From assembly GCA_947623925.1 (NCBI GenBank), contig CANQID010000001.1:4047-68046 (forward strand): a stretch of DNA of 64,000 nucleotides, given 5' to 3'. Each line of letters starts with the position of its first letter. Position 1 is the stretch's first letter. Below the pieces are notes generated by a model that searched no databases, was not told the origin of the DNA, and saw nothing but the letters and a program-made list of their open reading frames with translations. Below are positions 1 through 64,000 of the stretch, piece by piece. This DNA comes from an uncultured Bacilli bacterium. GTDB taxonomy: Bacteria; Bacillota_I; Bacilli_A; RF39; UBA660. Both the position numbers and the translations under genes were made by a program.

Positions 1-2
1 TT

Positions 3-257
3 TATGTAAATAAAAAAGATATAAATATTGATGGATACTTTGATGAAGATATTATCGGATTAGAGGCATATTATAATAACAGAAAAATAGGAATAGTAAG
101 TAGCATTTTAAAATCAAAAGCACATGAAATATTAGAAATAACCGATTGTAAAAAAAGATATTTGGTGCCTAATATAAAAGAATTTATAAACAATATTGAT
201 TTAGAAGAAAATAAAATATATATAAACGAAATGAAAGGTCTTATAGATGAAAATTGA
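3..257 (+). CDS. rimM: 16S rRNA processing protein RimM, C-terminal fragment (5' end lies outside the window)
   Basis: Frame 3 translates without stops to ...GIVSSILKSKAHEILEITDCKKRYLVPNIKEFINNIDLEENKIYINEMKGLIDEN*, which has the PRC-barrel-like C-terminus of RimM. It overlaps the trmD start by 11 nt, as in the conserved rimM-trmD-rplS operon. Confidence 0.6.
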   Translation, partial: YVNKKDINIDGYFDEDIIGLEAYYNNRKIGIVSSILKSKAHEILEITDCKKRYLVPNIKEFINNIDLEENKIYINEMKGLIDEN

Positions 258-915
258 TGTATTAACTTTATTTCCAAAAATGTTCGAAGGATTTTTATCT
301 GAATCAATAATTAAAAGAGCGATAGAACAAAAACTTGTAAAAATAAATGTGCATAATATAAGAGATTATACTCTTGATCCACACAAAAAAGTAGATGATT
401 ATGGTTTTGGTGGTGGTAAAGGTATGGTTTTAATGCCACAACCAATTTTTGATGCAGTAAATAAATTTAAAACCGATGATAGTTATGTTATACTTATGAC
501 TCCTCAAGGGAATACATATAATCAAAAAAAAGCATATGAATTAACAACAAAAAAACACATAATAATTATATGTGGACATTATGAAGGATTCGATGAAAGA
601 ATTAGAACCTTAGCCGATGAAGAAATAAGTATAGGAGATTATGTCTTAACAGGGGGAGAAATTCCATCAATGGCAATAATAGATAGTGTTACTAGACTAA
701 TTGATGGCGTTATAGAAAAAGAATCTCATGAAAATGATTCATTTAATGATAATTTACTAGATTATCCCGTTTATACAAAACCTGTTGATTTTAGAGGAAT
801 GAAAGTTCCCGATGTATTATTATCAGGTCACCATGAAAATATAAGAAAATGGAGATATGAACGTCAGTTAGAAAAAACTAAACAAAGAAGACCGGACTTA
901 ATAGAAAAGAGATGA
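247..915 (+). CDS. trmD: tRNA (guanine37-N1)-methyltransferase TrmD
   Basis: The 222-aa product has TrmD hallmarks (IDVLTLFPKMF..., GGGKGMVLMPQP, ICGHYEGFDERI, SIGDYVLTGGE). Position after rimM and before rplS matches the conserved operon. Confidence 0.9.
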   Translation: MKIDVLTLFPKMFEGFLSESIIKRAIEQKLVKINVHNIRDYTLDPHKKVDDYGFGGGKGMVLMPQPIFDAVNKFKTDDSYVILMTPQGNTYNQKKAYELTTKKHIIIICGHYEGFDERIRTLADEEISIGDYVLTGGEIPSMAIIDSVTRLIDGVIEKESHENDSFNDNLLDYPVYTKPVDFRGMKVPDVLLSGHHENIRKWRYERQLEKTKQRRPDLIEKR

Positions 916-1367
916 GCTTTATGAAAAAAGGATATATTATATGTAAAAATAAAATACAAAAAGAAATAATATTAATTAATTATGAGAAAGTTGGATTTAA
1001 TGTAAAGCCATTAAATAAAATAAAATATCCTGGAATTAAAGTTAATTCGATGATGATAATTAATCAGAGTTTTATTGAAAAAATATTAAAAAGAAAAATA
1101 AAAAAAAGATTGGATTTATTTGTTAAAGTAATGATTTCTGTTGTAGAAGAAGATGATACAAACCCAGATGATGTAACAAAAGCACTAAATGAAATTTCTA
1201 AATATAGAAGTATAATAATAAATAAATATAGAAAATTTTTAGATGAAAAATATATATCACTTTTACTTAAAAAATTAGATCTTTTAGAAAGAGAATTAAA
1301 ACAAAAAATAGTATACATTGATGATTATGAATATGAAGATGAAAAAGAAACAAGAAGGACTAGGTAA
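912..1367 (+). CDS. hypothetical K-rich protein between trmD and rplS
   Basis: 151-aa ORF that overlaps the trmD stop by 4 nt. Lysine-rich with a predicted coiled coil. No recognisable domain. Confidence 0.35.
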   Translation: MSFMKKGYIICKNKIQKEIILINYEKVGFNVKPLNKIKYPGIKVNSMMIINQSFIEKILKRKIKKRLDLFVKVMISVVEEDDTNPDDVTKALNEISKYRSIIINKYRKFLDEKYISLLLKKLDLLERELKQKIVYIDDYEYEDEKETRRTR

Positions 1368-1384
1368 TTTAAAATAAAAAGTAC

Positions 1385-1413
1385 TTGCATATATTTTAAA
1401 TATATGATAAAAT
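1385..1413 (+). promoter_or_regulatory. sigma-A-type promoter upstream of rplS (TTGCAT-17-TAAAAT)
   Basis: TTGCAT at 1385-1390 and TAAAAT at 1408-1413 with a 17-nt spacer. It is followed by a ~60-nt leader with small hairpins before the RBS GAGGAGG, which may be an L19 leader. Confidence 0.4.
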
Positions 1414-1476
1414 TTTCCATGTGATCCGCTGAGGGATATTACTTATGATCATTGTAATAAAAGAGGAGGCGTTGTT

Positions 1477-1818
1477 ATGAATTTAGTTGAAAAAATAACT
1501 AAAAGTCAATTAAGAACTGATATTCCTGAATTTCGTGTTGGAGATACAGTTAGAGTTGATGTAAAGATAATTGAAGGAAATCGTGAAAGAATCCAAGCTT
1601 TTGAAGGTTTAGTAATAGCTATTAAAGGTAGTGGTGTTTCTAAAAATTTTGTTGTTAGAAAATTATCTGGTGGTATAGGTGTTGAAAGAACATTTCCAAT
1701 TAATTCACCAAAAATTGCTGCAGTAACAGTAGTTAGAAAAGGTAAAGTTAGACGTGCTAAAATAGGTGGATATTTAAGAAAATCAGTAAAACAACCAAGA
1801 ATCAAAGAAAGAAATTAA
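1477..1818 (+). CDS. rplS: 50S ribosomal protein L19
   Basis: 113-aa product ([51 protein letters not shown]...) is a canonical L19. RBS AAGAGGAGG precedes the start. Confidence 0.95.
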
Positions 1819-1857
1819 GGCATTGTTTGCCTTATTTTTCATATAAAGGAGAACAAT

Positions 1858-2352
1858 ATGAAAATAATAAAAGAATTAATACCATATTTAATTATAATAG
1901 TAGTAGTAGTGCTTATTAGATGTTTTATAATTACGCCCGTTGCAGTAAGTGGTAGTTCTATGTATCCAACACTTAAAGATAAAGATGTAGTTATATTAAA
2001 AAAATTTGATAAGAATATTGAAAGATTTGATATCATAGTATTTAATTATAATGGTGAAAAACTAATAAAAAGAGTAATAGGATTACCTGGAGAAACTATA
2101 AAATATGTAAATGGAATTTTATATATAAACAATGAGAAAATAGATGATGTTAAATTAGATTCAAAAACAGATAACTTTTATTTAGAAAGTTTAGGTTATG
2201 ATGTTATACCTGATAATTACTATTTTGTTATGGGAGATAATAGAGAGTATTCACAAGACAGTAGAAAAATAGGACTTATTTCCAAAGATGATATATCTGG
2301 TGTAGGGGTCTTTAGAATTTTTCCTTTAAATAAAATAGGCATAGTTAAATAA
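1858..2352 (+). CDS. lepB: signal peptidase I
   Basis: N-terminal TM helix, catalytic Ser box GSSMYPTL, Lys box IKRVIGLPGE and the GDNR box (VMGDNREYSQDSR). Confidence 0.9.
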   Translation: MKIIKELIPYLIIIVVVVLIRCFIITPVAVSGSSMYPTLKDKDVVILKKFDKNIERFDIIVFNYNGEKLIKRVIGLPGETIKYVNGILYINNEKIDDVKLDSKTDNFYLESLGYDVIPDNYYFVMGDNREYSQDSRKIGLISKDDISGVGVFRIFPLNKIGIVK

Positions 2353-2378
2353 TATTTATATTAATAACAGGTGAAGTT

Positions 2379-3764
2379 ATGATAGGTGAGATTGGTAGTG
2401 CTTCAAACAAATTAAAAGTGTATAGGAACAATGTTTTAAAAAACAAGAAAAAGAATAAACTAAAATTAGAAAAGAAAAAACAAGTATTTATAATTAAAAA
2501 TAAAAAGAAATCAAAATTAAAATCATTTTTAATGATTTTATTAGGTTTTATATTTGGTTTTTTTGAAAATTTAGCTAATAAAAGTAATAAAAAAAATAAA
2601 GAAAATTTAAAAAAAGACAATATATATGCATCAAATAAACAAAATTTACATAAACATACTATTTTAAAAAAAGATAATTTTACTTGTAGTAATTCTTTTT
2701 CTAAAAACAACTTATATAAAGATAATAAAATAACTTATATTACTATTTGTAAAAAAGAAAAAAATAATAATATAAATAAAAGTGAAGAGCAAATTAAAAA
2801 TGATAAAATATGTGATTTTACAAATAACTATGTAATTTTACATAAACAAATTAATAATAATAAATTTGATACTAATTTAAAAACAAAATTAGATAAAAAA
2901 CAAAAAAAATTTGTAATTTCAAAAGAAAATTATTTTTTAAATAAACAATTAAATAAAAAAGAAAATTTAAATTTACAAACTTGTAATAATATTAATATAA
3001 AAAATTTAAATATTAAGAAAATAAAAAAAATAAATAATAAAATTAATCTGTTAAATGAACAAAAAAATACAAATAAAATTGTTGAACTTAAAAATCAAAA
3101 TAAAAAAGAAAAAAATAAAAACGTATTATATGATAAAAAAAATATATTAAGTAATAAAGAAGATATTTCTTCTAAAATAAATAATGAAGATATAAAAAAA
3201 GGTATGGATATAATATCTAAACATTTGAAAAAACAAATGAAATTTATCGATGAAAAAAAATTATTTTTAAAAGAATATAAAGAAAAAATAAATTATAAAT
3301 TAAAAATAAATTATTTTTCTATTTTTATTAATAATTCTCTAAAAGCAATAGCAAGTTTTTTACCGATTACAATTTTTAAAAATAAACTATTTGGTACATT
3401 AATAAGCACAATACTAATTAATAATACAATCAAAGTAATGAAAAACGAAATAGATTTAAAAAATAATGCAAAAATTATTGTTCCAAAATATTTAAACGAA
3501 ATAGAAAATCAAAATGATATTATAAATTCAATATATGATGTTTGTTTAGATTCTTCAAAGCAAGTTGATTTATTAAAAACACAATTTATTATAAAAAATC
3601 ATATGTATTCAGAAACAGTAGAATATAAACAAGCGTTAGAAAGTTTAAATTTATTAGAAATGAAAATAGAAAAATCATTAGAAGAAATTGAAAATATTAT
3701 TAAAGAAAAAAAACAAATAGAAATTCAAACTAAAAGAAAAATATATAAAATAATTAAAAATTAA
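2379..3764 (+). CDS. hypothetical Lys/Asn-rich low-complexity protein with one hydrophobic segment
   Basis: 461-aa ORF preceded by RBS AGGTGA. It is mostly K/N, has one TM-like segment (LMILLGFIFGFF) and a C-terminal coiled coil. No recognisable domain. Confidence 0.45.
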   Translation: MIGEIGSASNKLKVYRNNVLKNKKKNKLKLEKKKQVFIIKNKKKSKLKSFLMILLGFIFGFFENLANKSNKKNKENLKKDNIYASNKQNLHKHTILKKDNFTCSNSFSKNNLYKDNKITYITICKKEKNNNINKSEEQIKNDKICDFTNNYVILHKQINNNKFDTNLKTKLDKKQKKFVISKENYFLNKQLNKKENLNLQTCNNINIKNLNIKKIKKINNKINLLNEQKNTNKIVELKNQNKKEKNKNVLYDKKNILSNKEDISSKINNEDIKKGMDIISKHLKKQMKFIDEKKLFLKEYKEKINYKLKINYFSIFINNSLKAIASFLPITIFKNKLFGTLISTILINNTIKVMKNEIDLKNNAKIIVPKYLNEIENQNDIINSIYDVCLDSSKQVDLLKTQFIIKNHMYSETVEYKQALESLNLLEMKIEKSLEEIENIIKEKKQIEIQTKRKIYKIIKN

Positions 3765-3849
3765 ACTTACAAAAAAATAAAAAAAGTGATACAATTATAT
3801 TGCTTTGAAAAATATACTAAGTCGATTATAATCAATGAGTAGCAAAGAT

Positions 3850-3890
3850 GCGTAAGTCCAATTGTATAAGGACTTGCGTGTTTTTATTTT
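3850..3890 (+). terminator. rho-independent terminator
   Basis: Stem GCGTAAGTCC / GGACTTGCGT with loop aattgtataa, followed by TTTTTATTTT. Confidence 0.6.
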
Positions 3891-3912
3891 CAAAAAAAGA
3901 TGGAGGTATATT

Positions 3913-5316
3913 ATGAAAAATATAGATTTAGAAAAAGAAAAAATTTCTAAATTAATAAAAAAATTTGCAATACCATGTGTTATTAGTATGATTGTTGCAG
4001 CATTATACAATATTGTAGATCAAATATTTATAGGTTGGAGCAAGGCAGGTTCATTTGGAAATGCAGCAACAAATATAGTTTATCCTTTTACAGTAATTGC
4101 TCTTGCTTTTGCATTATTAATTGGAGATGGATCATCAGCATTATTTAATTTATTATTAGGAGCCAAAGATGAAAAAAATATAAATAAATCAATAGGTAAT
4201 GGAGTTGTACTATTAACTATAACATCTATTGTATTAACAATTATTGGATTTGTTTTTAATAAACAAATATTAAATATATTCGGAGCAAATCCAAATGAAG
4301 TAGAGTGCTATAACTATGCAAAAGATTATTTGAAAATAATTTGTTATGGATTACCCTTTTATATTATAGGTCAAGGGTTAAATGCTTCTATTAGAAGTGA
4401 TGGGAATCTTAAATATGCTATGTTTTCAACTACTATAGGAGCAATATCAAATATAATTTTAGATCCAATATTTATATTTGTATTTAAAATGGATGTTAAA
4501 GGAGCAGCGCTAGCAACCGTAATTGGACAAATTTTAACTTTTATAGTAAGTATTTTATATTTAAGAAAATCAAAATTATTTAAAATTGATAAGAAATCAA
4601 TAAAGTTAAATAAAAAAATAATAAAAAAAATAATATCATTAGGGTTACCATCTTTAATTACTCAAATTGCTATAGTAATTATAATATCAGTTGCAAATAA
4701 TTTAGTTGCTAAATATGGATATATAACAATATCTTCAACAAGTATACCTTATGGGGTTGTAACACCGCTTGCAGTTATTGGTATATGCATGAAAGTTTTT
4801 GGAATAGTCATTTCAATAATTATTGGTGTGTCATTAGGAGGTATGCCAATAATTGGATACAATATGGGTGCAGGAAATATTAAAAGAGTTAAAGAAACTG
4901 TTAAATATATTTTAATAACTAACTTAATTATAGGTTCTATAGCATTCGTAATATTTGAATTTTTTCCAACATTTATTATCAACATCTTTGGTAATGGAAA
5001 TTCTATTGAATACTTAGAATATTCAAAATATTGTTTAAATATATTCTTAGGTGGAATTATATTAACTTGTTTAATTAAATCAATATCTATATTATTACAG
5101 TCAATGGGTGCAAGTTTTAAATCAACAATACTTGCTTTATCACGAGATGTAATTTTCTTTGTACCTTCAATAACTATAATAGCCTATTTATCTAAAAGTG
5201 TTGTTATAATGTTATATAGCGCTATAATATCAGATGTTTTAGCTTTCATATTAGGAATAATATTGTTGAAAATAGAATTTAAAAAAATGGTAAATAAGGA
5301 GGATCAAAATGTATAA
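3913..5316 (+). CDS. MATE family efflux transporter
   Basis: 12-TM protein with MATE N-terminal signature (FAIPCVISMIVAALYNIVDQIFIG, ATNIVYPF). Start chosen at MKNIDLEK after RBS GGAGG. The ORF-track start at 3862 runs through the upstream terminator. Confidence 0.85.
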   Translation: MKNIDLEKEKISKLIKKFAIPCVISMIVAALYNIVDQIFIGWSKAGSFGNAATNIVYPFTVIALAFALLIGDGSSALFNLLLGAKDEKNINKSIGNGVVLLTITSIVLTIIGFVFNKQILNIFGANPNEVECYNYAKDYLKIICYGLPFYIIGQGLNASIRSDGNLKYAMFSTTIGAISNIILDPIFIFVFKMDVKGAALATVIGQILTFIVSILYLRKSKLFKIDKKSIKLNKKIIKKIISLGLPSLITQIAIVIIISVANNLVAKYGYITISSTSIPYGVVTPLAVIGICMKVFGIVISIIIGVSLGGMPIIGYNMGAGNIKRVKETVKYILITNLIIGSIAFVIFEFFPTFIINIFGNGNSIEYLEYSKYCLNIFLGGIILTCLIKSISILLQSMGASFKSTILALSRDVIFFVPSITIIAYLSKSVVIMLYSAIISDVLAFILGIILLKIEFKKMVNKEDQNV

Positions 5317-5803
5317 GGAAAATGAATATGTAGTATATAAAAAAGATGTATGCAAAATAAAAGAAATAAGAAAAAATAAAATGAATGGAATGGATTATTA
5401 TATTTTAGTTCCAATTGATGATGAATCATTAATTATTGATGTTCCTGTTGAAAATAAAATGGGTTACTTAAGAAGTATAATCAGTAAAGAAGAATCAAAT
5501 AAATTAATAAATAATATTCCAAACATTGAGCCATTAAAAAATATTGATGATAAATATGTTGAAAAAACATATAAAGATTTATTATATAATGGTACGCATG
5601 AGGATTTAATTAAAATTATAAAAACAACTTATTTAAGAAACAATAACAGGATAGTAAACAATAAAAAAATAAGTGAAAAAGATAATGATTATTTTATAAA
5701 AGCAGAAAAATATTTATATAATGAAATTTCAATTTCTTTAAATATGAGTTTTGATGAAACAAAAAACTATATAATAAAAAAAGTACAAGAATTAACAAAG
5801 TAA
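5309..5803 (+). CDS. CarD/CdnL-family transcriptional regulator (RNAP-interacting domain protein)
   Basis: N-terminal YVVYKKDVCKIKEI...YYILVPID...VPVENKMGYLRSIISKEE resembles the CarD_CdnL_TRCF domain. The C-terminal helical region resembles the CdnL C-domain. RBS AAGGAGG precedes the start. Confidence 0.55.
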   Translation: MYKENEYVVYKKDVCKIKEIRKNKMNGMDYYILVPIDDESLIIDVPVENKMGYLRSIISKEESNKLINNIPNIEPLKNIDDKYVEKTYKDLLYNGTHEDLIKIIKTTYLRNNNRIVNNKKISEKDNDYFIKAEKYLYNEISISLNMSFDETKNYIIKKVQELTK

Positions 5804-5825
5804 TTTTAAATATACAATTTATATT

Positions 5826-5850
5826 AAGAATGATAATTCTTGTTTTTTTA
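5826..5850 (+). terminator. weak rho-independent terminator
   Basis: AAGAAT gata ATTCTT followed by GTTTTTTTA. An extended -10 (TGtTATAAT) lies immediately downstream. Confidence 0.4.
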
Positions 5851-5917
5851 TGTTATAATGAATAAGTAGTGAAAAGTAAATTTATAATTGTTATTGTAGT
5901 GAAAGTGGTGAATTATT

Positions 5918-7105
5918 ATGAAAATATTTGATAAATTTGGTAAAAAAAATAATATAGAGTTTGAAAACGAAAAATATAATTTAACACAAATAAGCAATTA
6001 TATGTTGTCAAACATAAGAAAGGATAATTTAAATAAAAATTGTTATAGTTTACCTATATCAAAATTATCTGAAGTTAGTCCAATTATGACATCAACTGCA
6101 AATAATATAAAAGAAATAATTAAAAATAAAAAGAAAAATGATAAATTATATTGTATTACTAATCTTGGCAAAAATGATTCATTGAAATCAATGAGAGATG
6201 GTAAAACATTTTGGGGTTCTATAAAAAAAGAAGATGGAACTTCTACTATGGCAAAACTTAAAGAAGTAAATCCAAATGAAATAATGCAATTAGATCCAAT
6301 GATAATGATGATGTCTTTTGCGTTATCTAATATTGAATCTGAATTAAGTGAAATAAAAGAATTAAATAAAAAAATTTTGTCTTTTTTGGAAGATGAAAAA
6401 GAATCAGAAATTGAATCTGACTTAGAAATATTAAATAGATCTATTAGTGATTTTAGATTTAATTTAGAAGATGAAAAATATTTAGTTAATAATCATAAAC
6501 AAGTTATGGATATAAAAAGAACGGCAAACAAAAATATATTATTTTATAAAAAGCAAATAAAAGATGATTTATTAAAAGATAAACTTTTTACAACAAATAA
6601 TATGATGAATTCAATTATTGATGAAATTCAAAAGAAATTTAAATATTATAGATTATCTTTGTATATATATTCTTTTTCTTCTCTAATGGAGGTACTTCTT
6701 TTAGGAAATTATAAGAGTGATTATTTATTGTCTAAAAAACATGAATTAGATGAATTAGATAATGAATATTTAAATGTTTTTAATGAGGCATTAGAATATG
6801 TTAGAAAAAATGCAAATAAATCTTTAGAAGGAAACATACTATCAGGTCTTGGTAGTGCAGGAAAAACAATCGGTTCACTTGCTTCAAAAGTAAAAGTTAA
6901 AAATATAGATTCATGGTTAAATGATAAAAGTGATAATTTAAAGCAAACAAGTGATAATATAAAAGATAATTTTGTTAATAAATTTGATGAAATTAAAGAA
7001 TCTAATTCTAAAACATTTATTAATCAAATTGAAAAAATTAATTGTATTTACAATAATACTAAACAAATATATTTTGATGATGAAAATATATATTTGGAAA
7101 TGTAA
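5918..7105 (+). CDS. hypothetical protein
   Basis: 395-aa ORF with its own RBS. No recognisable domain. Central acidic coiled-coil segment. Confidence 0.5.
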   Translation: MKIFDKFGKKNNIEFENEKYNLTQISNYMLSNIRKDNLNKNCYSLPISKLSEVSPIMTSTANNIKEIIKNKKKNDKLYCITNLGKNDSLKSMRDGKTFWGSIKKEDGTSTMAKLKEVNPNEIMQLDPMIMMMSFALSNIESELSEIKELNKKILSFLEDEKESEIESDLEILNRSISDFRFNLEDEKYLVNNHKQVMDIKRTANKNILFYKKQIKDDLLKDKLFTTNNMMNSIIDEIQKKFKYYRLSLYIYSFSSLMEVLLLGNYKSDYLLSKKHELDELDNEYLNVFNEALEYVRKNANKSLEGNILSGLGSAGKTIGSLASKVKVKNIDSWLNDKSDNLKQTSDNIKDNFVNKFDEIKESNSKTFINQIEKINCIYNNTKQIYFDDENIYLEM

Positions 7106-7146
7106 ATTTATTTAATTTTTAATTATTTATGAAATTATATTAATTA

Positions 7147-7175
7147 TTGACATAGTTAGTATATTATTGTAAAAT
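7147..7175 (+). promoter_or_regulatory. consensus sigma-A promoter (TTGACA-17-TAAAAT)
   Basis: TTGACA at 7147-7152 and TAAAAT at 7170-7175 with a 17-nt spacer, upstream of the zinc-ribbon gene. Confidence 0.55.
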
Positions 7176-7203
7176 TGTTTTGTACATATTGGGAGGTATA
7201 GTT

Positions 7204-7587
7204 ATGGCTTTGATTAAATGTTTAGAATGTGGGAAAGAGGTATCTGATAAAGCTAAAAATTGTCCAAATTGTGGATGCCCTATTTATGAAGAAAAAGAGG
7301 AAAGTAAGGTAATTATTTTTGGATTAAGTCAAATGGGCTTGCTTGGTGGAAAATTAAAAATTTATGTTGATGGAGAGTACGTTGGAGATTTAAAGAAAGG
7401 TCAAAGATTAGAATTTCCTATAGAAAAGGACTGCACTATAACTGCAAAATGTGGAATTAATCCAAGCAAAGGTGCAATTGATGTTAAGGCAGGAAGAACT
7501 ACTAAAATAAAATATGAGTATAATAGAATATCAGGTTGTTTTATTCCATGTATTGTTGATGAAGTCACAAATTCAGTCAATTATTAA
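7204..7587 (+). CDS. zinc-ribbon domain protein
   Basis: N-terminal CxxC...CxxC (CLECGKEVSDKAKNCPNCGCP). RBS GGGAGG precedes ATG 7204. The ORF-track start at 7180 is upstream of the RBS. Confidence 0.5.
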   Translation: MALIKCLECGKEVSDKAKNCPNCGCPIYEEKEESKVIIFGLSQMGLLGGKLKIYVDGEYVGDLKKGQRLEFPIEKDCTITAKCGINPSKGAIDVKAGRTTKIKYEYNRISGCFIPCIVDEVTNSVNY

Positions 7588-7620
7588 AATATTAATTCAA
7601 AGTTATTTTGGAATATTTAA

Positions 7621-7646
7621 AGTAAGAACAAATTCTTACTTTTTTG
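7621..7646 (+). terminator. rho-independent terminator
   Basis: AGTAAGAA caaa TTCTTACT followed by TTTTT. An extended -10 (TGtTATAAT) follows. Confidence 0.6.
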
Positions 7647-7704
7647 TGTTATAATTTAAGCAGGGAGTATTTTATCAATTAAGATAAATTTTATAGGTGA
7701 TAAA

Positions 7705-8019
7705 ATGGATAAATATATAATAATAACAACACTTTGTGATAAAAAAGAAATAGCAAATAAAATAATAAAAACATTATTAAAAAAAAGATTAGTAGCTGGA
7801 AGTCAGTTGTATAAAGTATATTCTAAATATTGGTGGAATAGTGAATTGGAAAAATCTTATGAATACAAATTAGAATTTAGAACAAAAGAAAGTAAATTTA
7901 ATGAAATAGAAAATGAAATAAAAAAAATACATAATTATGAAGTTGCTGAAATTTTAAGTTATGAAATAACAAATGCAAGTAAAGAATTTTTAAATTGGAT
8001 AGATGAAAATATAAAATAG
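7705..8019 (+). CDS. cutA: divalent-cation tolerance protein CutA
   Basis: 104-aa product with CutA1 signature (IIITTLCDKKEIANKI...LVAGSQ...YWWNSELE...HNYEVAEILSYEI...EFLNWI). Confidence 0.8.
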   Translation: MDKYIIITTLCDKKEIANKIIKTLLKKRLVAGSQLYKVYSKYWWNSELEKSYEYKLEFRTKESKFNEIENEIKKIHNYEVAEILSYEITNASKEFLNWIDENIK

Positions 8020-8043
8020 AAAAAGAAAGTTGTAATAATTAAT

Positions 8044-8130
8044 GAAAATAAACATAAACTGTGCGATACGAATTTATGGAAACACCATAACTAATACTTA
8101 CAAATAAAGGTAACTTATAAAAAGTTTTTA
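8044..8130 (+). repeat. ~87-nt upstream element, copy A (contains palindrome TTATGG-N5-CCATAA at 8074-8090)
   Basis: Direct repeat (~85% identity) of the element at 9185-9277. Each copy sits immediately 5' of an accessory gene (rhuM, kilA-N). Confidence 0.6.
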
Positions 8131-8158
8131 CATTTTTAAGAAAAAAGAGGTGAACATA

Positions 8159-9183
8159 ATGAAAAATGAATTACAAGTTACAAATCATGATTTTTTAATA
8201 TATAAAGATGACAATAATGATGTTAAGGTAAGGGTACTATTAATTAATAATGATATTTGGCTAACACAAAATTTGATATCTGAATTATTTGGAGTTTCTA
8301 GGAGTACTATAACAGAACATATTAATAATATTTTAAATAGTGGTGAACTTGCCCCAAGTAACACCGTCGGAAAAACCGACATTGATAATTCTAAGAAACC
8401 TGTAAAAATCTATAATTTAGATATGGTTATTGCTGTTGGCTATCGAGTAAATTCTAAAAAAGCAACTCATTTTAGAATATGGGCAACTAAAGTGTTAAAA
8501 GAATATTTAATTACGGGATTTGTAATGGATGATGAAAGATTAAAGAATCCAAATTATATTTTTGGTGAAGATTACTTTGAAAAACTTTTAGAAAGAATAA
8601 GAAATATACGTTCTAGTGAAAGAAGATTTTATCAAAAAATAACAGATATTTATTCATCTTGTAGTATTGATTATGATAAAAACTCGGAAACTACAAAAAA
8701 ATTTTTTAAGACAGTTCAAAATAAATTACATTATGCTGTTACAGGCAATACAGCGCAGAGATAATATATAATCGTGTAGATTCTAATAGAGAAAATATGG
8801 GACTTACTAATTGGACAGAGTCACCAAATGGTCCAATTTATAGATATGATGTAGATATTGATAAAAATTATTTAACGGAAAAAGAATTAAAAAATTTAAA
8901 TAGAATTGTTACAATGTATTTAGATTATGCTGAGTTACAAGCAGAAAACCATAATGCAATGACAATGAATGATTGGATAGAAAAACTTAATGCTTTTTTA
9001 CAATTTAATGGACGAGAAATATTACATAACTCTGGAAAGATTTCTCATAAATTGGCTCAAGAACTTGCATATAAAGAATATGATAAATTTAGAAAAAAAC
9101 AAGACACATTATTAGTTTCAGATTTTGATAAATTTCTTGAAAATGATAAAATATTGAAAGAAATTGGTAGTGATAAAAATTAA
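8159..9183 (+). pseudogene. rhuM: RhuM-family virulence protein gene disrupted by a 1-nt frameshift near 8759-8764
   Basis: ORFs 8150-8764 and 8797-9183 together reconstruct a full-length RhuM-like protein. The split is at ...TGNTAQR* | (I)IYNRVDSNRENMGLTNW..., and the second ORF continues in the +1 frame directly after AG at 8759-8760. Confidence 0.65.
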
Positions 9184-9184
9184 C

Positions 9185-9277
9185 GAAAATAAAACAAACA
9201 TAAACTGTGTGATATGAATTTATGGAAACACCATAACAAGTCATTATAAATAAAGGAAACTATTAAAAAAAGTTTTA
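9185..9277 (+). repeat. ~87-nt upstream element, copy B (palindrome TTATGG-N5-CCATAA at 9220-9236)
   Basis: Homologous to copy A (8044-8130). Confidence 0.6.
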
Positions 9278-9314
9278 TTTGAAATATGTTTAATTGAAAA
9301 TAGGAGGTGAATAT

Positions 9315-10172
9315 ATGTTTAATAAAATATTAGAAGTTCAAAATATAAAAGTTAATGTTACAAAACTAAATGATAATGATTATATTTGTATTTCTGATTT
9401 TGGTAAATATAAAGAAGGAAAATCAAAATCTGATGATATCATACGCAATTGGTTAAGAAATCGGATAACTTTAGAGTTTTTAGGTACTTGGGAATCAATT
9501 TATAATCCAAATTTTAATTCCGTCGAATTCGACGGGTTTAGAAAAAATGCTGGTCTTCATACTTTTACACTTAGTGTAACTGAATGGTGTGAAAAAACTA
9601 ATGCTATTGGTATTTATTCTAAGCGTGGAAAATATGGTGGAACTTACGCACACAAAGATATTGCTTTTGAATTTGCATCTGCTATAAGTCCAGTATTTAA
9701 ATTATATTTAATAAAAGAATTTGAAAGATTAAAAGAAATAGAAAATCAAAATAGAGAATGGGATGTAAAAAGAATACTTACAAAGAATAATTATTTAATT
9801 CATACGGATGCTATAAAAAGATATATATTACCAGATAATGATTATTTTAAAAATAGAGAATGGCTAAAATATGCTGAAGAAGCTGATATTTTAAATGTTG
9901 TATTATTTCATACGACAGCAAAAGCATGGAGAGAACTTAATCCTAATTTAGCAAAAAACTCTAATATTAGAGACTATGCTTCCATTAATGAATTAACAGT
10001 ATTATCAAATCTTGAGTCACATAATGCAGAATTAATTAAAGAAGGGAAAAGTAAAGAAGAAAGATTTGATATATTAAGTGTTATTGCGAAATATCAATTA
10101 AATATACTTAATGATGCTGAAGAAATCAAATTATTAAAAGAAAGTAAAAATTGTGGTGATAAAAATGAATGA
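9315..10172 (+). CDS. KilA-N domain protein
   Basis: N-terminal region matches the KilA-N fold signature (...ICISDFGKY..., RNWLRNRITLEFLGTWE, GGTYAHKDIAFEFASAISPVFKLY). Start at ATG 9315 after RBS AGGAGG. The ORF-track start 9294 is a TTG upstream of the RBS. Confidence 0.65.
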   Translation: MFNKILEVQNIKVNVTKLNDNDYICISDFGKYKEGKSKSDDIIRNWLRNRITLEFLGTWESIYNPNFNSVEFDGFRKNAGLHTFTLSVTEWCEKTNAIGIYSKRGKYGGTYAHKDIAFEFASAISPVFKLYLIKEFERLKEIENQNREWDVKRILTKNNYLIHTDAIKRYILPDNDYFKNREWLKYAEEADILNVVLFHTTAKAWRELNPNLAKNSNIRDYASINELTVLSNLESHNAELIKEGKSKEERFDILSVIAKYQLNILNDAEEIKLLKESKNCGDKNE

Positions 10173-11037
10173 AAATAAAACAAATATCAACTGGTATCCT
10201 GGACACATGGCAAAAACTAAAAGATTGATTACAGAAAATATAGAAAAAATTGATATAGTTTATGAAGTAATAGACTCAAGAATCCCATATTCTTCAAAAA
10301 TTAAAGACATTGATACATTTATTAAAAATAAACCAAAAATTTTAGTAATGACTAAATCAGATTTATGTGATATTATTGAAACTAGTAAATGGATTAAGTA
10401 TTATGAGAAATTAGGATATAAAGTAATTCTTTTAGATTTAGAAAATAATCCAAATATGAAACAATTACTAAATATAACAAAACAAACAATGAATGAAATA
10501 AATGAAAAAAGAATTTCAAAAGGTATGATACCTAGAAAAGCTAGGGTACTTGTTGTTGGAATACCAAATAGTGGAAAATCAACACTTATAAATAGATTAG
10601 TAGGTAAAAAGGTAGTTAATACAGGAAACAGACCGGGAATTACAAAAGAATTAGGTTGGATAAGAATAAGTGAGGATATTGAATTATTAGACACTCCAGG
10701 AATATTATGGCCTAAATTAGATGAGCAAAAAGTTGCTTATAATTTGGCTAGTTTAACAGCTATAAAAGAAGAAATTTTGCCTATATATGATGTTGCTGAA
10801 TATATATTAAATACTTTGTATAAGTTTTATCCTGATATACTTGAAAATAGATATAAATTAAAAAAAGTAGATGAAGATATAATTGTTGATTTAGAACATA
10901 TAGGGAAAATAAGGGGATGTTTAATAAAAGGTGGAGAAATAGATTATGATAAAGCAGTACATATTATTATAAATGACATAAAAGAAGGCTTAATTAAAAA
11001 TATTACTTTTGATAGGATAGAAGATTATGGATTTTAA
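10165..11037 (+). CDS. rbgA: ribosome biogenesis GTPase A (YlqF/RbgA)
   Basis: NINWYPGHMAKTKR...IDIVYEVIDSRIPYSS... and circularly permuted GTPase motifs (GIPNSGKSTLINRL, DTPG). Confidence 0.85.
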   Translation: MNENKTNINWYPGHMAKTKRLITENIEKIDIVYEVIDSRIPYSSKIKDIDTFIKNKPKILVMTKSDLCDIIETSKWIKYYEKLGYKVILLDLENNPNMKQLLNITKQTMNEINEKRISKGMIPRKARVLVVGIPNSGKSTLINRLVGKKVVNTGNRPGITKELGWIRISEDIELLDTPGILWPKLDEQKVAYNLASLTAIKEEILPIYDVAEYILNTLYKFYPDILENRYKLKKVDEDIIVDLEHIGKIRGCLIKGGEIDYDKAVHIIINDIKEGLIKNITFDRIEDYGF

Positions 11038-11404
11038 AACATTAAATGTATTATCTTTAGCTTATGTAGGAGATGCAGTATATGAAATATATGTAAGAAG
11101 GTATTTAATACAACAAAAAATAGTTAAAGTTGATTTATTACAAAAAGAAGCGGTAAAATATGTAAGTGCAAAAAAACAATCTGAATTTTTAAAAAAATTA
11201 TTACAATTAAATTTCTTTAATTCTGAAGAATTAAATATAATTTCAAGGGCACGCAACCATAAAGGAAATAGACACCCTAAAAATACGGATATAGTAACAT
11301 ATAAATATTCAACAGGATTAGAAGCAATAATTGGATACTTATATTTGAATAATAACTTTGATAGAATTGATGAAATAATGAACTATATTTTGGAGGTAAA
11401 ATAA
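11027..11404 (+). CDS. mrnC: Mini-ribonuclease 3 (Mini-III, YazC/MrnC)
   Basis: LAYVGDAVYEIYVRRYL plus the RNase III-like catalytic region. Gene order mrnC-rlmB-sigH matches Firmicutes. Confidence 0.75.
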   Translation: MDFKTLNVLSLAYVGDAVYEIYVRRYLIQQKIVKVDLLQKEAVKYVSAKKQSEFLKKLLQLNFFNSEELNIISRARNHKGNRHPKNTDIVTYKYSTGLEAIIGYLYLNNNFDRIDEIMNYILEVK

Positions 11405-11406
11405 AT

Positions 11407-12102
11407 ATGTATGTATATGGAAAAAATGTAGTAAAAGAAGTGTTACAAAAAAAGAAAGATATAAGGCAAGCATATATTTATAAAAATTTTAGTGATAAGT
11501 CAATATTAGAAAAATTAAAAGGTACAAACATAAAATATTTAGATAAACATGAATTAGACAAAATTATAAAAGATAACCATCAAGGAATTATATTAGATAT
11601 AGATGATTATCAATATTGTGATGTAGATGAATTTATTAAAAGTAATAATTCAACAGTAATTATTTTAGATCATATAACAGATCCGCATAATTTTGGCGCA
11701 ATAATAAGAACTTGTGAGGCTGCTGGAATAGATGGAATAATAATACCAAAAGATAGAAGTGTTTTAGTTAATTCAACAGTAATAAAAGTTTCAACAGGTG
11801 CAATTGAAAATGTTAAAATATCAAAAGTTACAAATTTAGTAAATACTATAAAATATTTAAAAGAAAATGGCTTTTGGATTGTAGGAACTGATATGAAAGG
11901 AACACCATATACAAAATTAGATTATAATGGAAAAATTGCAGTAGTAATAGGAAATGAGGGAGAAGGTATGAGTAGATTGATAAAAGAAAATTGTGATTTT
12001 GTTGCTTCTATTCCTATGATAGGAAAAACAAACAGTCTCAATGCTTCCGTAGCGGCTGGTATAATAATATATGAAGTGGTAAGGCAAAAAAATGAAATAT
12101 AG
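11407..12102 (+). CDS. rlmB: 23S rRNA (guanosine-2'-O)-methyltransferase RlmB/YacO (SpoU/TrmH family)
   Basis: SpoU motifs DHITDPHNFGAIIRTCEAAG, VVIGNEGEGMS and SLNASVAAGIIIYE. Confidence 0.8.
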   Translation: MYVYGKNVVKEVLQKKKDIRQAYIYKNFSDKSILEKLKGTNIKYLDKHELDKIIKDNHQGIILDIDDYQYCDVDEFIKSNNSTVIILDHITDPHNFGAIIRTCEAAGIDGIIIPKDRSVLVNSTVIKVSTGAIENVKISKVTNLVNTIKYLKENGFWIVGTDMKGTPYTKLDYNGKIAVVIGNEGEGMSRLIKENCDFVASIPMIGKTNSLNASVAAGIIIYEVVRQKNEI

Positions 12103-12703
12103 TGACTATAACGATTATGAATTATTAAACTATATTTCTGAAAATAATGAGGAAGCTAATGAAATATTGTTTGAAAAATATAAGCCACTAATTGTAAATA
12201 TTTCAAATAAAATGTATAAATATTGTCAGAATAGAGGTTTAGAACTTAACGATTTAATACAAGAAGGAATGCTAGGATTAAATCTTGCATTAAAAAATTA
12301 TGATCAAGATAAAGAAGCAAGTTTTTATACATATGCTAAAAAATGTATAGAAAGAAAAATAATAAGTTTAGTAGTAAGTACATCCAGATTAAAACATAAG
12401 CCTTTAAATGATTCCGTTTCATTTGAAATAAAGTTAAATGATGATGATACTTTTGAAAGAGTAATAGAAGATAATAGTTATAATCCTGAAGAAATGATTG
12501 TAGTTAGTGAAACTGAAAATGAAATAATAAAAAAGGCACATGAAATACTTACTGATTTAGAGAAGCAAGTTTTTGATTTAAAGTTAAGTGGATTTAATTA
12601 TAAAGAAATTGCAACTATTCTTGATAAAGAACCTAAGACTATAGATAATGCAATACAAAGGATTAAAAATAAAATAAAATCTACAATTTTAAATAGTAAT
12701 TAA
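12092..12703 (+). CDS. sigH: RNA polymerase sigma-H factor
   Basis: Sigma-70 regions 2 and 4 (DLIQEGMLGL..., FYTYAKKCIERKI..., LKLSGFNYKEIATIL). Position matches Bacillus/Clostridium sigH. Confidence 0.8.
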   Translation: MKYSDYNDYELLNYISENNEEANEILFEKYKPLIVNISNKMYKYCQNRGLELNDLIQEGMLGLNLALKNYDQDKEASFYTYAKKCIERKIISLVVSTSRLKHKPLNDSVSFEIKLNDDDTFERVIEDNSYNPEEMIVVSETENEIIKKAHEILTDLEKQVFDLKLSGFNYKEIATILDKEPKTIDNAIQRIKNKIKSTILNSN

Positions 12704-12837
12704 GATAAAAGTACTAAAACTTTTATTTTTTTTCAAAAAAATGTTTTATTTTGTGAAAAAGTTTGTTATAATAATACTGTTATAATAAGTGAGTGTGTAT
12801 AATCACATATTTAAAAGAATGTAAAGGGGAATAGAAA

Positions 12838-13827
12838 ATGAATGAAAATGTAGAAACTCTAGATTTAGAAACAAATGAAAAACCTATAATGAATGACATT
12901 GATGAAAATGAATATTCTGATGATTTCTTTGAATCAAAAGAAGCAGAACAATTACCAGATGAAGAATGGCATACTGATGATTCACTTTTAAATGTTTCAC
13001 CAGAACCAGAACAAAATTTGACTTCTACTGACTATGTTGAACCAGTAGAACAACAAGTTTCTGAATATACTGATGATTCAGAAATAGAATCACCTGTTGT
13101 TACAGAAGAGGTGGCTTCATTAGAGCCAGAAGAAAGTAATGATTTTATTTCACTTGAAAATGATGAACAAAATAATGAAGATAATAGTGATTTTGATGCT
13201 TATTTTGACAGTTTATATGAAGATGTTGAAGGTGCAAATAATTTAATCTCAGAAATTATAGAAAAGAAAAAAACTATAAAAGAAAACGAAGATAATATAA
13301 ATCAAATAAAAGAAACTTTATCAAAGGATAGAGAAGACTTTGAAAAATACATGGAATCACAAAAAGAAAGCTTAGAATTGGAACGTAAACAATTTGAAGA
13401 ATATACAAGATTACAAAAAGTTCGTCTAGAAGAAGAGGAACAAGAATTAAAATCAGATATTGAAGTTAAAAATAGAGAATTAAAATTAAAACAAGATTCA
13501 TTAAAAATTGAACGTGAAAAATTAGAAGCTGATAAACAACAATTTAATAAATATAAAGAAACAGAAGAATCAAAATTATCAAATGAAAAAGAGAAACTTT
13601 CAAATGAACAAGCACAATTAGAAAAAGATACATTACTTAGTCTTCAAACAATTCAAAATGAAAAGAGAGATTTAGAAACAGCTAAAGAACACTTTGCTCA
13701 GCAAAAAGAAGCAGAAGAAAAAAAATTAGCTTTCGAAAAGGAAAATCTAGCTCAGTCATGTGCAAAATTCAAACAATTAGTATCTCAATTTAATAGTAGC
13801 TTTGAAAAATTGCCAGAAAATAATTAA
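12838..13827 (+). CDS. hypothetical acidic coiled-coil protein
   Basis: 329-aa product with a D/E-rich disordered N-terminus (~140 aa) and a long E/K heptad coiled coil. No enzymatic motifs. Confidence 0.5.
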   Translation: MNENVETLDLETNEKPIMNDIDENEYSDDFFESKEAEQLPDEEWHTDDSLLNVSPEPEQNLTSTDYVEPVEQQVSEYTDDSEIESPVVTEEVASLEPEESNDFISLENDEQNNEDNSDFDAYFDSLYEDVEGANNLISEIIEKKKTIKENEDNINQIKETLSKDREDFEKYMESQKESLELERKQFEEYTRLQKVRLEEEEQELKSDIEVKNRELKLKQDSLKIEREKLEADKQQFNKYKETEESKLSNEKEKLSNEQAQLEKDTLLSLQTIQNEKRDLETAKEHFAQQKEAEEKKLAFEKENLAQSCAKFKQLVSQFNSSFEKLPENN

Positions 13828-13838
13828 GAGCGTAATTA

Positions 13839-14492
13839 GTGGCTAGTGTTAAAACGAATGATACTAATGAAGTGAAAAAAAAGGATTCACAAAATAAAAA
13901 AGAAGATTTAGAAAAAGAAAGCAATGATTTAGAAGAAGCATTAAAAGGTTCAAATGTTAATATTAAAAATTTAGAAGAATTGTATAAGCAAAATTTACTT
14001 TTAAAACAACAAATTGACAGAGATAAAGTGATTTTAAAAAAAGCAAGAGAAAATTTCAAATTAGAAATAAGTCAAAAATATAGAGAATTTGATCAATATA
14101 GAAATGATATGAATTCAATAATAGAAAAAAGTAAGAAAGAACTTTCTACAGAATATGATCAATTATCAAAAGAACAAGATGAATTAGAAAAAAGTAAAAA
14201 GAAATTTGAAACACTTAAAAAAAAGCAACAAACAAGTTTTAAATTGAAAATGGAAAAACAGCAATCATTATTAGATACAAAAAAAAGTGAACTTGAGACA
14301 ATTGAACTTAATCTAAAATTGAAAAAAGAACAAATAGAATCACTTAGAAAAAAATTAGAATTTGATATAAAAGAATTTGATAATCAAAAAAAGCAATTAA
14401 CAAATAATTTAAATAGATTTAATTCATTAGTTTCTTCAATAGGAAAAGGAATGGATAGAATAAGTGAAAAAAATTCTAAAAGTAATGATTAA
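13839..14492 (+). CDS. hypothetical coiled-coil protein (GTG start)
   Basis: 217-aa K/E-rich coiled coil, 11 nt downstream of the previous gene. There is no in-frame ATG near the 5' end, so the start is GTG. Confidence 0.45.
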   Translation: MASVKTNDTNEVKKKDSQNKKEDLEKESNDLEEALKGSNVNIKNLEELYKQNLLLKQQIDRDKVILKKARENFKLEISQKYREFDQYRNDMNSIIEKSKKELSTEYDQLSKEQDELEKSKKKFETLKKKQQTSFKLKMEKQQSLLDTKKSELETIELNLKLKKEQIESLRKKLEFDIKEFDNQKKQLTNNLNRFNSLVSSIGKGMDRISEKNSKSND

Positions 14493-14506
14493 ATTTTAAT
14501 TGCTAA

Positions 14507-14535
14507 TTGACATATTAATACCTTTGTGTTACAAT
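14507..14535 (+). promoter_or_regulatory. consensus sigma-A promoter (TTGACA-17-TACAAT) for secE-nusG
   Basis: TTGACA at 14507-14512 and TACAAT at 14530-14535 with an exact 17-nt spacer. Confidence 0.6.
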
Positions 14536-14597
14536 TTAATTGCACGAAGGTGTTTTTATTTTGCATAAAAAACATATTATTAAAAGAAGGAGTTATT

Positions 14598-14903
14598 ATG
14601 GTGAAAAAAGAAGAAAATAAAACAGAAAAGGAAAAGAAAAAATCAATTGAACAAAATAAAAGCAATAAAAAGGATAATATAAAAAGTTCTACTAAGAAAA
14701 AAGCGACAAAGCCTAAAAAAGAAAAACAACAAAAAAACCATTTTATGAAAGATGTAAAAAACGAATTAAAAAAAGTAAGATGGCCATTAAAAAAAGAAAT
14801 GATAACATATAGTATAGCGACACTTGTATTTATAATTATACTTGGACTATTTTTTGTTGCAACCGACCTTATAATTGCTGGAATAAGGATGGTGTTCGTT
14901 TAA
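14598..14903 (+). CDS. secE: preprotein translocase subunit SecE
   Basis: K-rich N-terminus, the conserved KDVKNELKKVRWP, then a single TM helix. RBS AAGGAGT precedes the start. The ORF-track start 14526 overlaps the promoter. Confidence 0.8.
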   Translation: MVKKEENKTEKEKKKSIEQNKSNKKDNIKSSTKKKATKPKKEKQQKNHFMKDVKNELKKVRWPLKKEMITYSIATLVFIIILGLFFVATDLIIAGIRMVFV

Positions 14904-15436
14904 TGGAAAAAGAATGGTATGTAGTAAATACTTATTCTGGACACGAAAATAAAGTAAAAGAGAAATTAGAAATGCGTGCTAGTTCAATGGGTATGGAGGA
15001 TTATATATTTAGAGTAGTTGTTCCAGAACAAAAAGAAATTGAAGTAAAAGATGGCGTTTCAAAAACAAAAACAAAGAAAATGTTCCCAGGTTATATACTT
15101 GTTGAAATGATAATGACTGACGAAGCATGGTTTGTAGTTCGTAATACACCAGGAGTAACAGGATTTATAGGCTCATCTGGTAAAGGCGCTAAACCTTTCC
15201 CATTAACTCCACAAGAAGTTGATAAAATATTACACTCAATGGGAATGAGTAGAATTGATATTGGAAATGACTTAAATATTGATGACATGGTTAAAGTAAA
15301 TGAAGGACCTTTTTCAGGTATGTTTGGAAAAATTAAGAGTATTGATATTCCAAATAATAAGGTTGAGGTTTTACTAGATTTATTTGGTCAAGAGACAACG
15401 GTTGAACTAGAAATTACTGAAATTTCAAAAAGTTAA
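14903..15436 (+). CDS. nusG: transcription termination/antitermination factor NusG
   Basis: WYVVNTYSGHENKV..., the NGN domain (FPGYILVEM) and the KOW domain (VKVNEGPFSGMFGKI). Confidence 0.9.
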   Translation: MEKEWYVVNTYSGHENKVKEKLEMRASSMGMEDYIFRVVVPEQKEIEVKDGVSKTKTKKMFPGYILVEMIMTDEAWFVVRNTPGVTGFIGSSGKGAKPFPLTPQEVDKILHSMGMSRIDIGNDLNIDDMVKVNEGPFSGMFGKIKSIDIPNNKVEVLLDLFGQETTVELEITEISKS

Positions 15437-15589
15437 ATCAATATTTTTAAAAATAAATATTTACAAAATATTTAAAATATGTTATTATCATATTGCTATA
15501 TTTTGTCAAATATAGAGCAAGTGGGAGATTTTTCTTAAGCGTATATCATTATTACCACACGCGAAAAAAAATTATAGGAGGTGTTTTTC

Positions 15590-16015
15590 GTGGCAAAGCA
15601 AGTAACTAAAAAAATAAAATTACAAATACCTGCAGGTAAAGCAACACCAGCTCCACCAGTCGGAACTGTTTTAGGACCAGCAGGAATTAATTTACAAGAA
15701 TTTTGTACAAAATATAATGACGCAACTAAAGATAAAATGGGAGATATTCTACCAGTAGAAATCTCTGTTTATGAGGATAGAACTTTTGATTTTGTAGTTA
15801 AAACTCCACCAGCTGCATTTTTACTTAAAAAAGCTGCTAAAATTAAGTCAGGTTCTTCTAAAGGATCTAAGGAAACAGTTGCTACAATAACAAAAGAACA
15901 ATTAAAAGAAATAGCCGAAATTAAATTGCCAGATTTAAATGCATATACTGTAGAAGATGCTATGAAGCAGATCGAAGGTACTGCACGTAATATGGGAATT
16001 CAAATTTCTGAATAA
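15590..16015 (+). CDS. rplK: 50S ribosomal protein L11 (GTG start)
   Basis: [34 protein letters not shown]... RBS AGGAGG is 8 nt upstream of GTG 15590. Confidence 0.9.
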
Positions 16016-16095
16016 TTAGAAATTCCTAAGTGGGAGGAAAAACCGCTAATACGCTTAATAAAAAATAAAGTGTTAAACCACATAAGGAGGTAAAT

Positions 16096-16791
16096 ATGAA
16101 AAAAAGTAAAAAATATGTAGAAGCTAGCAAAAAAGTTGAAAAGTCAAAAACTTATACATTAGAAGAAGCTGTTAAATTAGTAAAAGAAACATCATTTACA
16201 AAATTTGATTCTTCAGTTGAACTTGCTATTCGTCTAAACTTAGACACTAAAAAAGCAGATCAACAATTAAGAGGAGCAACAGTTCTTCCAAATGGAACTG
16301 GAAAAATTAAAAGAGTATTAGTTTTAGCTAAAGGAGATAATGCTACTGCTGCTAAAGAAGCAGGTGCTGATTATGTTGGAGATACTGATTTAATTGAAAA
16401 AATATCAAAAGAAAATTGGTTTGAATTTGATGTTATGATTGCAACTCCAGATATGATGCCAGCTTTAGGTAAAATTGGTAGAGTTTTAGGACCAAAGGGA
16501 TTAATGCCAAACCCTAAAACAGGAACAGTTACAACTGATACTAAAAGAGCAGTAGAGGATGTTAAAAAAGGTCGTATTGAATATCGTACTGATACATATG
16601 GAAATGTACAAGTTATTGTTGGAAAAGTAAGTTTTGATGAAAAAGCATTAATAGAAAATATTAAATCATTCGTTTCATTAATATTAAAAGCAAAACCTTC
16701 AACAGTAAAAGGAACATATGTAAAAAATATTTCTATATCATCAACAATGGGACCTGGAATAAAAATTGATATAAATAGTTTTGACAATTAG
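16096..16791 (+). CDS. rplA: 50S ribosomal protein L1
   Basis: Canonical L1 sequence ([14 protein letters not shown]...[22 protein letters not shown]). Confidence 0.95.
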
Positions 16792-16809
16792 AAAATAATA
16801 TGTTACAAT
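16781..16809 (+). promoter_or_regulatory. consensus sigma-A promoter (TTGACA-17-TACAAT) for rplJ-rplL
   Basis: TTGACA at 16781-16786 (inside the rplA 3' end) and TACAAT at 16804-16809. Confidence 0.55.
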
Positions 16810-16957
16810 TAATTTGTTTTGAAAAGTTTATTAGTACCGTAGACAGTAGGAGCTATAAATGCTTAATATTTCCTACCGAGGACTTAAGTTGTTTTTAAGG
16901 CCTTACTGTTTACGTAAGGCTTTTTATTACTTATTAATTAAATAAGGAGGTGTCTTG
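16810..16957 (+). ncRNA. ribosomal protein L10 (rplJ) leader, putative autoregulatory structure with attenuator hairpin
   Basis: ~150-nt structured 5' leader including hairpin GCCTTAC tgtttac GTAAGGC followed by TTTTTATT. It sits upstream of rplJ, as the L10 leader does in Firmicutes. Confidence 0.45.
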
Positions 16958-17446
16958 ATGGCAAATGTAAAAATTCTTGAAAAAAAGCAATCAATAATTG
17001 ATGAAATTGCTACAAAAATAAAAGAATCTTCATCAGTTGTAGTATTTGAATATCAAGGATTAACAGTTACAGAAACAAATGAATTAAGAAGAAAATTACG
17101 TGAAACTAATTCAGAGTTTAAAGTTTATAAAAATACTTTAGCAACTAGAGCATTAGATTCACTAAAAATTGATTTAGGAGTTTTAGAAGGTCCTAAGGCT
17201 ATGGCTTTTGGAACTGATACAGTTGCACCAATTAAAGCACTAAATGATTTTGCAAAAAATCATCCTGCTTTAGAAATGAAAATTGGTATAGTAGATGGTG
17301 AAGTAGCAGATATAAATACACTTAAAAAACTTGCTTCAATACCTTCAAGAGAAACATTACTTACAATGTTTGCTGCTGGACTAATGAGCTCTGTTCGTGA
17401 TTTTGCAATCTGTCTAGATTTACATAGACAAAATTTAGAAAAATAA
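16958..17446 (+). CDS. rplJ: 50S ribosomal protein L10
   Basis: [18 protein letters not shown]... Start is ATG 16958 after RBS AAGGAGG. Confidence 0.9.
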
Positions 17447-17460
17447 AGGAGGAAAATAAA

Positions 17461-17832
17461 ATGGCAAAATTAAGTACAAAAGAAATTATTGATTCAATAA
17501 AAGAAATGACAATTTTAGAAGTTAATGAATTAGTAGATGCAATGAAAGAGGAATTTGGAGTAGATCCAAGTGCAGTAGCTGTAGCTGCTCCTGTAGCAGG
17601 TGCTGCTGTTGCTGAAGAAGGACCAAGCTCTGTTGATATTGTATTAACAGCTGCTGGTGCTAACAAAATTGCTGTTATCAAATTAGTTAGAGATATTACT
17701 GGATTAGGATTAAAAGAAGCTAAAGATATTGCTGATAACGGTGGTGTTGTTAAAGAAAAAGTATCTACTGATGAAGCTAATGAACTTAAAGCTAAATTTG
17801 AAGAAGCTGGAGCTTCAGTTGAATTAAAATAA
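17461..17832 (+). CDS. rplL: 50S ribosomal protein L7/L12
   Basis: [25 protein letters not shown]..., an Ala-rich hinge, and the C-terminus [12 protein letters not shown]...GASVELK. Confidence 0.95.
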
Positions 17833-17910
17833 TTAAAATTGATAGGTAGCCTGTACTAATGTTTTAGTATGGGCTTTAACCATTTAAAAAACTATATTTA
17901 GGAGTAATAT

Positions 17911-18123
17911 ATGAATTTAATTGAACAGTATAGGTATATACAATTAAAGCATAAAAAAAATAAATTAACTTTGATGAGTAATAAATTATATGAAGTTTTA
18001 TCTTACAATAACAATTTTGAAAATGAAAGTGAAGTTATTTATTCACCTGATTATTCATATGAATTATCAAAAAAAATATTAAAATTACAAAATAAAATAA
18101 ATATATTACAAAAGAGGAATTGA
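17911..18123 (+). CDS. small hypothetical protein (70 aa)
   Basis: RBS AGGAG 8 nt upstream. It overlaps the next gene by 4 nt. No homology recognised, and it could be spurious. Confidence 0.25.
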   Translation: MNLIEQYRYIQLKHKKNKLTLMSNKLYEVLSYNNNFENESEVIYSPDYSYELSKKILKLQNKINILQKRN

Positions 18124-18124
18124 A

Positions 18125-18709
18125 ATGTCTCATTATTTTACTAATGACAAAATTAAAAGTAATAAAAAAATATACTGCACAAATATATGTGGAATAAATA
18201 TAAAATTATATACAGATAATGGAGTTTTTTCAAAAAGTAAGTTAGATTTTGGGACTAGAACATTACTTGAAAATTTAGAAATTCAAAATTTAAAAGGTAA
18301 CATACTAGATTTTGGTTGTGGTATAGGTCCGATTGGAATATATTTGTCATTAAAATTAAATAAAGAAATAGATATGATAGATATAAATAAAAGAAGTATT
18401 AGTCTTGCTAAAGAAAACTCTATTTTAAATAGTGCAAAAACTAATATATTTGAAAGTAACATATATGAAAACGTAAATAAGAAATATGATTTTATAATAA
18501 GCAATCCTCCAATAAGAGTAGGAAATGATGTATTATATAAAATATTATTTGAAGCAAAAGAACACCTTACAAAAAATGGTGAACTTTGGATAGTTGTGAA
18601 CAAAGATCAAGGTGCAAAAACAATAACAAAAAAATTAGAACAATTTTATATAGTAACAATAGTTAAAAAAAATAAAGGTTTTTATGTTATTAGATGTATA
18701 AATCATTGA
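18125..18709 (+). CDS. class I SAM-dependent methyltransferase (RsmC/YbxB-like small-domain MTase)
   Basis: LDFGCGIGPIGIYLS (motif I) and FIISNPPIR (NPPY-like motif). Position between rplL and rpoB matches B. subtilis ybxB. Confidence 0.8.
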   Translation: MSHYFTNDKIKSNKKIYCTNICGINIKLYTDNGVFSKSKLDFGTRTLLENLEIQNLKGNILDFGCGIGPIGIYLSLKLNKEIDMIDINKRSISLAKENSILNSAKTNIFESNIYENVNKKYDFIISNPPIRVGNDVLYKILFEAKEHLTKNGELWIVVNKDQGAKTITKKLEQFYIVTIVKKNKGFYVIRCINH

Positions 18710-18805
18710 CAGATTGAACTTGATTTGGTACAATTATAAATTGGTGGCATATACTTTTTCTTAAGTATGTGCATTAAATATTATTATAGTTATAGGGGTG
18801 AAATA

Positions 18806-21800
18806 GTGGCTTATAAAGTTAAAAAATTTGGAGATCACCGAGAAAGACGTACGTATGCAAAAACAAAAAATGCAATTGAACTAGGAAATTTGTTAGAGAT
18901 TCAAAAAAAATCTTATGATTGGTTTATAACAGAAGGAATAAAAGAAGTATTTGAAGATATTTTTCCTGTGGAAAGTTTTACAGGAAATTTAACATTGGAG
19001 TTTGGAGAATATTCTTTTGATGAACCAAGATATTCTATTAAAGGATGTAAAGAAAGATATGCAACTTTTGCTGCACCTTTAAAAGTAGCTGCAAGACTAT
19101 TTAATCAAGAAACAGGAGAAGTAAAAGAACAAGAAATATTTTTAGGTGACATGCCTATAATGACTGAAAGTGGGACTTTTATTATAAATGGTGCAGAGCG
19201 TGTTATTGTGTCACAATTAGTGCGTTCACCTAGTGTTTATTTTGGAAGAGAAATTGATAAAAAAAATGGTAAATCAATAATAACTTCACAAGTTATTCCT
19301 ACACGTGGTACATGGCTAGAATACGAAACTGATGCAAGAGACATAGTGTATGTAAGAATAGACCGTACTAGAAAAGTAACAATAACAACACTACTTAGAG
19401 CATTAGGACTTTCAAACGATGAAGATATTATTGCTTTATTTGGTGAAGATGACTATATAAATAAAACATTAGAAAAAGATCCTAATAAGAATACAGACGA
19501 AGCATTAATTGATATTCACTCAAAATTAAGACCAGGAGAACCTTCTACGCTAGATAGTGCTAAAAATCAATTAATTTCAAGATTTTTTGATGCATTTAGA
19601 TATGATTTAGCTAAAGTAGGACGTTATAAATTTAATAGAAAATTAAATATAACAGAAAGATTACTTGGATGTGTATTAGCTGAAGATATAAAAATTAAAA
19701 ATAAAGTAATAGTTAAAGAAGGAACTTTAATTGATAAAGAAGTTTTAGAACAATTAAAAGAGATTTTTAAAGATGGCTATGGTATAAAAGAAGTACAAAT
19801 TAACGAAGAATTAGATTCTTATAATAAAGTACAAATTGTAAGTGTATATTCAAAATTAAATCCAACTAAAGTAATTAAAGTAATTGGTAATGATCAATCA
19901 ATAGATGAAAAACGTTTGACAATTTCAGATATATATGCATCAGTATCATATTATTTAAATTTACTTGAAGGTGTTGGAAATTTTGATGAAATAGATAACT
20001 TATCTAATCGTCGTGTTAGACAAGTAGGGGAATTACTTCAAAATCAATTTAGAATTGGTGTAAGTCGTATGGAAAGAGTTATAAGAGATAGAATGTCTAC
20101 TCAAGAAATATCTGATGTAACACCAAAAACACTTATAAATATAAGACCACTTACTGCTGCAATGAAAGAATTTTTTGGAAGCAGTCAGTTGTCACAATTC
20201 ATGGATCAAACAAATCCAGTTGCAGAACTTACAAATAAAAGACGTTTATCTTCTTTAGGACCAGGTGGATTGTCTCGTGATAGAGCAGGTATGGAAGTTC
20301 GTGATGTAAACCCATCACATTATGGAAGAATTTGCCCTATTGAATCACCAGAAGGACCAAATATAGGACTTATAACTTCTTTAGCAAGTTATGCAAAAGT
20401 AGATGACTATGGATTTATAATGACACCATACCGTAAAGTTGAAAACTGTAAATTAACAGATGAAATAGTTTATATGACAGCTGATGAAGAATTAGATCAT
20501 TATATTTCACAAGCAACTTCTACAGTTAATGAAAACAATGAATTAATAGATGAACGTGTACCTGCACGTTATCGTGGAGAAAATATAATAATTGAAAAAG
20601 AAAAAATAGATTATATAGATGTTTCACCTCAACAAGTTGTGTCTATTACAACACAAGGAATTCCATTCCTTGAACATGATGATGGAAAGCGTGCACTTAT
20701 GGGTGCTAATATGCAGCGTCAAGCAATCCCACTTTTAAAACCAGAAGCTCCAATTGTTGGAACAGGTGTAGAGGCAATTGCTGCTCGTGATTCAGGTGCT
20801 GTTGTAATTGCATCTGCTGATGGAATTGTTGATTATGTTGATGCAAGAAAAATAGTAGTAAAAACAATGGGTGGTTCAGATACTTATTATTTAAATGGAT
20901 TTGAACGTAGTAATGCAGGAACTTGTTATCATCAAGTACCTATTGTAAAACTAGGAGATAAAGTAACAAGAGGAATGGTTATTGCCGATGGGCCAGGTAC
21001 TGAAAAAGGAGAAATGGCTTTAGGTAGAAATGTTACAGTTGCATTCATGAACTATAATGGTTATAACTATGAGGATGCTGTAATATTAAATGAAAGATTA
21101 GTAAAAGACGATGTATATACTTCAATACATATAGAAGATTATCAAATAGAATGTAGAGATACTAAACTTGGACCAGAAGAATTTACAAGAGATATTCCAA
21201 ATGTAGGTGAGGAAGCTCGTAAAAATCTAGATGAAAATGGTATTATAAGAATTGGTACTGAAGTAAAAGATGATGATATACTAGTTGGTAAAGTAACACC
21301 TAAGGGAATGGCTGAACTTACTTCAGAAGAAAAATTATTACATGCAATATTTGGTGAAAAAACTCGTGAAGTAAGAGATACATCACTTCGTGTTCCACAT
21401 GGTGGAGAAGGTATAGTACATGATGTAAAAATATTTACAAAAGAAGATACAGATGAATTACCAGCAGGTGTTTCAAAAATAGTTCGTGTGTATATTGCTC
21501 AAAAACGTAAAATAAGCGTTGGTGATAAAATGGCAGGACGTCATGGAAATAAAGGTGTTATTTCACTTATACTTCCAGAAGAAGATATGCCATATACAGC
21601 AGATGGCCGTCCTGTAGATATACTTTTAAATCCACTTGGAGTTCCATCTCGTATGAATATAGGACAAATCCTTGAAATGCATTTAGGAATTGCAGCTAAA
21701 AATTTAGGGATTTATGTTGCTACACCAGTATTTGATGGTGCAAATAGAGAAGAAATTATAGATGCTTTAAAAGAAGCAGGACTTGATGAAGATGGAAAAA

Positions 21801-22423
21801 CAGTTCTTTATGATGGTAGAACAGGTGAACCATTTGAAAATAGAATAAGTGTTGGTGTAATGTACATGATTAAACTTCATCATATGGTTGATGATAAATT
21901 ACATTCACGTTCAACTGGACCTTATTCATTAGTAACTCAACAACCACTTGGTGGAAAAGCACAATTTGGTGGTCAAAGATTTGGAGAAATGGAAGTTTGG
22001 GCACTTTATGCTTATGGTGCTGCTCATGTACTTCAAGAAATGATGACTACTAAATCAGATGATGTAGTTGGTCGTGTTAAAGTATATGAATCACTAGTAA
22101 AAGGTACTCCAATTCCAAAACCAGGTGTACCAGAATCATTTAGAGTATTAATAAAAGAATTCCAAGCTTTAGGACTTAATATAACAGTTAAAAATGAAGA
22201 TGGTAATTTTGTTGAACTTAGGGATTTAGAAGAAAGTGAACAAGATAGTTACTTACTAAGTGAAGAATCAGAAGAAGCAAAAAACAATTTCGAACTTGCA
22301 GATCCTGATATTCCAAATGAAGAACTAGAAGAATATGATGATGAATTTGATGAAACAGAAGATGAGATAGACGAAGAAATAGAAAAAGGTTTTGAAAAAA
22401 TGATGGAAGGGGATGAGGAATAA
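18806..22423 (+). CDS. rpoB: DNA-directed RNA polymerase subunit beta (GTG start)
   Basis: [19 protein letters not shown]...[10 protein letters not shown] and full-length conservation. Acidic C-terminal tail ([19 protein letters not shown]...). Confidence 0.95.
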
Positions 22424-25400
22424 TGGATGTTAATCAATTTGAAGCAATAAAAATAGCCATAGCCTCACCTGAAACAATTCGTGGTTGGTCTCATGGAGAA
22501 GTAAAAAAAGCAGAAACAATTAATTACCGTACTTTAAAGCCAGAAAGAGATGGTTTATTCTGTGAAAAAATATTCGGACCTACTAAAGATTTTGAGTGTT
22601 CTTGTGGTAAATATAAAAGATTAAGATACAAAAACATAGTATGTGATAGATGTGGAGTAGAAGTAACAAGAAGTAAAGTTAGACGTGAAAGAATGGGGCA
22701 TATTGAACTTGCTACTCCTTGTTCTCACATTTGGTTTTTTAAAGGTATTCCATCTCGTATGGGACTTGTACTTGATATGTCTCCAAGAGACTTAGAGGAA
22801 GTACTATACTTTGTTTCATATGTAGTTTTAGACCCAGGTAGTACAACTTTAGAAAAAAAACAAACAATAAGTGATAAAGAGTATAGAGTTTACTACGAAA
22901 AATATGGCAATACTTTTAGAGTAGGAATGGGAGCAGAGGCTATCCAAGAATTATTAAAAGAAGTAGATATTGATAAAGAAGTAGAAGAAATCAAAAAAGA
23001 AATAGATGAAATAAAAGATTCTTCAAGTCAAAAACGTATAAGACTTATTAAACGTTTAGATGTACTTAGTGCATTTCAACAATCAGGAAATAAACCAGAA
23101 TGGATGATATTAAATGCACTTCCTGTTATACCACCAGAACTTCGTCCAATGATTCAATTAGATGGTGGTAGATTTGCAACATCCGATTTAAATGACTTAT
23201 ATAGACGTGTTATAAATCGTAATAATCGTCTTAAAAAATTAATGGAATTAGGTGCTCCATCAATTATAATTCAAAATGAAAAACGTATGTTACAAGAAGC
23301 TGTTGATGCATTATTTGATAATGGTAGACGTGGACGTAATATAACAGGAGCAGGTAATAGACCACTTAAATCATTATCAAGTATGTTAAAAGGAAAACAA
23401 GGTCGTTTCCGTCAAAACTTACTTGGTAAACGTGTTGATTATTCTGCTCGTTCAGTTATAGTTGTTGGCCCAAATTTAAAAATGTATGAATGTGGAATTC
23501 CTAAAGAAATGGCACTTGAATTATTTAAACCACATGTAATAAATGGTCTTGTTACAAAAGAAATAGCAAGCAATATTAAAGCTGCTAAAAGAATGATTGA
23601 AAATCAAGACCCTCGTGTTTGGGATATAGTAGAAGAAAAAATAAAAGAACATCCTGTTATGCTTAACCGTGCTCCAACTTTACATAGATTAGGTATTCAA
23701 GCATTTGAACCTAAATTAATAGGTGGTCGTGCAATTAGACTTCATCCACTTGTTTGTGCAGCATTTAATGCAGACTTCGATGGAGACCAAATGGCAGTCC
23801 ATGTACCAATTAGTGATGAAGCTCAAGCAGAAGCAAGAATCCTTATGTTAGGTGCTAACAACATACTATCTCCAAAAGATGGTAAACCAATTGTTACACC
23901 ATCACAAGATATGGTATTAGGAAATTATTATATTACTATGGAAAAAGCAGGCCTTCCTGGAGAAGGTAGAGTATTTAAAGACGACTCAGAAGCATTAATG
24001 TCTTATGAAAGAAGAGAAATTACTTTACATACTCGTATTGCTTTACCTGTAAAATCATTTAAACATAAAATATTCCCTGATATATATATGGACAAATATT
24101 TAGTAACAACACCAGGAAAACTTTTATTTAATGAAATATTCCCTGATACTTTCCAATATATAAATGATGGAAGTGCAGAAAACATTGAAAAAATAACTCC
24201 TAAAAAATATTTCATTAATAGAGGAGAAAATATAAAAGAAGCAATTAAAGAAATGCCACTTGTTGAAGCATTTAATAAAAGTGTATTAGGAAAACTAATC
24301 GCACAAATTTATAAAAGATATCAAACTACTGAAACTTCAGTAATGCTTGATAAATTAAAAGACTTAGGATTTAAGTATTCTACATTATCTGGTATTAGTA
24401 TCGCAATAAGTGATATAAAAGAAAGTAAAATTAAACCTACAGTATTAAAAGAAAGTCAAGATATGGTTGATGCTGTTAATAAACAATTTAAACGTGGTTT
24501 AATTACAGATAATGAAAGATATGAAAAAGTAATAGAAATTTGGAACAATGCTAAAAAGAAAATACAACAAGAACTTGAAGTTATGGTTAATGAAGACAAA
24601 GATAATCCAATTTCAATAATGATGATGAGTAAAGCTCGTGGAGATATTAATTCACATACTCAATTAGTAGGTATGCGTGGATTATTTGCTAAACCTAGTG
24701 GTGGTCAAGTAGAAATCCCTGTTAAATCTTCATTTAGTGAAGGTGTTACTATAAGTGAATTCTTCTTATCTACACACGGTGCTCGTAAAGGAGCAGTTGA
24801 TACTGCATTAAAAACAGCAGATGCTGGATATTTAACAAGAAGACTTGTTGATGTTGCTCAAGATGTAATTGTAAAAGAAGAGGACTGTGGAACTGAACAA
24901 GGTGTTGTTGTTGAAGCATTCATTAATGAAAAAGATGGAACTGTTATTGAATCTTTATATAATCGTATTTTAGGTCGTTATACAAATAAGAAAATAATTC
25001 ATCCTGAAACTAAAGAAGTTATGTACGAAAGAAATACATATATAACAGAACAAGTAGCAGATAAAATTATAGAAGCAGGAATTACAAAAGTACCAATTAG
25101 AACAGTACTTACTTGTAAAACTGAACATGGTGTTTGTAGAAAATGCTATGGTCGTAATTTAGCAACAGGTTCTATAGTTGAAATAGGAGAAGCAGTTGGA
25201 ATTATGGCTGCACAATCAATAGGTGAACCTGGTACTCAATTAACAATGAGAAACTTCAATACTGGTGGTGTAGCCGGTGGAGATGATATTACTCAAGGTT
25301 TACCTCGTGTTCAAGAACTATTTGAAGCACGTAATCCAAAAGGAAAAGCAACTATTTCTGATATAACAGGTAAAGTTACAAAAATAGAAGAATCTGGAGG

Positions 25401-26058
25401 TAAGTTTGTTATTACTGTAACAAATGATGCTGAAAGTAAAGAACACACTTCTAATTATGGTGCTAAACTTGCTGTTGAATTAAATAGTGATGTAGTTGCA
25501 GGTCAAAGACTTACACATGGTGCTATAAGTCCAAAAGAATTGTTAGTTGTAACAGATCCAATTACAGTACAACAATATATATTGCTTGAAATTCAAAAAG
25601 TTTATGGTTCACAAGGTGTTGATATTTCTGATAAACACGTTGAAATTATGGCAAAACGTATGATTTCAAAAATTAAAATTATAAACAGTGGGGATACAAC
25701 TTTCTTACCTGGAACACTTGTAAATATAAATCATTTTGCAAATGTAAATAAAAATTTGATTATAGAAGGTAAACGTCCAGCAACGGGTCGTCCTGTTTTA
25801 CTTGGTATTACTAAAGCATCTTTGGAAACTGATTCATTCTTATCAGCTGCATCTTTCCAAGAAACAACACGTATATTAACAGATGCTGCAATTCATGGAA
25901 AAGTTGATGAGTTAAATGGTTTAAAAGAGAATGTTATTATTGGTAAATTAATACCAGCAGGAACAGGTGCTAAAAAGTATAAAAAAACTGATTATAATTT
26001 AGAAATTGATTTATTAAAAGAAGAACCATTAGAAGCATTAGAAGAAGAATTATTATAA
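22423..26058 (+). CDS. rpoC: DNA-directed RNA polymerase subunit beta'
   Basis: [53 protein letters not shown], zinc-finger CSCGKY...CDRCG, and the NADFDGD catalytic motif. Confidence 0.95.
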
Positions 26059-26064
26059 AAATTT

Positions 26065-26091
26065 AGAGTGAAATAATCACTCTATTTTTTA
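26065..26091 (+). terminator. rho-independent terminator after rpoC
   Basis: AGAGTG aaataat CACTCT followed by ATTTTTTAT. Confidence 0.6.
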
Positions 26092-26204
26092 TAATTATAA
26101 CTATAAAAAATTATTTATTGAATATTTTTAATTATAAATAAATATTATAAATATGAATTTGCAATTTAAAAAAAAATGGTTATAATATATTCGAAGGTGA
26201 TTTT

Positions 26205-27116
26205 ATGAGAAATTTTAAATTCAATGCAAAACTTATTAGTATAATTATCGCTGGAATAATATTAGTAGGTGGTTGTTCTAATAAAAGTACATCAACTATA
26301 GATAATTCAAAAAGTAATGAAGATTATTCATTAGATTCTGCAATATCAGATGAAAAAACTATAATTCCAAATTCAAGTGATGAAGTAATTGATAATTCAA
26401 AAGATACAACACAAAAAAATACTTCAAGTAGTACAACATCAAATGATAATTCTTTAGAAAATAATTCAAGTAGTACTACATCAAAGAACAATTCTTTAGA
26501 AAATAATAAAGAACAATCTACAACCATACCTAATAAAGAAATTCAAAACCCTGTAGTAGAAGATACAAATATATCAAGTACTTCAAATTCTTATGTAGAA
26601 GAAACAAACGAAAATGATAATATTGTATTACAAGAATTTAGAAATTTAAAAGCGGATGTTAAAAAAATAACGGAAAGTGATACAGTTACAAATTTTAAAG
26701 AAGATTGCAAAAATGTATTTATTACAATAGTAGATTTTATATTTTATGATGGTGAAATAAAAGGTATAACATTTGATGAATTAAGCGATGCAGCAAAACA
26801 AGAATTATTAAAAGAAGCATCAGAAATTGATAGTTTAATAGTTAAAAAATTTCCAAATTATAAAGAAGAAATAAGTTCATTTGCAACCTCTGCATATAAT
26901 AAAGCATCTAATTTAATAAAGACAGGTGCAAATAATATAAAAGATTTTGCTAAAGACAAATTAGGGGAAGATAACTATAATAAGATTAAACAAGTTAAAG
27001 ATGATTTGAAACAAAGCGCTTCAACTGTTTGGGAAGATTTAAAAGATGATGTAGGAAATGTCTATGATAAAGCAAAAGAAAAAATAAAAAATTGGTATGA
27101 GAATTTTAAAAATTAG
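26205..27116 (+). CDS. lipoprotein with Ser/Thr/Asn-rich linker
   Basis: Signal peptide with lipobox LVGGC. S/T/N-rich linker containing a 42-nt tandem repeat (SSSTTS.NNSLENN x2). Folded C-terminal domain of unknown function. Confidence 0.6.
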   Translation: MRNFKFNAKLISIIIAGIILVGGCSNKSTSTIDNSKSNEDYSLDSAISDEKTIIPNSSDEVIDNSKDTTQKNTSSSTTSNDNSLENNSSSTTSKNNSLENNKEQSTTIPNKEIQNPVVEDTNISSTSNSYVEETNENDNIVLQEFRNLKADVKKITESDTVTNFKEDCKNVFITIVDFIFYDGEIKGITFDELSDAAKQELLKEASEIDSLIVKKFPNYKEEISSFATSAYNKASNLIKTGANNIKDFAKDKLGEDNYNKIKQVKDDLKQSASTVWEDLKDDVGNVYDKAKEKIKNWYENFKN

Positions 27117-27117
27117 A

Positions 27118-27146
27118 TTGACTAATTATATTATTTATTATACAAT
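27118..27146 (+). promoter_or_regulatory. consensus sigma-A promoter (TTGACT-17-TACAAT) for the proS leader
   Basis: TTGACT at 27118-27123 and TACAAT at 27141-27146. Confidence 0.5.
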
Positions 27147-27360
27147 TTAATTATAAATGTGATGATTAGGACATAACAATAAAACATTTTATAAAAGTGA
27201 TTTGAGGATAGTGTGAACTCAATTATAAATAATTATTGTTCCTACCTATGAACAGTTTTTTGAAAGAAAAACCGGTATTACCGTTATTTAAATTAAGCAA
27301 ACAAAGGATGGTACCGTGCTCATGCACTCCTTAAGTATCATTCTTTTTTTTGAGGGAGGA
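27147..27360 (+). promoter_or_regulatory. T-box riboswitch leader (probable proline specifier)
   Basis: ~210-nt leader upstream of an aaRS gene. T-box consensus-like AAAGGATGGTACCGTG at 27303-27320, and a U-run (TTCTTTTTTTT) before the RBS. CCT/ACC triplets in the candidate specifier region (...TTGTTCCTACCTATG...). Confidence 0.5.
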
Positions 27361-27364
27361 TTAT

Positions 27365-28798
27365 ATGGAAAATAATAAATTGAAGGAAATTACAAGCCGT
27401 GATGTAGATTTTGCTAAGTGGTATACTGATATTGTAAGGGTTGCTCATTTAGCAGATTACTCATCAGTTAAAGGTTGTATTGTAATTGAGCCAAATGGAT
27501 ATGCAATATGGGAACGTATGCAAGAAATATTAGATAAAGAATTTAAAAAACTAGGGCATGTTAATTGTCAAATGCCTTTGTTAATACCAGAAAATTTACT
27601 TAAAAAAGAAGGAGAACTAGTGAATGGTTTCGCACCTGAAGTAGCTTGGGTAACTAAAGGAGGAGAAAAAGAGTTAGATGAAAGATTATGCATAAGACCA
27701 ACTAGTGAAACTTTATTTTGTGATTACTATTCAACTCATCTAAAATCATATAGAGATTTACCAAAACTTTACAATCAATGGTGTAATGTTTTAAGATGGG
27801 AAAAAGAAACAAGACCTTTTTTAAGGAGTAGAGAGTTTTTATGGCAAGAAGGTCATACTATTCATGCAACAAGTGAAGAGGCTAAAAAAGAAACAGATCA
27901 AATGATGGATGTATATTATAGATTTCATCATGATGTTTTAGCTATACCATCTATTAGAGGTAAAAAAACTGAAAAAGAAAAATTTGCAGGGGCAGAATAT
28001 ACATTAACAAACGAGGCACTTATGTATAATGGTGTTTCATTACAATTAGGTACATCACATTATTTTGGACAAAAATTTTCAGAAGCTTATAATGTAACAT
28101 TTACTAATAAAGAAAATAAAGAAGAATATCCATATCAAACTTCATGGGGAACAACTACTAGAATGATAGGTGGATTGATAATGGTACATAGTGACGATTA
28201 TGGACTTGTATTACCTCCTAAAATTGCGCCAAAACAAGTAGTTATAATACCAATAGGTAATGATAAAGAAATAATAGATTTATCAGAGTCAATAAAAAAA
28301 CAATTACTTGATAACGAAATATCAGTTTATATTGATAACAGTGAAAAATCACCCGGATTTAAATTTGCAGATGCTGAAGTAAATGGTATTCCAATAAGAA
28401 TTGAAATAGGAAAAAGAGATTTAGAAAAAAATATGATTACATTTGTAAGAAGAGACACAAGAGAAAAAATGCAAGTACAAATCGATATAGATATTATAAA
28501 TTATACTAAAAAAATGTTAGATACTATACAAAATGATATGTATGAAAGAGCAAAACAAAGAAGAGATAGCCTTACCTTTACTGCACATAATTTAAAAGAA
28601 ATGGAAGATATATTAAATAAGCAACCAGGATTTATACATGCAATGTGGTGTGGAGATCCTAAATGTGAAGAAAAAATAAAAGAAATAAAAGGTTGTAAAT
28701 CAAGATGTATATTAGAAGATAAAAAACCAATAGATGATTTTTGTGTTTGTTGTGGCAAAAAAGCAAAACATTATGTAGTATGGGGCATACAATATTAG
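27365..28798 (+). CDS. proS: proline--tRNA ligase (archaeal/eukaryotic-type class II ProRS with C-terminal zinc-binding domain)
   Basis: WYTDIVRVAHLADYSSVKGCIVIEPNGYAIWERMQ, class II motifs 2 and 3, and a C-terminal Cys cluster (CGDPKCE...CKSRC...CVCCG). ATG 27365 follows RBS GGGAGG. Confidence 0.9.
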   Translation: MENNKLKEITSRDVDFAKWYTDIVRVAHLADYSSVKGCIVIEPNGYAIWERMQEILDKEFKKLGHVNCQMPLLIPENLLKKEGELVNGFAPEVAWVTKGGEKELDERLCIRPTSETLFCDYYSTHLKSYRDLPKLYNQWCNVLRWEKETRPFLRSREFLWQEGHTIHATSEEAKKETDQMMDVYYRFHHDVLAIPSIRGKKTEKEKFAGAEYTLTNEALMYNGVSLQLGTSHYFGQKFSEAYNVTFTNKENKEEYPYQTSWGTTTRMIGGLIMVHSDDYGLVLPPKIAPKQVVIIPIGNDKEIIDLSESIKKQLLDNEISVYIDNSEKSPGFKFADAEVNGIPIRIEIGKRDLEKNMITFVRRDTREKMQVQIDIDIINYTKKMLDTIQNDMYERAKQRRDSLTFTAHNLKEMEDILNKQPGFIHAMWCGDPKCEEKIKEIKGCKSRCILEDKKPIDDFCVCCGKKAKHYVVWGIQY

Positions 28799-28938
28799 AG
28801 CAATAGTCTCTTTTTTTTTTAATTATTATAAATTTACTTTACATATTATTAATATTGATATGTATTTTTATTAATATTAATATGTACTTTTTTGTCGAAT
28901 TTTGGTATAATTATAACAAAGTATAGGAAGTGGTATAA

Positions 28939-31077
28939 TTGAATAAATTCAAAAAAATAATTTCAATAATTTTTTGTTTAACTCTTTTATTAAATATAGT
29001 ACCTGTTTATGCTGCAAGTAATAAACAAATAGTAGTAACTACTAGTTTATTAAGATTTAGAAGTGCTGCAACTACAAATTCTACAATTTATTCTTCACTT
29101 ACATATGGAGATATACTTACAGTTTTAGATGAACAAACTGTAAATAATAGTGGATGTAGTAGTAATAAATGGTATAAAGTTAGTTATTCTAATAAAGTTG
29201 GATATGTTTGCTCTTCATATACAAGTGTAATAGATGAAAAAGACAAAAATTTATCTGCATATATAGTAGAAGAAAAAACATTAAGAAAGGGGCCATCTAC
29301 AAGTTCTAGCGCTATAACTGATATGAAATCAGGTTCTAGCATAACTATTTTAGGACAAAGTGGTAGTTGGTATTATGTAAAATATAATAATCAAACTGGA
29401 TGGATTAATGAAAATAGGGTTACTATAGTTCCTAATGAAGATACTGATGCAAATTTTAAAAATACAGTATTATCAAAATTTCCAAGCAGTTATCACCCTT
29501 ATTTAATTAAAATGCATAATGATCATCCAAATTGGGTATTTGAACCATTTGAAACTAATGTGGATTTTAAAACTGCAGTTGAAAAAGAATCAGCAATTGG
29601 TGTTAGTTTAACAAATAGTACTTCACAAGGCTTTTATTCAACAGCAGGTGGAGCATATGATTATAAAACTGATACTTTTTATTTGAAAGAGGGAAGTAGC
29701 TGGTATGCAGCAAACTCAGAAGCAATAGCTTATTATATGGACCCTAGAAATTATTTAAATGAAATAAGTATATTTGCATTTGAAAAATTATCTTATGATC
29801 CAAACTTACATACAGTTGAGACTGTAAAATCGACTTTAGCAAATTTTCCTACTTTATCTACTTATGCTGATGATTTTATAACTGCTGCCCAAGAAACTAA
29901 AGTTAGTCCAATTCATTTAGCGACAAGATCAATTCAAGAAATAGGAAATTCTACAACTGCGATTTCAGGCACAACCGTATTTAATTGTAATGGTGTTAAA
30001 TATAATGGCGGATATTATAATTTTTATAATATAGGAGCATATACATCAAGTAATCCTGTTGAACTTGGGTTATGTTATGCTGTAAATAAAGGATGGAATA
30101 CACCAGCTAAAGCAATAGCAGGTGGTGCTTCTACAATATCTAATGGGTATGTAAATGCAGGTCAAGATACAGGTTATTTACAAAAATATAATGTTAAAAA
30201 TGGAACAGTTACTACAAGTCATCAATTTATGACAAATATAGCTGCGCCTATAAGTGAATCAACAATTACATATAATGGTCATGTTAAAGCTAAAACTTTA
30301 GATGGAAATTTTGTATTTAAAATTCCAATTTATAAAGAAGGTACATTGCCAGAAAATTTATCTGTTTTACCATCAGGAGGAAATCCTAATAATTATTTAA
30401 AAACTGTTCTTGTTAATGGAAATATATTAGATACATTCAACTTAGATAAGACAACTTATACTGTAAATTTACCATCTAATGCAACTAGTGTAACAATATC
30501 AGGATTGCCTGTAAGTTCTAAATCAACAGTAACGGGAGGGGGAACTATTGATTTAACTAAAACTAAACAAGCAACACTTACTGTTAAAGCACAAAATAAA
30601 ACAACTAGGACATACACATTTAATTTTGCTTTAGTAAATCCTACTTCTAGTAAAGTTGAAGACATAGTAAATAGTATTGGTGTAAAAAATGATGGAACTT
30701 ACATATATGGTATAAATAATAAAGAAACAACAGATATAATAGAGGAAATTAAGAGTAAAAATGCAAGTGCAACAATTCAATTTAAAAACAGTAAGGGACA
30801 GGTAAAATCAAATACATCTTTTGCAACAGGAGATACTGTGACTGTTACTATTGGAACTAGTTCAAAAACATATAAATTAGTAGTTCTTGGTGATACAAGT
30901 GGAGATGGAAAAATAGATATATTAGATTTATTAAAAATACAAAAAAATATATTAGAATCTAGTAAATTGTCTAATGAATATTTAAGAGCGGCTAATGTAA
31001 ATTCAGATGGAAAAGTAGATATATTGGACTTACTTAAAGTTCAAAAGCATATACTAGGACATGGAAATATTGAATAA
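28939..31077 (+). CDS. secreted multidomain cell-wall hydrolase: 2x SH3b, GH73-like glucosaminidase domain, cadherin-like beta-sandwich, Ig-like domains, C-terminal dockerin (TTG start)
   Basis: Signal peptide (IVPVYAAS). Two SH3_3-like repeats (SSLTYGDILTV..., NKWYKVSYSNKVGYV / WYYVKYNNQTGWI). Central region with GH73-like motifs (SPIHLATRSIQEIG..., NFYNIGAY). CLBD-like segment. C-terminal dockerin pair DTSGDGKIDILDLLKIQKNIL / NVNSDGKVDILDLLKVQKHIL. Confidence 0.7.
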   Translation: MNKFKKIISIIFCLTLLLNIVPVYAASNKQIVVTTSLLRFRSAATTNSTIYSSLTYGDILTVLDEQTVNNSGCSSNKWYKVSYSNKVGYVCSSYTSVIDEKDKNLSAYIVEEKTLRKGPSTSSSAITDMKSGSSITILGQSGSWYYVKYNNQTGWINENRVTIVPNEDTDANFKNTVLSKFPSSYHPYLIKMHNDHPNWVFEPFETNVDFKTAVEKESAIGVSLTNSTSQGFYSTAGGAYDYKTDTFYLKEGSSWYAANSEAIAYYMDPRNYLNEISIFAFEKLSYDPNLHTVETVKSTLANFPTLSTYADDFITAAQETKVSPIHLATRSIQEIGNSTTAISGTTVFNCNGVKYNGGYYNFYNIGAYTSSNPVELGLCYAVNKGWNTPAKAIAGGASTISNGYVNAGQDTGYLQKYNVKNGTVTTSHQFMTNIAAPISESTITYNGHVKAKTLDGNFVFKIPIYKEGTLPENLSVLPSGGNPNNYLKTVLVNGNILDTFNLDKTTYTVNLPSNATSVTISGLPVSSKSTVTGGGTIDLTKTKQATLTVKAQNKTTRTYTFNFALVNPTSSKVEDIVNSIGVKNDGTYIYGINNKETTDIIEEIKSKNASATIQFKNSKGQVKSNTSFATGDTVTVTIGTSSKTYKLVVLGDTSGDGKIDILDLLKIQKNILESSKLSNEYLRAANVNSDGKVDILDLLKVQKHILGHGNIE

Positions 31078-31087
31078 GGAGATAAAT

Positions 31088-32569
31088 ATGAAAAAGAGTA
31101 AATTTACATTATTTATGGTTATTGCTTTTACTTCTTTATTGTTCAATGTTAAGGCATTGGCGGCAACAAGCATAGGTATAAGTGCATCATCTTCTGTAAC
31201 TGTAGGTAACACTGTAACTGCAACTGTTACAATTTCATCAAATTCGACATTGGGAACATGGGATTTTGTAATAGGATACGATACTTCGAAACTAACTCTT
31301 CTAGATGATGCAAATCAAAGAATAGCTGATTTTGGTGATGGAAAAATTAAAAGTAGGTCATATACATTTAGATTTATGACTAAAGCAACTGGAAGTGCTA
31401 AAATATATGTTGATAGTGCTTCATATTATAGTTATTGGGATGAAAAGTTAGAAAATGTTTCAAAAGGTTCAAAAACTATAACAATAAATCCTAAAAAAGT
31501 TAGTAACCCAACGACATATAGTTCAAATAATTATTTATCTAGTTTAGGTATTGATGGATATGAATTAACTCCTGCTTTTAATAAAAACACATTAGAATAT
31601 TCTGTTAAATTACCAAAAGAAACTTACAATATAAAATTGAATGGAAAAACAGAAGATAGTAAAGCAAAAATAGATGGAATTGGAGATATCACTCTTGTAG
31701 ACGGAGAAAATAAACTAGAAGTAAAAGTAACTGCTGAAAATGGTAATATTAGAACTTATGTAATTAAAGCTACAGTAGAAGAACCAAATCCAATAAAAGT
31801 AAATATTGATGAAAAAGAATATACTGTTGTAAGAAAAAAAGATGGATTAACTATTCCTTCTAATTATAAAGAAACAACTATTGATATACAAGGAGAATCA
31901 GTTTTAGCTTTTAATGGTGAAATAACTAAATATAATCTAGTAGCGTTAAAAGATAATGAAGGTAATATAGGATTATATATATATAATTCTACTAATGAAA
32001 CATATGAGTTATATAAAGAATTAAAATTCAATTCAATAAATATTTATCCATATCTAATAAGTGATGACAAAATATTAGATGGATATAAAAAGGGTAAAAT
32101 GACCATAAATAATAATGAAGTAGAAGTATTACAAAATAAAAGTGGTTATCCTATAATTTATGGAATGAATTTATCAACTGGGGAAGTATCATATTATACT
32201 TATGATGCTAAAGATAACACTCTTCAAAGATATAATGAAGAGGAAGTATTAAAAAATAATAAAGAAAATAAAGATAAACTTTATATAATATATGGTTTAG
32301 CAGCATTTTCAATATTAGAATTATTTATAATAATTATAATACTTGCAGTAAAAAATAAAAAAACTAATAAAAAATTAGAAGAAACATTAGAAAAAACAAT
32401 GAAATTTGCTCCTATTGATGAAGACAATATAGAAGAAAAAAGCAAAAAGGAAATAAAAAAAGAAGAAAAACAAAAATTGAAAGAAGAAAAATTAAAGAAA
32501 AAAGAAGAAAAGAAAAAATTAAAAGAAAAAAATAAAGATGATGATTATGAAGATATGGATGAATTTTAA
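31088..32569 (+). CDS. membrane-anchored cohesin-domain protein with cadherin-like beta-sandwich domain and K/E-rich cytoplasmic tail
   Basis: Signal peptide. Cohesin-like N-domain (ATSIGISASSSVTVGNTVTATVTISSNSTLGTWDFVIGYDTSKLTL). CLBD (YLSSLGIDGYELTPAFNKNTLEYSVKLP). C-terminal TM helix (LYIIYGLAAFSILELFIIIIILAV) and a charged tail. It overlaps the end of the upstream dockerin gene. Confidence 0.65.
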   Translation: MKKSKFTLFMVIAFTSLLFNVKALAATSIGISASSSVTVGNTVTATVTISSNSTLGTWDFVIGYDTSKLTLLDDANQRIADFGDGKIKSRSYTFRFMTKATGSAKIYVDSASYYSYWDEKLENVSKGSKTITINPKKVSNPTTYSSNNYLSSLGIDGYELTPAFNKNTLEYSVKLPKETYNIKLNGKTEDSKAKIDGIGDITLVDGENKLEVKVTAENGNIRTYVIKATVEEPNPIKVNIDEKEYTVVRKKDGLTIPSNYKETTIDIQGESVLAFNGEITKYNLVALKDNEGNIGLYIYNSTNETYELYKELKFNSINIYPYLISDDKILDGYKKGKMTINNNEVEVLQNKSGYPIIYGMNLSTGEVSYYTYDAKDNTLQRYNEEEVLKNNKENKDKLYIIYGLAAFSILELFIIIIILAVKNKKTNKKLEETLEKTMKFAPIDEDNIEEKSKKEIKKEEKQKLKEEKLKKKEEKKKLKEKNKDDDYEDMDEF

Positions 32570-32583
32570 TCCATATCTTTTTG
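32552..32583 (+). terminator. rho-independent terminator overlapping the stop codon of the cohesin gene
   Basis: GATATGGAT gaattttaa TCCATATC followed by TTTTT. Confidence 0.6.
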
Positions 32584-32665
32584 TAAAAAAGTGTATATAT
32601 TTAAATAAATATAAATTTTTATTAAAAAAAATGTTATACTAATTATATATGATAGAGGTGAATAT

Positions 32666-33796
32666 ATGGGTATTTTTGATATGTTTGTTAATGATAAAAA
32701 GAAAACTGAAGAGATTGTATCAGAGGAAGTTCAAAAATATGTAACTGCTTCTGTTAGAAATATAGATTCAGAATTGATTCCAATTAAAAATAAATTAAAT
32801 ACATATAGAGGTATAATTGTATTTCCTGAAGCATTATCTTATTATCCTATAGATAGACCACAAAATATATTAAGAACATTTGCTAAAAAAGGATTTTTGT
32901 GTTTCTTTTGTACCGATGACGAAAAAGTAGGACTAAAAGAAGTTGAACCAAATTTATTCGTAATTAGTAGGCAAGAAAGGCTACTTCCTTTATTAAAAGG
33001 TCAAAAAGTTTTATTTTTAATAACTTATTTTTTACAATATATATTTGCTAAAATGGTTGAAAATAGAGTTATTTGGATAGATATAATGGGTAATATAGAA
33101 AAATATAAACATTACAATAATTATTCAATAGGAATATATAAAGAAATAATGAATGAAGCTTTAATTGCTACATATAGTAAAGAACAGTATAAAAAATATT
33201 ATGATGGTGTAAGAGAAAATGTAATGTTATTAAAAGATGGAATAATGGTAGAAGATTTTATAAATAGCAAAAATATAATAGGTGAAGATATTAGAAAGTA
33301 CCTATTTATGAATAAAAAAGTAATTGGATATTATGGTGATATAGATAATAATATTGACTTTGATTTGATAAAAAAAATAGATTCATTAAATTCATATGTA
33401 ATAGTATTAATAGGTAAATTAGATGATACAATTTCACTTAAAGATTATTCTCTTCATAACACATATGTAATACCAAGTAAAAATTATTCTGAACTTAAAA
33501 ATTATGTAACACATTTTGATGTAGTTTTTTTCCCACTAAAATCTGATATTATGAATGATTTATATACTAAAACACTACAGTGTAGTGCAATGAATAAAAA
33601 AATAATAACATATCCATATGCTGAATTATCACAACTTATGTTACCAAATATAATGTTTGTTAAAAATGCAGATGATTTTATAAAAAATTTAGATTTGTTT
33701 ACTGAAACGAATGATTATGAATTGTCTAAAAAAATATCTGAAGTGTTAATTAAATACAGTTGGGAAAATGTAATAAATAAAGTGTTGGTATTATAA
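32666..33796 (+). CDS. hypothetical protein (possible degenerate GT-B/Rossmann-like glycan-associated protein)
   Basis: 376-aa product with no clear motif. Alternating beta-alpha character in the C-terminal half. Sits directly upstream of tagO/wecA. Confidence 0.4.
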   Translation: MGIFDMFVNDKKKTEEIVSEEVQKYVTASVRNIDSELIPIKNKLNTYRGIIVFPEALSYYPIDRPQNILRTFAKKGFLCFFCTDDEKVGLKEVEPNLFVISRQERLLPLLKGQKVLFLITYFLQYIFAKMVENRVIWIDIMGNIEKYKHYNNYSIGIYKEIMNEALIATYSKEQYKKYYDGVRENVMLLKDGIMVEDFINSKNIIGEDIRKYLFMNKKVIGYYGDIDNNIDFDLIKKIDSLNSYVIVLIGKLDDTISLKDYSLHNTYVIPSKNYSELKNYVTHFDVVFFPLKSDIMNDLYTKTLQCSAMNKKIITYPYAELSQLMLPNIMFVKNADDFIKNLDLFTETNDYELSKKISEVLIKYSWENVINKVLVL

Positions 33797-33830
33797 TTCG
33801 TTTTGTGTTAAAATATACATGGTGGTATTA

Positions 33831-34889
33831 ATGGAATTAAATATTATGTTAAAAATAATTTTAATGGTTTGTTGTACATTTTTCTTTGTTGCTTTATTTA
33901 TTCCTGTTGTAAAAAAAATAGCAAATCATGTTGGAGCACTTGATATTCCAAATGAAAGAAAAGTTCATAAAAAACCTATGCCTAGATTAGGTGGGATAGG
34001 AATATATGCAGGATTTTTGTTTGGGTATATGATTTTTTGTGAGCCTACACCCCTTATGAATTCTGTTTTAATAGGAAGTTTTATAATAGTATTTACAGGT
34101 ATAGTTGATGATATTAAACCGATAAAAGCTAAATATAAGTTAATAGGTCAATTTTTAGCTGCATTAATTGTTGTATGTTATGGTGGTTTATTAATTAAAG
34201 ATTTAAGTGCATTTGGTTTTTATATAAATTTTGGATATTTTTCTTATCCTATAACTATATTATTTATATTAGGTTGTATAAATTGTATGAATTTAATTGA
34301 TGGACTAGATGGATTAGCTGGTGGTATAAGTTCTATATTCTTTTTAACAATTGGAATAATTGCTACTATGAAGGGAAGTTTTAATACAAGTTTTTTACTA
34401 ACTTTTATAATGCTTGGATCAACACTTGGATTTCTAGTTTACAATTTTAATCCTGCTAGTATATTTATGGGTGATTCTGGAAGTATGTTTTTAGGATTTA
34501 TTATATCTGTTATAACTTTAATGGGGTATAAAAATGTTATGATGTCTTCACTTATAATTCCATTATTAATACTTGCTATTCCAATATTAGATACTTTGTT
34601 TGCTATTATTAGAAGAAGTTTAAAAGGTGAAAAAGTGTCAGAACCTGATAAATATCATATACATCATCAATTATTAAATAGAAATTTAAGTCAAAGAGCA
34701 ACTGTTGTATGTATATATATAATAAATTTACTTTTTGCTTTTGCTTCTATTGTTTATGTATTAAAAGATCAAATACTTGGATATTTTATATATGGGGTTT
34801 TATTGTTAATTGTTGTATTTTTTGTAGCAAAAACAAATGTTGTTTTTGAACATAAAAATAAAAATGATTCTAAAAGTTCTAAAAAATAG
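33831..34889 (+). CDS. tagO: undecaprenyl-phosphate N-acetylhexosamine-1-phosphate transferase (MraY/WecA/TagO family, GT4 polyprenyl-P sugar-1-P transferase)
   Basis: PNERKVHKKPMPRLGGIGIY, IVDDIKPIKAKYKLIGQ, and 10-11 TM helices. Confidence 0.85.
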   Translation: MELNIMLKIILMVCCTFFFVALFIPVVKKIANHVGALDIPNERKVHKKPMPRLGGIGIYAGFLFGYMIFCEPTPLMNSVLIGSFIIVFTGIVDDIKPIKAKYKLIGQFLAALIVVCYGGLLIKDLSAFGFYINFGYFSYPITILFILGCINCMNLIDGLDGLAGGISSIFFLTIGIIATMKGSFNTSFLLTFIMLGSTLGFLVYNFNPASIFMGDSGSMFLGFIISVITLMGYKNVMMSSLIIPLLILAIPILDTLFAIIRRSLKGEKVSEPDKYHIHHQLLNRNLSQRATVVCIYIINLLFAFASIVYVLKDQILGYFIYGVLLLIVVFFVAKTNVVFEHKNKNDSKSSKK

Positions 34890-34958
34890 AACTTTTTTTG
34901 TAAATAATAGCAAAAATGACAATAAATCTTAAAAAAAATGTATAAATATGGTATAATC
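34890..34958 (+). promoter_or_regulatory. promoter module copy 1 with extended -10 (TGgTATAAT at 34949-34957)
   Basis: ~70 nt near-identical to 43762-43830 (AACTTTTTTTGTAAATAATAG[C/T]AAAAATG[A/G]CAATAAATCTTAAAAAAAATGTATAAATATGGTATAAT). It starts right after the tagO stop codon. Confidence 0.55.
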
Positions 34959-34988
34959 AATATATGTAGTTTTACTTTTTTGAGGTGT

Positions 34989-36707
34989 AATATGAAAACA
35001 TTTTTAGTAGGGTATACAGGTTTTGTAGGATCAAATTTAAATAATGAATACAAATTTGATAAAGTATTTAATTCTAAAAATATAGAAGATGCATTTAACG
35101 AAAATCCTGATCTTCTAGTTTATAGTGGAGTTCCTGCACAAAAATTTATTGCTAATCAAAATCCTGATGAGGATTTCAATGTAATAAAAAATGCAATTGA
35201 GAATATTGAAAAAATTAATCCTAAGAAGATTGTATTAATATCAACAATTGATGTTTATGAAGCACCAGTTAATGTTGATGAAGATGATATTCCAGAAAAT
35301 AACCCAGAAGCATATGGTAAGAATAGAAGATATTTGGAAAAATGGATCGAAGGAAATTTTAAAGATTATTTAATAGTAAGGCTTCCTGGATTATATGGTG
35401 AAAATATTAAAAAAAATTTTATTTATGATTTAATAAATTATATACCAACTATGTTAAAAGACACTAAGTATAATGAATTAATAAATATTTGCCCTGAAAT
35501 ATCTAATTATTACACATTAGGTAAAAATAATTTTTATGAATGTAAAAAATTAGATAATAATGAAAAAACTAAATTAAAAAAGCTTTTAAAAGAAGTTAAT
35601 TTTTCGGCTCTAAATTTTACAGATAGCCGTGGGTCATTTCAATTTTACAATTTAGAATATTTATGGAAACATATAGAAATAGCTTTAAAAAACAATATAA
35701 AAATACTTAATATTGCAACAGAACCAATCACAATAAGTGAACTATATCAATATATCTATAATGAAAAATTTAATAATGAATTATCAGTTAAAATACCAAG
35801 TTATAATTTTAAAACTAAATATGCTGAAATATTTAATGGTAAAGATGGTTATATATTGAATAAAGAGTATATTTTAGAGGATATTAAAAATTTTGTTAAT
35901 AGAAAAGTTCAAACTTTACAAATGTGTATATCAAATATTGCTTGGAACAATGTAGATGATGCGGAAATATATGATTATTTAAAATTAAGAGGAATCAATC
36001 ATATTGAAATAGCGCCAACTAAATTAGTTGGTGAAGATCCTTATAATAATTTAGAAAAGGCTGAATTAAAAGCTAGAGAATTAAAGGAAAAATATGCTAT
36101 TAACATATCCTCAATTCAATCTGTTTGGTATGGCAAAACTGAAAATATTTTTAAAGATGAAGATGATTATAATAATTTGTTAGATTATACAAAAAAGGCT
36201 ATAGAATTTGCTCATGTAGTAAATTGTTCCAATATTGTATTTGGCTGTCCTAAAAATAGAAATATAACAAATTATAATGAAGATTATCCAAAAGCCATTA
36301 AATTTTTTCAAGAAGTAGGGCAATACGCTAAAGATAAAAATGTTGTTATTGCTATTGAACCAAATCCAACGATATATAACACTAATTTTTTAAATACTAC
36401 AGAAGAAGCATTGAAATTTGTAAAAGATGTTAATAACTCAAATATTAAAATAAATTATGATTTAGGAACTGTAATAGCAAATAATGAAAGTTTAAGCGTA
36501 TTAGAAGAAAATATTGATTATATTAATCATGTTCATATCAGTGAACCTAATTTAGCTTTAATTGAAAAAAGAAAACTTCATAAAGAGTTAATAGAAATTT
36601 TGAAGAAGAAAAATTATGATAAATTAATTTCTATTGAAATGAAAGAAAATTCTGTTACTGATGTAAAAAAAATTATTGATTATGTTAATAACTTAATAAG
36701 AGGATGA
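34989..36707 (+). CDS. two-domain protein: N-terminal NAD(P)-binding RmlD/epimerase-like domain fused to C-terminal xylose-isomerase-like TIM-barrel (sugar-phosphate isomerase/epimerase) domain
   Basis: GYTGFVGSNL (GxxGxxG) and RLPGLYGEN (RmlD-like). C-terminal half has AP-endonuclease-2/xylose-isomerase-like TIM motifs (IEIAP..., VIAIEPNP..., NYDLGT, HVHISE). RBS GAGGTG precedes ATG 34989. Confidence 0.6.
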   Translation, partial: NMKTFLVGYTGFVGSNLNNEYKFDKVFNSKNIEDAFNENPDLLVYSGVPAQKFIANQNPDEDFNVIKNAIENIEKINPKKIVLISTIDVYEAPVNVDEDDIPENNPEAYGKNRRYLEKWIEGNFKDYLIVRLPGLYGENIKKNFIYDLINYIPTMLKDTKYNELINICPEISNYYTLGKNNFYECKKLDNNEKTKLKKLLKEVNFSALNFTDSRGSFQFYNLEYLWKHIEIALKNNIKILNIATEPITISELYQYIYNEKFNNELSVKIPSYNFKTKYAEIFNGKDGYILNKEYILEDIKNFVNRKVQTLQMCISNIAWNNVDDAEIYDYLKLRGINHIEIAPTKLVGEDPYNNLEKAELKARELKEKYAINISSIQSVWYGKTENIFKDEDDYNNLLDYTKKAIEFAHVVNCSNIVFGCPKNRNITNYNEDYPKAIKFFQEVGQYAKDKNVVIAIEPNPTIYNTNFLNTTEEALKFVKDVNNSNIKINYDLGTVIANNESLSVLEENIDYINHVHISEPNLALIEKRKLHKELIEILKKKNYDKLISIEMKENSVTDVKKIIDYVNNLIRG

Positions 36708-36711
36708 TAGA

Positions 36712-37515
36712 ATGAAACAAAAAATTAAGGGAGTACCAAATTTTATGGCTAAAGAATTTGATGAAAAAAAACATAAGTATTGTTTATGTATTCCAATAAT
36801 AAATGAAGGGGAAAGAATAAAAAAAGAGTTAGAAAGAGCTAAAAATCATAATATATCTTCACTAGTAGATATAATAATTTGTGATGGCGATTCAACTGAT
36901 GGTTGTACTGATGAAAAATCTTTAAAAGAATTAAAAGTAAATACATTACTTATTAAAAAGGATAATGGTAAACAAGGAGCTCAATTGAGAATGGGAATAT
37001 ATTGGGCTTTAAAAAGAGGCTATGAAGGAATAATAACAATTGATGGTAATAACAAGGATAGTATTGAAGATGTTCCAAAGTTTATTCAAAAATTAGAAGA
37101 AGGCTATGACTTTGTTCAAGGATCAAGATTTATTAAAGGTGGTAAAGCTATAAATACTCCACTAATTAGATATTTATCAGTACGATTAATACATGCCCCA
37201 ATAATATCATTAACAGCAAGAAAATGGTATACTGATACTACAAATGCTTATAGAGCTTACTCTAAAAAATATTTAACTAATAATGAAGTTCAACCTTTAA
37301 GAGATATTTTTATGAATTATGAATTATTGGCGTATTTATCAGTTAAGGCTGACCAGTTAAAAATGAAAACATGTGAAATTCCAGTTACAAGAGAATATCC
37401 TAAAAAAGGAAAAACTCCAACTAAAATAAGTAAATTTAAAGGAAACTTTGAATTGTTTAAAGTATTGTTTAAAAATTTATTCCATAAGTATGATGTAAAG
37501 TGTGAAAAAAAATAA
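36712..37515 (+). CDS. glycosyltransferase family 2 protein (DPM1-like, soluble)
   Basis: CIPIINEGERI, IICDGDSTDG and TIDGNNKD (DxD) motifs. Confidence 0.7.
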   Translation: MKQKIKGVPNFMAKEFDEKKHKYCLCIPIINEGERIKKELERAKNHNISSLVDIIICDGDSTDGCTDEKSLKELKVNTLLIKKDNGKQGAQLRMGIYWALKRGYEGIITIDGNNKDSIEDVPKFIQKLEEGYDFVQGSRFIKGGKAINTPLIRYLSVRLIHAPIISLTARKWYTDTTNAYRAYSKKYLTNNEVQPLRDIFMNYELLAYLSVKADQLKMKTCEIPVTREYPKKGKTPTKISKFKGNFELFKVLFKNLFHKYDVKCEKK

Positions 37516-37609
37516 ATATTTTTTGAATCAAACAGTAAAATTAATAAATATTGTATTTATGTTTTATATATAATACAATTACAAAATAAAAATTACGGAG
37601 GTGTTACAT

Positions 37610-38731
37610 ATGAATAATTCTACAAAACAAACAGCAGAAGAAAAAAATCGTGATGTTACTTATGACTGGCTTAGATTAATTGCTACTATATTTGTTATAA
37701 TAGGACATAGTGCATATTTAAGTATTCATACAACTATGGGGGGGGTGAGTTATTCATTACCTGAATATACAAATTCATTTTATTATAACTCACATGTTTT
37801 AAGTTTTTTAAGATATCTATCATCTTGGGTTTATACATTTCATATGCCATTATTTTTTATTTTATCTGGATGTGTATTAGGACTTAAACCAATTGGAACA
37901 TTTGAAAAAGTTACAAAATCAAAAATTAAAAGATTATTAGTTCCATATTTTGTTTGTGGATGGTTGTTTATGTTACCTGTAAAATTACTAGGTGGTTTTT
38001 ACAATAAGGAAACTTTTTTGTTAGCTATGAATGGATTTTTATCAGGAACTGATAGTGGTCATTTGTGGTTTTTACCGGCCCTTTTTTGGACTTTCATAGT
38101 GTTTATTATATTAGAAAAGATTTGTAAAAGGTTCAAAATTAACAATCCATATGTTTTATTAATGCTTGCTGGTGTAATACAACTGCTGTATAATAGAATA
38201 CCATTTGATGTTTTAGGTTTTAAAATAGGAATGTCTTATATTTTTTGGTTTGCTTTGGGATTTTGTTTTGAACATGAGAAACAGAAAAATATTAAATGGA
38301 ATTTAAAAAAGACAACAATAGCTTTTCTTATATTATTAGTTATTGAATATTTAAATAAAAGATATAGTTTATTAAATTCATTTTTCTTAATTTTATGTGG
38401 TTCATTTATGACATATTTATTTGCTGATATATGTAGTAGATTATTTAAAAATGTTGCTAAAACAAAAATTTGGCAAATAATAGTTAGAAATTTATTTAGT
38501 ATATATTTATTTCATGACCCATTAGAATATATAGTTTTGCGAGTATTTATGACAAGCAATTATATGAGTAGTGTCTTTGGTTGTATATCATATACACTTT
38601 TGAGGACATTAGGTGTATTTATAGTTAGTATTATTTTAGGAGAATTAGTAAGAATTATGAAAAGATTGATTATGTCAATTATCGAAAATAATAATTTCAC
38701 ATTTAGTAAAGCTTATAAAAATAAAGCTTAA
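37610..38731 (+). CDS. acyltransferase family 3 membrane protein (putative O-acetyltransferase)
   Basis: YDWLRLIATIFVIIGHS signature and ~10 TM helices. ATG 37610 follows RBS GGAGGTG. Confidence 0.75.
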   Translation: MNNSTKQTAEEKNRDVTYDWLRLIATIFVIIGHSAYLSIHTTMGGVSYSLPEYTNSFYYNSHVLSFLRYLSSWVYTFHMPLFFILSGCVLGLKPIGTFEKVTKSKIKRLLVPYFVCGWLFMLPVKLLGGFYNKETFLLAMNGFLSGTDSGHLWFLPALFWTFIVFIILEKICKRFKINNPYVLLMLAGVIQLLYNRIPFDVLGFKIGMSYIFWFALGFCFEHEKQKNIKWNLKKTTIAFLILLVIEYLNKRYSLLNSFFLILCGSFMTYLFADICSRLFKNVAKTKIWQIIVRNLFSIYLFHDPLEYIVLRVFMTSNYMSSVFGCISYTLLRTLGVFIVSIILGELVRIMKRLIMSIIENNNFTFSKAYKNKA

Positions 38732-38808
38732 TATGAAGTTTTAAATCAAAAATATAGTTTATTTTAATTTTACTAAATTATATAATAAAAAAGTAAGTAG
38801 GTGTAATA

Positions 38809-39942
38809 ATGAAATATGATAAAATAATTATAGGTGCTGGTTTATATGGTTTATATTCAGCATTGTATTGTGGCAAAAAGGGTGAGAAAGTAATAGTGCT
38901 AGAAAAAGATAATGAAGCGTTTAAAAGAGCTACCTATATAAATCAAGCTAGAGTTCATATGGGTTATCATTATCCAAGATCATTTTCTACGGCTATTAAA
39001 TCAGCAAATTATTTTGAAAGATTTAATAAAGATTATGGATTTTCAATTTTAAGAGATTTTGATCAAATATATGCAACTAGTTCTAAATTTTCTTGGACAA
39101 ATGCGGAACAATTTAAAAAATTTTGCAAAAATGCTAATATTTTATGTGATGAGGTACCAACAACTAAGTATTTTAAAGAAGGAATGTGCGATGGATGTTT
39201 TTTAACTAAAGAATATACATATGATGCACAAATATTAAAAGATTATTTTTTAAAGGAAATATCTAAATACAAAAATATAACTTTAGAATTTAATGTTGAT
39301 ATAAAAAAGATAGAGAAAAAAGATAAAGTTTATGAGATAATAACTGAAGATAAAAAGTATACTAGTGGTTTTGTTTTAAATTCTACTTATGCCAGTATAA
39401 ATCAAATATTAAAGCTTTTAGATAACAATGCAGAACCATTTAAAATTAAATATGAATTATGTGAAATAATATTATGCACAGTTTCAGAAAAATTTAAAAA
39501 TGTTGGAATAACTGTTATGGATGGTCCATTTTTCTCAATTATGCCATTTGGTAAAACAGGTTATCACTCATTAACATCAGTAACATTTACTCCTCATATT
39601 ACTTCATATGATAGTTTGCCTACTTTTCCATGTCAAAAGAATGCTGAAAAATTAATACCAGGGTATTGTAATCCTGATAAGTTAGGTAATTGTAATGATT
39701 GCCCAGCAAAACCAAAAAGTGCATGGCCTTATATGTCAAACTTGGCTAGAAAATATTTAAAAGAAGAATTTGGATTTGAATATGTAGGATCATTGTTTTC
39801 AATGAAACCAATTTTACTAGCTTCAGAAATAGATGATTCAAGACCAACAGTAATTAAAACATTTTCTACAAATCCAACATTTGTAAGTGTTTTATCTGGA
39901 AAAATAAATACCGTATATGATTTAGAGGAGGTTTTAAAATGA
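38809..39942 (+). CDS. FAD-dependent oxidoreductase (Rossmann GxGxxG, DAO/GR2-like)
   Basis: KIIIGAGLYGLYSALYCGKKGEKVIVLEKD dinucleotide-binding motif. 377 aa. Confidence 0.6.
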   Translation: MKYDKIIIGAGLYGLYSALYCGKKGEKVIVLEKDNEAFKRATYINQARVHMGYHYPRSFSTAIKSANYFERFNKDYGFSILRDFDQIYATSSKFSWTNAEQFKKFCKNANILCDEVPTTKYFKEGMCDGCFLTKEYTYDAQILKDYFLKEISKYKNITLEFNVDIKKIEKKDKVYEIITEDKKYTSGFVLNSTYASINQILKLLDNNAEPFKIKYELCEIILCTVSEKFKNVGITVMDGPFFSIMPFGKTGYHSLTSVTFTPHITSYDSLPTFPCQKNAEKLIPGYCNPDKLGNCNDCPAKPKSAWPYMSNLARKYLKEEFGFEYVGSLFSMKPILLASEIDDSRPTVIKTFSTNPTFVSVLSGKINTVYDLEEVLK

Positions 39943-40871
39943 ATAAAGAAAAAAATTTCGTTTCAGCTGTTGTATATGTAAGGAATAATGAAAATAATAT
40001 TGCTAAATTTATTAAGGAGTTAAATAAGGTATTAAAAACTAACTTTCTTAAATATGAAATTATTTTTGTGAATGATTATTCTACTGATAATACTGTTTAT
40101 GAAATTAAAAAGTTAGTTAAAACTTTGGATACTGCTAGTATAAGTATAATAAATATGAGTATGTATCAAGGAAAAGAAATCGCTATGAATGCTGGTGTTG
40201 ATTTATCAATTGGTGATTTTGTTTATCAATTTGATACAATTTTAATGGATTACGATCCTAATGTTATATTTGATATTTATAAAAAATCATTAGAAGAGTA
40301 TGATATCGTTAATGCTGTTCCAAATAAAAAAAGAAAAGTTTCTTCTAAACTATTTTATAAAATATTTAATAAACATGCTAATTTATCTTATAAATTAGAT
40401 ACTGAAACTTTTAAAATAATATCAAGAAGAGCAATAAATAGAATTTATGCAATAAACAAAACAGTGCCTTATAGAAAAGCAATCGAAGCTGGTAGTGGCT
40501 TAAGAATGGCGAATGTAGAATATGAAGTAGTTAATAATGTTGATTATAAATTAGATAAAACAATTCAAAAAGAAAGAAGAAAAACCGCTGTAAATTCTTT
40601 AATATTATTTACTGATGTAAGTTATAAAATAGCCTTAACTTTATCACTTATAATGATGCTTTTAGTTGTATTAACTGGATGTTATACAGTTGTTATATTT
40701 TTAAGAAATGAAGCTATTAAAGGTTGGACAACTACTATGTTATTTTTAGCTTTTGGATTCTTTGGTATATTTTTAATATTTACAATTATAATTAAGTATT
40801 TATCTATTATTTTAAACCTTGTTTTCAAAAAAACCGATTTCCTAATTGAGTCAGTTCAAAAAATAAAATAG
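39939..40871 (+). CDS. GtrB/CsbB/ArnC-like GT2 polyprenyl-phosphate glycosyltransferase with two C-terminal TM helices
   Basis: N-terminal GT2 fold (VSAVVYVRNNEN..., IIFVNDYSTDNT). Two C-terminal TM helices (IALTLSLIMMLLVVLTG..., TTMLFLAFGFFGIFLIF), the GtrB architecture. Confidence 0.75.
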   Translation: MNKEKNFVSAVVYVRNNENNIAKFIKELNKVLKTNFLKYEIIFVNDYSTDNTVYEIKKLVKTLDTASISIINMSMYQGKEIAMNAGVDLSIGDFVYQFDTILMDYDPNVIFDIYKKSLEEYDIVNAVPNKKRKVSSKLFYKIFNKHANLSYKLDTETFKIISRRAINRIYAINKTVPYRKAIEAGSGLRMANVEYEVVNNVDYKLDKTIQKERRKTAVNSLILFTDVSYKIALTLSLIMMLLVVLTGCYTVVIFLRNEAIKGWTTTMLFLAFGFFGIFLIFTIIIKYLSIILNLVFKKTDFLIESVQKIK

Positions 40872-40878
40872 GTGATTT

Positions 40879-42834
40879 ATGATGAATAAAAAGAAATCAA
40901 TATATATATTATCAATATTAAATGCTATATATTTAATCTATTTAATATGTAGACCATATAAATATCCAGTATTAGGTATTGCATTAATATCTATAATTAT
41001 AATCCTTTTAGATATTTATTTAACACATAAATGGTTAAAAGCTGTAAAAAAAGATAAATTATATTCGAATAAAAAGAAATTAATTCTATATACTGGATTT
41101 AGTACATTATTTTTAATATTGTATTTTTGTGTATGTGGAGGGGTTAAATTTTTTACAAACACTTACCAAGATGCAAAAATTGTTTTTAGTAAAGAAGATA
41201 TATCTCAATCTTTTATTACTAGTATAACTATAGACAATGAAGTATTTAATAATTCTAATAATAAGTTTTATGATGATTTAGGAACAGAGAATACCAAAAT
41301 AAAATTTAAATTAGAAGAAAATAATGCAACATTGACGATAGAAGATGCTCGAAGCGGAATAATTACATTAAATAAAACTAGTGATGGAATGAAAGTAAAA
41401 GATGGTGAAAATAATCGTACAATAAAATTAGAAGATAACGAAGCTATAGAATATGAAATTGGATCATTATCAGTTTTTGATGGTAAATCAGTTATAAGGT
41501 CAGTTATATCCTTAGAATTAATATTGTTTGTAACATTTATGATAGCATCATATTTAATGAATATAAATAATAAAAATAATAAAAATAAGAAAAATATTAT
41601 TATAGCAATGTTAATAGTTGTATTAATAGGCCTATATTATTATCAAACAACAAGAATAGGAAATTTACATCCTGATTCACACGGGTATATTAATTATAAT
41701 TTTCAAGACTTATTAAAATTAAAATTAAATGATCGAACTCCAGTGTATCCATTAATAATAAGAATAATTAGGTTATGCTTTGGTATTAATAATTATTTAA
41801 GAATTATATCTTTCTTTCAATACATTGTATGGTTTATATCAATGATATATTTATATAAATTATTAGAAATATTAATAAAAAATAAAAAATTAGTATTTCT
41901 ATCAACAATATTGTATTCCCTAATGACATCAATTGTTGGTTGGAATAATGTAATTTTAACTGAATCTCTAGCCTTATCAGGAACGGTAATATACATATAT
42001 TATGTAATTAAGTATATAAAAGAAAATAAATTATCAAGCATTATGAAAGCTATAGTCTTATCATTAATATTAACTTTCCATAGACCAACTGCTATAATAT
42101 TAGTATTCTTTTTACCAATATTTTGGATAGTAAGATTTATTTTTGAAAGAGAGCATATAAGGAATGATATAAAGGGTTTTATAGGAAGTATGCTATCAGT
42201 TATAGTAATAGTAATTTATGCAATATTATTTCATAGAACCTATAATATATATTCCATTACCTCTGCAATGGTTAGACAAAATCTTTATGTGAATATGTAT
42301 AGTGGATTTTATAAAAATAGTAATGATGAACAATTTATTTACAGAGTAGAACAAGCTATTGCTAATAATCCTAATAACAAGTGGCAAGGATTAGGAGAAG
42401 TAAAATCACAATATTCAAATGAAGAATTAGTAAGGATTAATAGGCAATGTAAATTAAATAATATTAAAGGGTATTTAAGGTATTTAGTAAATTTAACTGT
42501 AAGTAATATGCCTGTAGAGTTTAGTAGTTATTCTTTTACAACAATAAATTCTAGTGTAAATATAATAAACCAATTTATATCTAGTTCAATTAATATTATA
42601 ACATTTGCAAGTGTTTATTTAGCAATTATAATAGAATTTATAATATTTATTTATAAATGGATTAAAGATAAAAAAATTCCATGGTTAGATGGCGGTTTAT
42701 TTGCTTTTCCACTAGTAATAGTTGCATCAACATTCATAGGAACTAATGCAGAGTTTATGCGTACTGCTATATGTGCAGTTCCATTTACTTTTATTACATA
42801 TATTTTATTAATATCAAGGATAATTAAGGAGTGA
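40879..42834 (+). CDS. large polytopic membrane protein, putative GT-C-fold glycosyltransferase (GtrC/YfhO-like role)
   Basis: 651-aa product with >10 TM helices and an extracytoplasmic loop domain. Sits between the GtrB-like GT2 and the ArnE/F-like pair. Confidence 0.5.
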   Translation: MMNKKKSIYILSILNAIYLIYLICRPYKYPVLGIALISIIIILLDIYLTHKWLKAVKKDKLYSNKKKLILYTGFSTLFLILYFCVCGGVKFFTNTYQDAKIVFSKEDISQSFITSITIDNEVFNNSNNKFYDDLGTENTKIKFKLEENNATLTIEDARSGIITLNKTSDGMKVKDGENNRTIKLEDNEAIEYEIGSLSVFDGKSVIRSVISLELILFVTFMIASYLMNINNKNNKNKKNIIIAMLIVVLIGLYYYQTTRIGNLHPDSHGYINYNFQDLLKLKLNDRTPVYPLIIRIIRLCFGINNYLRIISFFQYIVWFISMIYLYKLLEILIKNKKLVFLSTILYSLMTSIVGWNNVILTESLALSGTVIYIYYVIKYIKENKLSSIMKAIVLSLILTFHRPTAIILVFFLPIFWIVRFIFEREHIRNDIKGFIGSMLSVIVIVIYAILFHRTYNIYSITSAMVRQNLYVNMYSGFYKNSNDEQFIYRVEQAIANNPNNKWQGLGEVKSQYSNEELVRINRQCKLNNIKGYLRYLVNLTVSNMPVEFSSYSFTTINSSVNIINQFISSSINIITFASVYLAIIIEFIIFIYKWIKDKKIPWLDGGLFAFPLVIVASTFIGTNAEFMRTAICAVPFTFITYILLISRIIKE

Positions 42835-42882
42835 TGAAAAATAGTTGCATCGTTAAAAAAAAATAAAAAAGGTATTTTATTA

Positions 42883-43179
42883 ATGCTAGTATCGTCTATA
42901 TTTGCCTGTACAGGTCAATTATTATGGAAATTATCTGCTAATGGTAATATAATATTGTTATTGTGTGGCTTCTGTTTATATGGTTTAGGTGCATTAGTTA
43001 TGCTCTATGCTTATAAGTTTGGGAGCTTATCAGTTCTTCAACCTATTTTAAGTGCTAACTATATTTTTACAATTATTTTAGGAGGATTAATTTTAAAAGA
43101 AGTGATAACAATTAAAAAGGTTATAGGAATACTTATTATTATGGTTGGTGTCATCTTAATTGGTGGTGGCGAAAAATGA
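42883..43179 (+). CDS. small 4-TM DMT/SMR-like transporter subunit (ArnE-like putative polyprenyl-P-sugar flippase subunit)
   Basis: 98-aa product with 3-4 TM helices and the EamA/SMR-like GxxxG pattern. Overlaps the following paralogue by 4 nt. Confidence 0.6.
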   Translation: MLVSSIFACTGQLLWKLSANGNIILLLCGFCLYGLGALVMLYAYKFGSLSVLQPILSANYIFTIILGGLILKEVITIKKVIGILIIMVGVILIGGGEK

Positions 43180-43505
43180 TAAAGTATTACTTAATTTTAA
43201 TAATAATGACTTTTATGGGTTCTATTGCATCTTTATTTTTAAAAAAAACATCTAGTGCTGGTAATTTTATAAGTATGTTAAAAAATATAAATCTTTATAT
43301 TGGAGGTATTTTATATGTAATATCAGCCTTATTAAATATTTATCTTTTAAAATATTTAGATTATTCAATTGTTTTACCAATGACATCTATAACTTATATT
43401 TGGACTCTTATAATATCTGCTAAAATATTAAAAGAGAAAATAACTTTAAATAAAGTACTTGGAGTTACAAGTGTTATTATTGGTGTAATTATATTGGTTA
43501 TATAA
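43176..43505 (+). CDS. small 4-TM DMT/SMR-like transporter subunit (ArnF-like)
   Basis: 109-aa paralogue of the previous gene. Paired small subunits are typical of ArnE/ArnF. Confidence 0.6.
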   Translation: MIKYYLILIIMTFMGSIASLFLKKTSSAGNFISMLKNINLYIGGILYVISALLNIYLLKYLDYSIVLPMTSITYIWTLIISAKILKEKITLNKVLGVTSVIIGVIILVI

Positions 43506-43704
43506 ATAAATATAAAGGTTATAGTATTTGTATTAAATAAAATAACATAATACGTTAAAATATATTTATAAATAAGTTTAATGTCATTATTATGAAATAT
43601 ATATTTAATCATAACATGGATAAATTATAAAAAGAAAAATTCCCTTTGATTTATGCTTTATCTTTTATATGTAATGTATATGATTATATAAGTAGTTAAA
43701 GAAG

Positions 43705-43741
43705 ATTGTCATTTATATTTTTTGTAGATGACAATTTTTTA
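43705..43741 (+). terminator. rho-independent terminator
   Basis: ATTGTCAT (43705-43712) / ATGACAAT (43728-43735) with a 15-nt loop, followed by TTTTTT. Confidence 0.55.
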
Positions 43742-43761
43742 AGTTTTATATTAGAAAACAT

Positions 43762-43830
43762 AACTTTTTTTGTAAATAATAGTAAAAATGGCAATAAATC
43801 TTAAAAAAAATGTATAAATATGGTATAATT
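43762..43830 (+). promoter_or_regulatory. promoter module copy 2 with extended -10 (TGgTATAAT at 43821-43829)
   Basis: Near-identical to 34890-34958. Drives the phosphonate operon. Confidence 0.55.
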
Positions 43831-43881
43831 TTATTTAGGACTTAAAATTAAATTAAGCTGATTTTTTAAGAGGAGATTGAA

Positions 43882-44961
43882 TTGAGTATGTTAAATTTTA
43901 CAGTAGGACCGGTACAGTCTAGTGATAATGTAAGAAAAATTGGTGGTGAACAAGTACCATATTTTAGAACAGAAGAGTTCTCAAATATCATGTTAGAAAA
44001 CGAAAGATTAATTAAAAAATTTTCCAATTCTGGTGAAAATTCTAGAGTAGTATTTATAACAGGCTCTGGTACTGCTTCTATGGAAGCATCTGTTATAAAT
44101 ACTCTTACGAGAGAAGATAAATTATTAATAGTAAATGGTGGTAGTTTTGGACAAAGATTTGCAGAAATTTGTAATATACATGAACTTAATTATACTGAAA
44201 TAAAACTTGAAAGTGGTTGCAAATTAAAATCAAGTGATTTAGAACCATATGATAATAAAGGATATACTGCATTTATTGTTAATGTAGATGAAACATCTAC
44301 AGGAGTATATTATGATTTGAATTTAATTCATGAATTTTGTAAAAAAAATAATTTATTTTTAATAGTAGATGCAATAAGTTCATTTTTAGCAGATGAACTT
44401 GATATGCAAAAATATGAAATAGATGTTATGATCACAGGTTCTCAAAAAGCACTTGCTTGTCCACCTGGAATTTCAGTAATAGTACTTAGAGAAAATGCTT
44501 TAAAAAGAGTCCAAAATACTAATCCTAAATGTATGTATTTGGATTTAAAAAATGCACTATTAAATGGAGAAAGAGGTCAAACTCCTTTTACACCTGCTGT
44601 TGGAATTTTACTTCAAATAAATGAAAGACTAAAAGAAATAGAAAAAAATGGTGGAGTAGAATCTGAAATAAGAAAAATATCATCTATTGCGAATGACTTT
44701 AGAAATAGAATAAAAGATTTGCCTTTAAAAATAACATCAGAATCTTTATCAAATGCTGTAACACCATTATCTCCTTTAAATGTTTCAGCATATGATGTCT
44801 TTCTTACATTAAAAGATAAATATGACATATGGGTTTGTCCAAATGGGGGAGATTTAAAAGAAAAAATCTTTAGAGTTGGTCATATTGGAGATTTAACAAT
44901 TGAAGATAATGATAAATTGATATTAGCTTTAAAAGATATGGCAGATAAGCATTTATTATAA
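43882..44961 (+). CDS. class V aminotransferase, putative 2-aminoethylphosphonate:pyruvate aminotransferase (PhnW/AEP transaminase-like)
   Basis: AGT/class-V PLP fold (FTVGP, ITGSGTASMEA, PLP-lysine context ITGSQKALACPPG). First gene of an operon that also encodes PEP mutase and phosphonopyruvate decarboxylase. The start may be TTG 43882 or ATG 43888. Confidence 0.65.
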   Translation: MSMLNFTVGPVQSSDNVRKIGGEQVPYFRTEEFSNIMLENERLIKKFSNSGENSRVVFITGSGTASMEASVINTLTREDKLLIVNGGSFGQRFAEICNIHELNYTEIKLESGCKLKSSDLEPYDNKGYTAFIVNVDETSTGVYYDLNLIHEFCKKNNLFLIVDAISSFLADELDMQKYEIDVMITGSQKALACPPGISVIVLRENALKRVQNTNPKCMYLDLKNALLNGERGQTPFTPAVGILLQINERLKEIEKNGGVESEIRKISSIANDFRNRIKDLPLKITSESLSNAVTPLSPLNVSAYDVFLTLKDKYDIWVCPNGGDLKEKIFRVGHIGDLTIEDNDKLILALKDMADKHLL

Positions 44962-44982
44962 TATAAAAATGGAAGTGATATA

Positions 44983-46335
44983 TTGACTAGAGTAATTACT
45001 TATGGAACATATGATTTGTTACATTATGGACATATACGTTTATTAGAAAGAGCTAAACAATTAGGAGATTACTTAATTGTTGCAGTTACTTCAGATGACT
45101 TTGATAAAAAAAGAGGTAAAATTAATGTAAAACAATCATTAATGGAACGTATAGAAGCAGTAAGAAATACAGGACTTGCTGATGAGATTATAGTTGAAGA
45201 ATATGAAGGGCAAAAAATTGATGATATTAAAAGATATAATATTGATATATTTACTGTCGGATCTGATTGGAAGGGTAAATTTGATTATTTAAAAGAATAT
45301 TGTGATGTAGTGTATTTAGATAGAACGGAAGGTATTTCAAGTTCTAAACTTCGTTCAGAAACAACAACTCTTAAATTAGGAATAGTAGGTAACATTAAAC
45401 TTGCAGAAAAGTATATAACTGAAAGCAAATTTGTAAATGGATTAGAAATAGTTTCAATTTGTACAAATGATATTATTGAATTTGATACCGAAAATTTACA
45501 AAAATATTCTTATGATGAATATGATAAATTTTTAAGTAATATTGATGCAGTATATGTAGTATCTAATCCTAATGAACATTTTAATTTTGTTGATGAGGCA
45601 ATTAAAAATAAAAAACATGTTTTGTGTGAAACACCAATATGTTTAAAAAAAGATGAATGTTTATTATTATTTAAACAAGCTAAAGAAAATGGTGTAATAT
45701 TAATGGAGTCTAATAAGACTGCTTATTCAACTGCTTTTAATAGACTCTCATTATTAGTAAAAACAGGTTTAATAGGAAAAATTGTCTCAGTAGATGCAAC
45801 TTGTACAAGCATGGAAGAATATTTAAAGACAAATATAGAAGATATGCCAAAAAAACAAAATAGTATGTGTGCTTGGGGGTCTGTCGCTTTAGTTCCTATA
45901 TTTCAGTTGTTAGGAACGAATTATAACAAAATTCATTTTAGCACTTATTATTTAGATAAAAATATAAATTTTGATTTGTTTACGAAAGTAGATTTTAACT
46001 ATAATAATGCAGTTGCCTCTATAAAGGTTGGAAAAGGTGTTAAATCAGAGGGGGAACTTATTATTACAGGCACTAAAGGTTATATTTATGTCCCATCTCC
46101 TTGGTGGAAAACAGATTACTTTGAGATAAGATATGAATCACAAAATGACAATAAAAGATATTTCTATCAACTTGATGGTGAAGGCATAAGATATGAATTA
46201 GTAACTTTTCTTAAATCTGTTGAAAATGAAAAAAATTTATCATATATAGAACAAGAAATTAGTGAAGCAATAACTTTAGTTATTGAGAAATTTAATAATA
46301 AAGAAAATTTAGATGAAATATTTGTAGAAAGTTAG
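44983..46335 (+). CDS. bifunctional fusion: TagD-like glycerol-3-phosphate cytidylyltransferase domain + Gfo/Idh/MocA-family NAD(P)-dependent oxidoreductase domain
   Basis: N-terminal 130 aa closely match TagD (VITYGTYDLLHYGHIRLLERAKQLGDYLIVAV, DIFTVGSDWKGKFDYL, RTEGISSSKLR). C-terminal ~310 aa have a Gfo/Idh/MocA Rossmann region (LKLGIVGNIKLAEKYI, HVLCETP). Confidence 0.8.
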   Translation: MTRVITYGTYDLLHYGHIRLLERAKQLGDYLIVAVTSDDFDKKRGKINVKQSLMERIEAVRNTGLADEIIVEEYEGQKIDDIKRYNIDIFTVGSDWKGKFDYLKEYCDVVYLDRTEGISSSKLRSETTTLKLGIVGNIKLAEKYITESKFVNGLEIVSICTNDIIEFDTENLQKYSYDEYDKFLSNIDAVYVVSNPNEHFNFVDEAIKNKKHVLCETPICLKKDECLLLFKQAKENGVILMESNKTAYSTAFNRLSLLVKTGLIGKIVSVDATCTSMEEYLKTNIEDMPKKQNSMCAWGSVALVPIFQLLGTNYNKIHFSTYYLDKNINFDLFTKVDFNYNNAVASIKVGKGVKSEGELIITGTKGYIYVPSPWWKTDYFEIRYESQNDNKRYFYQLDGEGIRYELVTFLKSVENEKNLSYIEQEISEAITLVIEKFNNKENLDEIFVES

Positions 46336-46343
46336 GTTATAGT

Positions 46344-47231
46344 ATGACTGAGGTAAAAGAATTAACAAAAGAAGAATTCAGAAAAATGCAATTAATGCAG
46401 TTAGATATGATTAAAGAACTTGATAGGGTGTGTAGAAAACATAACATTAAATATACAATATTTGCGGGCACATTACTTGGAGCAGTAAGACATAAAGGAT
46501 ATATACCATGGGATGATGATGCTGATATTGCCATGTTAAGAGAAGAATATGAAAAGTTTAAATTAGTTGCAGATGAATTAGATTCAAGTATATGTTATTT
46601 TCAAGACCATACTACTGATCCTAATTACAGATGGGGGTATGCAAAATTAAGACGAACTAATACTGAATATATTAGGGTTGGTCAAGAACACTTAAAATGT
46701 AAAACTGGATTTTTTATAGATATTTTTCCAATGGATGATATTCCAAAATCTACAATTGGTCAAGTTTTTAATGATTTTTATTGCTTTTGCTTGAGAAAAA
46801 TATTATATTCTGAGGTTGGCAAAGTTTCAAAAAGTGAAAGTAAATTATCAAGAAAATGGTATTCATTATTGTCAAAAATTCCAACTAATAAAGTATGGAA
46901 AAGATTAGATAAAATGACAAAAAAAAGTAATAATTCTAGTGAAAATAGAGTTAGAATATATCTTTTCCCTTCACTTGGAAAATCAAATAAAAAAAATTCA
47001 TTAAAGACAAAGTATGGAATGCCAAAGGAATGGTTTTTAAATTTTAACGAATATGATTTTGAAGAAAATAAATTTTATGGTACAGCTGATTATGATTCTT
47101 GTTTAAAATATCTTTATGATGACTATATGAAGTTACCACCTGAAGATAAAAGAGAGCAACACTCACCAACTTCTTCATATAGTTTTGATACGACAATTAG
47201 AAATAAAATTCGAGAGGATGATAATAAATGA
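46344..47231 (+). CDS. licD: LicD-family phosphotransferase (CDP/CMP-activated phospho-head-group transferase, fukutin/LicD superfamily)
   Basis: MQLMQLDMIKELDRVCRKHNIKYTIFAGTLLGAVRHKGYIPWDDDADIAM (LicD DxD core) and a conserved downstream D.F.D segment (GFFIDIFPMDD). Confidence 0.8.
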   Translation: MTEVKELTKEEFRKMQLMQLDMIKELDRVCRKHNIKYTIFAGTLLGAVRHKGYIPWDDDADIAMLREEYEKFKLVADELDSSICYFQDHTTDPNYRWGYAKLRRTNTEYIRVGQEHLKCKTGFFIDIFPMDDIPKSTIGQVFNDFYCFCLRKILYSEVGKVSKSESKLSRKWYSLLSKIPTNKVWKRLDKMTKKSNNSSENRVRIYLFPSLGKSNKKNSLKTKYGMPKEWFLNFNEYDFEENKFYGTADYDSCLKYLYDDYMKLPPEDKREQHSPTSSYSFDTTIRNKIREDDNK

Positions 47232-48535
47232 ATAAAAAAGTATATATAGCTATGTCCGCTGATTTTATTCATGATGGTCATATTAATGTAATAGAAGAAG
47301 GCTCAAGATATGGAGATGTAATTATTGGACTTTTAACAGATGAAGCAATAGCAACTTATAAAAGGATGCCATTACTAAATTATGATACTAGAAAGCGCAT
47401 TTTTGAGAACATGAAACATGTTAAAGAAGTAGTAAAGCAAGAAACTTTGGATTATACAAATAATTTAAAAAAAATAAAACCTGATTATGTAATTCATGGA
47501 GACGATTGGAAAAAAGGAATACAAAGTGTTATTAGACAAAAGGTTATTGATACTTTAAAAGAATGGAATGGAAAACTTATAGAAATTCCTTATACTATAG
47601 GTAACAATTGCACAGATTTAGAACATGAATATAGAATGCTAACAAATACACCTGATAATAGAAGAAGTAAACTAAAAAAATTATTAAATTTAAAACCTTA
47701 TATAAGTGTAATGGAAGCATCTAATGGATTAACAGGGTTGATTGTTGAAAATGCAAGAGTTGAAAACGAAAAGACAGGTTATTTAAAAGAATTTGATGCT
47801 ATGTGGGTAAGTAGTTTATGTGATTCTACATTTAAGGGAAAACCTGATATTGAATTAGTTGATTTAACTAGTAGAATAAATACAATTAATGAAATAATGG
47901 AAGTTACTACGAAACCTATAATTTTAGATGGTGATACAGGTGGAAAGGTAGAACACTTTGTTTATAATGTAAAAACACTAGAAAGATTGGGCGTTTCAGC
48001 AATAATAATAGAGGATAAAACTGGTTTAAAGAAAAACTCACTTTTTGGTACAGAAGTAGAACAGACACTTGATGATCCAGATAATTTTGCTAATAAAATT
48101 AGAGCAGGTAAGCAGGCTTTAGTAACTCGTGATTTTTTGATATTTGCTCGTCTAGAAAGTTTAATTGCAGGTAAAGGTATTGATGATGCATTATTTCGTG
48201 CTAAAAAATATTTAGAAGCAGGTGCTGATGGAATAATGATTCATAGCAAAGAAAAAGATGGCTCTGAAATTAAAGAATTTTTGAAAATATTTAGGAAAAA
48301 TTATCCAAATGTTCCAGTAATTGTTGTTCCAACTTCATATAATCAGTTTACTGAAAGTGAATTACATGAGTGGGGAGCAAATATAATAATTCATGCTAAT
48401 CATTTACTTAGAAGTGCATATCCAGCTATGATGAAAACAGCAAAATCAATTTTAGAAAATGGAAGAAGTAAAGAAGCAGATGAATACTGTATGCCTATTA
48501 AAGAAATTTTAACATTAATTCCAGGAGGTAAATAA
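47228..48535 (+). CDS. ppm: fusion: HxGH-type cytidylyltransferase domain + phosphoenolpyruvate phosphomutase (Ppm)
   Basis: N-terminal ~130 aa match the cytidylyltransferase-like family (IAMSADFIHDGHINVI). C-terminal ~290 aa are PEP mutase/ICL superfamily (VMEASNGLTGLIVENA, ILDGDTGGKVEHF, IIEDKTGLKKNSLFG, ARLES). Confidence 0.85.
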   Translation: MNKKVYIAMSADFIHDGHINVIEEGSRYGDVIIGLLTDEAIATYKRMPLLNYDTRKRIFENMKHVKEVVKQETLDYTNNLKKIKPDYVIHGDDWKKGIQSVIRQKVIDTLKEWNGKLIEIPYTIGNNCTDLEHEYRMLTNTPDNRRSKLKKLLNLKPYISVMEASNGLTGLIVENARVENEKTGYLKEFDAMWVSSLCDSTFKGKPDIELVDLTSRINTINEIMEVTTKPIILDGDTGGKVEHFVYNVKTLERLGVSAIIIEDKTGLKKNSLFGTEVEQTLDDPDNFANKIRAGKQALVTRDFLIFARLESLIAGKGIDDALFRAKKYLEAGADGIMIHSKEKDGSEIKEFLKIFRKNYPNVPVIVVPTSYNQFTESELHEWGANIIIHANHLLRSAYPAMMKTAKSILENGRSKEADEYCMPIKEILTLIPGGK

Positions 48536-49645
48536 ATGGTTGATACTGAAAAATTTTATGATTATTTGATTACTAAAAATTTAGATTTTTTTGCAGGGGT
48601 ACCGGATTCTTTATTAAAGAATCTGTGTTCTTGTATTAAAGAAAAATCTGATAAAACGCATAATATTATAACATCAAATGAAGGTAATGCAGTAGCTCTA
48701 GCGTCAGGTTATCATATTTCATCAGGTAAGTATGGTGTTGTATATATGCAAAATTCTGGAATTGGAAATGCGGTTAATCCTTTACTATCTTTAGCTGATG
48801 AAGAGGTTTATAGTATTCCAATGTTATTAATAGTTGGATGGCGTGGAGAGCCTGGCATTAAAGACGAACCTCAACATATTAAACAAGGTAAAGTTACAAT
48901 CGAATTATTTGAAACAATGGGAATAGAGTGTGTTATATTAGATGAAAATTATCAAGAAAAAATAGATTATTGCTATAAATATATAAGCAGTAATAATAAA
49001 CCTATTGCTTTAATTGTAAAAAAAGGTTTATTTACTGAATATAAATCTTCTAAACCAATTAATAATTATTTAATAACTAGAGAAGAAGCTTTAGAAACAA
49101 TTGTAGATTGTTTAAATGAAAATGATTTTATTGTTTCTACAACAGGAAAAACTTCAAGAGAACTTTTTGAAATAAGAGAAAAAAGGAAAGAAAAACATAG
49201 TAATGATTTTTTAACTGTTGGTTCTATGGGACATACTTCTTCTATAGCTCTAGGAATGAGTATTGGCAGTGAAAATAATATATATTGCATTGATGGTGAT
49301 GGTTCATTTATTATGCATATGGGTTCATTTGCAATAATACCTACAGTTGCAAAACAAAATTTTAAGTATATTTTAATAAATAATGGTGCACATGAATCTG
49401 TTGGGGGACAACCTACTGTTGCATTCAATATAGATATTCAAAAAATGTTATTATCATTAGGATTTAAAAATGTATATATTGCAAAAACAAATGAAGAAAT
49501 AAAAAAGTATATGAATAATTTAAAAAATGGTGAATTACAAGCATTAGTAATTTATACTAAATTAGGTTCTAGAGATAATCTTGGAAGACCTACAATTAGT
49601 CCTATAGAAAATAAAAAAGCAATGATGGAAAAATTTAGAAATTAG
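48536..49645 (+). CDS. ppd: phosphonopyruvate decarboxylase (ThDP-dependent)
   Basis: N-terminal FFAGVPDSLLKN, ThDP-binding GDGS...NNG region (IDGDGSFIMHMGS...INNGAHESVGG). Immediately follows ppm. Confidence 0.85.
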   Translation: MVDTEKFYDYLITKNLDFFAGVPDSLLKNLCSCIKEKSDKTHNIITSNEGNAVALASGYHISSGKYGVVYMQNSGIGNAVNPLLSLADEEVYSIPMLLIVGWRGEPGIKDEPQHIKQGKVTIELFETMGIECVILDENYQEKIDYCYKYISSNNKPIALIVKKGLFTEYKSSKPINNYLITREEALETIVDCLNENDFIVSTTGKTSRELFEIREKRKEKHSNDFLTVGSMGHTSSIALGMSIGSENNIYCIDGDGSFIMHMGSFAIIPTVAKQNFKYILINNGAHESVGGQPTVAFNIDIQKMLLSLGFKNVYIAKTNEEIKKYMNNLKNGELQALVIYTKLGSRDNLGRPTISPIENKKAMMEKFRN

Positions 49646-49653
49646 GTGTAGAA

Positions 49654-50382
49654 ATGAAAGCAATTATATTTAATTCTGGTATTGGTAAACGAATGGGTGA
49701 ATTTACAAAAAAGCATCATAAATCAATGGCAGTATTAAAAAATAAAGAAACAATTTTTGAAAGACAGATTAGGATTTTAAGTGAATGTGGAATAAGAGAA
49801 TTTGTTGTTACAACAGGTCCTTTTAAAGAACAACTTATAGAGGTAACTAAAAAGTTTCAAAATTTGAAATTTAATTTTGTTCAAAATGATTTATATGATA
49901 GTACAAACTATATATATTCTATGTATTTAGCTAGAAAAAATTTTGATGATGATTTTTTGTTACTACATGGTGATTTGGTTTTTAATAAAGATTTAGTAGA
50001 AGAAATGATAGGTGAAAAAAATTCAACTTGTTTAATAAATGAAAATAAACCTTTACCTGAAAAAGATTTTAAAGGAAGAATAAAAAATGGTAAATTAAAA
50101 GAAGTTTCAATAAATATTTTTGATCAAGATTGCTATGCTTTTCAACCACTTTACAAGTTAAATAAATCTGATTTATTAGCGTGGTCTAATGCTGTTGAAA
50201 AATTTGTAGAAGAAGGTAATAGAGGTGTATATGCAGAAAATGCATTAAATACAATTTTAAATGATATAAATATATATGCAAAATCATATAGTAATCACTA
50301 TATTGATGAGATAGATAATTTAGAAGATTATAATAGAGTTATAAATGAAATTGAAGAATTTGAAAAATTAAAAACAAAGTAA
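49654..50382 (+). CDS. LicC-like nucleotidyltransferase (putative phosphonate/phospho-head-group cytidylyltransferase, PntC-like)
   Basis: NTP_transferase fold with MKAIIFNSGIGKRMGEFT (G-x-G-x-R). 242 aa, similar in size to LicC. Confidence 0.7.
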   Translation: MKAIIFNSGIGKRMGEFTKKHHKSMAVLKNKETIFERQIRILSECGIREFVVTTGPFKEQLIEVTKKFQNLKFNFVQNDLYDSTNYIYSMYLARKNFDDDFLLLHGDLVFNKDLVEEMIGEKNSTCLINENKPLPEKDFKGRIKNGKLKEVSINIFDQDCYAFQPLYKLNKSDLLAWSNAVEKFVEEGNRGVYAENALNTILNDINIYAKSYSNHYIDEIDNLEDYNRVINEIEEFEKLKTK

Positions 50383-50397
50383 TGTTTGAGGTGATTT

Positions 50398-51492
50398 ATG
50401 AATAATCAACAATTTATTTATAGTTATGATGAAATATCTAATATAATTGATTTAGAACAAAATAATAATATCTTTATTGTATGTGATAAATTTTTAATGG
50501 ATTCATTTATTATAAATTATTTAAAAAAAATAAGTAGAAATATTTTTATATTTACTGAATTTAATCCAAATCCAAAATATGAAGATGTATTATTAGGAAT
50601 TGATTTATTCAAAAAAAATAATTGTAACTTTATAATATCTATAGGTGGTGGTAGTGCTATAGATGTTGCGAAATGTATAAAGGCTTTTGTTACATTAAAT
50701 GATAAAAAAAATTATTTGGAACAGGAAATTATTAAAAATGATATAAATCATTTAGCAATTCCTACAACTGCTGGGACAGGCAGTGAATCTACTCATTTTG
50801 CTGTAATTTATTATGAAGAAAATAAATATTCAGTAGATGATAGTACCTTACTTCCAACTTATGTATTATTGGAATCTAAATTTTTAGAAAGTTTACCAAT
50901 ATATCAAAAAAAATCAACGATGTTAGATGCACTTTGTCAAGGAATAGAATCACTTTGGAGCGTCAATTCAACAGAAGAAAGTAAGGAATATGCTATTAAG
51001 GCTATTCAATTAATTTTAAATAATTATAGAGATTATATTAATGAAAATAAAAGTGTTTATAATGATATTATGTTAGCAGCGAATTACAGTGGGAGAGCTA
51101 TAAATATAAGTAAAACAACTGCACCTCATGCAATGAGTTATAAAATAACATCTTTATATGGAATTAGTCATGGACATGCTGTTGCATTATGTTTACCATA
51201 TGTATGGGAATATATGATTAATAATATAGATAAGATAATTGATAAAAGGGGAGTAAAATATTTAAAAGATATTTTTAATAGACTAGATATATTATTTAAT
51301 TGTGATTCACATATTGAATCAATAAATAAATTTAAGAATATTTGTAGTGAAATAAATTTAAATATTAAAGGTATAGTAAAAAGGAAAGATTTACAACTTT
51401 TGGTTTCTTCAGTGAATATACAAAGATTAAGCAATAATCCAGTTAGTTTAAATAAAGAAGAAATAAAAAAAATATATGAAAAACTTGCTTAG
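50398..51492 (+). CDS. iron-containing (group III) alcohol dehydrogenase, candidate phosphonoacetaldehyde reductase
   Basis: Fe-ADH motifs IISIGGGSAIDVAKCI and IPTTAGTGSEST. It is the last gene of the ppm-ppd operon. Confidence 0.7.
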   Translation: MNNQQFIYSYDEISNIIDLEQNNNIFIVCDKFLMDSFIINYLKKISRNIFIFTEFNPNPKYEDVLLGIDLFKKNNCNFIISIGGGSAIDVAKCIKAFVTLNDKKNYLEQEIIKNDINHLAIPTTAGTGSESTHFAVIYYEENKYSVDDSTLLPTYVLLESKFLESLPIYQKKSTMLDALCQGIESLWSVNSTEESKEYAIKAIQLILNNYRDYINENKSVYNDIMLAANYSGRAINISKTTAPHAMSYKITSLYGISHGHAVALCLPYVWEYMINNIDKIIDKRGVKYLKDIFNRLDILFNCDSHIESINKFKNICSEINLNIKGIVKRKDLQLLVSSVNIQRLSNNPVSLNKEEIKKIYEKLA

Positions 51493-51634
51493 TTTATATG
51501 TACTACTTTACACTCTTATTTTATTGCAACTTTATTTTAATGTGTATATATGGTATACTTTATAGTAAGATATAAAATTTTTATAATATAAATTAATGTT
51601 ATAGTATTAATTAAGACTAGTTTAGAGGTGTTTC

Positions 51635-52660
51635 ATGAAAAAGATAATAGTACCTGTAAGTTATATGGGATCTGGTTCTTCAGCAGTAACCGATTTAATA
51701 AGTGAATTTAAAGATGTAAACAATGAATATGGATATTTTGAATATGTTTTTTTACATTGTCCTGGTGGTGTTTTTGATTTAGAGGATAAATTATTAAATG
51801 GCAATAATATTTTAAGAAGTGACGAAGCAATTAAAAATTTTTTAAATACAATGAAACAACTTTATGATAAAAAATATTGGTGGGTTGGTAATTACAAATA
51901 TAAGATAAATGAAAAATTTTATAGTAGAACAGAACAATATATTAAAGAATTAACAGATTTTTCTTTAAACAGTTATTGGTATTATCAAGAAAATACTAAT
52001 TTAAAAATGTATTTTAAACTTATAGTAAATAAAATAGTTAAATTTATAACATTTGGCAAGGTTAAATTAAAAAGACCTTTGTTATATAATACAATGAATC
52101 TTGCATACCCTTCAAAAGAAAAATTTTATGCTATTACAAAAAAATATATATATGATATTTTAGAAATGTTTGATGATTCTGACAATGATATTTTATTTGA
52201 TCAATTATTGTTACCTTATAATCTTTTTAGAATAGATAATTATTTTAATGACGATTTAAAGGTTATAGTTGTTGAAAGAGATCCACGTGATGTTTTTTTA
52301 CAAAATAAATATATTTATTCTAAAACAAATAATATTGTACCTTTTTCATGTGATGTAGATGAATTTTGTAAGCAATATAGAATGATACGTGAGATGGAAG
52401 TAATAAGTAATAGTTCTAAGATTCTTAGAATTAGATTTGAAGATTTGGTATATAAATATGATAAAACAAAACAAATTATAATGAAATTTTTAGGATATAA
52501 TGAAAAAGATCATATTAATCCAAAGGGGAAATTTGATCCTAGTAAATCAATAAAAAATACCCAATTATTTAAAAAAGAAGAATATGTTAAGGAAGGAAAA
52601 ATTATTGAAAAAAATTTAAAAGAATATTTATATGATTTTGAAGATGAAGAGAGGAATTAA
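51635..52660 (+). CDS. sulfotransferase-family protein (putative polysaccharide sulfotransferase)
   Basis: N-terminal PAPS 5'-phosphosulfate-binding-like loop (VSYMGSGSSAVTDLI) and a 3'-phosphate-binding-like VVERDPRDVFLQ (the RDPRD motif of the Sulfotransfer_3/Stf0 family). Confidence 0.45.
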   Translation: MKKIIVPVSYMGSGSSAVTDLISEFKDVNNEYGYFEYVFLHCPGGVFDLEDKLLNGNNILRSDEAIKNFLNTMKQLYDKKYWWVGNYKYKINEKFYSRTEQYIKELTDFSLNSYWYYQENTNLKMYFKLIVNKIVKFITFGKVKLKRPLLYNTMNLAYPSKEKFYAITKKYIYDILEMFDDSDNDILFDQLLLPYNLFRIDNYFNDDLKVIVVERDPRDVFLQNKYIYSKTNNIVPFSCDVDEFCKQYRMIREMEVISNSSKILRIRFEDLVYKYDKTKQIIMKFLGYNEKDHINPKGKFDPSKSIKNTQLFKKEEYVKEGKIIEKNLKEYLYDFEDEERN

Positions 52661-52661
52661 A

Positions 52662-54299
52662 GTGAAAAATTTATTAGATAAGTTTTCAAATAAAATAGAA
52701 CTGCAAATATTAATTTTTTTAGTTATACAGCCATTTGTTGATATCTATAGGAGTTTACTAGGAAATAAATTAGAAATATTCAACATTTCTTTAGTTGAAA
52801 TTTTTAATTTTGTTTGCATATTTTATTTATTAATTATAAGTTTACATAAGTATAAAAATGAAATTGTAAAATATATAAAATCAAATAAGATAAAAGTAAC
52901 TGTTATTAGTTTAATTTATACCCTTTTCTTCATATTCCATTGTATAAATGTATTAAATTTTAATACAAATATATTAACTGGCTCATCTAATAATATTTTT
53001 GTTGAAATATATTATATTTTAAGAACATATATATTATGTTTATTGTTATTAATGATAGTTTTATTTAATAAATTAGGTAGTTATAAAATAATAAAAACAT
53101 TATCATTTATTTCATTTTTAATAAGTGCATTACTAGTTTTATCTAATATTTTTTGTATCGGTTTTCCTTCGTATAACTATTATGGAAGTGGAAATTATGT
53201 TATTCAAGGGAATATATTTTCTTGGTTTAGCAATTTAAACGCAATAAACGCAGATTCATATACTACAAAATCATTTTTTTATTCAACAAATCAATTATCT
53301 ATAATGCTATTTTGTTTATTGATAATATCAATATTAAATATAAAACTTTCAAAAAGAAAAATTTTATATTTTAGCCTAATTATTAAAATAATTGCAATGT
53401 TAATGTTATCAACTAAAGTTTGTGGCTTAGGTGTTTTTTTAATACTAGGTATATCTATATTAATAGAAATATTGTTACCAATTATTAAAAAAGAAAAGAT
53501 AAATTTTAAACTTATTTCTTATTTTGTATTACTAATTATGGTATATTTTCCATTATTTATTAATTCGCCTGTATATTATAAAACACAAAAGTATATTGCA
53601 AATGAGTCACAATCTGAAACTATTATTGATTCTAACGAAAATTATGATGAAATCATTGATGATGAAATCATTGATGAAAATACAAATAGTAAAAAATATG
53701 ATATATTTACTTTAGCCAATAAGGAAAAATTAACCAAAATGGAAGAAAAAATATTTGTCAGGGAATTGATAAAATACAGATCTAATTTGGGTATTCATGT
53801 TGAATATATCAATTTATATCCTGTTCAAGATAATATTGATTTTTGGAAATATGTAGTAACCTTACCACAAAATGAAAGAATTAATTTTAGAAAATTTAAA
53901 ACTATTATATATCAAGATGTTCTTAATAAAAATGATAATAAAATTTCTGATATTATTTTTGGAATAGGCTATATTTCTAATTTTCCTTATCTCGAAATGG
54001 ATTATATTGGACAAGTAGTATATTTTGGAATTTATGGTCTTATGGTTTTAATTGCTCCTTTCATATTTTGCACAATTTATTATTTAATATATTTAATAAA
54101 ATCTTATGTTGTCAATGGATTTAGAAAAACTTTAAATTATAAACAAATTTACATATTGTTTTTAATTGGTAGTTATTTTCTACTATCATTAATAACAGGA
54201 CATGGTTTTGGAAATATATTTCCAATGTGTGTACTTATTTTTAGTTTGAAAATTTTTAAAGACATGATAGGAGAAAAATATGAAGAAAAGTGTAACTAG
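52662..54299 (+). CDS. polytopic membrane protein, Wzy/O-antigen-ligase-like polymerase candidate (GTG start)
   Basis: ~12 TM helices with a large acidic extracytoplasmic loop. RBS GAGAGG is 8 nt before GTG 52662. The ORF-track start 52632 overlaps the upstream gene by 29 nt. Confidence 0.5.
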   Translation: MKNLLDKFSNKIELQILIFLVIQPFVDIYRSLLGNKLEIFNISLVEIFNFVCIFYLLIISLHKYKNEIVKYIKSNKIKVTVISLIYTLFFIFHCINVLNFNTNILTGSSNNIFVEIYYILRTYILCLLLLMIVLFNKLGSYKIIKTLSFISFLISALLVLSNIFCIGFPSYNYYGSGNYVIQGNIFSWFSNLNAINADSYTTKSFFYSTNQLSIMLFCLLIISILNIKLSKRKILYFSLIIKIIAMLMLSTKVCGLGVFLILGISILIEILLPIIKKEKINFKLISYFVLLIMVYFPLFINSPVYYKTQKYIANESQSETIIDSNENYDEIIDDEIIDENTNSKKYDIFTLANKEKLTKMEEKIFVRELIKYRSNLGIHVEYINLYPVQDNIDFWKYVVTLPQNERINFRKFKTIIYQDVLNKNDNKISDIIFGIGYISNFPYLEMDYIGQVVYFGIYGLMVLIAPFIFCTIYYLIYLIKSYVVNGFRKTLNYKQIYILFLIGSYFLLSLITGHGFGNIFPMCVLIFSLKIFKDMIGEKYEEKCN

Positions 54300-55743
54300 T
54301 AATGTTGTATATAATATGTTATTTCAATTTTTTGTAACATTTTTGCCTGTAATAACAACTCCTTATCTATCTAGGACTTTAGGTGTAACTCAAAGTGGTG
54401 TATATTCTTTTGTTGAATCTATAGTTACACTTTTCACTGTGTTTGGAGCAATAGGCACATCATTATATGGATGTAGGAAAATTGCTTATGTTAGAGATGA
54501 TAAAAAACAATTATCTCAAGTTGCATATGAAATATTGACACTTAAATTTTTATTATTGATTCCAATTTGCATAATTTATCTTTTACTTTTTTGTATAAAT
54601 GGTGAATATAGTGTATATTTTATAATAAATATTTTAACCATTATTGGTTCAGCAATAGAAATTGGTTGGTTTTTTAATGGTGTTGAAAATTTCAAATTAG
54701 TTACAATAAGAAATTTTGTAATTAAAATAATATTTGTAATTTGTTTATTTATTTTTATAAAAACACCAGATGATTTATGGAAATATATAGTACTTGTTTG
54801 TGTTAGTAATTTTCTTGGGAATATTTCAATGTGGTTATGTTTACCAAAGTATTTATTACCTATTAAAGAAATTCATAATATTAAACCATTTAAGCATTTA
54901 AAAGAATCATTTACATTATTTATACCACAATCTGCAAATTATGTTTATTCGTTATCTGATAAGACTATGTTAGGAGTATTAACTCCAACTTTAGATAGTG
55001 TCGGCATATATGATTATTCATATAGAATTGTAAAAATGATAATTAGTATATTACAATCAATGGGTTATGTGATTTTATCAAGAATAGCTAATTTGTCAGC
55101 CAATGAGGACAAGAAAGGAATTAAAAAATATATATATAAATCAATTGAGTTTTCTTTATTTTTAGCATTTCCAATGATGTTAGGTTTGGTAGGAATTGCA
55201 GATAGTTTTGTTCCAATATATCTTGGAGAAGAATTTATAGAAGTTTCAAAAGTTATTCTGTTAATAAGCCCACTTGTAGTTATTACATCATTTAATAGTA
55301 TATTAGGAGTACAATTGTTATTAGCTTTAAAAAAAGATAAACAATATACAGTTGCAACTGTAACAGGTGCTGTTGTAAATATATTATCGAATTTTATATT
55401 AATTCCAATTTTAGGAATATATGGAGCATGTATAACTTCATTATTTTCAGAAATTTTAGTTTTAATAATTCAATTTTATTATTCTAGAGAATATGTTTCA
55501 GTTACCAAAATAATGAAAGATAATTTAAAACCATTAATTGCTTCAATAATTATGTTTATTGTATGTAAGGCGTTATCATTTATAAAAATTAACATGGTTT
55601 TCTTGGTTTTAATTCAAATGTTAATTTCTGTTATAGTATATTTTGGATTAATGTTTATGTTTAAAAATAGAATTTTATTTGAAATTTTAAATAAAGTTTT
55701 TGAAATTCTAAAAATTAAGTATCGTTTTAAGGAGGAAGTATAG
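54280..55743 (+). CDS. wzx: Wzx-type polysaccharide flippase (MOP/PST family)
   Basis: 487-aa product with 12-14 TM helices and a polysaccharide-biosynthesis-protein N-terminus (NVVYNMLFQFFVTFLPVITTPYLSRTLGVTQSGVY). Confidence 0.8.
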   Translation: MKKSVTSNVVYNMLFQFFVTFLPVITTPYLSRTLGVTQSGVYSFVESIVTLFTVFGAIGTSLYGCRKIAYVRDDKKQLSQVAYEILTLKFLLLIPICIIYLLLFCINGEYSVYFIINILTIIGSAIEIGWFFNGVENFKLVTIRNFVIKIIFVICLFIFIKTPDDLWKYIVLVCVSNFLGNISMWLCLPKYLLPIKEIHNIKPFKHLKESFTLFIPQSANYVYSLSDKTMLGVLTPTLDSVGIYDYSYRIVKMIISILQSMGYVILSRIANLSANEDKKGIKKYIYKSIEFSLFLAFPMMLGLVGIADSFVPIYLGEEFIEVSKVILLISPLVVITSFNSILGVQLLLALKKDKQYTVATVTGAVVNILSNFILIPILGIYGACITSLFSEILVLIIQFYYSREYVSVTKIMKDNLKPLIASIIMFIVCKALSFIKINMVFLVLIQMLISVIVYFGLMFMFKNRILFEILNKVFEILKIKYRFKEEV

Positions 55744-56876
55744 TGAAAAAAAAGAAAATTTTATTTATCATATGGTCATTTACTTATGGTGGAGGAGCAG
55801 AGAAGGTTTTAGCAAATTTAGTGAATAGAATGGATTTTGATAAATATGAAATTGATGTAATAGAATATTGGCATTCTGATATAAATATAGAAAAAGTAGA
55901 TAAAAGAGTAAATATTTTAAAGCCTATAGTAGATTCTACTAAAGCTTCAAAAATTAAAATGTATATAACAAAAATTTTATTAGAACATTTTCCTTCTATA
56001 TTGAGGAAAAAATTTTTAGGAAATAAAAAATATGATTATGAAATTTCATTTAATTCAATGATTCCTACTTTTTTATTAAAAAAAGATTGCAAAACTATTT
56101 CATGGGTACATGGTGATGTATATAATATTAAAAAAAATAAACATAATTGGAATTTACAAAATAATAGTTTTAAAAATGTTAATAGGATAGTTGCAATTTC
56201 ACAAAATACATATAATTCAATAATAACAGTATTTCCTCATTATAAAGATAAAACATGTGTTATTAACAATTCATTTGATTTTGAAAATATTTATTCATTG
56301 TCACAAGAAAACATTGATATTAAAACAAATAAGTTTACAATGCTGTTTGCTGGTAGATTAGATGATAATAAAAATCCTTTATTTTTGTTAGATGTTGCAA
56401 AAATATTAAAAAATAAAAATTTATCATTTGAATTATGGATTATAGGAAAAGGAATTTTAGAAGATAAAATAAAGGAAAGAATAAAAGAATACGAACTTGA
56501 ATCTTATATTAAAGTTTTAGGGTTTCAAAAAAATCCATATCCTTTTTTTAAAGCAACTGATATAGTTGTTATGTCATCTAAAAGTGAAGGCTTCCCAACA
56601 GTTATAGCCGAAGGTTTAGCACTTGGAAAACCTTTTGTTTCAACAAATGTTGGTGGAACGTATGAATTATCTGATAATGGAAAATGTGGAATAATTGCTG
56701 ATAGTGTTGATGAATATGCTAATGCAGTTATTAAATTTATTCAAGATAAGCAGTTATATGAGAAAATGTCTAATTATGGTAAAAAACATATAAGTAAGTT
56801 TACATATGAAAATCAAATAAAGAAATTAGAAAGTTTATTTGAGGAGATAGAAAATGAAGAAAAAAATAAAGATTAG
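55743..56876 (+). CDS. glycosyltransferase family 4 (GT-B)
   Basis: C-terminal Glycos_transf_1 motif (SSKSEGFPTVIAEGLALGKPFVSTNVGG). Confidence 0.8.
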   Translation: MKKKKILFIIWSFTYGGGAEKVLANLVNRMDFDKYEIDVIEYWHSDINIEKVDKRVNILKPIVDSTKASKIKMYITKILLEHFPSILRKKFLGNKKYDYEISFNSMIPTFLLKKDCKTISWVHGDVYNIKKNKHNWNLQNNSFKNVNRIVAISQNTYNSIITVFPHYKDKTCVINNSFDFENIYSLSQENIDIKTNKFTMLFAGRLDDNKNPLFLLDVAKILKNKNLSFELWIIGKGILEDKIKERIKEYELESYIKVLGFQKNPYPFFKATDIVVMSSKSEGFPTVIAEGLALGKPFVSTNVGGTYELSDNGKCGIIADSVDEYANAVIKFIQDKQLYEKMSNYGKKHISKFTYENQIKKLESLFEEIENEEKNKD

Positions 56877-57834
56877 TATTATAGTCCCAGTATATAATGT
56901 TGAAAAATACTTAAATCGTTGTTTAGATTCATTAGTAAATCAAACTTTTAAAGATATTGAAATTATAATTGTAAATGATGGAAGTCCAGATAATAGCCAA
57001 CAAATTATTGATGAATATAAAAATAAGTATCCAAAATTAATAAAAGCATTCGTAAAAGAAAATGGTGGTGTTTCAAGTGCAAAAAATTTTGGATTAAGAC
57101 ATGCTTCTGGAGAGTATGTACTATTTATTGATTCTGATGATTATGTAAATATAAATATGATAGAGAAAATGTATGATGTAGCCTACAAAGAAAATTCTGA
57201 TATGGTTATTTGTAATGTATATGATGTTTTTGAAAAAAACAATAAGATTGTTAGATATTCAAATAATTTCATTGGTAATACAAATATATATGAAAATAAA
57301 AAGATTATTTTTAATAGACCTGCTAATTGGAATAAGTTAATTAAAAAAAGTTTATTTAATTATTTTGAATTTGAATTAGATAAATGGTATGAAGATATGA
57401 GAGTATCTATAAAATTGTATTTATTGTGTAAAAAAATAACTTTTATAGATGAACCATTATATTACTATGTTACTCATGAAAATTCAATTATGAACAATAA
57501 AAATATATCTAAAAACTATCAAATTATTGATGCCTTTGACGACATAATTAACTATTATAAGGAAAATAATTTATATGATGAATTTAAAGAAGAAATAAAT
57601 TTTTTAGCAATCGATCATATTTTCATCTCAGCTTCAGTGAGAATCATTATAAATAGTGATAAAAGACAATTAGAAAAAAATTTAAAACCCCTTATAGATT
57701 ATTTTTATAAGACATTTAATTTAAAGAGTGACTATTATTATTTATTGAGTAAAAATAAAAAAATAATATATCAGTTGCTTAAGTATAGAAAGTATAATTT
57801 AATAAAATTTATTTTTAAAGTAAAGGGTGCATGA
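56854..57834 (+). CDS. glycosyltransferase family 2
   Basis: ISIIVPVYNVEKYLNRCLDSLVNQTFKDIEIIIVNDGSPDNS and the DxD motif (FIDSDD). Confidence 0.85.
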   Translation: MKKKIKISIIVPVYNVEKYLNRCLDSLVNQTFKDIEIIIVNDGSPDNSQQIIDEYKNKYPKLIKAFVKENGGVSSAKNFGLRHASGEYVLFIDSDDYVNINMIEKMYDVAYKENSDMVICNVYDVFEKNNKIVRYSNNFIGNTNIYENKKIIFNRPANWNKLIKKSLFNYFEFELDKWYEDMRVSIKLYLLCKKITFIDEPLYYYVTHENSIMNNKNISKNYQIIDAFDDIINYYKENNLYDEFKEEINFLAIDHIFISASVRIIINSDKRQLEKNLKPLIDYFYKTFNLKSDYYYLLSKNKKIIYQLLKYRKYNLIKFIFKVKGA

Positions 57835-57837
57835 AAA

Positions 57838-58956
57838 ATGAAAAAATTAACATTTTTATTACTTCATTTAGGATATGGTGGAATAGAAACAGCAACTATA
57901 AATACTGTAAATGCTTTATCTAATGAGTATGATGTTGAAATAGTTTCTTTTTATAATTTGAAAAATAACCAAGAAAATCGAATTAATAAAAAAGTAAAGA
58001 TTAAGTATTTATACAATGGAGAGCCTAATAAAAAAGAATTTTTACTGGCATTAAAGAACAAAAAAATTTTTTCAATTTTAAAAGAAGGCATAAAATCAAT
58101 TAATATTTTGAAAAATAAAAAACTTTTTTTAAAAAAAGAAATTAAAAATAGTTCTGCTGATGTTATCATTTCTACTCGCTATGAGTTTAGTACGATTTTA
58201 AGTAAATATGGAAAAAGTGAAACTCTTAAAATAGCACAAGAACATCATCATCATAATAATGATAAAAAATATATAAAAATTTTATCAACAAAGTATTATA
58301 ATATTGATTATTTATTTGCTTTGACTGAAGGGTTAAAAAAGGATTATGAGAAATTTTTATTAAAAAATAAGCATACAAAGATTGTTGTTGTTCCAAATAT
58401 GCTAGTTGATTTGCCAGTTAAAAAATCTAATTTAATAAGTAATAATCTAATAACTATTAGTAGATTAGATTATGGCAAAAGAAATAATGAATTAATAAAT
58501 ATAGTTTCAAACTTAAAAATAGATTTTAAATTATATATAATTGGTGATGGTGAAGAATATGCTAATTTACAAAATCAAATTAATGAACTTAATTTATCTG
58601 ATAAAGTTATTTTAACAGGTTATAAAAACAAAGCTGAAATTGAAAAATATATGTTGAAATCAAGTATATTTTTAATGGCATCAGTTAGTGAAGGATTACC
58701 AATGGTTTTGCTTGAGGCTATGAGTTATGGACTTCCATGTATTGCATATGAGACGGATAGTGGTGTATGTGATATTATTGAAAATGAAAAAAACGGATAT
58801 GTAATTAAAAATAGAGATGAAAAAAATTACATTAAATTATTAGAGAATTTAATGTGTAGTAATGATTTAAAAAAAACATTTTCTAAAGAAGCAGTAAAAA
58901 AATCAGAACAATTTTATAAAGATAAAATAATAAAAATTTGGAAAAAAATAATTTAA
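57838..58956 (+). CDS. glycosyltransferase family 4 (GT-B)
   Basis: ASVSEGLPMVLLEAMSYGLPCIAYE and NGYVI. Confidence 0.8.
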   Translation: MKKLTFLLLHLGYGGIETATINTVNALSNEYDVEIVSFYNLKNNQENRINKKVKIKYLYNGEPNKKEFLLALKNKKIFSILKEGIKSINILKNKKLFLKKEIKNSSADVIISTRYEFSTILSKYGKSETLKIAQEHHHHNNDKKYIKILSTKYYNIDYLFALTEGLKKDYEKFLLKNKHTKIVVVPNMLVDLPVKKSNLISNNLITISRLDYGKRNNELINIVSNLKIDFKLYIIGDGEEYANLQNQINELNLSDKVILTGYKNKAEIEKYMLKSSIFLMASVSEGLPMVLLEAMSYGLPCIAYETDSGVCDIIENEKNGYVIKNRDEKNYIKLLENLMCSNDLKKTFSKEAVKKSEQFYKDKIIKIWKKII

Positions 58957-58963
58957 GAATTTA

Positions 58964-59005
58964 TTAAATTAGTGCTATTATATATTAAATTAGTGCTATT
59001 ATATA
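58964..59005 (+). repeat. perfect 21-nt tandem duplication (TTAAATTAGTGCTATTATATA x2) in the intergenic region
   Basis: 58964-58984 equals 58985-59005, just upstream of the RBS of the 59030 gene. Confidence 0.7.
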
Positions 59006-59029
59006 AATAATACAAGGAGTGATACATGT

Positions 59030-60736
59030 ATGAATAATAAAAAAATATTGCATTTAGGGATATCAATATTGTTATTTATTTTTAATATATTATTTGTTTC
59101 AACATTTCTTTTTATTTTTAAAATATCTATAAATGTTTGGAATACCATTTTAGCTATATTAATAACAACATTTGAATATTTTATTTTAATGAAAAAAAGG
59201 GAATATGATTTAAAGGATATAATTAAGTATATTATTATATTTTTATTTCTAATAATAGCTTGTAATTATATATCAGGAAAAATTTATGATACATCCTGGG
59301 ATGGAAGTTCATATCATAAAGTTGCTGTTGGAGAATTAAAAAACGGATGGAATCCTTTATATGAAAATATAGAAGATTTTAATGAAAGTGAAGAAAATCC
59401 TTTAGTTCTTCAAAATACACATTCAATATGGGATAATCATTATGCAAAAGGGTATTGGATTTATGCAGCAAATATGTACAAAATTACTAATAATATAGAA
59501 AGTGGAAAAAGTATATTATTACTTTCTATTATATCTACATTTTTAATTTCTTTTAGTTTTTTGAATGACAAAATAAAAAAAGGATATAGCTTTATATTGT
59601 CTTGCTTGCTGGCATTAAATCCAGTTATGTTATGTCAAATTTCTACCTATTATAATGATGGATTATTGGGAAATTTTGTAATTATGCTAATAATTGCGCT
59701 ATTCATGATTACGGATAGTAAAAAGGAAATTATATTTGAAAAGTATTTACTATATTTTTTGATATTATGTATTTTAATTAATATAAAGTTTACTGGTTTT
59801 GCATATGCAGGTATATATTCATTTGTGTTTTACATGTATATATTAATAAGTAAAAAGCAACGTAAAAACAATTTAAAATTATTGACTATTGTAACAGTAA
59901 TCGGTTTAGTAGTGAGTTTAGGGGTAATTGGACTTTCAACATATCCTAAAAATTTTGTTGAACATGGTCATCCTTTTTACCCACTTTATGGTAAGGGAAA
60001 TGTAGATATAATGGAATCTACAACACCTACAGAATTATATAAAATGAATAGATTTAAACGATTCGTAATATCTAATTTCTCTTATACTTATAATAGAATT
60101 AATTATTCGTATAGAATAAAAGTACCATTTACTTTTGAATCAAGTGAACTAGAAAATTTTAGAACACCAGATACAAGAGTTGGTGGATATGGGGTTTTGT
60201 TTGGAGGAATATTAATTCTTAGTTTAGCATTTGGAATATATGCATTGTTTAAAAATTATAAAGAAAGGAAAAATTGCACTAATTATTTATTAACTATATT
60301 TTGCATGTTTATAGTTATAGCTATATTGAAAGAAAGTTGGTGGGCAAGGTATTTTCCACAATTCTATTTGATTCCAATATTAGTGATATTAATGCTTTTA
60401 AATTTAAAAAAAGATAAAATAACAAAAATTGCTCCTTTATTAATGATCATAGCTTTGATATTTAATTCTTACTTAATAGCAAATTATTCATTAAGTGAAA
60501 TCATTCATCAAAGAAATGTTATAAATACAACTAGATCTATTATCAAAAATATAAATGAAGATAAAATGTTATTAGTTGATACCTCTTCATATCTTAATGA
60601 TTCAACTTTTGATGGCATGGCTTATGATATATATGATATACATAAAAATATGAAAGTAATTAAACCAGATGAAATATTAGATGGATATACGATGTATAGC
60701 TATCCTAATCTTAAGATTTTTGTAAAGGAGGAATAA
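59030..60736 (+). CDS. polytopic membrane protein, candidate GT-C-fold glycosyltransferase/polymerase
   Basis: 568-aa product with >10 TM helices and a C-terminal extracytoplasmic domain. Immediately upstream of a UbiA-type polyprenyl-P phosphoribosyltransferase-like gene. Confidence 0.5.
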   Translation: MNNKKILHLGISILLFIFNILFVSTFLFIFKISINVWNTILAILITTFEYFILMKKREYDLKDIIKYIIIFLFLIIACNYISGKIYDTSWDGSSYHKVAVGELKNGWNPLYENIEDFNESEENPLVLQNTHSIWDNHYAKGYWIYAANMYKITNNIESGKSILLLSIISTFLISFSFLNDKIKKGYSFILSCLLALNPVMLCQISTYYNDGLLGNFVIMLIIALFMITDSKKEIIFEKYLLYFLILCILINIKFTGFAYAGIYSFVFYMYILISKKQRKNNLKLLTIVTVIGLVVSLGVIGLSTYPKNFVEHGHPFYPLYGKGNVDIMESTTPTELYKMNRFKRFVISNFSYTYNRINYSYRIKVPFTFESSELENFRTPDTRVGGYGVLFGGILILSLAFGIYALFKNYKERKNCTNYLLTIFCMFIVIAILKESWWARYFPQFYLIPILVILMLLNLKKDKITKIAPLLMIIALIFNSYLIANYSLSEIIHQRNVINTTRSIIKNINEDKMLLVDTSSYLNDSTFDGMAYDIYDIHKNMKVIKPDEILDGYTMYSYPNLKIFVKEE

Positions 60737-60737
60737 T

Positions 60738-61580
60738 GTGAAAAAATATTTTCAATTAATAAGAATTAATCATTGGATAAAAAATTTTTTGATATTTATT
60801 CCAATGTTGACTGCTCATATTTTGACCTCTCAAAATGTTTTTAAAGTAATCTTAGGTTTTTTGTCATTTTCATTTTTAACATCATTTATTTATATAATTA
60901 ATGATATTCAAGATATTGAAAAAGATAAGTTGCATCCGAGAAAATGTAAAAGGCCCTTACCTAGTGGTGAAATAAAAAAATCTGAAGCAATATATATTGC
61001 TTTGTTAATTATAATAACAAGTATTATAATTAATAGTATTATAAACAAATCATTTATAAATTTTTCTTTGTTGTGGTTAATAGCTTATCTTGTAATCAAT
61101 GTTTTATATAGTTTTGGATTAAAAAATGTGCCAATAGTAGATATTTTTATTTTAGCTTTAGGATTTGTTATAAGGATATATTATGGAGCATCAATAATAA
61201 ATGTTGAAGTTTCTGATTGGCTATTTTTAACTATTTTAAGTGCATCGTTATTTCTAGGTTTAGGTAAGAGAAAGAAGGAAATTAAACAAAGTAAAAAATC
61301 TCGTAAAGTTTTAGAAGAATATAGTGAAAATTTTTTAGATAAATTTCAATATATATGTTTAACTTTGACTTTAGTATTTTATTCATTATGGGTTATTTTA
61401 CAAAATATAAAATATTTAATTGTAACTATACCATTAATTATGATTATTTTTATGAAGTATTGTTTAAAAATTGAAAATAGTGATGAAGGTGATCCTACTA
61501 CTATTTTATATCAGGATAAAAGCTTATTAATTTTATGCTTCTTATATGGCATTTTATTATTGATATTGATGGTGTGCTAA
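60738..61580 (+). CDS. UbiA-family prenyltransferase, decaprenyl-phosphate phosphoribosyltransferase (DPPR synthase, Rv3806c)-like
   Basis: NDIQDIEKDKLHPRKCKRPLPSGEI (NDxxDxxxD plus RPLPSG), 7-8 TM helices, 280 aa. Confidence 0.65.
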   Translation: MKKYFQLIRINHWIKNFLIFIPMLTAHILTSQNVFKVILGFLSFSFLTSFIYIINDIQDIEKDKLHPRKCKRPLPSGEIKKSEAIYIALLIIITSIIINSIINKSFINFSLLWLIAYLVINVLYSFGLKNVPIVDIFILALGFVIRIYYGASIINVEVSDWLFLTILSASLFLGLGKRKKEIKQSKKSRKVLEEYSENFLDKFQYICLTLTLVFYSLWVILQNIKYLIVTIPLIMIIFMKYCLKIENSDEGDPTTILYQDKSLLILCFLYGILLLILMVC

Positions 61581-61581
61581 T

Positions 61582-62241
61582 ATGAATGTGTATGATTTTG
61601 ATGGCACTATTTATGATGGTGATAGTTCATTAGATTTTTTCCTATTTTGTTTAAAAAAAGGTAAGGTTGGAATAATTTGTTTATTAAAAATATTATTCTC
61701 TACTCCATTGTATCTAATCAAAGTTATTTCTACTAAGAAATATAAACAAATATTTTTTTCGTTTTTGAAAAAATTAAAAAATCCAGATGAACTTATAGAA
61801 GTTTTTTGGGTACAACATGTTTATAAAATAAATAATGAAATGGATGCTATTTTAAGAAACAGAATTAATAATATTATTATAACTGCTTCTCCAGAATTTT
61901 TAGTTAGTCCTATAGCAATAAAATATAATTGCAAAATCATAGGTACTAGAATGAATGTAAGAACAGGTATTATTACTGGTAATAATTGTAGCGGAGATGA
62001 AAAAATTAAAAGATTAAATCAAAATTATTCTGATGTTAAAATTTTTGAATTTTATACTGACTCGTTAAAAGATAAGCCGCTTGCAAAATTGGCAAAAGAA
62101 AGTTATATGGTAGTAAATAAAAAAATAGTCTTATGGAATGAAAAAATTTTAAAATTTAAAAAAAGAAAAAATAATATTTTGATTATAGTATTACTATTTT
62201 TTATAGTATGTTTTTCATTTCTTTTATTACAAGTATTTTAA
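61582..62241 (+). CDS. HAD-superfamily (IB-like) phosphatase with C-terminal TM anchor
   Basis: HAD motif I YDFDGTIYDGDS and C-terminal hydrophobic helix (ILIIVLLFFIVCFSFLLL). Confidence 0.6.
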   Translation: MNVYDFDGTIYDGDSSLDFFLFCLKKGKVGIICLLKILFSTPLYLIKVISTKKYKQIFFSFLKKLKNPDELIEVFWVQHVYKINNEMDAILRNRINNIIITASPEFLVSPIAIKYNCKIIGTRMNVRTGIITGNNCSGDEKIKRLNQNYSDVKIFEFYTDSLKDKPLAKLAKESYMVVNKKIVLWNEKILKFKKRKNNILIIVLLFFIVCFSFLLLQVF

Positions 62242-62345
62242 TTTATTTTTAAAATATCGATTCAAGTATATTTGAATATTACAAAATTATAAGCAATAGT
62301 TTATAAGATAACAATAAGTTAATGAAAATTAATTAATAGTATGTA

Positions 62346-62378
62346 AGAATATATTTGATTTATATTCTTTTTTTGGTA
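62346..62378 (+). terminator. rho-independent terminator
   Basis: AAGAATAT atttgattt ATATTCTT followed by TTTTT. An extended -10 (TGgTATAAT) follows. Confidence 0.5.
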
Positions 62379-62462
62379 TAATTAAATTGTGCCATAGGTA
62401 CTAATAGTATTACTATTTTAGGAGAGGAGAAGTAATGAAATAAAATTTCATTGTGATTTATT

Positions 62463-63209
62463 ATGAAATATTGTAATTTAAATATTAATCTTACAAATAA
62501 AAAAGAATTATTTGAAATAGATTCTAATAAAACAAAATGCATAGTAACTTTAAATGCACAGATAATTAGATTAGCTAATACTAATAAAAAATTATTTGAT
62601 TTTGTTAATAGAAATTATGCAACAATAGATGGACAAGTTCCATTGAAAATAGCTAGACTTGTTGATAAAAGATTTAAACAAGTAGAAAAACTATCAGGTA
62701 GTGAAATAGTTTATGATTTTTGTGAATATGCTAAAAAAAATAATATGAAGATATATTTTCTAGGTGGAAAAGAAGATTCAAATAAGCAGGCAGTAAAGAA
62801 TGTAAAGGAAAAATATGGGATCGAAGTAGATGGATATTCTCCATCATATGAAGATTATCCTTTTTCTGAAAAATTTGTTAAAGATTGCATGTCTCATATC
62901 AAAAAATCAAAACCTGATATAATTTTTGTTGGATTTGGAGCACCAAAACAAGAATTTTTTATGAACGATAATTTAGATGAATTGACAAAATGTGGTGTTA
63001 AATTTGCTATAGGTAGTGGGGGAACTGTTGATTTTGTTTCTGGAAAAGTTAAAAGAGCACCAGAAAAAGTAAGTAAAATGGGATTAGAAGGTGTTTATAG
63101 GTTATTTAAGGAATTTAACAAAGCACGTTTTAAAAGAATAATATATTCATTTGGATTTTTTAAATATGTAAAAGGTAAACCTTCTTTTATTAAGGAAGAG
63201 GAGAAGTAA
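62463..63209 (+). CDS. tagA: WecB/TagA/CpsF-family (GT26) glycosyltransferase
   Basis: GT26 motifs (IYFLGGKEDS..., IIFVGFGAPKQEFFM, AIGSGGTVDFVSGKVKRAP, GLEGVYRL). Confidence 0.75.
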   Translation: MKYCNLNINLTNKKELFEIDSNKTKCIVTLNAQIIRLANTNKKLFDFVNRNYATIDGQVPLKIARLVDKRFKQVEKLSGSEIVYDFCEYAKKNNMKIYFLGGKEDSNKQAVKNVKEKYGIEVDGYSPSYEDYPFSEKFVKDCMSHIKKSKPDIIFVGFGAPKQEFFMNDNLDELTKCGVKFAIGSGGTVDFVSGKVKRAPEKVSKMGLEGVYRLFKEFNKARFKRIIYSFGFFKYVKGKPSFIKEEEK

Positions 63210-63210
63210 T

Positions 63211-64000
63211 ATGTTATGTGCTTTAATAATGGCTGGAGGTATTGGTTCAAGATTTTGGCCACAATCAACACTTGAAAGACCAAAACAATTTTTATCATTA
63301 ATTAATGATAAAACAATGTTACAAATGACATATGACAGAATTAATAAATTAATTCCTAAAGAGAATATATTTATTGTAACAAATTCAAGGTATATTGCTT
63401 CTGTAAAAGAACAAATAGTTGGTATAGATGATTTTAATATTATAGTTGAACCTTGTTCAAAAAATACCGCACCATGTATATTATTATCAGCTTTATATAT
63501 AAAAAAAGTTTATAAAGAAGCGAATGTTGTATGTATATCATCTGATAGTTATATAAAAAATGAAAGTAAATTTATAGAAGATATAAAACTTGCTAATAAA
63601 TTCATTTCTGAAAAGAAAGATGCCATAGTAACAATTGGAATAGAACCATCAAGGCCAGAAACTGGTTATGGATACATAAAATATGAAAGGGGTAATTGTA
63701 AGGTTTTAAAGGTTTCACGATTTGTTGAAAAACCAAATTACGAATTAGCAAAAAGTTATTATGAAAGTGAAGAATATCTATGGAATGCTGGAATGTTTAT
63801 TTTTAATACAACTGCTATATTAAATGAATTTAAAGAAAATACGCCTCATGAATATGAATTATTGAGTGAATTGCCAGATTACAGAGATGACAATTACTAT
63901 AATATTTTAAATTTAAATTATGAAAAATGTACAAAAATATCTATTGATTATGCAATAATGGAAAAATCAAATAATATATATACAATTCCAACAAATATAG
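63211..64000 (+). CDS. manC: mannose-1-phosphate guanylyltransferase (GDP-mannose pyrophosphorylase), 3' end outside the window
   Basis: MLCALIMAGGIGSRFWPQSTLERPKQFL followed by GTase core motifs. The frame is open to the window end. Confidence 0.75.
   Translation, partial: MLCALIMAGGIGSRFWPQSTLERPKQFLSLINDKTMLQMTYDRINKLIPKENIFIVTNSRYIASVKEQIVGIDDFNIIVEPCSKNTAPCILLSALYIKKVYKEANVVCISSDSYIKNESKFIEDIKLANKFISEKKDAIVTIGIEPSRPETGYGYIKYERGNCKVLKVSRFVEKPNYELAKSYYESEEYLWNAGMFIFNTTAILNEFKENTPHEYELLSELPDYRDDNYYNILNLNYEKCTKISIDYAIMEKSNNIYTIPTNI

Follow-up and report, generated by a model that had tools for sequence, protein, structure and literature searches.

A Predicted Polyprenyl-Phosphate-Pentofuranose Pathway Encoded by Three Adjoining Genes in an Envelope-Sugar Locus of an Uncultured Gut Bacterium

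Three tightly packed genes of the + strand, at positions 59030-62241 of the 64-kb window (the whole stretch of DNA that was analysed), lie in an envelope-sugar locus of an uncultured gut bacterium, and raise the question of whether they encode a pathway that makes a lipid-linked pentofuranose and transfers it outside the cell. All three open reading frames were found exactly where the original prediction had placed them. The first (59030..60736) encodes a membrane protein of 568 aa, a predicted extracytoplasmic glycosyltransferase of the GT-C fold, the second (60738..61580, GTG start) a 280-aa protein of the UbiA superfamily, which we assign as a putative polyprenyl-phosphate 5-phosphoribosyltransferase (PPPRS), and the third (61582..62241) a membrane-anchored HAD-IB phosphatase of 219 aa. 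A single base separates the stop codon from the next start at both junctions. The ATG of the GT-C gene is preceded by AGGAG, and the GTG of the UbiA-type gene has a GGAGG 6 nt upstream, within the 3' end of the GT-C gene. The 73-bp spacer 5' of the GT-C gene contains a perfect 21-bp tandem duplication of the + strand (58964..59005), read from the sequence, each copy of which includes a TGnTATTAT extended -10-like element. Part of the first copy falls within a promoter-like match (58953-58981). Promoter-like matches in the region were not enriched over shuffles (41 vs. 42). Speculatively, transcription of the trio may start from an internal promoter within the duplication.

The 280-aa protein matched Pfam UbiA (PF01040, E = 1.8e-25, residues 21-252), indicating a UbiA-superfamily fold. 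Its top NCBIfam models were all DPPRS models, with scores of 206, 176, and 138 bits, in contrast to prenyltransferase models, which scored no higher than the next unrelated model at 67 bits (45 bits for ubiA and 40 bits for cyoE). The equivalog cut-offs were missed (206.4 vs. 234 bits for NF008977, and 176.3 vs. 207 bits for NF008978), so the protein is a divergent member of the DPPRS clade and does not rank as an equivalog of the enzyme from actinobacteria. The top match in the PDB was Rv3806c (8j8j, E = 1.3e-30, aligned residues 7-268), to which the protein is 27.9% identical, as compared with an E-value of 5.6e-11 for an archaeal UbiA. In an NJ tree (500 bootstraps) that included UbiA, MenA, and CyoE of E. 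coli, the protein fell in one clade with Rv3806c and the Nocardia, Tsukamurella, and Rhizobium PPPRS proteins. This DPPRS-like clade stood apart from the three E. coli enzymes with 91% bootstrap support, and thus the phylogeny sided with the DPPRS-type identity that the original prediction had proposed.

In Rv3806c, the residues that bind Mg2+, pyrophosphate (a K/R cluster), and the 5'-phosphate have been described (PMC10994848). Ten of these PRPP/Mg/5'-phosphate residues are kept in the alignment with the 280-aa protein: R9, K15, Y52, N55, and D59 correspond to R22, K28, Y70, N73, and D77 of Rv3806c, and K69, R72, Y124, K129, and K190 to K87, R90, Y138, K143, and K208. Y157 of Rv3806c is replaced by F143, a change that is also present in the DPPRS of Nocardia and Tsukamurella. 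The motifs N55-D56-x2-D59-x3-D63 and R72-P-L-P-S-G77 are present as well. The first of them, NDxxDxxxD, had been put forward as a DPPRS signature, a role it cannot serve, as UbiA and MenA of E. coli carry it too. This shared motif, together with the superfamily membership, would also fit an ordinary aromatic or heme prenyltransferase of the MenA/UbiA/CyoE type, with the HAD and the membrane protein as unrelated neighbours. The profile scores (67 bits at most vs. 206 bits for DPPRS) and the 91% split in the tree contradict such an identity, and so do the residues specific for the clade, namely K15, Y52, K69, K177, and E181. K15, Y52, and K69 are absent from canonical prenyltransferases, and loop IV, in which the canonical enzymes carry two aspartates (D-R-x-x-D in E. 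coli UbiA), has K177 and E181 instead. Moreover, an ordinary prenyltransferase would leave the strict linkage to HAD and GT-C genes, fusions included, unexplained. We consider its probability negligible, and predict from the sequence that the 280-aa protein is an Rv3806c-type PPPRS, forming polyprenyl-P-ribofuranose-5-phosphate from PRPP.

The product of the third gene matched HAD (PF12710, E = 2.1e-15) and the HAD-IB models TIGR01490 and TIGR01488. Its HAD motifs are intact, i.e., D5-F-D7-G-T9 (DFDGT at residues 5-9), T101-A-S-P104, K141, and D160-S-x-x-D164, and among 12 HAD homologues D5, D7, T9, A102/P104, K141, D160, S161, and D164 are invariant or nearly so. With the DxD nucleophile present and motifs I-IV invariant, the protein is catalytically intact and not a pseudo-phosphatase. 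A hydrophobic helix at the C-terminus (approximately residues 198-219, 19-residue hydropathy maximum 3.08) corresponds in the alignment to helix 1 of the partners to which HAD is fused in related loci. The similarity to the N-terminal PRP domain of the Rhizobium HAD::UbiA protein was full-length but weak (hhalign E = 2.8e-4, probability 41%, 151 columns, 21% identity), and the NCBIfam model of the fused HAD::UbiA protein, PRK08238, matched residues 98-183 only (E = 0.005). A HAD gene adjoins or lies near the PPPRS gene in all Firmicutes-type loci examined (L003-L012, L016, and L018-L024), and a partial HAD match was found at the truncated end of locus L013. The anchored phosphatase, with its kept motifs and its place beside the PPPRS, is positioned for the 5'-dephosphorylation step, as the original prediction had it. 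We predict that it is a phosphoribose 5'-phosphatase (PRP), converting polyprenyl-P-Ribf-5-P to polyprenyl-P-Ribf.

The 568-aa protein had no Pfam match, only a faint NCBIfam match, and no sequence match in the PDB. Its AlphaFold2 model was confident (pLDDT 92.9, pTM 0.94), and depicted a polytopic protein of about 13 transmembrane helices with a small C-terminal domain (about 55 aa). The 13 best PDB matches of this model in Foldseek were all GT-C glycosyltransferases, comprising ALG12, AftA, ArnT, ALG9, STT3, AglB, DPY19, Emb, Pmt, and AftD. The best match had an E-value of 3.4e-4 and a TM-score of 0.46, and five matches with E-values of 1e-3 or lower (ALG12, two AftA chains, ArnT, and ALG9) had a probability of 1.00; the TM-scores to solved GT-C structures were modest (0.33-0.46). 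Judged from the model and from these exclusively GT-C top matches, the large membrane protein has, with confidence, a GT-C fold, in agreement with the GT-C-like nature proposed for it originally. In its family, D87, D91, Y95, H96, and K97 of the loop that follows helix 3 are invariant, as is W437-W-A-R440-Y441. The positive charges of the N-terminus and of the turn between helices 2 and 3 predict that the D87/D91 loop lies outside the membrane, in keeping with the GT-C pattern of 7-13 transmembrane helices and an acidic residue kept in an early loop on the outer side.

The family of the 568-aa protein comprises 2,058 clusters at E ≤ 1e-30, and has no name and no assignment in Pfam or NCBIfam. 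We detected no sequence similarity between it and the Emb/Aft proteins, or between it and the GT-C candidates encoded beside the Lactococcus or Rhizobium PPPRS genes. Its use of a polyprenyl-phosphate-ribofuranose donor, which we predict, thus rests on gene linkage and fusion rather than on homology to a characterised ribofuranosyltransferase. This linkage is tight. The three genes occur together in further gut Firmicutes, and all six sampled homologues of the 568-aa protein (34-44% identity) had a UbiA gene within 2.5 kb and a HAD gene within 5 kb. In four MAG loci, a GT-C of the 568-aa type is fused to HAD, and the fusions in related loci include HAD::GtrA, HAD::GT-C, and HAD::UbiA. Additionally, in locus L021 a PRPP synthetase gene adjoins that of HAD::GtrA.

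On the strength of the family assignments, the retained catalytic residues, a GT-C fold, and the linkage and fusion of the genes, all shown by the analysis, we read the trio as the donor-synthesis and transfer core of an extracytoplasmic pentofuranosylation system of the three-component type, with a probability of roughly 0.7. Which lipid carries the sugar, which sugar it is (ribose rather than an epimer), what flips it, and with which anomeric configuration and onto which acceptor it is transferred we infer as follows. At the cytoplasmic face, the UbiA-type enzyme would use PRPP to load undecaprenyl (polyprenyl) phosphate with ribose-5-phosphate, and by analogy with Rv3806c this transfer would be inverting and give a β-linked lipid. 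The membrane-tethered HAD protein would then strip the 5'-phosphate to leave polyprenyl-P-ribofuranose, which would be flipped, either by an ArnE/F-like pair (42883-43505) or by an unlinked GtrA. Outside, the 568-aa GT-C protein would put ribofuranose on an already exported envelope glycopolymer, in α-linkage if it inverts.

No flippase gene adjoins the trio, and no GtrA-like open reading frame was found anywhere in the 64-kb window (best E = 0.057); relatives have HAD::GtrA fusions or a separate GtrA. Two overlapping half-size membrane proteins of the EamA family, 98 and 109 aa in length (42883..43505, + strand; PF00892, E = 6.2e-11 and 1.4e-8), are encoded 16 kb upstream of the trio, directly 3' of a GT2 gene and a second GT-C gene. 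Their top NCBIfam matches were ArnF and ArnE (E = 3.7e-6 and 8.5e-8, below the cut-offs). A homologue of the pair was not found in any related locus. No other candidate for a polyprenyl-P-sugar flippase is encoded in the window, and the ribofuranose module may make use of this pair too.

Should the sugar be ribose, or a pentose derived from it? Probing the window and loci L001 and L002, including about 3 kb downstream, with the Rhizobium proteins by tblastn did not reveal a DprE1-like/DprE2-like pair (best E = 0.21), and the module has no dedicated SDR epimerase. Ribofuranose is therefore likely, rather than arabinofuranose, and nothing supports the arabinose (DPA) half of the pathway proposed originally. 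The same machinery would, however, yield arabinofuranose or xylofuranose, if enzymes of no relation to DprE1/DprE2 acted as epimerases on polyprenyl-P-ribose prior to its flipping. Precedent exists, as Kelly et al. described accessory epimerases, the SDR ORF13 or DprE1/E2, by which Xylf or Araf donors arise from those of Ribf, and found the GT-C to be promiscuous (PMC11127046). The window encodes an FAD oxidoreductase (38809), a DAO/Rossmann-type protein with dinucleotide-fold matches at the N-terminus only, and an SDR-like RmlD/TIM-barrel fusion (at 34938; the position 34989 given for it earlier was incorrect), and in locus L024 an amine-oxidase-like FAD protein and an SDR are encoded upstream of the module. 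Still, the former two, once proposed as a 2'-epimerisation analogue, find no support in that role: they are encoded 20-24 kb upstream of the trio, in a different module among other lipid-sugar genes, and no homologue of either was found in any of 22 related loci with a PPPRS module. The sole nearby SDR, which would be a further candidate epimerase and is encoded downstream after a GDP-mannose-pathway gene, is a genuine GalE (430 bits vs. a cut-off of 262 bits). Most related modules, moreover, have no oxidoreductase nearby. Considering this and the negative DprE1/DprE2 probes, we regard arabinofuranose or xylofuranose as very unlikely, and ribofuranose as the likely sugar of the pathway.

In the window and in loci L020-L024, the trio has surroundings of the wall-polysaccharide type, with genes for GT2/GT4, WecG/TagA, an MnaA-type epimerase, and Wzx/Wzy or ABC transporters, which bears out the Firmicutes envelope-glycan setting that had been suggested. 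The most likely acceptor would be the WecA/TagA-primed, Wzx/Wzy-assembled, phosphonate-decorated polysaccharide of the surrounding locus. In loci L018 and L019, however, the trio lies amid housekeeping genes, flanked by lysS, greA, and metK and not by glycan genes, which means that the acceptor may come from elsewhere than a neighbouring glycan locus. With the donor pathway unchanged, ribofuranose could instead be placed on protein (by O-glycosylation of S-layer or pilin, cf. Pseudomonas TfpW), on lipoteichoic acid, or on another ubiquitous envelope component. In support of that, in L020 the trio adjoins genes for SLH-domain proteins and a pyruvyltransferase-family gene, the S-layer glycan of C. 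difficile Ox247 bears α-Ribf branches (PMC6254364), and GT-C enzymes of other Gram-positives are reported to glycosylate LTA and proteins (PMC8035078). As the gene sets around the trio in the window and L020-L024 point to a wall polysaccharide, and as the Lactococcus example comes from an EPS locus that also encodes an LCP ligase, we hold an acceptor elsewhere to be rather unlikely.

A wider reading, to which we would give slightly less than even odds, is that with the 568-aa protein begins an extensive GT-C family, so far unclassified, of at least about 2,000 clusters at 50% identity, which would be separate from GT136 and specialised for donors of the polyprenyl-phosphate-pentofuranose type, that α-Ribf side chains are common and overlooked, and that the donor pair is a portable cassette. 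If so, uncultured Bacilli, Clostridia, and lineages labelled 'Tenericutes' from the gut would commonly carry α-ribofuranose on their wall glycopolymers, and the PPPRS with its stand-alone HAD would be a cassette that joins large polytopic membrane proteins from four or more unrelated families. GT-C folds or domains are seen in two of these families.

The pathway had been described as known only sporadically outside Corynebacteriales, which is out of date. Kelly et al. (PNAS 2024, PMC11127046) showed that PPPRS, a HAD-type phosphoribose phosphatase, a flippase, and a GT-C constitute a widespread system, demonstrated biochemically the formation of polyprenyl-P-Ribf by a PPPRS-PRP enzyme followed by GT-C transfer, listed Gram-positive candidates, and noted one separate PRP. 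NCBI, too, already names the homologues on a Lactococcus plasmid 'decaprenyl-phosphate phosphoribosyltransferase'. In Citrobacter youngae O1/O2, ORF15 is the PPPRS-PRP, ORF14 the flippase, and ORF12 the GT-C (GT136), and α-pentofuranose is added (PMC11127046). As there, the window encodes a PRPP-using UbiA-type PPPRS, a HAD-family phosphatase, and a GT-C alongside one another, in a surface-polysaccharide locus with an ArnE/F-like small transporter pair. However, the PRP of the window stands alone and has a membrane helix of its own, rather than forming an N-terminal domain of the PPPRS, no flippase gene adjoins the module, and the GT-C, which lacks Pfam and NCBIfam assignments, has its conserved acidic loop behind helix 3 and ends in a domain of about 55 aa in place of a CBM of 150 aa. 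The bacterium is a Firmicute of the monoderm type whose polymer is primed by WecA/TagA, whereas in C. youngae the polymer is an LPS O antigen.

The mycobacterial DPA pathway (Rv3806c, Rv3807c, DprE1/DprE2, Rv3789, and Emb/Aft) begins with an enzyme homologous to that of the window, the PRPP-binding residues being kept, and runs through the same order of lipid-P-ribose-5-P formation, dephosphorylation, flipping, and transfer by a GT-C outside. The phosphatase encoded next to the phosphoribosyltransferase is HAD-IB in the window and PAP2-type in mycobacteria (Rv3807c), and in the actinobacterial locus L029 a PAP2 gene lies directly 5' of that for DPPRS. The window has no DprE1/DprE2 and hence, unlike the mycobacterial pathway, would give no arabinose, and its GT-C lacks sequence similarity to Emb/Aft. 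The lipid is presumably undecaprenyl phosphate and not decaprenyl phosphate, and the outcome likely side-chain decoration and not arabinan polymerisation.

The EPS locus of the Lactococcus cremoris plasmid pF27D (NZ_CP068515.2) encodes a hypothetical 462-aa membrane protein, a DPPRS, a HAD-IB phosphatase, and a GtrA family protein, and contains an LCP gene close by; we found no functional study of it. Like the window, it is a Firmicutes Wzx/Wzy locus with the order membrane protein, PPPRS, and stand-alone HAD, and the two share 37% identity in PPPRS and 35% in HAD. In contrast to the window, pF27D has the GtrA gene 3' of HAD, and its membrane protein belongs to another sequence family than the 568-aa protein (hhalign probability 0.1%). 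Gram-positive wall glycosylation of the Gtr/Csd/Gac type likewise flips a lipid-monophosphate sugar donor for a GT-C acting on the completed polymer outside, but makes that donor from a nucleotide sugar by a GT2, rather than from PRPP by a UbiA-fold enzyme and a phosphatase. The window appears to contain one hexose-type module of that kind as well (39939-43505). The kind of pathway was thus already described in 2024, and the trio of the window is a sound further example of it.

Three open reading frames occupy 59030-62241 of the plus strand, exactly where the original prediction had placed them. They encode a GT-C-fold membrane protein of 568 aa (59030-60736), assigned by an AlphaFold2 model and Foldseek; a UbiA-type polyprenyl-phosphate phosphoribosyltransferase (PPPRS) of 280 aa with a GTG start (60738-61580), assigned by PF01040, NCBIfam models and a tree; and a HAD phosphatase of 219 aa (61582-62241), with conserved motifs I-IV. 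We put the probability of the mechanism proposed for the trio as a whole at about 0.7, its least certain steps being the acceptor and the flippase. The stop-to-start gaps within the trio are one base each, the start of the UbiA gene is preceded at six bases by GGAGG, located within the 3' end of the GT-C gene, and AGGAG precedes the GT-C gene itself, a layout consistent with one co-translated unit. G+C makes up about 23% of the window, whose genes are all on the same strand. A perfect 21-bp tandem duplication (58964-59005; ttaaattagtgctattatata, twice) takes up most of the 73-bp spacer 5' of the GT-C gene. Each copy contains a TGnTATTAT extended -10-like element, and the duplication may represent an internal promoter or operator in two copies. 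A promoter scan was uninformative (41 promoter-like sites versus 42 in shuffles), and a terminator scan found none 3' of the HAD gene. Identical proteins are present on gut-type metagenome contigs, and the closest genome relatives are MAGs of uncultured Bacilli, 'Tenericutes'/Mycoplasmatota and Clostridia.

The 280-aa protein matches PF01040. Its three best NCBIfam matches were all models of decaprenyl-phosphate phosphoribosyltransferase (DPPRS; 206, 176 and 138 bits, below the equivalog cut-offs), and no prenyltransferase model exceeded 67 bits. Among solved structures, mycobacterial Rv3806c matched with an E value of 1.3e-30, and an archaeal UbiA homologue with 5.6e-11. In a neighbour-joining tree (500 bootstraps), the protein fell within a Firmicutes clade with 100% support, nested in a larger clade with Rv3806c, the Nocardia and Tsukamurella DPPRS and a Rhizobium HAD::UbiA fusion, and this larger clade was split from E. 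coli UbiA, MenA and CyoE at 91% support, in agreement with the Rv3806c-like identity originally proposed. In the structure of Rv3806c, residues were assigned to the binding of Mg2+, pyrophosphate and the 5'-phosphate (PMC10994848). Ten of these are kept in the 280-aa protein (R22, K28, Y70, N73, D77, K87, R90, Y138, K143 and K208), and at the position of Rv3806c Y157 the protein has Phe, a substitution shared with the Nocardia and Tsukamurella enzymes. The discriminating positions K15, Y52, K69, K177 and E181 are occupied by other residues in the E. coli enzymes. The NDxxDxxxD motif, which had been taken as diagnostic, is common to the entire superfamily. Judged by its sequence, the protein is predicted to be a phosphoribosyltransferase, not a prenyltransferase.

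The HAD protein would then carry out the 5'-dephosphorylation, as anticipated. Its motifs I-IV (D5/D7/T9, TASP, K141 and D160-S-x-x-D164) are invariant in 12 homologues, so the objection that it could be a pseudo-phosphatase fails, and its tie to PPPRS is also genomic, a HAD homologue being paired with PPPRS in all Firmicutes-type loci examined. In four of the related loci used for comparison, which come from 'Tenericutes'/Bacilli MAGs, one ORF encodes both HAD and a homologue of the 568-aa protein (764-770 aa; L005 6866-9160, L006, L008 and L009). In others HAD is fused to a GtrA flippase domain (L004, L007, L010, L012, L018/L019, L021 and L024; 319-346 aa in L004 6783-7808, L007 6865-7845, L018 9578-10537 and L024 10115-11083), and in Proteobacteria to PPPRS itself (NCBIfam PRK08238). 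In the first two kinds of fusion, two proteins of one pathway are physically joined, the phosphatase with either the transferase or the flippase. The window protein has a single helix at its C terminus, which aligns with the first helix of the fused partners. A profile of stand-alone HADs matched the phosphoribose phosphatase (PRP) domain of the Rhizobium fusion over its full length, with a weak score (E 2.8e-4, probability 41%). Next beyond the HAD::GtrA gene of L021 lies a PRPP synthetase gene that runs off the end of the locus (13718-13764), a position that fits PRPP being supplied locally as the donor.

The 568-aa protein had no match in Pfam and no sequence match in the PDB, and none of its 419 homologues is named. 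Its AlphaFold2 model, built with 33 homologues, has a pLDDT of 92.9, a pTM of 0.94 and about 13 transmembrane helices, and when the PDB was searched with it by Foldseek, the top 13 matches, with modest TM-scores of 0.33-0.46, were all GT-C glycosyltransferases using lipid-linked donors (ALG12, AftA, ArnT, ALG9, STT3, AglB, DPY19, Emb, Pmt and AftD). The model thus bears out the GT-C-like character first noticed, and the protein is, by its modelled fold, a GT-C enzyme of a family that has neither a name nor an assigned domain. Residues invariant in the family include two aspartates of the first large loop, D87 and D91, and a WWARY motif at 437-441. They loosely recall, by an analogy made without alignment, two pairs of essential residues in ORF12 of Citrobacter youngae, one acidic and one Arg-Tyr (PMC11127046).

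The family comprises 2,058 clusters at E<=1e-30 in a profile search and is abundant in human-gut metagenomes. For six of six sampled homologues (34-44% identity), a UbiA gene is no more than 2.5 kb away and a gene for HAD or HAD::GtrA no more than 5 kb away. An hhalign comparison with the GT-C candidates of the Lactococcus and Rhizobium loci showed no similarity. As the large membrane proteins that accompany the PPPRS-HAD pair in the loci examined come from four or more unrelated families, we suggest that the pair is a portable donor cassette with interchangeable transferases. Two long members of the 568-aa family, P0293 (1064 aa) and P0324 (1149 aa), had been considered as UbiA-HAD-GT-C triple fusions, which Pfam ruled out; in each, a further GT-C-type domain (PMT_2 or PTPS_related) is fused in tandem. 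In several loci, the module is adjoined by a second large membrane protein of a 488-510-aa family, which, together with the tandem fusions, may point to two transfers in succession.

The trio is found close to the end of an envelope-glycan locus of about 30 kb. Directly 5' of this locus (28939-32569) are the genes of two proteins, the first of 712 aa, with two SH3_3 domains and a dockerin at its C terminus, and the second of 502 aa, with a beta-sandwich domain of cadherin-like type. The locus starts with a WecA/MraY-type initiating transferase (33819), and includes an unusual 589-aa protein (34938-36707) in which an RmlD/SDR-like NAD-binding domain is fused to a TIM barrel resembling xylose isomerase, with 5-keto-L-gluconate and psicose epimerases as best matches, a 267-aa GT2 (36712-37515), an acyltransferase and an FAD oxidoreductase (38809). 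With AglJ, PpgS, ArnC and dolichyl-phosphate hexose transferase as its best matches, the GT2 may be a third lipid-monophosphate sugar donor enzyme of the locus. A phosphonate branch (43882-51492) contains a class-V aminotransferase, a cytidylyltransferase with a GFO oxidoreductase, LicD, a nucleotidyltransferase, an Fe-alcohol dehydrogenase, a cytidylyltransferase::PEP-mutase fusion (47228-48535) and a phosphonopyruvate-decarboxylase-like TPP enzyme, a gene content which suggests a polymer decorated with aminoethyl- or hydroxyethyl-phosphonate. It is followed by a Wzy-like protein, a Wzx flippase, GT4, GT2 and GT4 genes, the trio, a WecG/TagA-family transferase (62463) and, just past the window end, a ManC-like guanylyltransferase and a genuine GalE.

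A six-frame translation search found no GtrA-like ORF in the 64 kb. The candidate flippase genes are two overlapping half-size EamA ORFs (42883-43179 and 43176-43505), which best match ArnF and ArnE and are of the same type as ORF14 of the C. youngae system (PMC11127046). They directly follow the genes of a PgfS-like GT2 (39939-40871) and of a GT-C-fold protein of 651 aa into which a beta-sandwich domain is inserted (40879-42834). Together these genes make up a second extracytoplasmic glycosylation module. The 651-aa protein (pLDDT 86.6, top matches to GT-C only, homologues with PMT_2) is, by its model and homologues, a second GT-C. Because of this position, the EamA pair belongs first to the hexose-type module, and it might also serve the ribose module. 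The genes at 39939-43505 have no homologues in the related loci.

Either ribofuranose or arabinofuranose had been envisaged as the product. DprE1-like and DprE2-like probes from a Rhizobium plasmid found no match in the window or downstream, and the SDR near the trio is a true GalE, which argues against arabinose. The FAD protein (38809) and the RmlD/TIM fusion (34938), put forward as an analogue of the epimerisation step, fare no better: they lie 20-24 kb from the trio, are unrelated to DprE1/E2, and their homologues are absent from 22 of 22 related PPPRS-module loci. Given the missing DprE1/E2-like match, the lack of a supported epimerase analogue and the GalE identity of the SDR, ribofuranose is the predicted default product. 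An inverting GT-C acting on a beta-linked lipid would yield alpha-linked ribofuranose. A clostridial surface glycan with alpha-Ribf branches is known from the S-layer of C. difficile Ox247, not linked to the PPPRS pathway (PMC6254364).

Taken together, the donor pathway and the GT-C of the original prediction hold, and its rarity claim, arabinose option and diagnostic motif do not. Three genes that were unannotated or generically annotated gain a specific, testable function, and about 2,000 clusters of 'hypothetical' membrane proteins a functional prediction. Ribofuranose, a sugar seldom sought in Gram-positive envelopes, is predicted on wall polymers of many uncultured gut Firmicutes, where it is expected to be common. 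Side chains of this kind typically control phage adsorption, antibody recognition and immune signalling. The enzymes are also added tools for the glycoengineering of pentofuranose-bearing polysaccharides.

It is out of date to regard the Rv3806c-type pathway as essentially confined to Corynebacteriales. Kelly et al. (PNAS 2024, PMC11127046) demonstrated by biochemical means the synthesis of polyprenyl-P-Ribf by a PPPRS-PRP enzyme and the transfer of Ribf from this lipid, by a GT-C (GT136), onto the completed O antigen in the periplasm, and reported the system as widespread, listing a Bacillus locus and a phage with separate PRP. Our search of a phage collection gave a single weak match, a PPPRS homologue of 28.6% identity on an unannotated 6.6-kb 'Bacteriophage sp.' contig from human faeces (MT837543.1), which recalls that phage-borne system. 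No published study of the pathway in Firmicutes was found in the literature searched. The same arrangement as in the window is present on a Lactococcus cremoris EPS plasmid, where NCBI labels the enzyme 'decaprenyl-phosphate phosphoribosyltransferase'. The window module would work like the system of Kelly et al., from which it differs in its stand-alone membrane-tethered PRP, its GT-C from an unassigned sequence family and its lack of an adjacent flippase gene; the trio is thus a further instance of an already known type of pentofuranose system.
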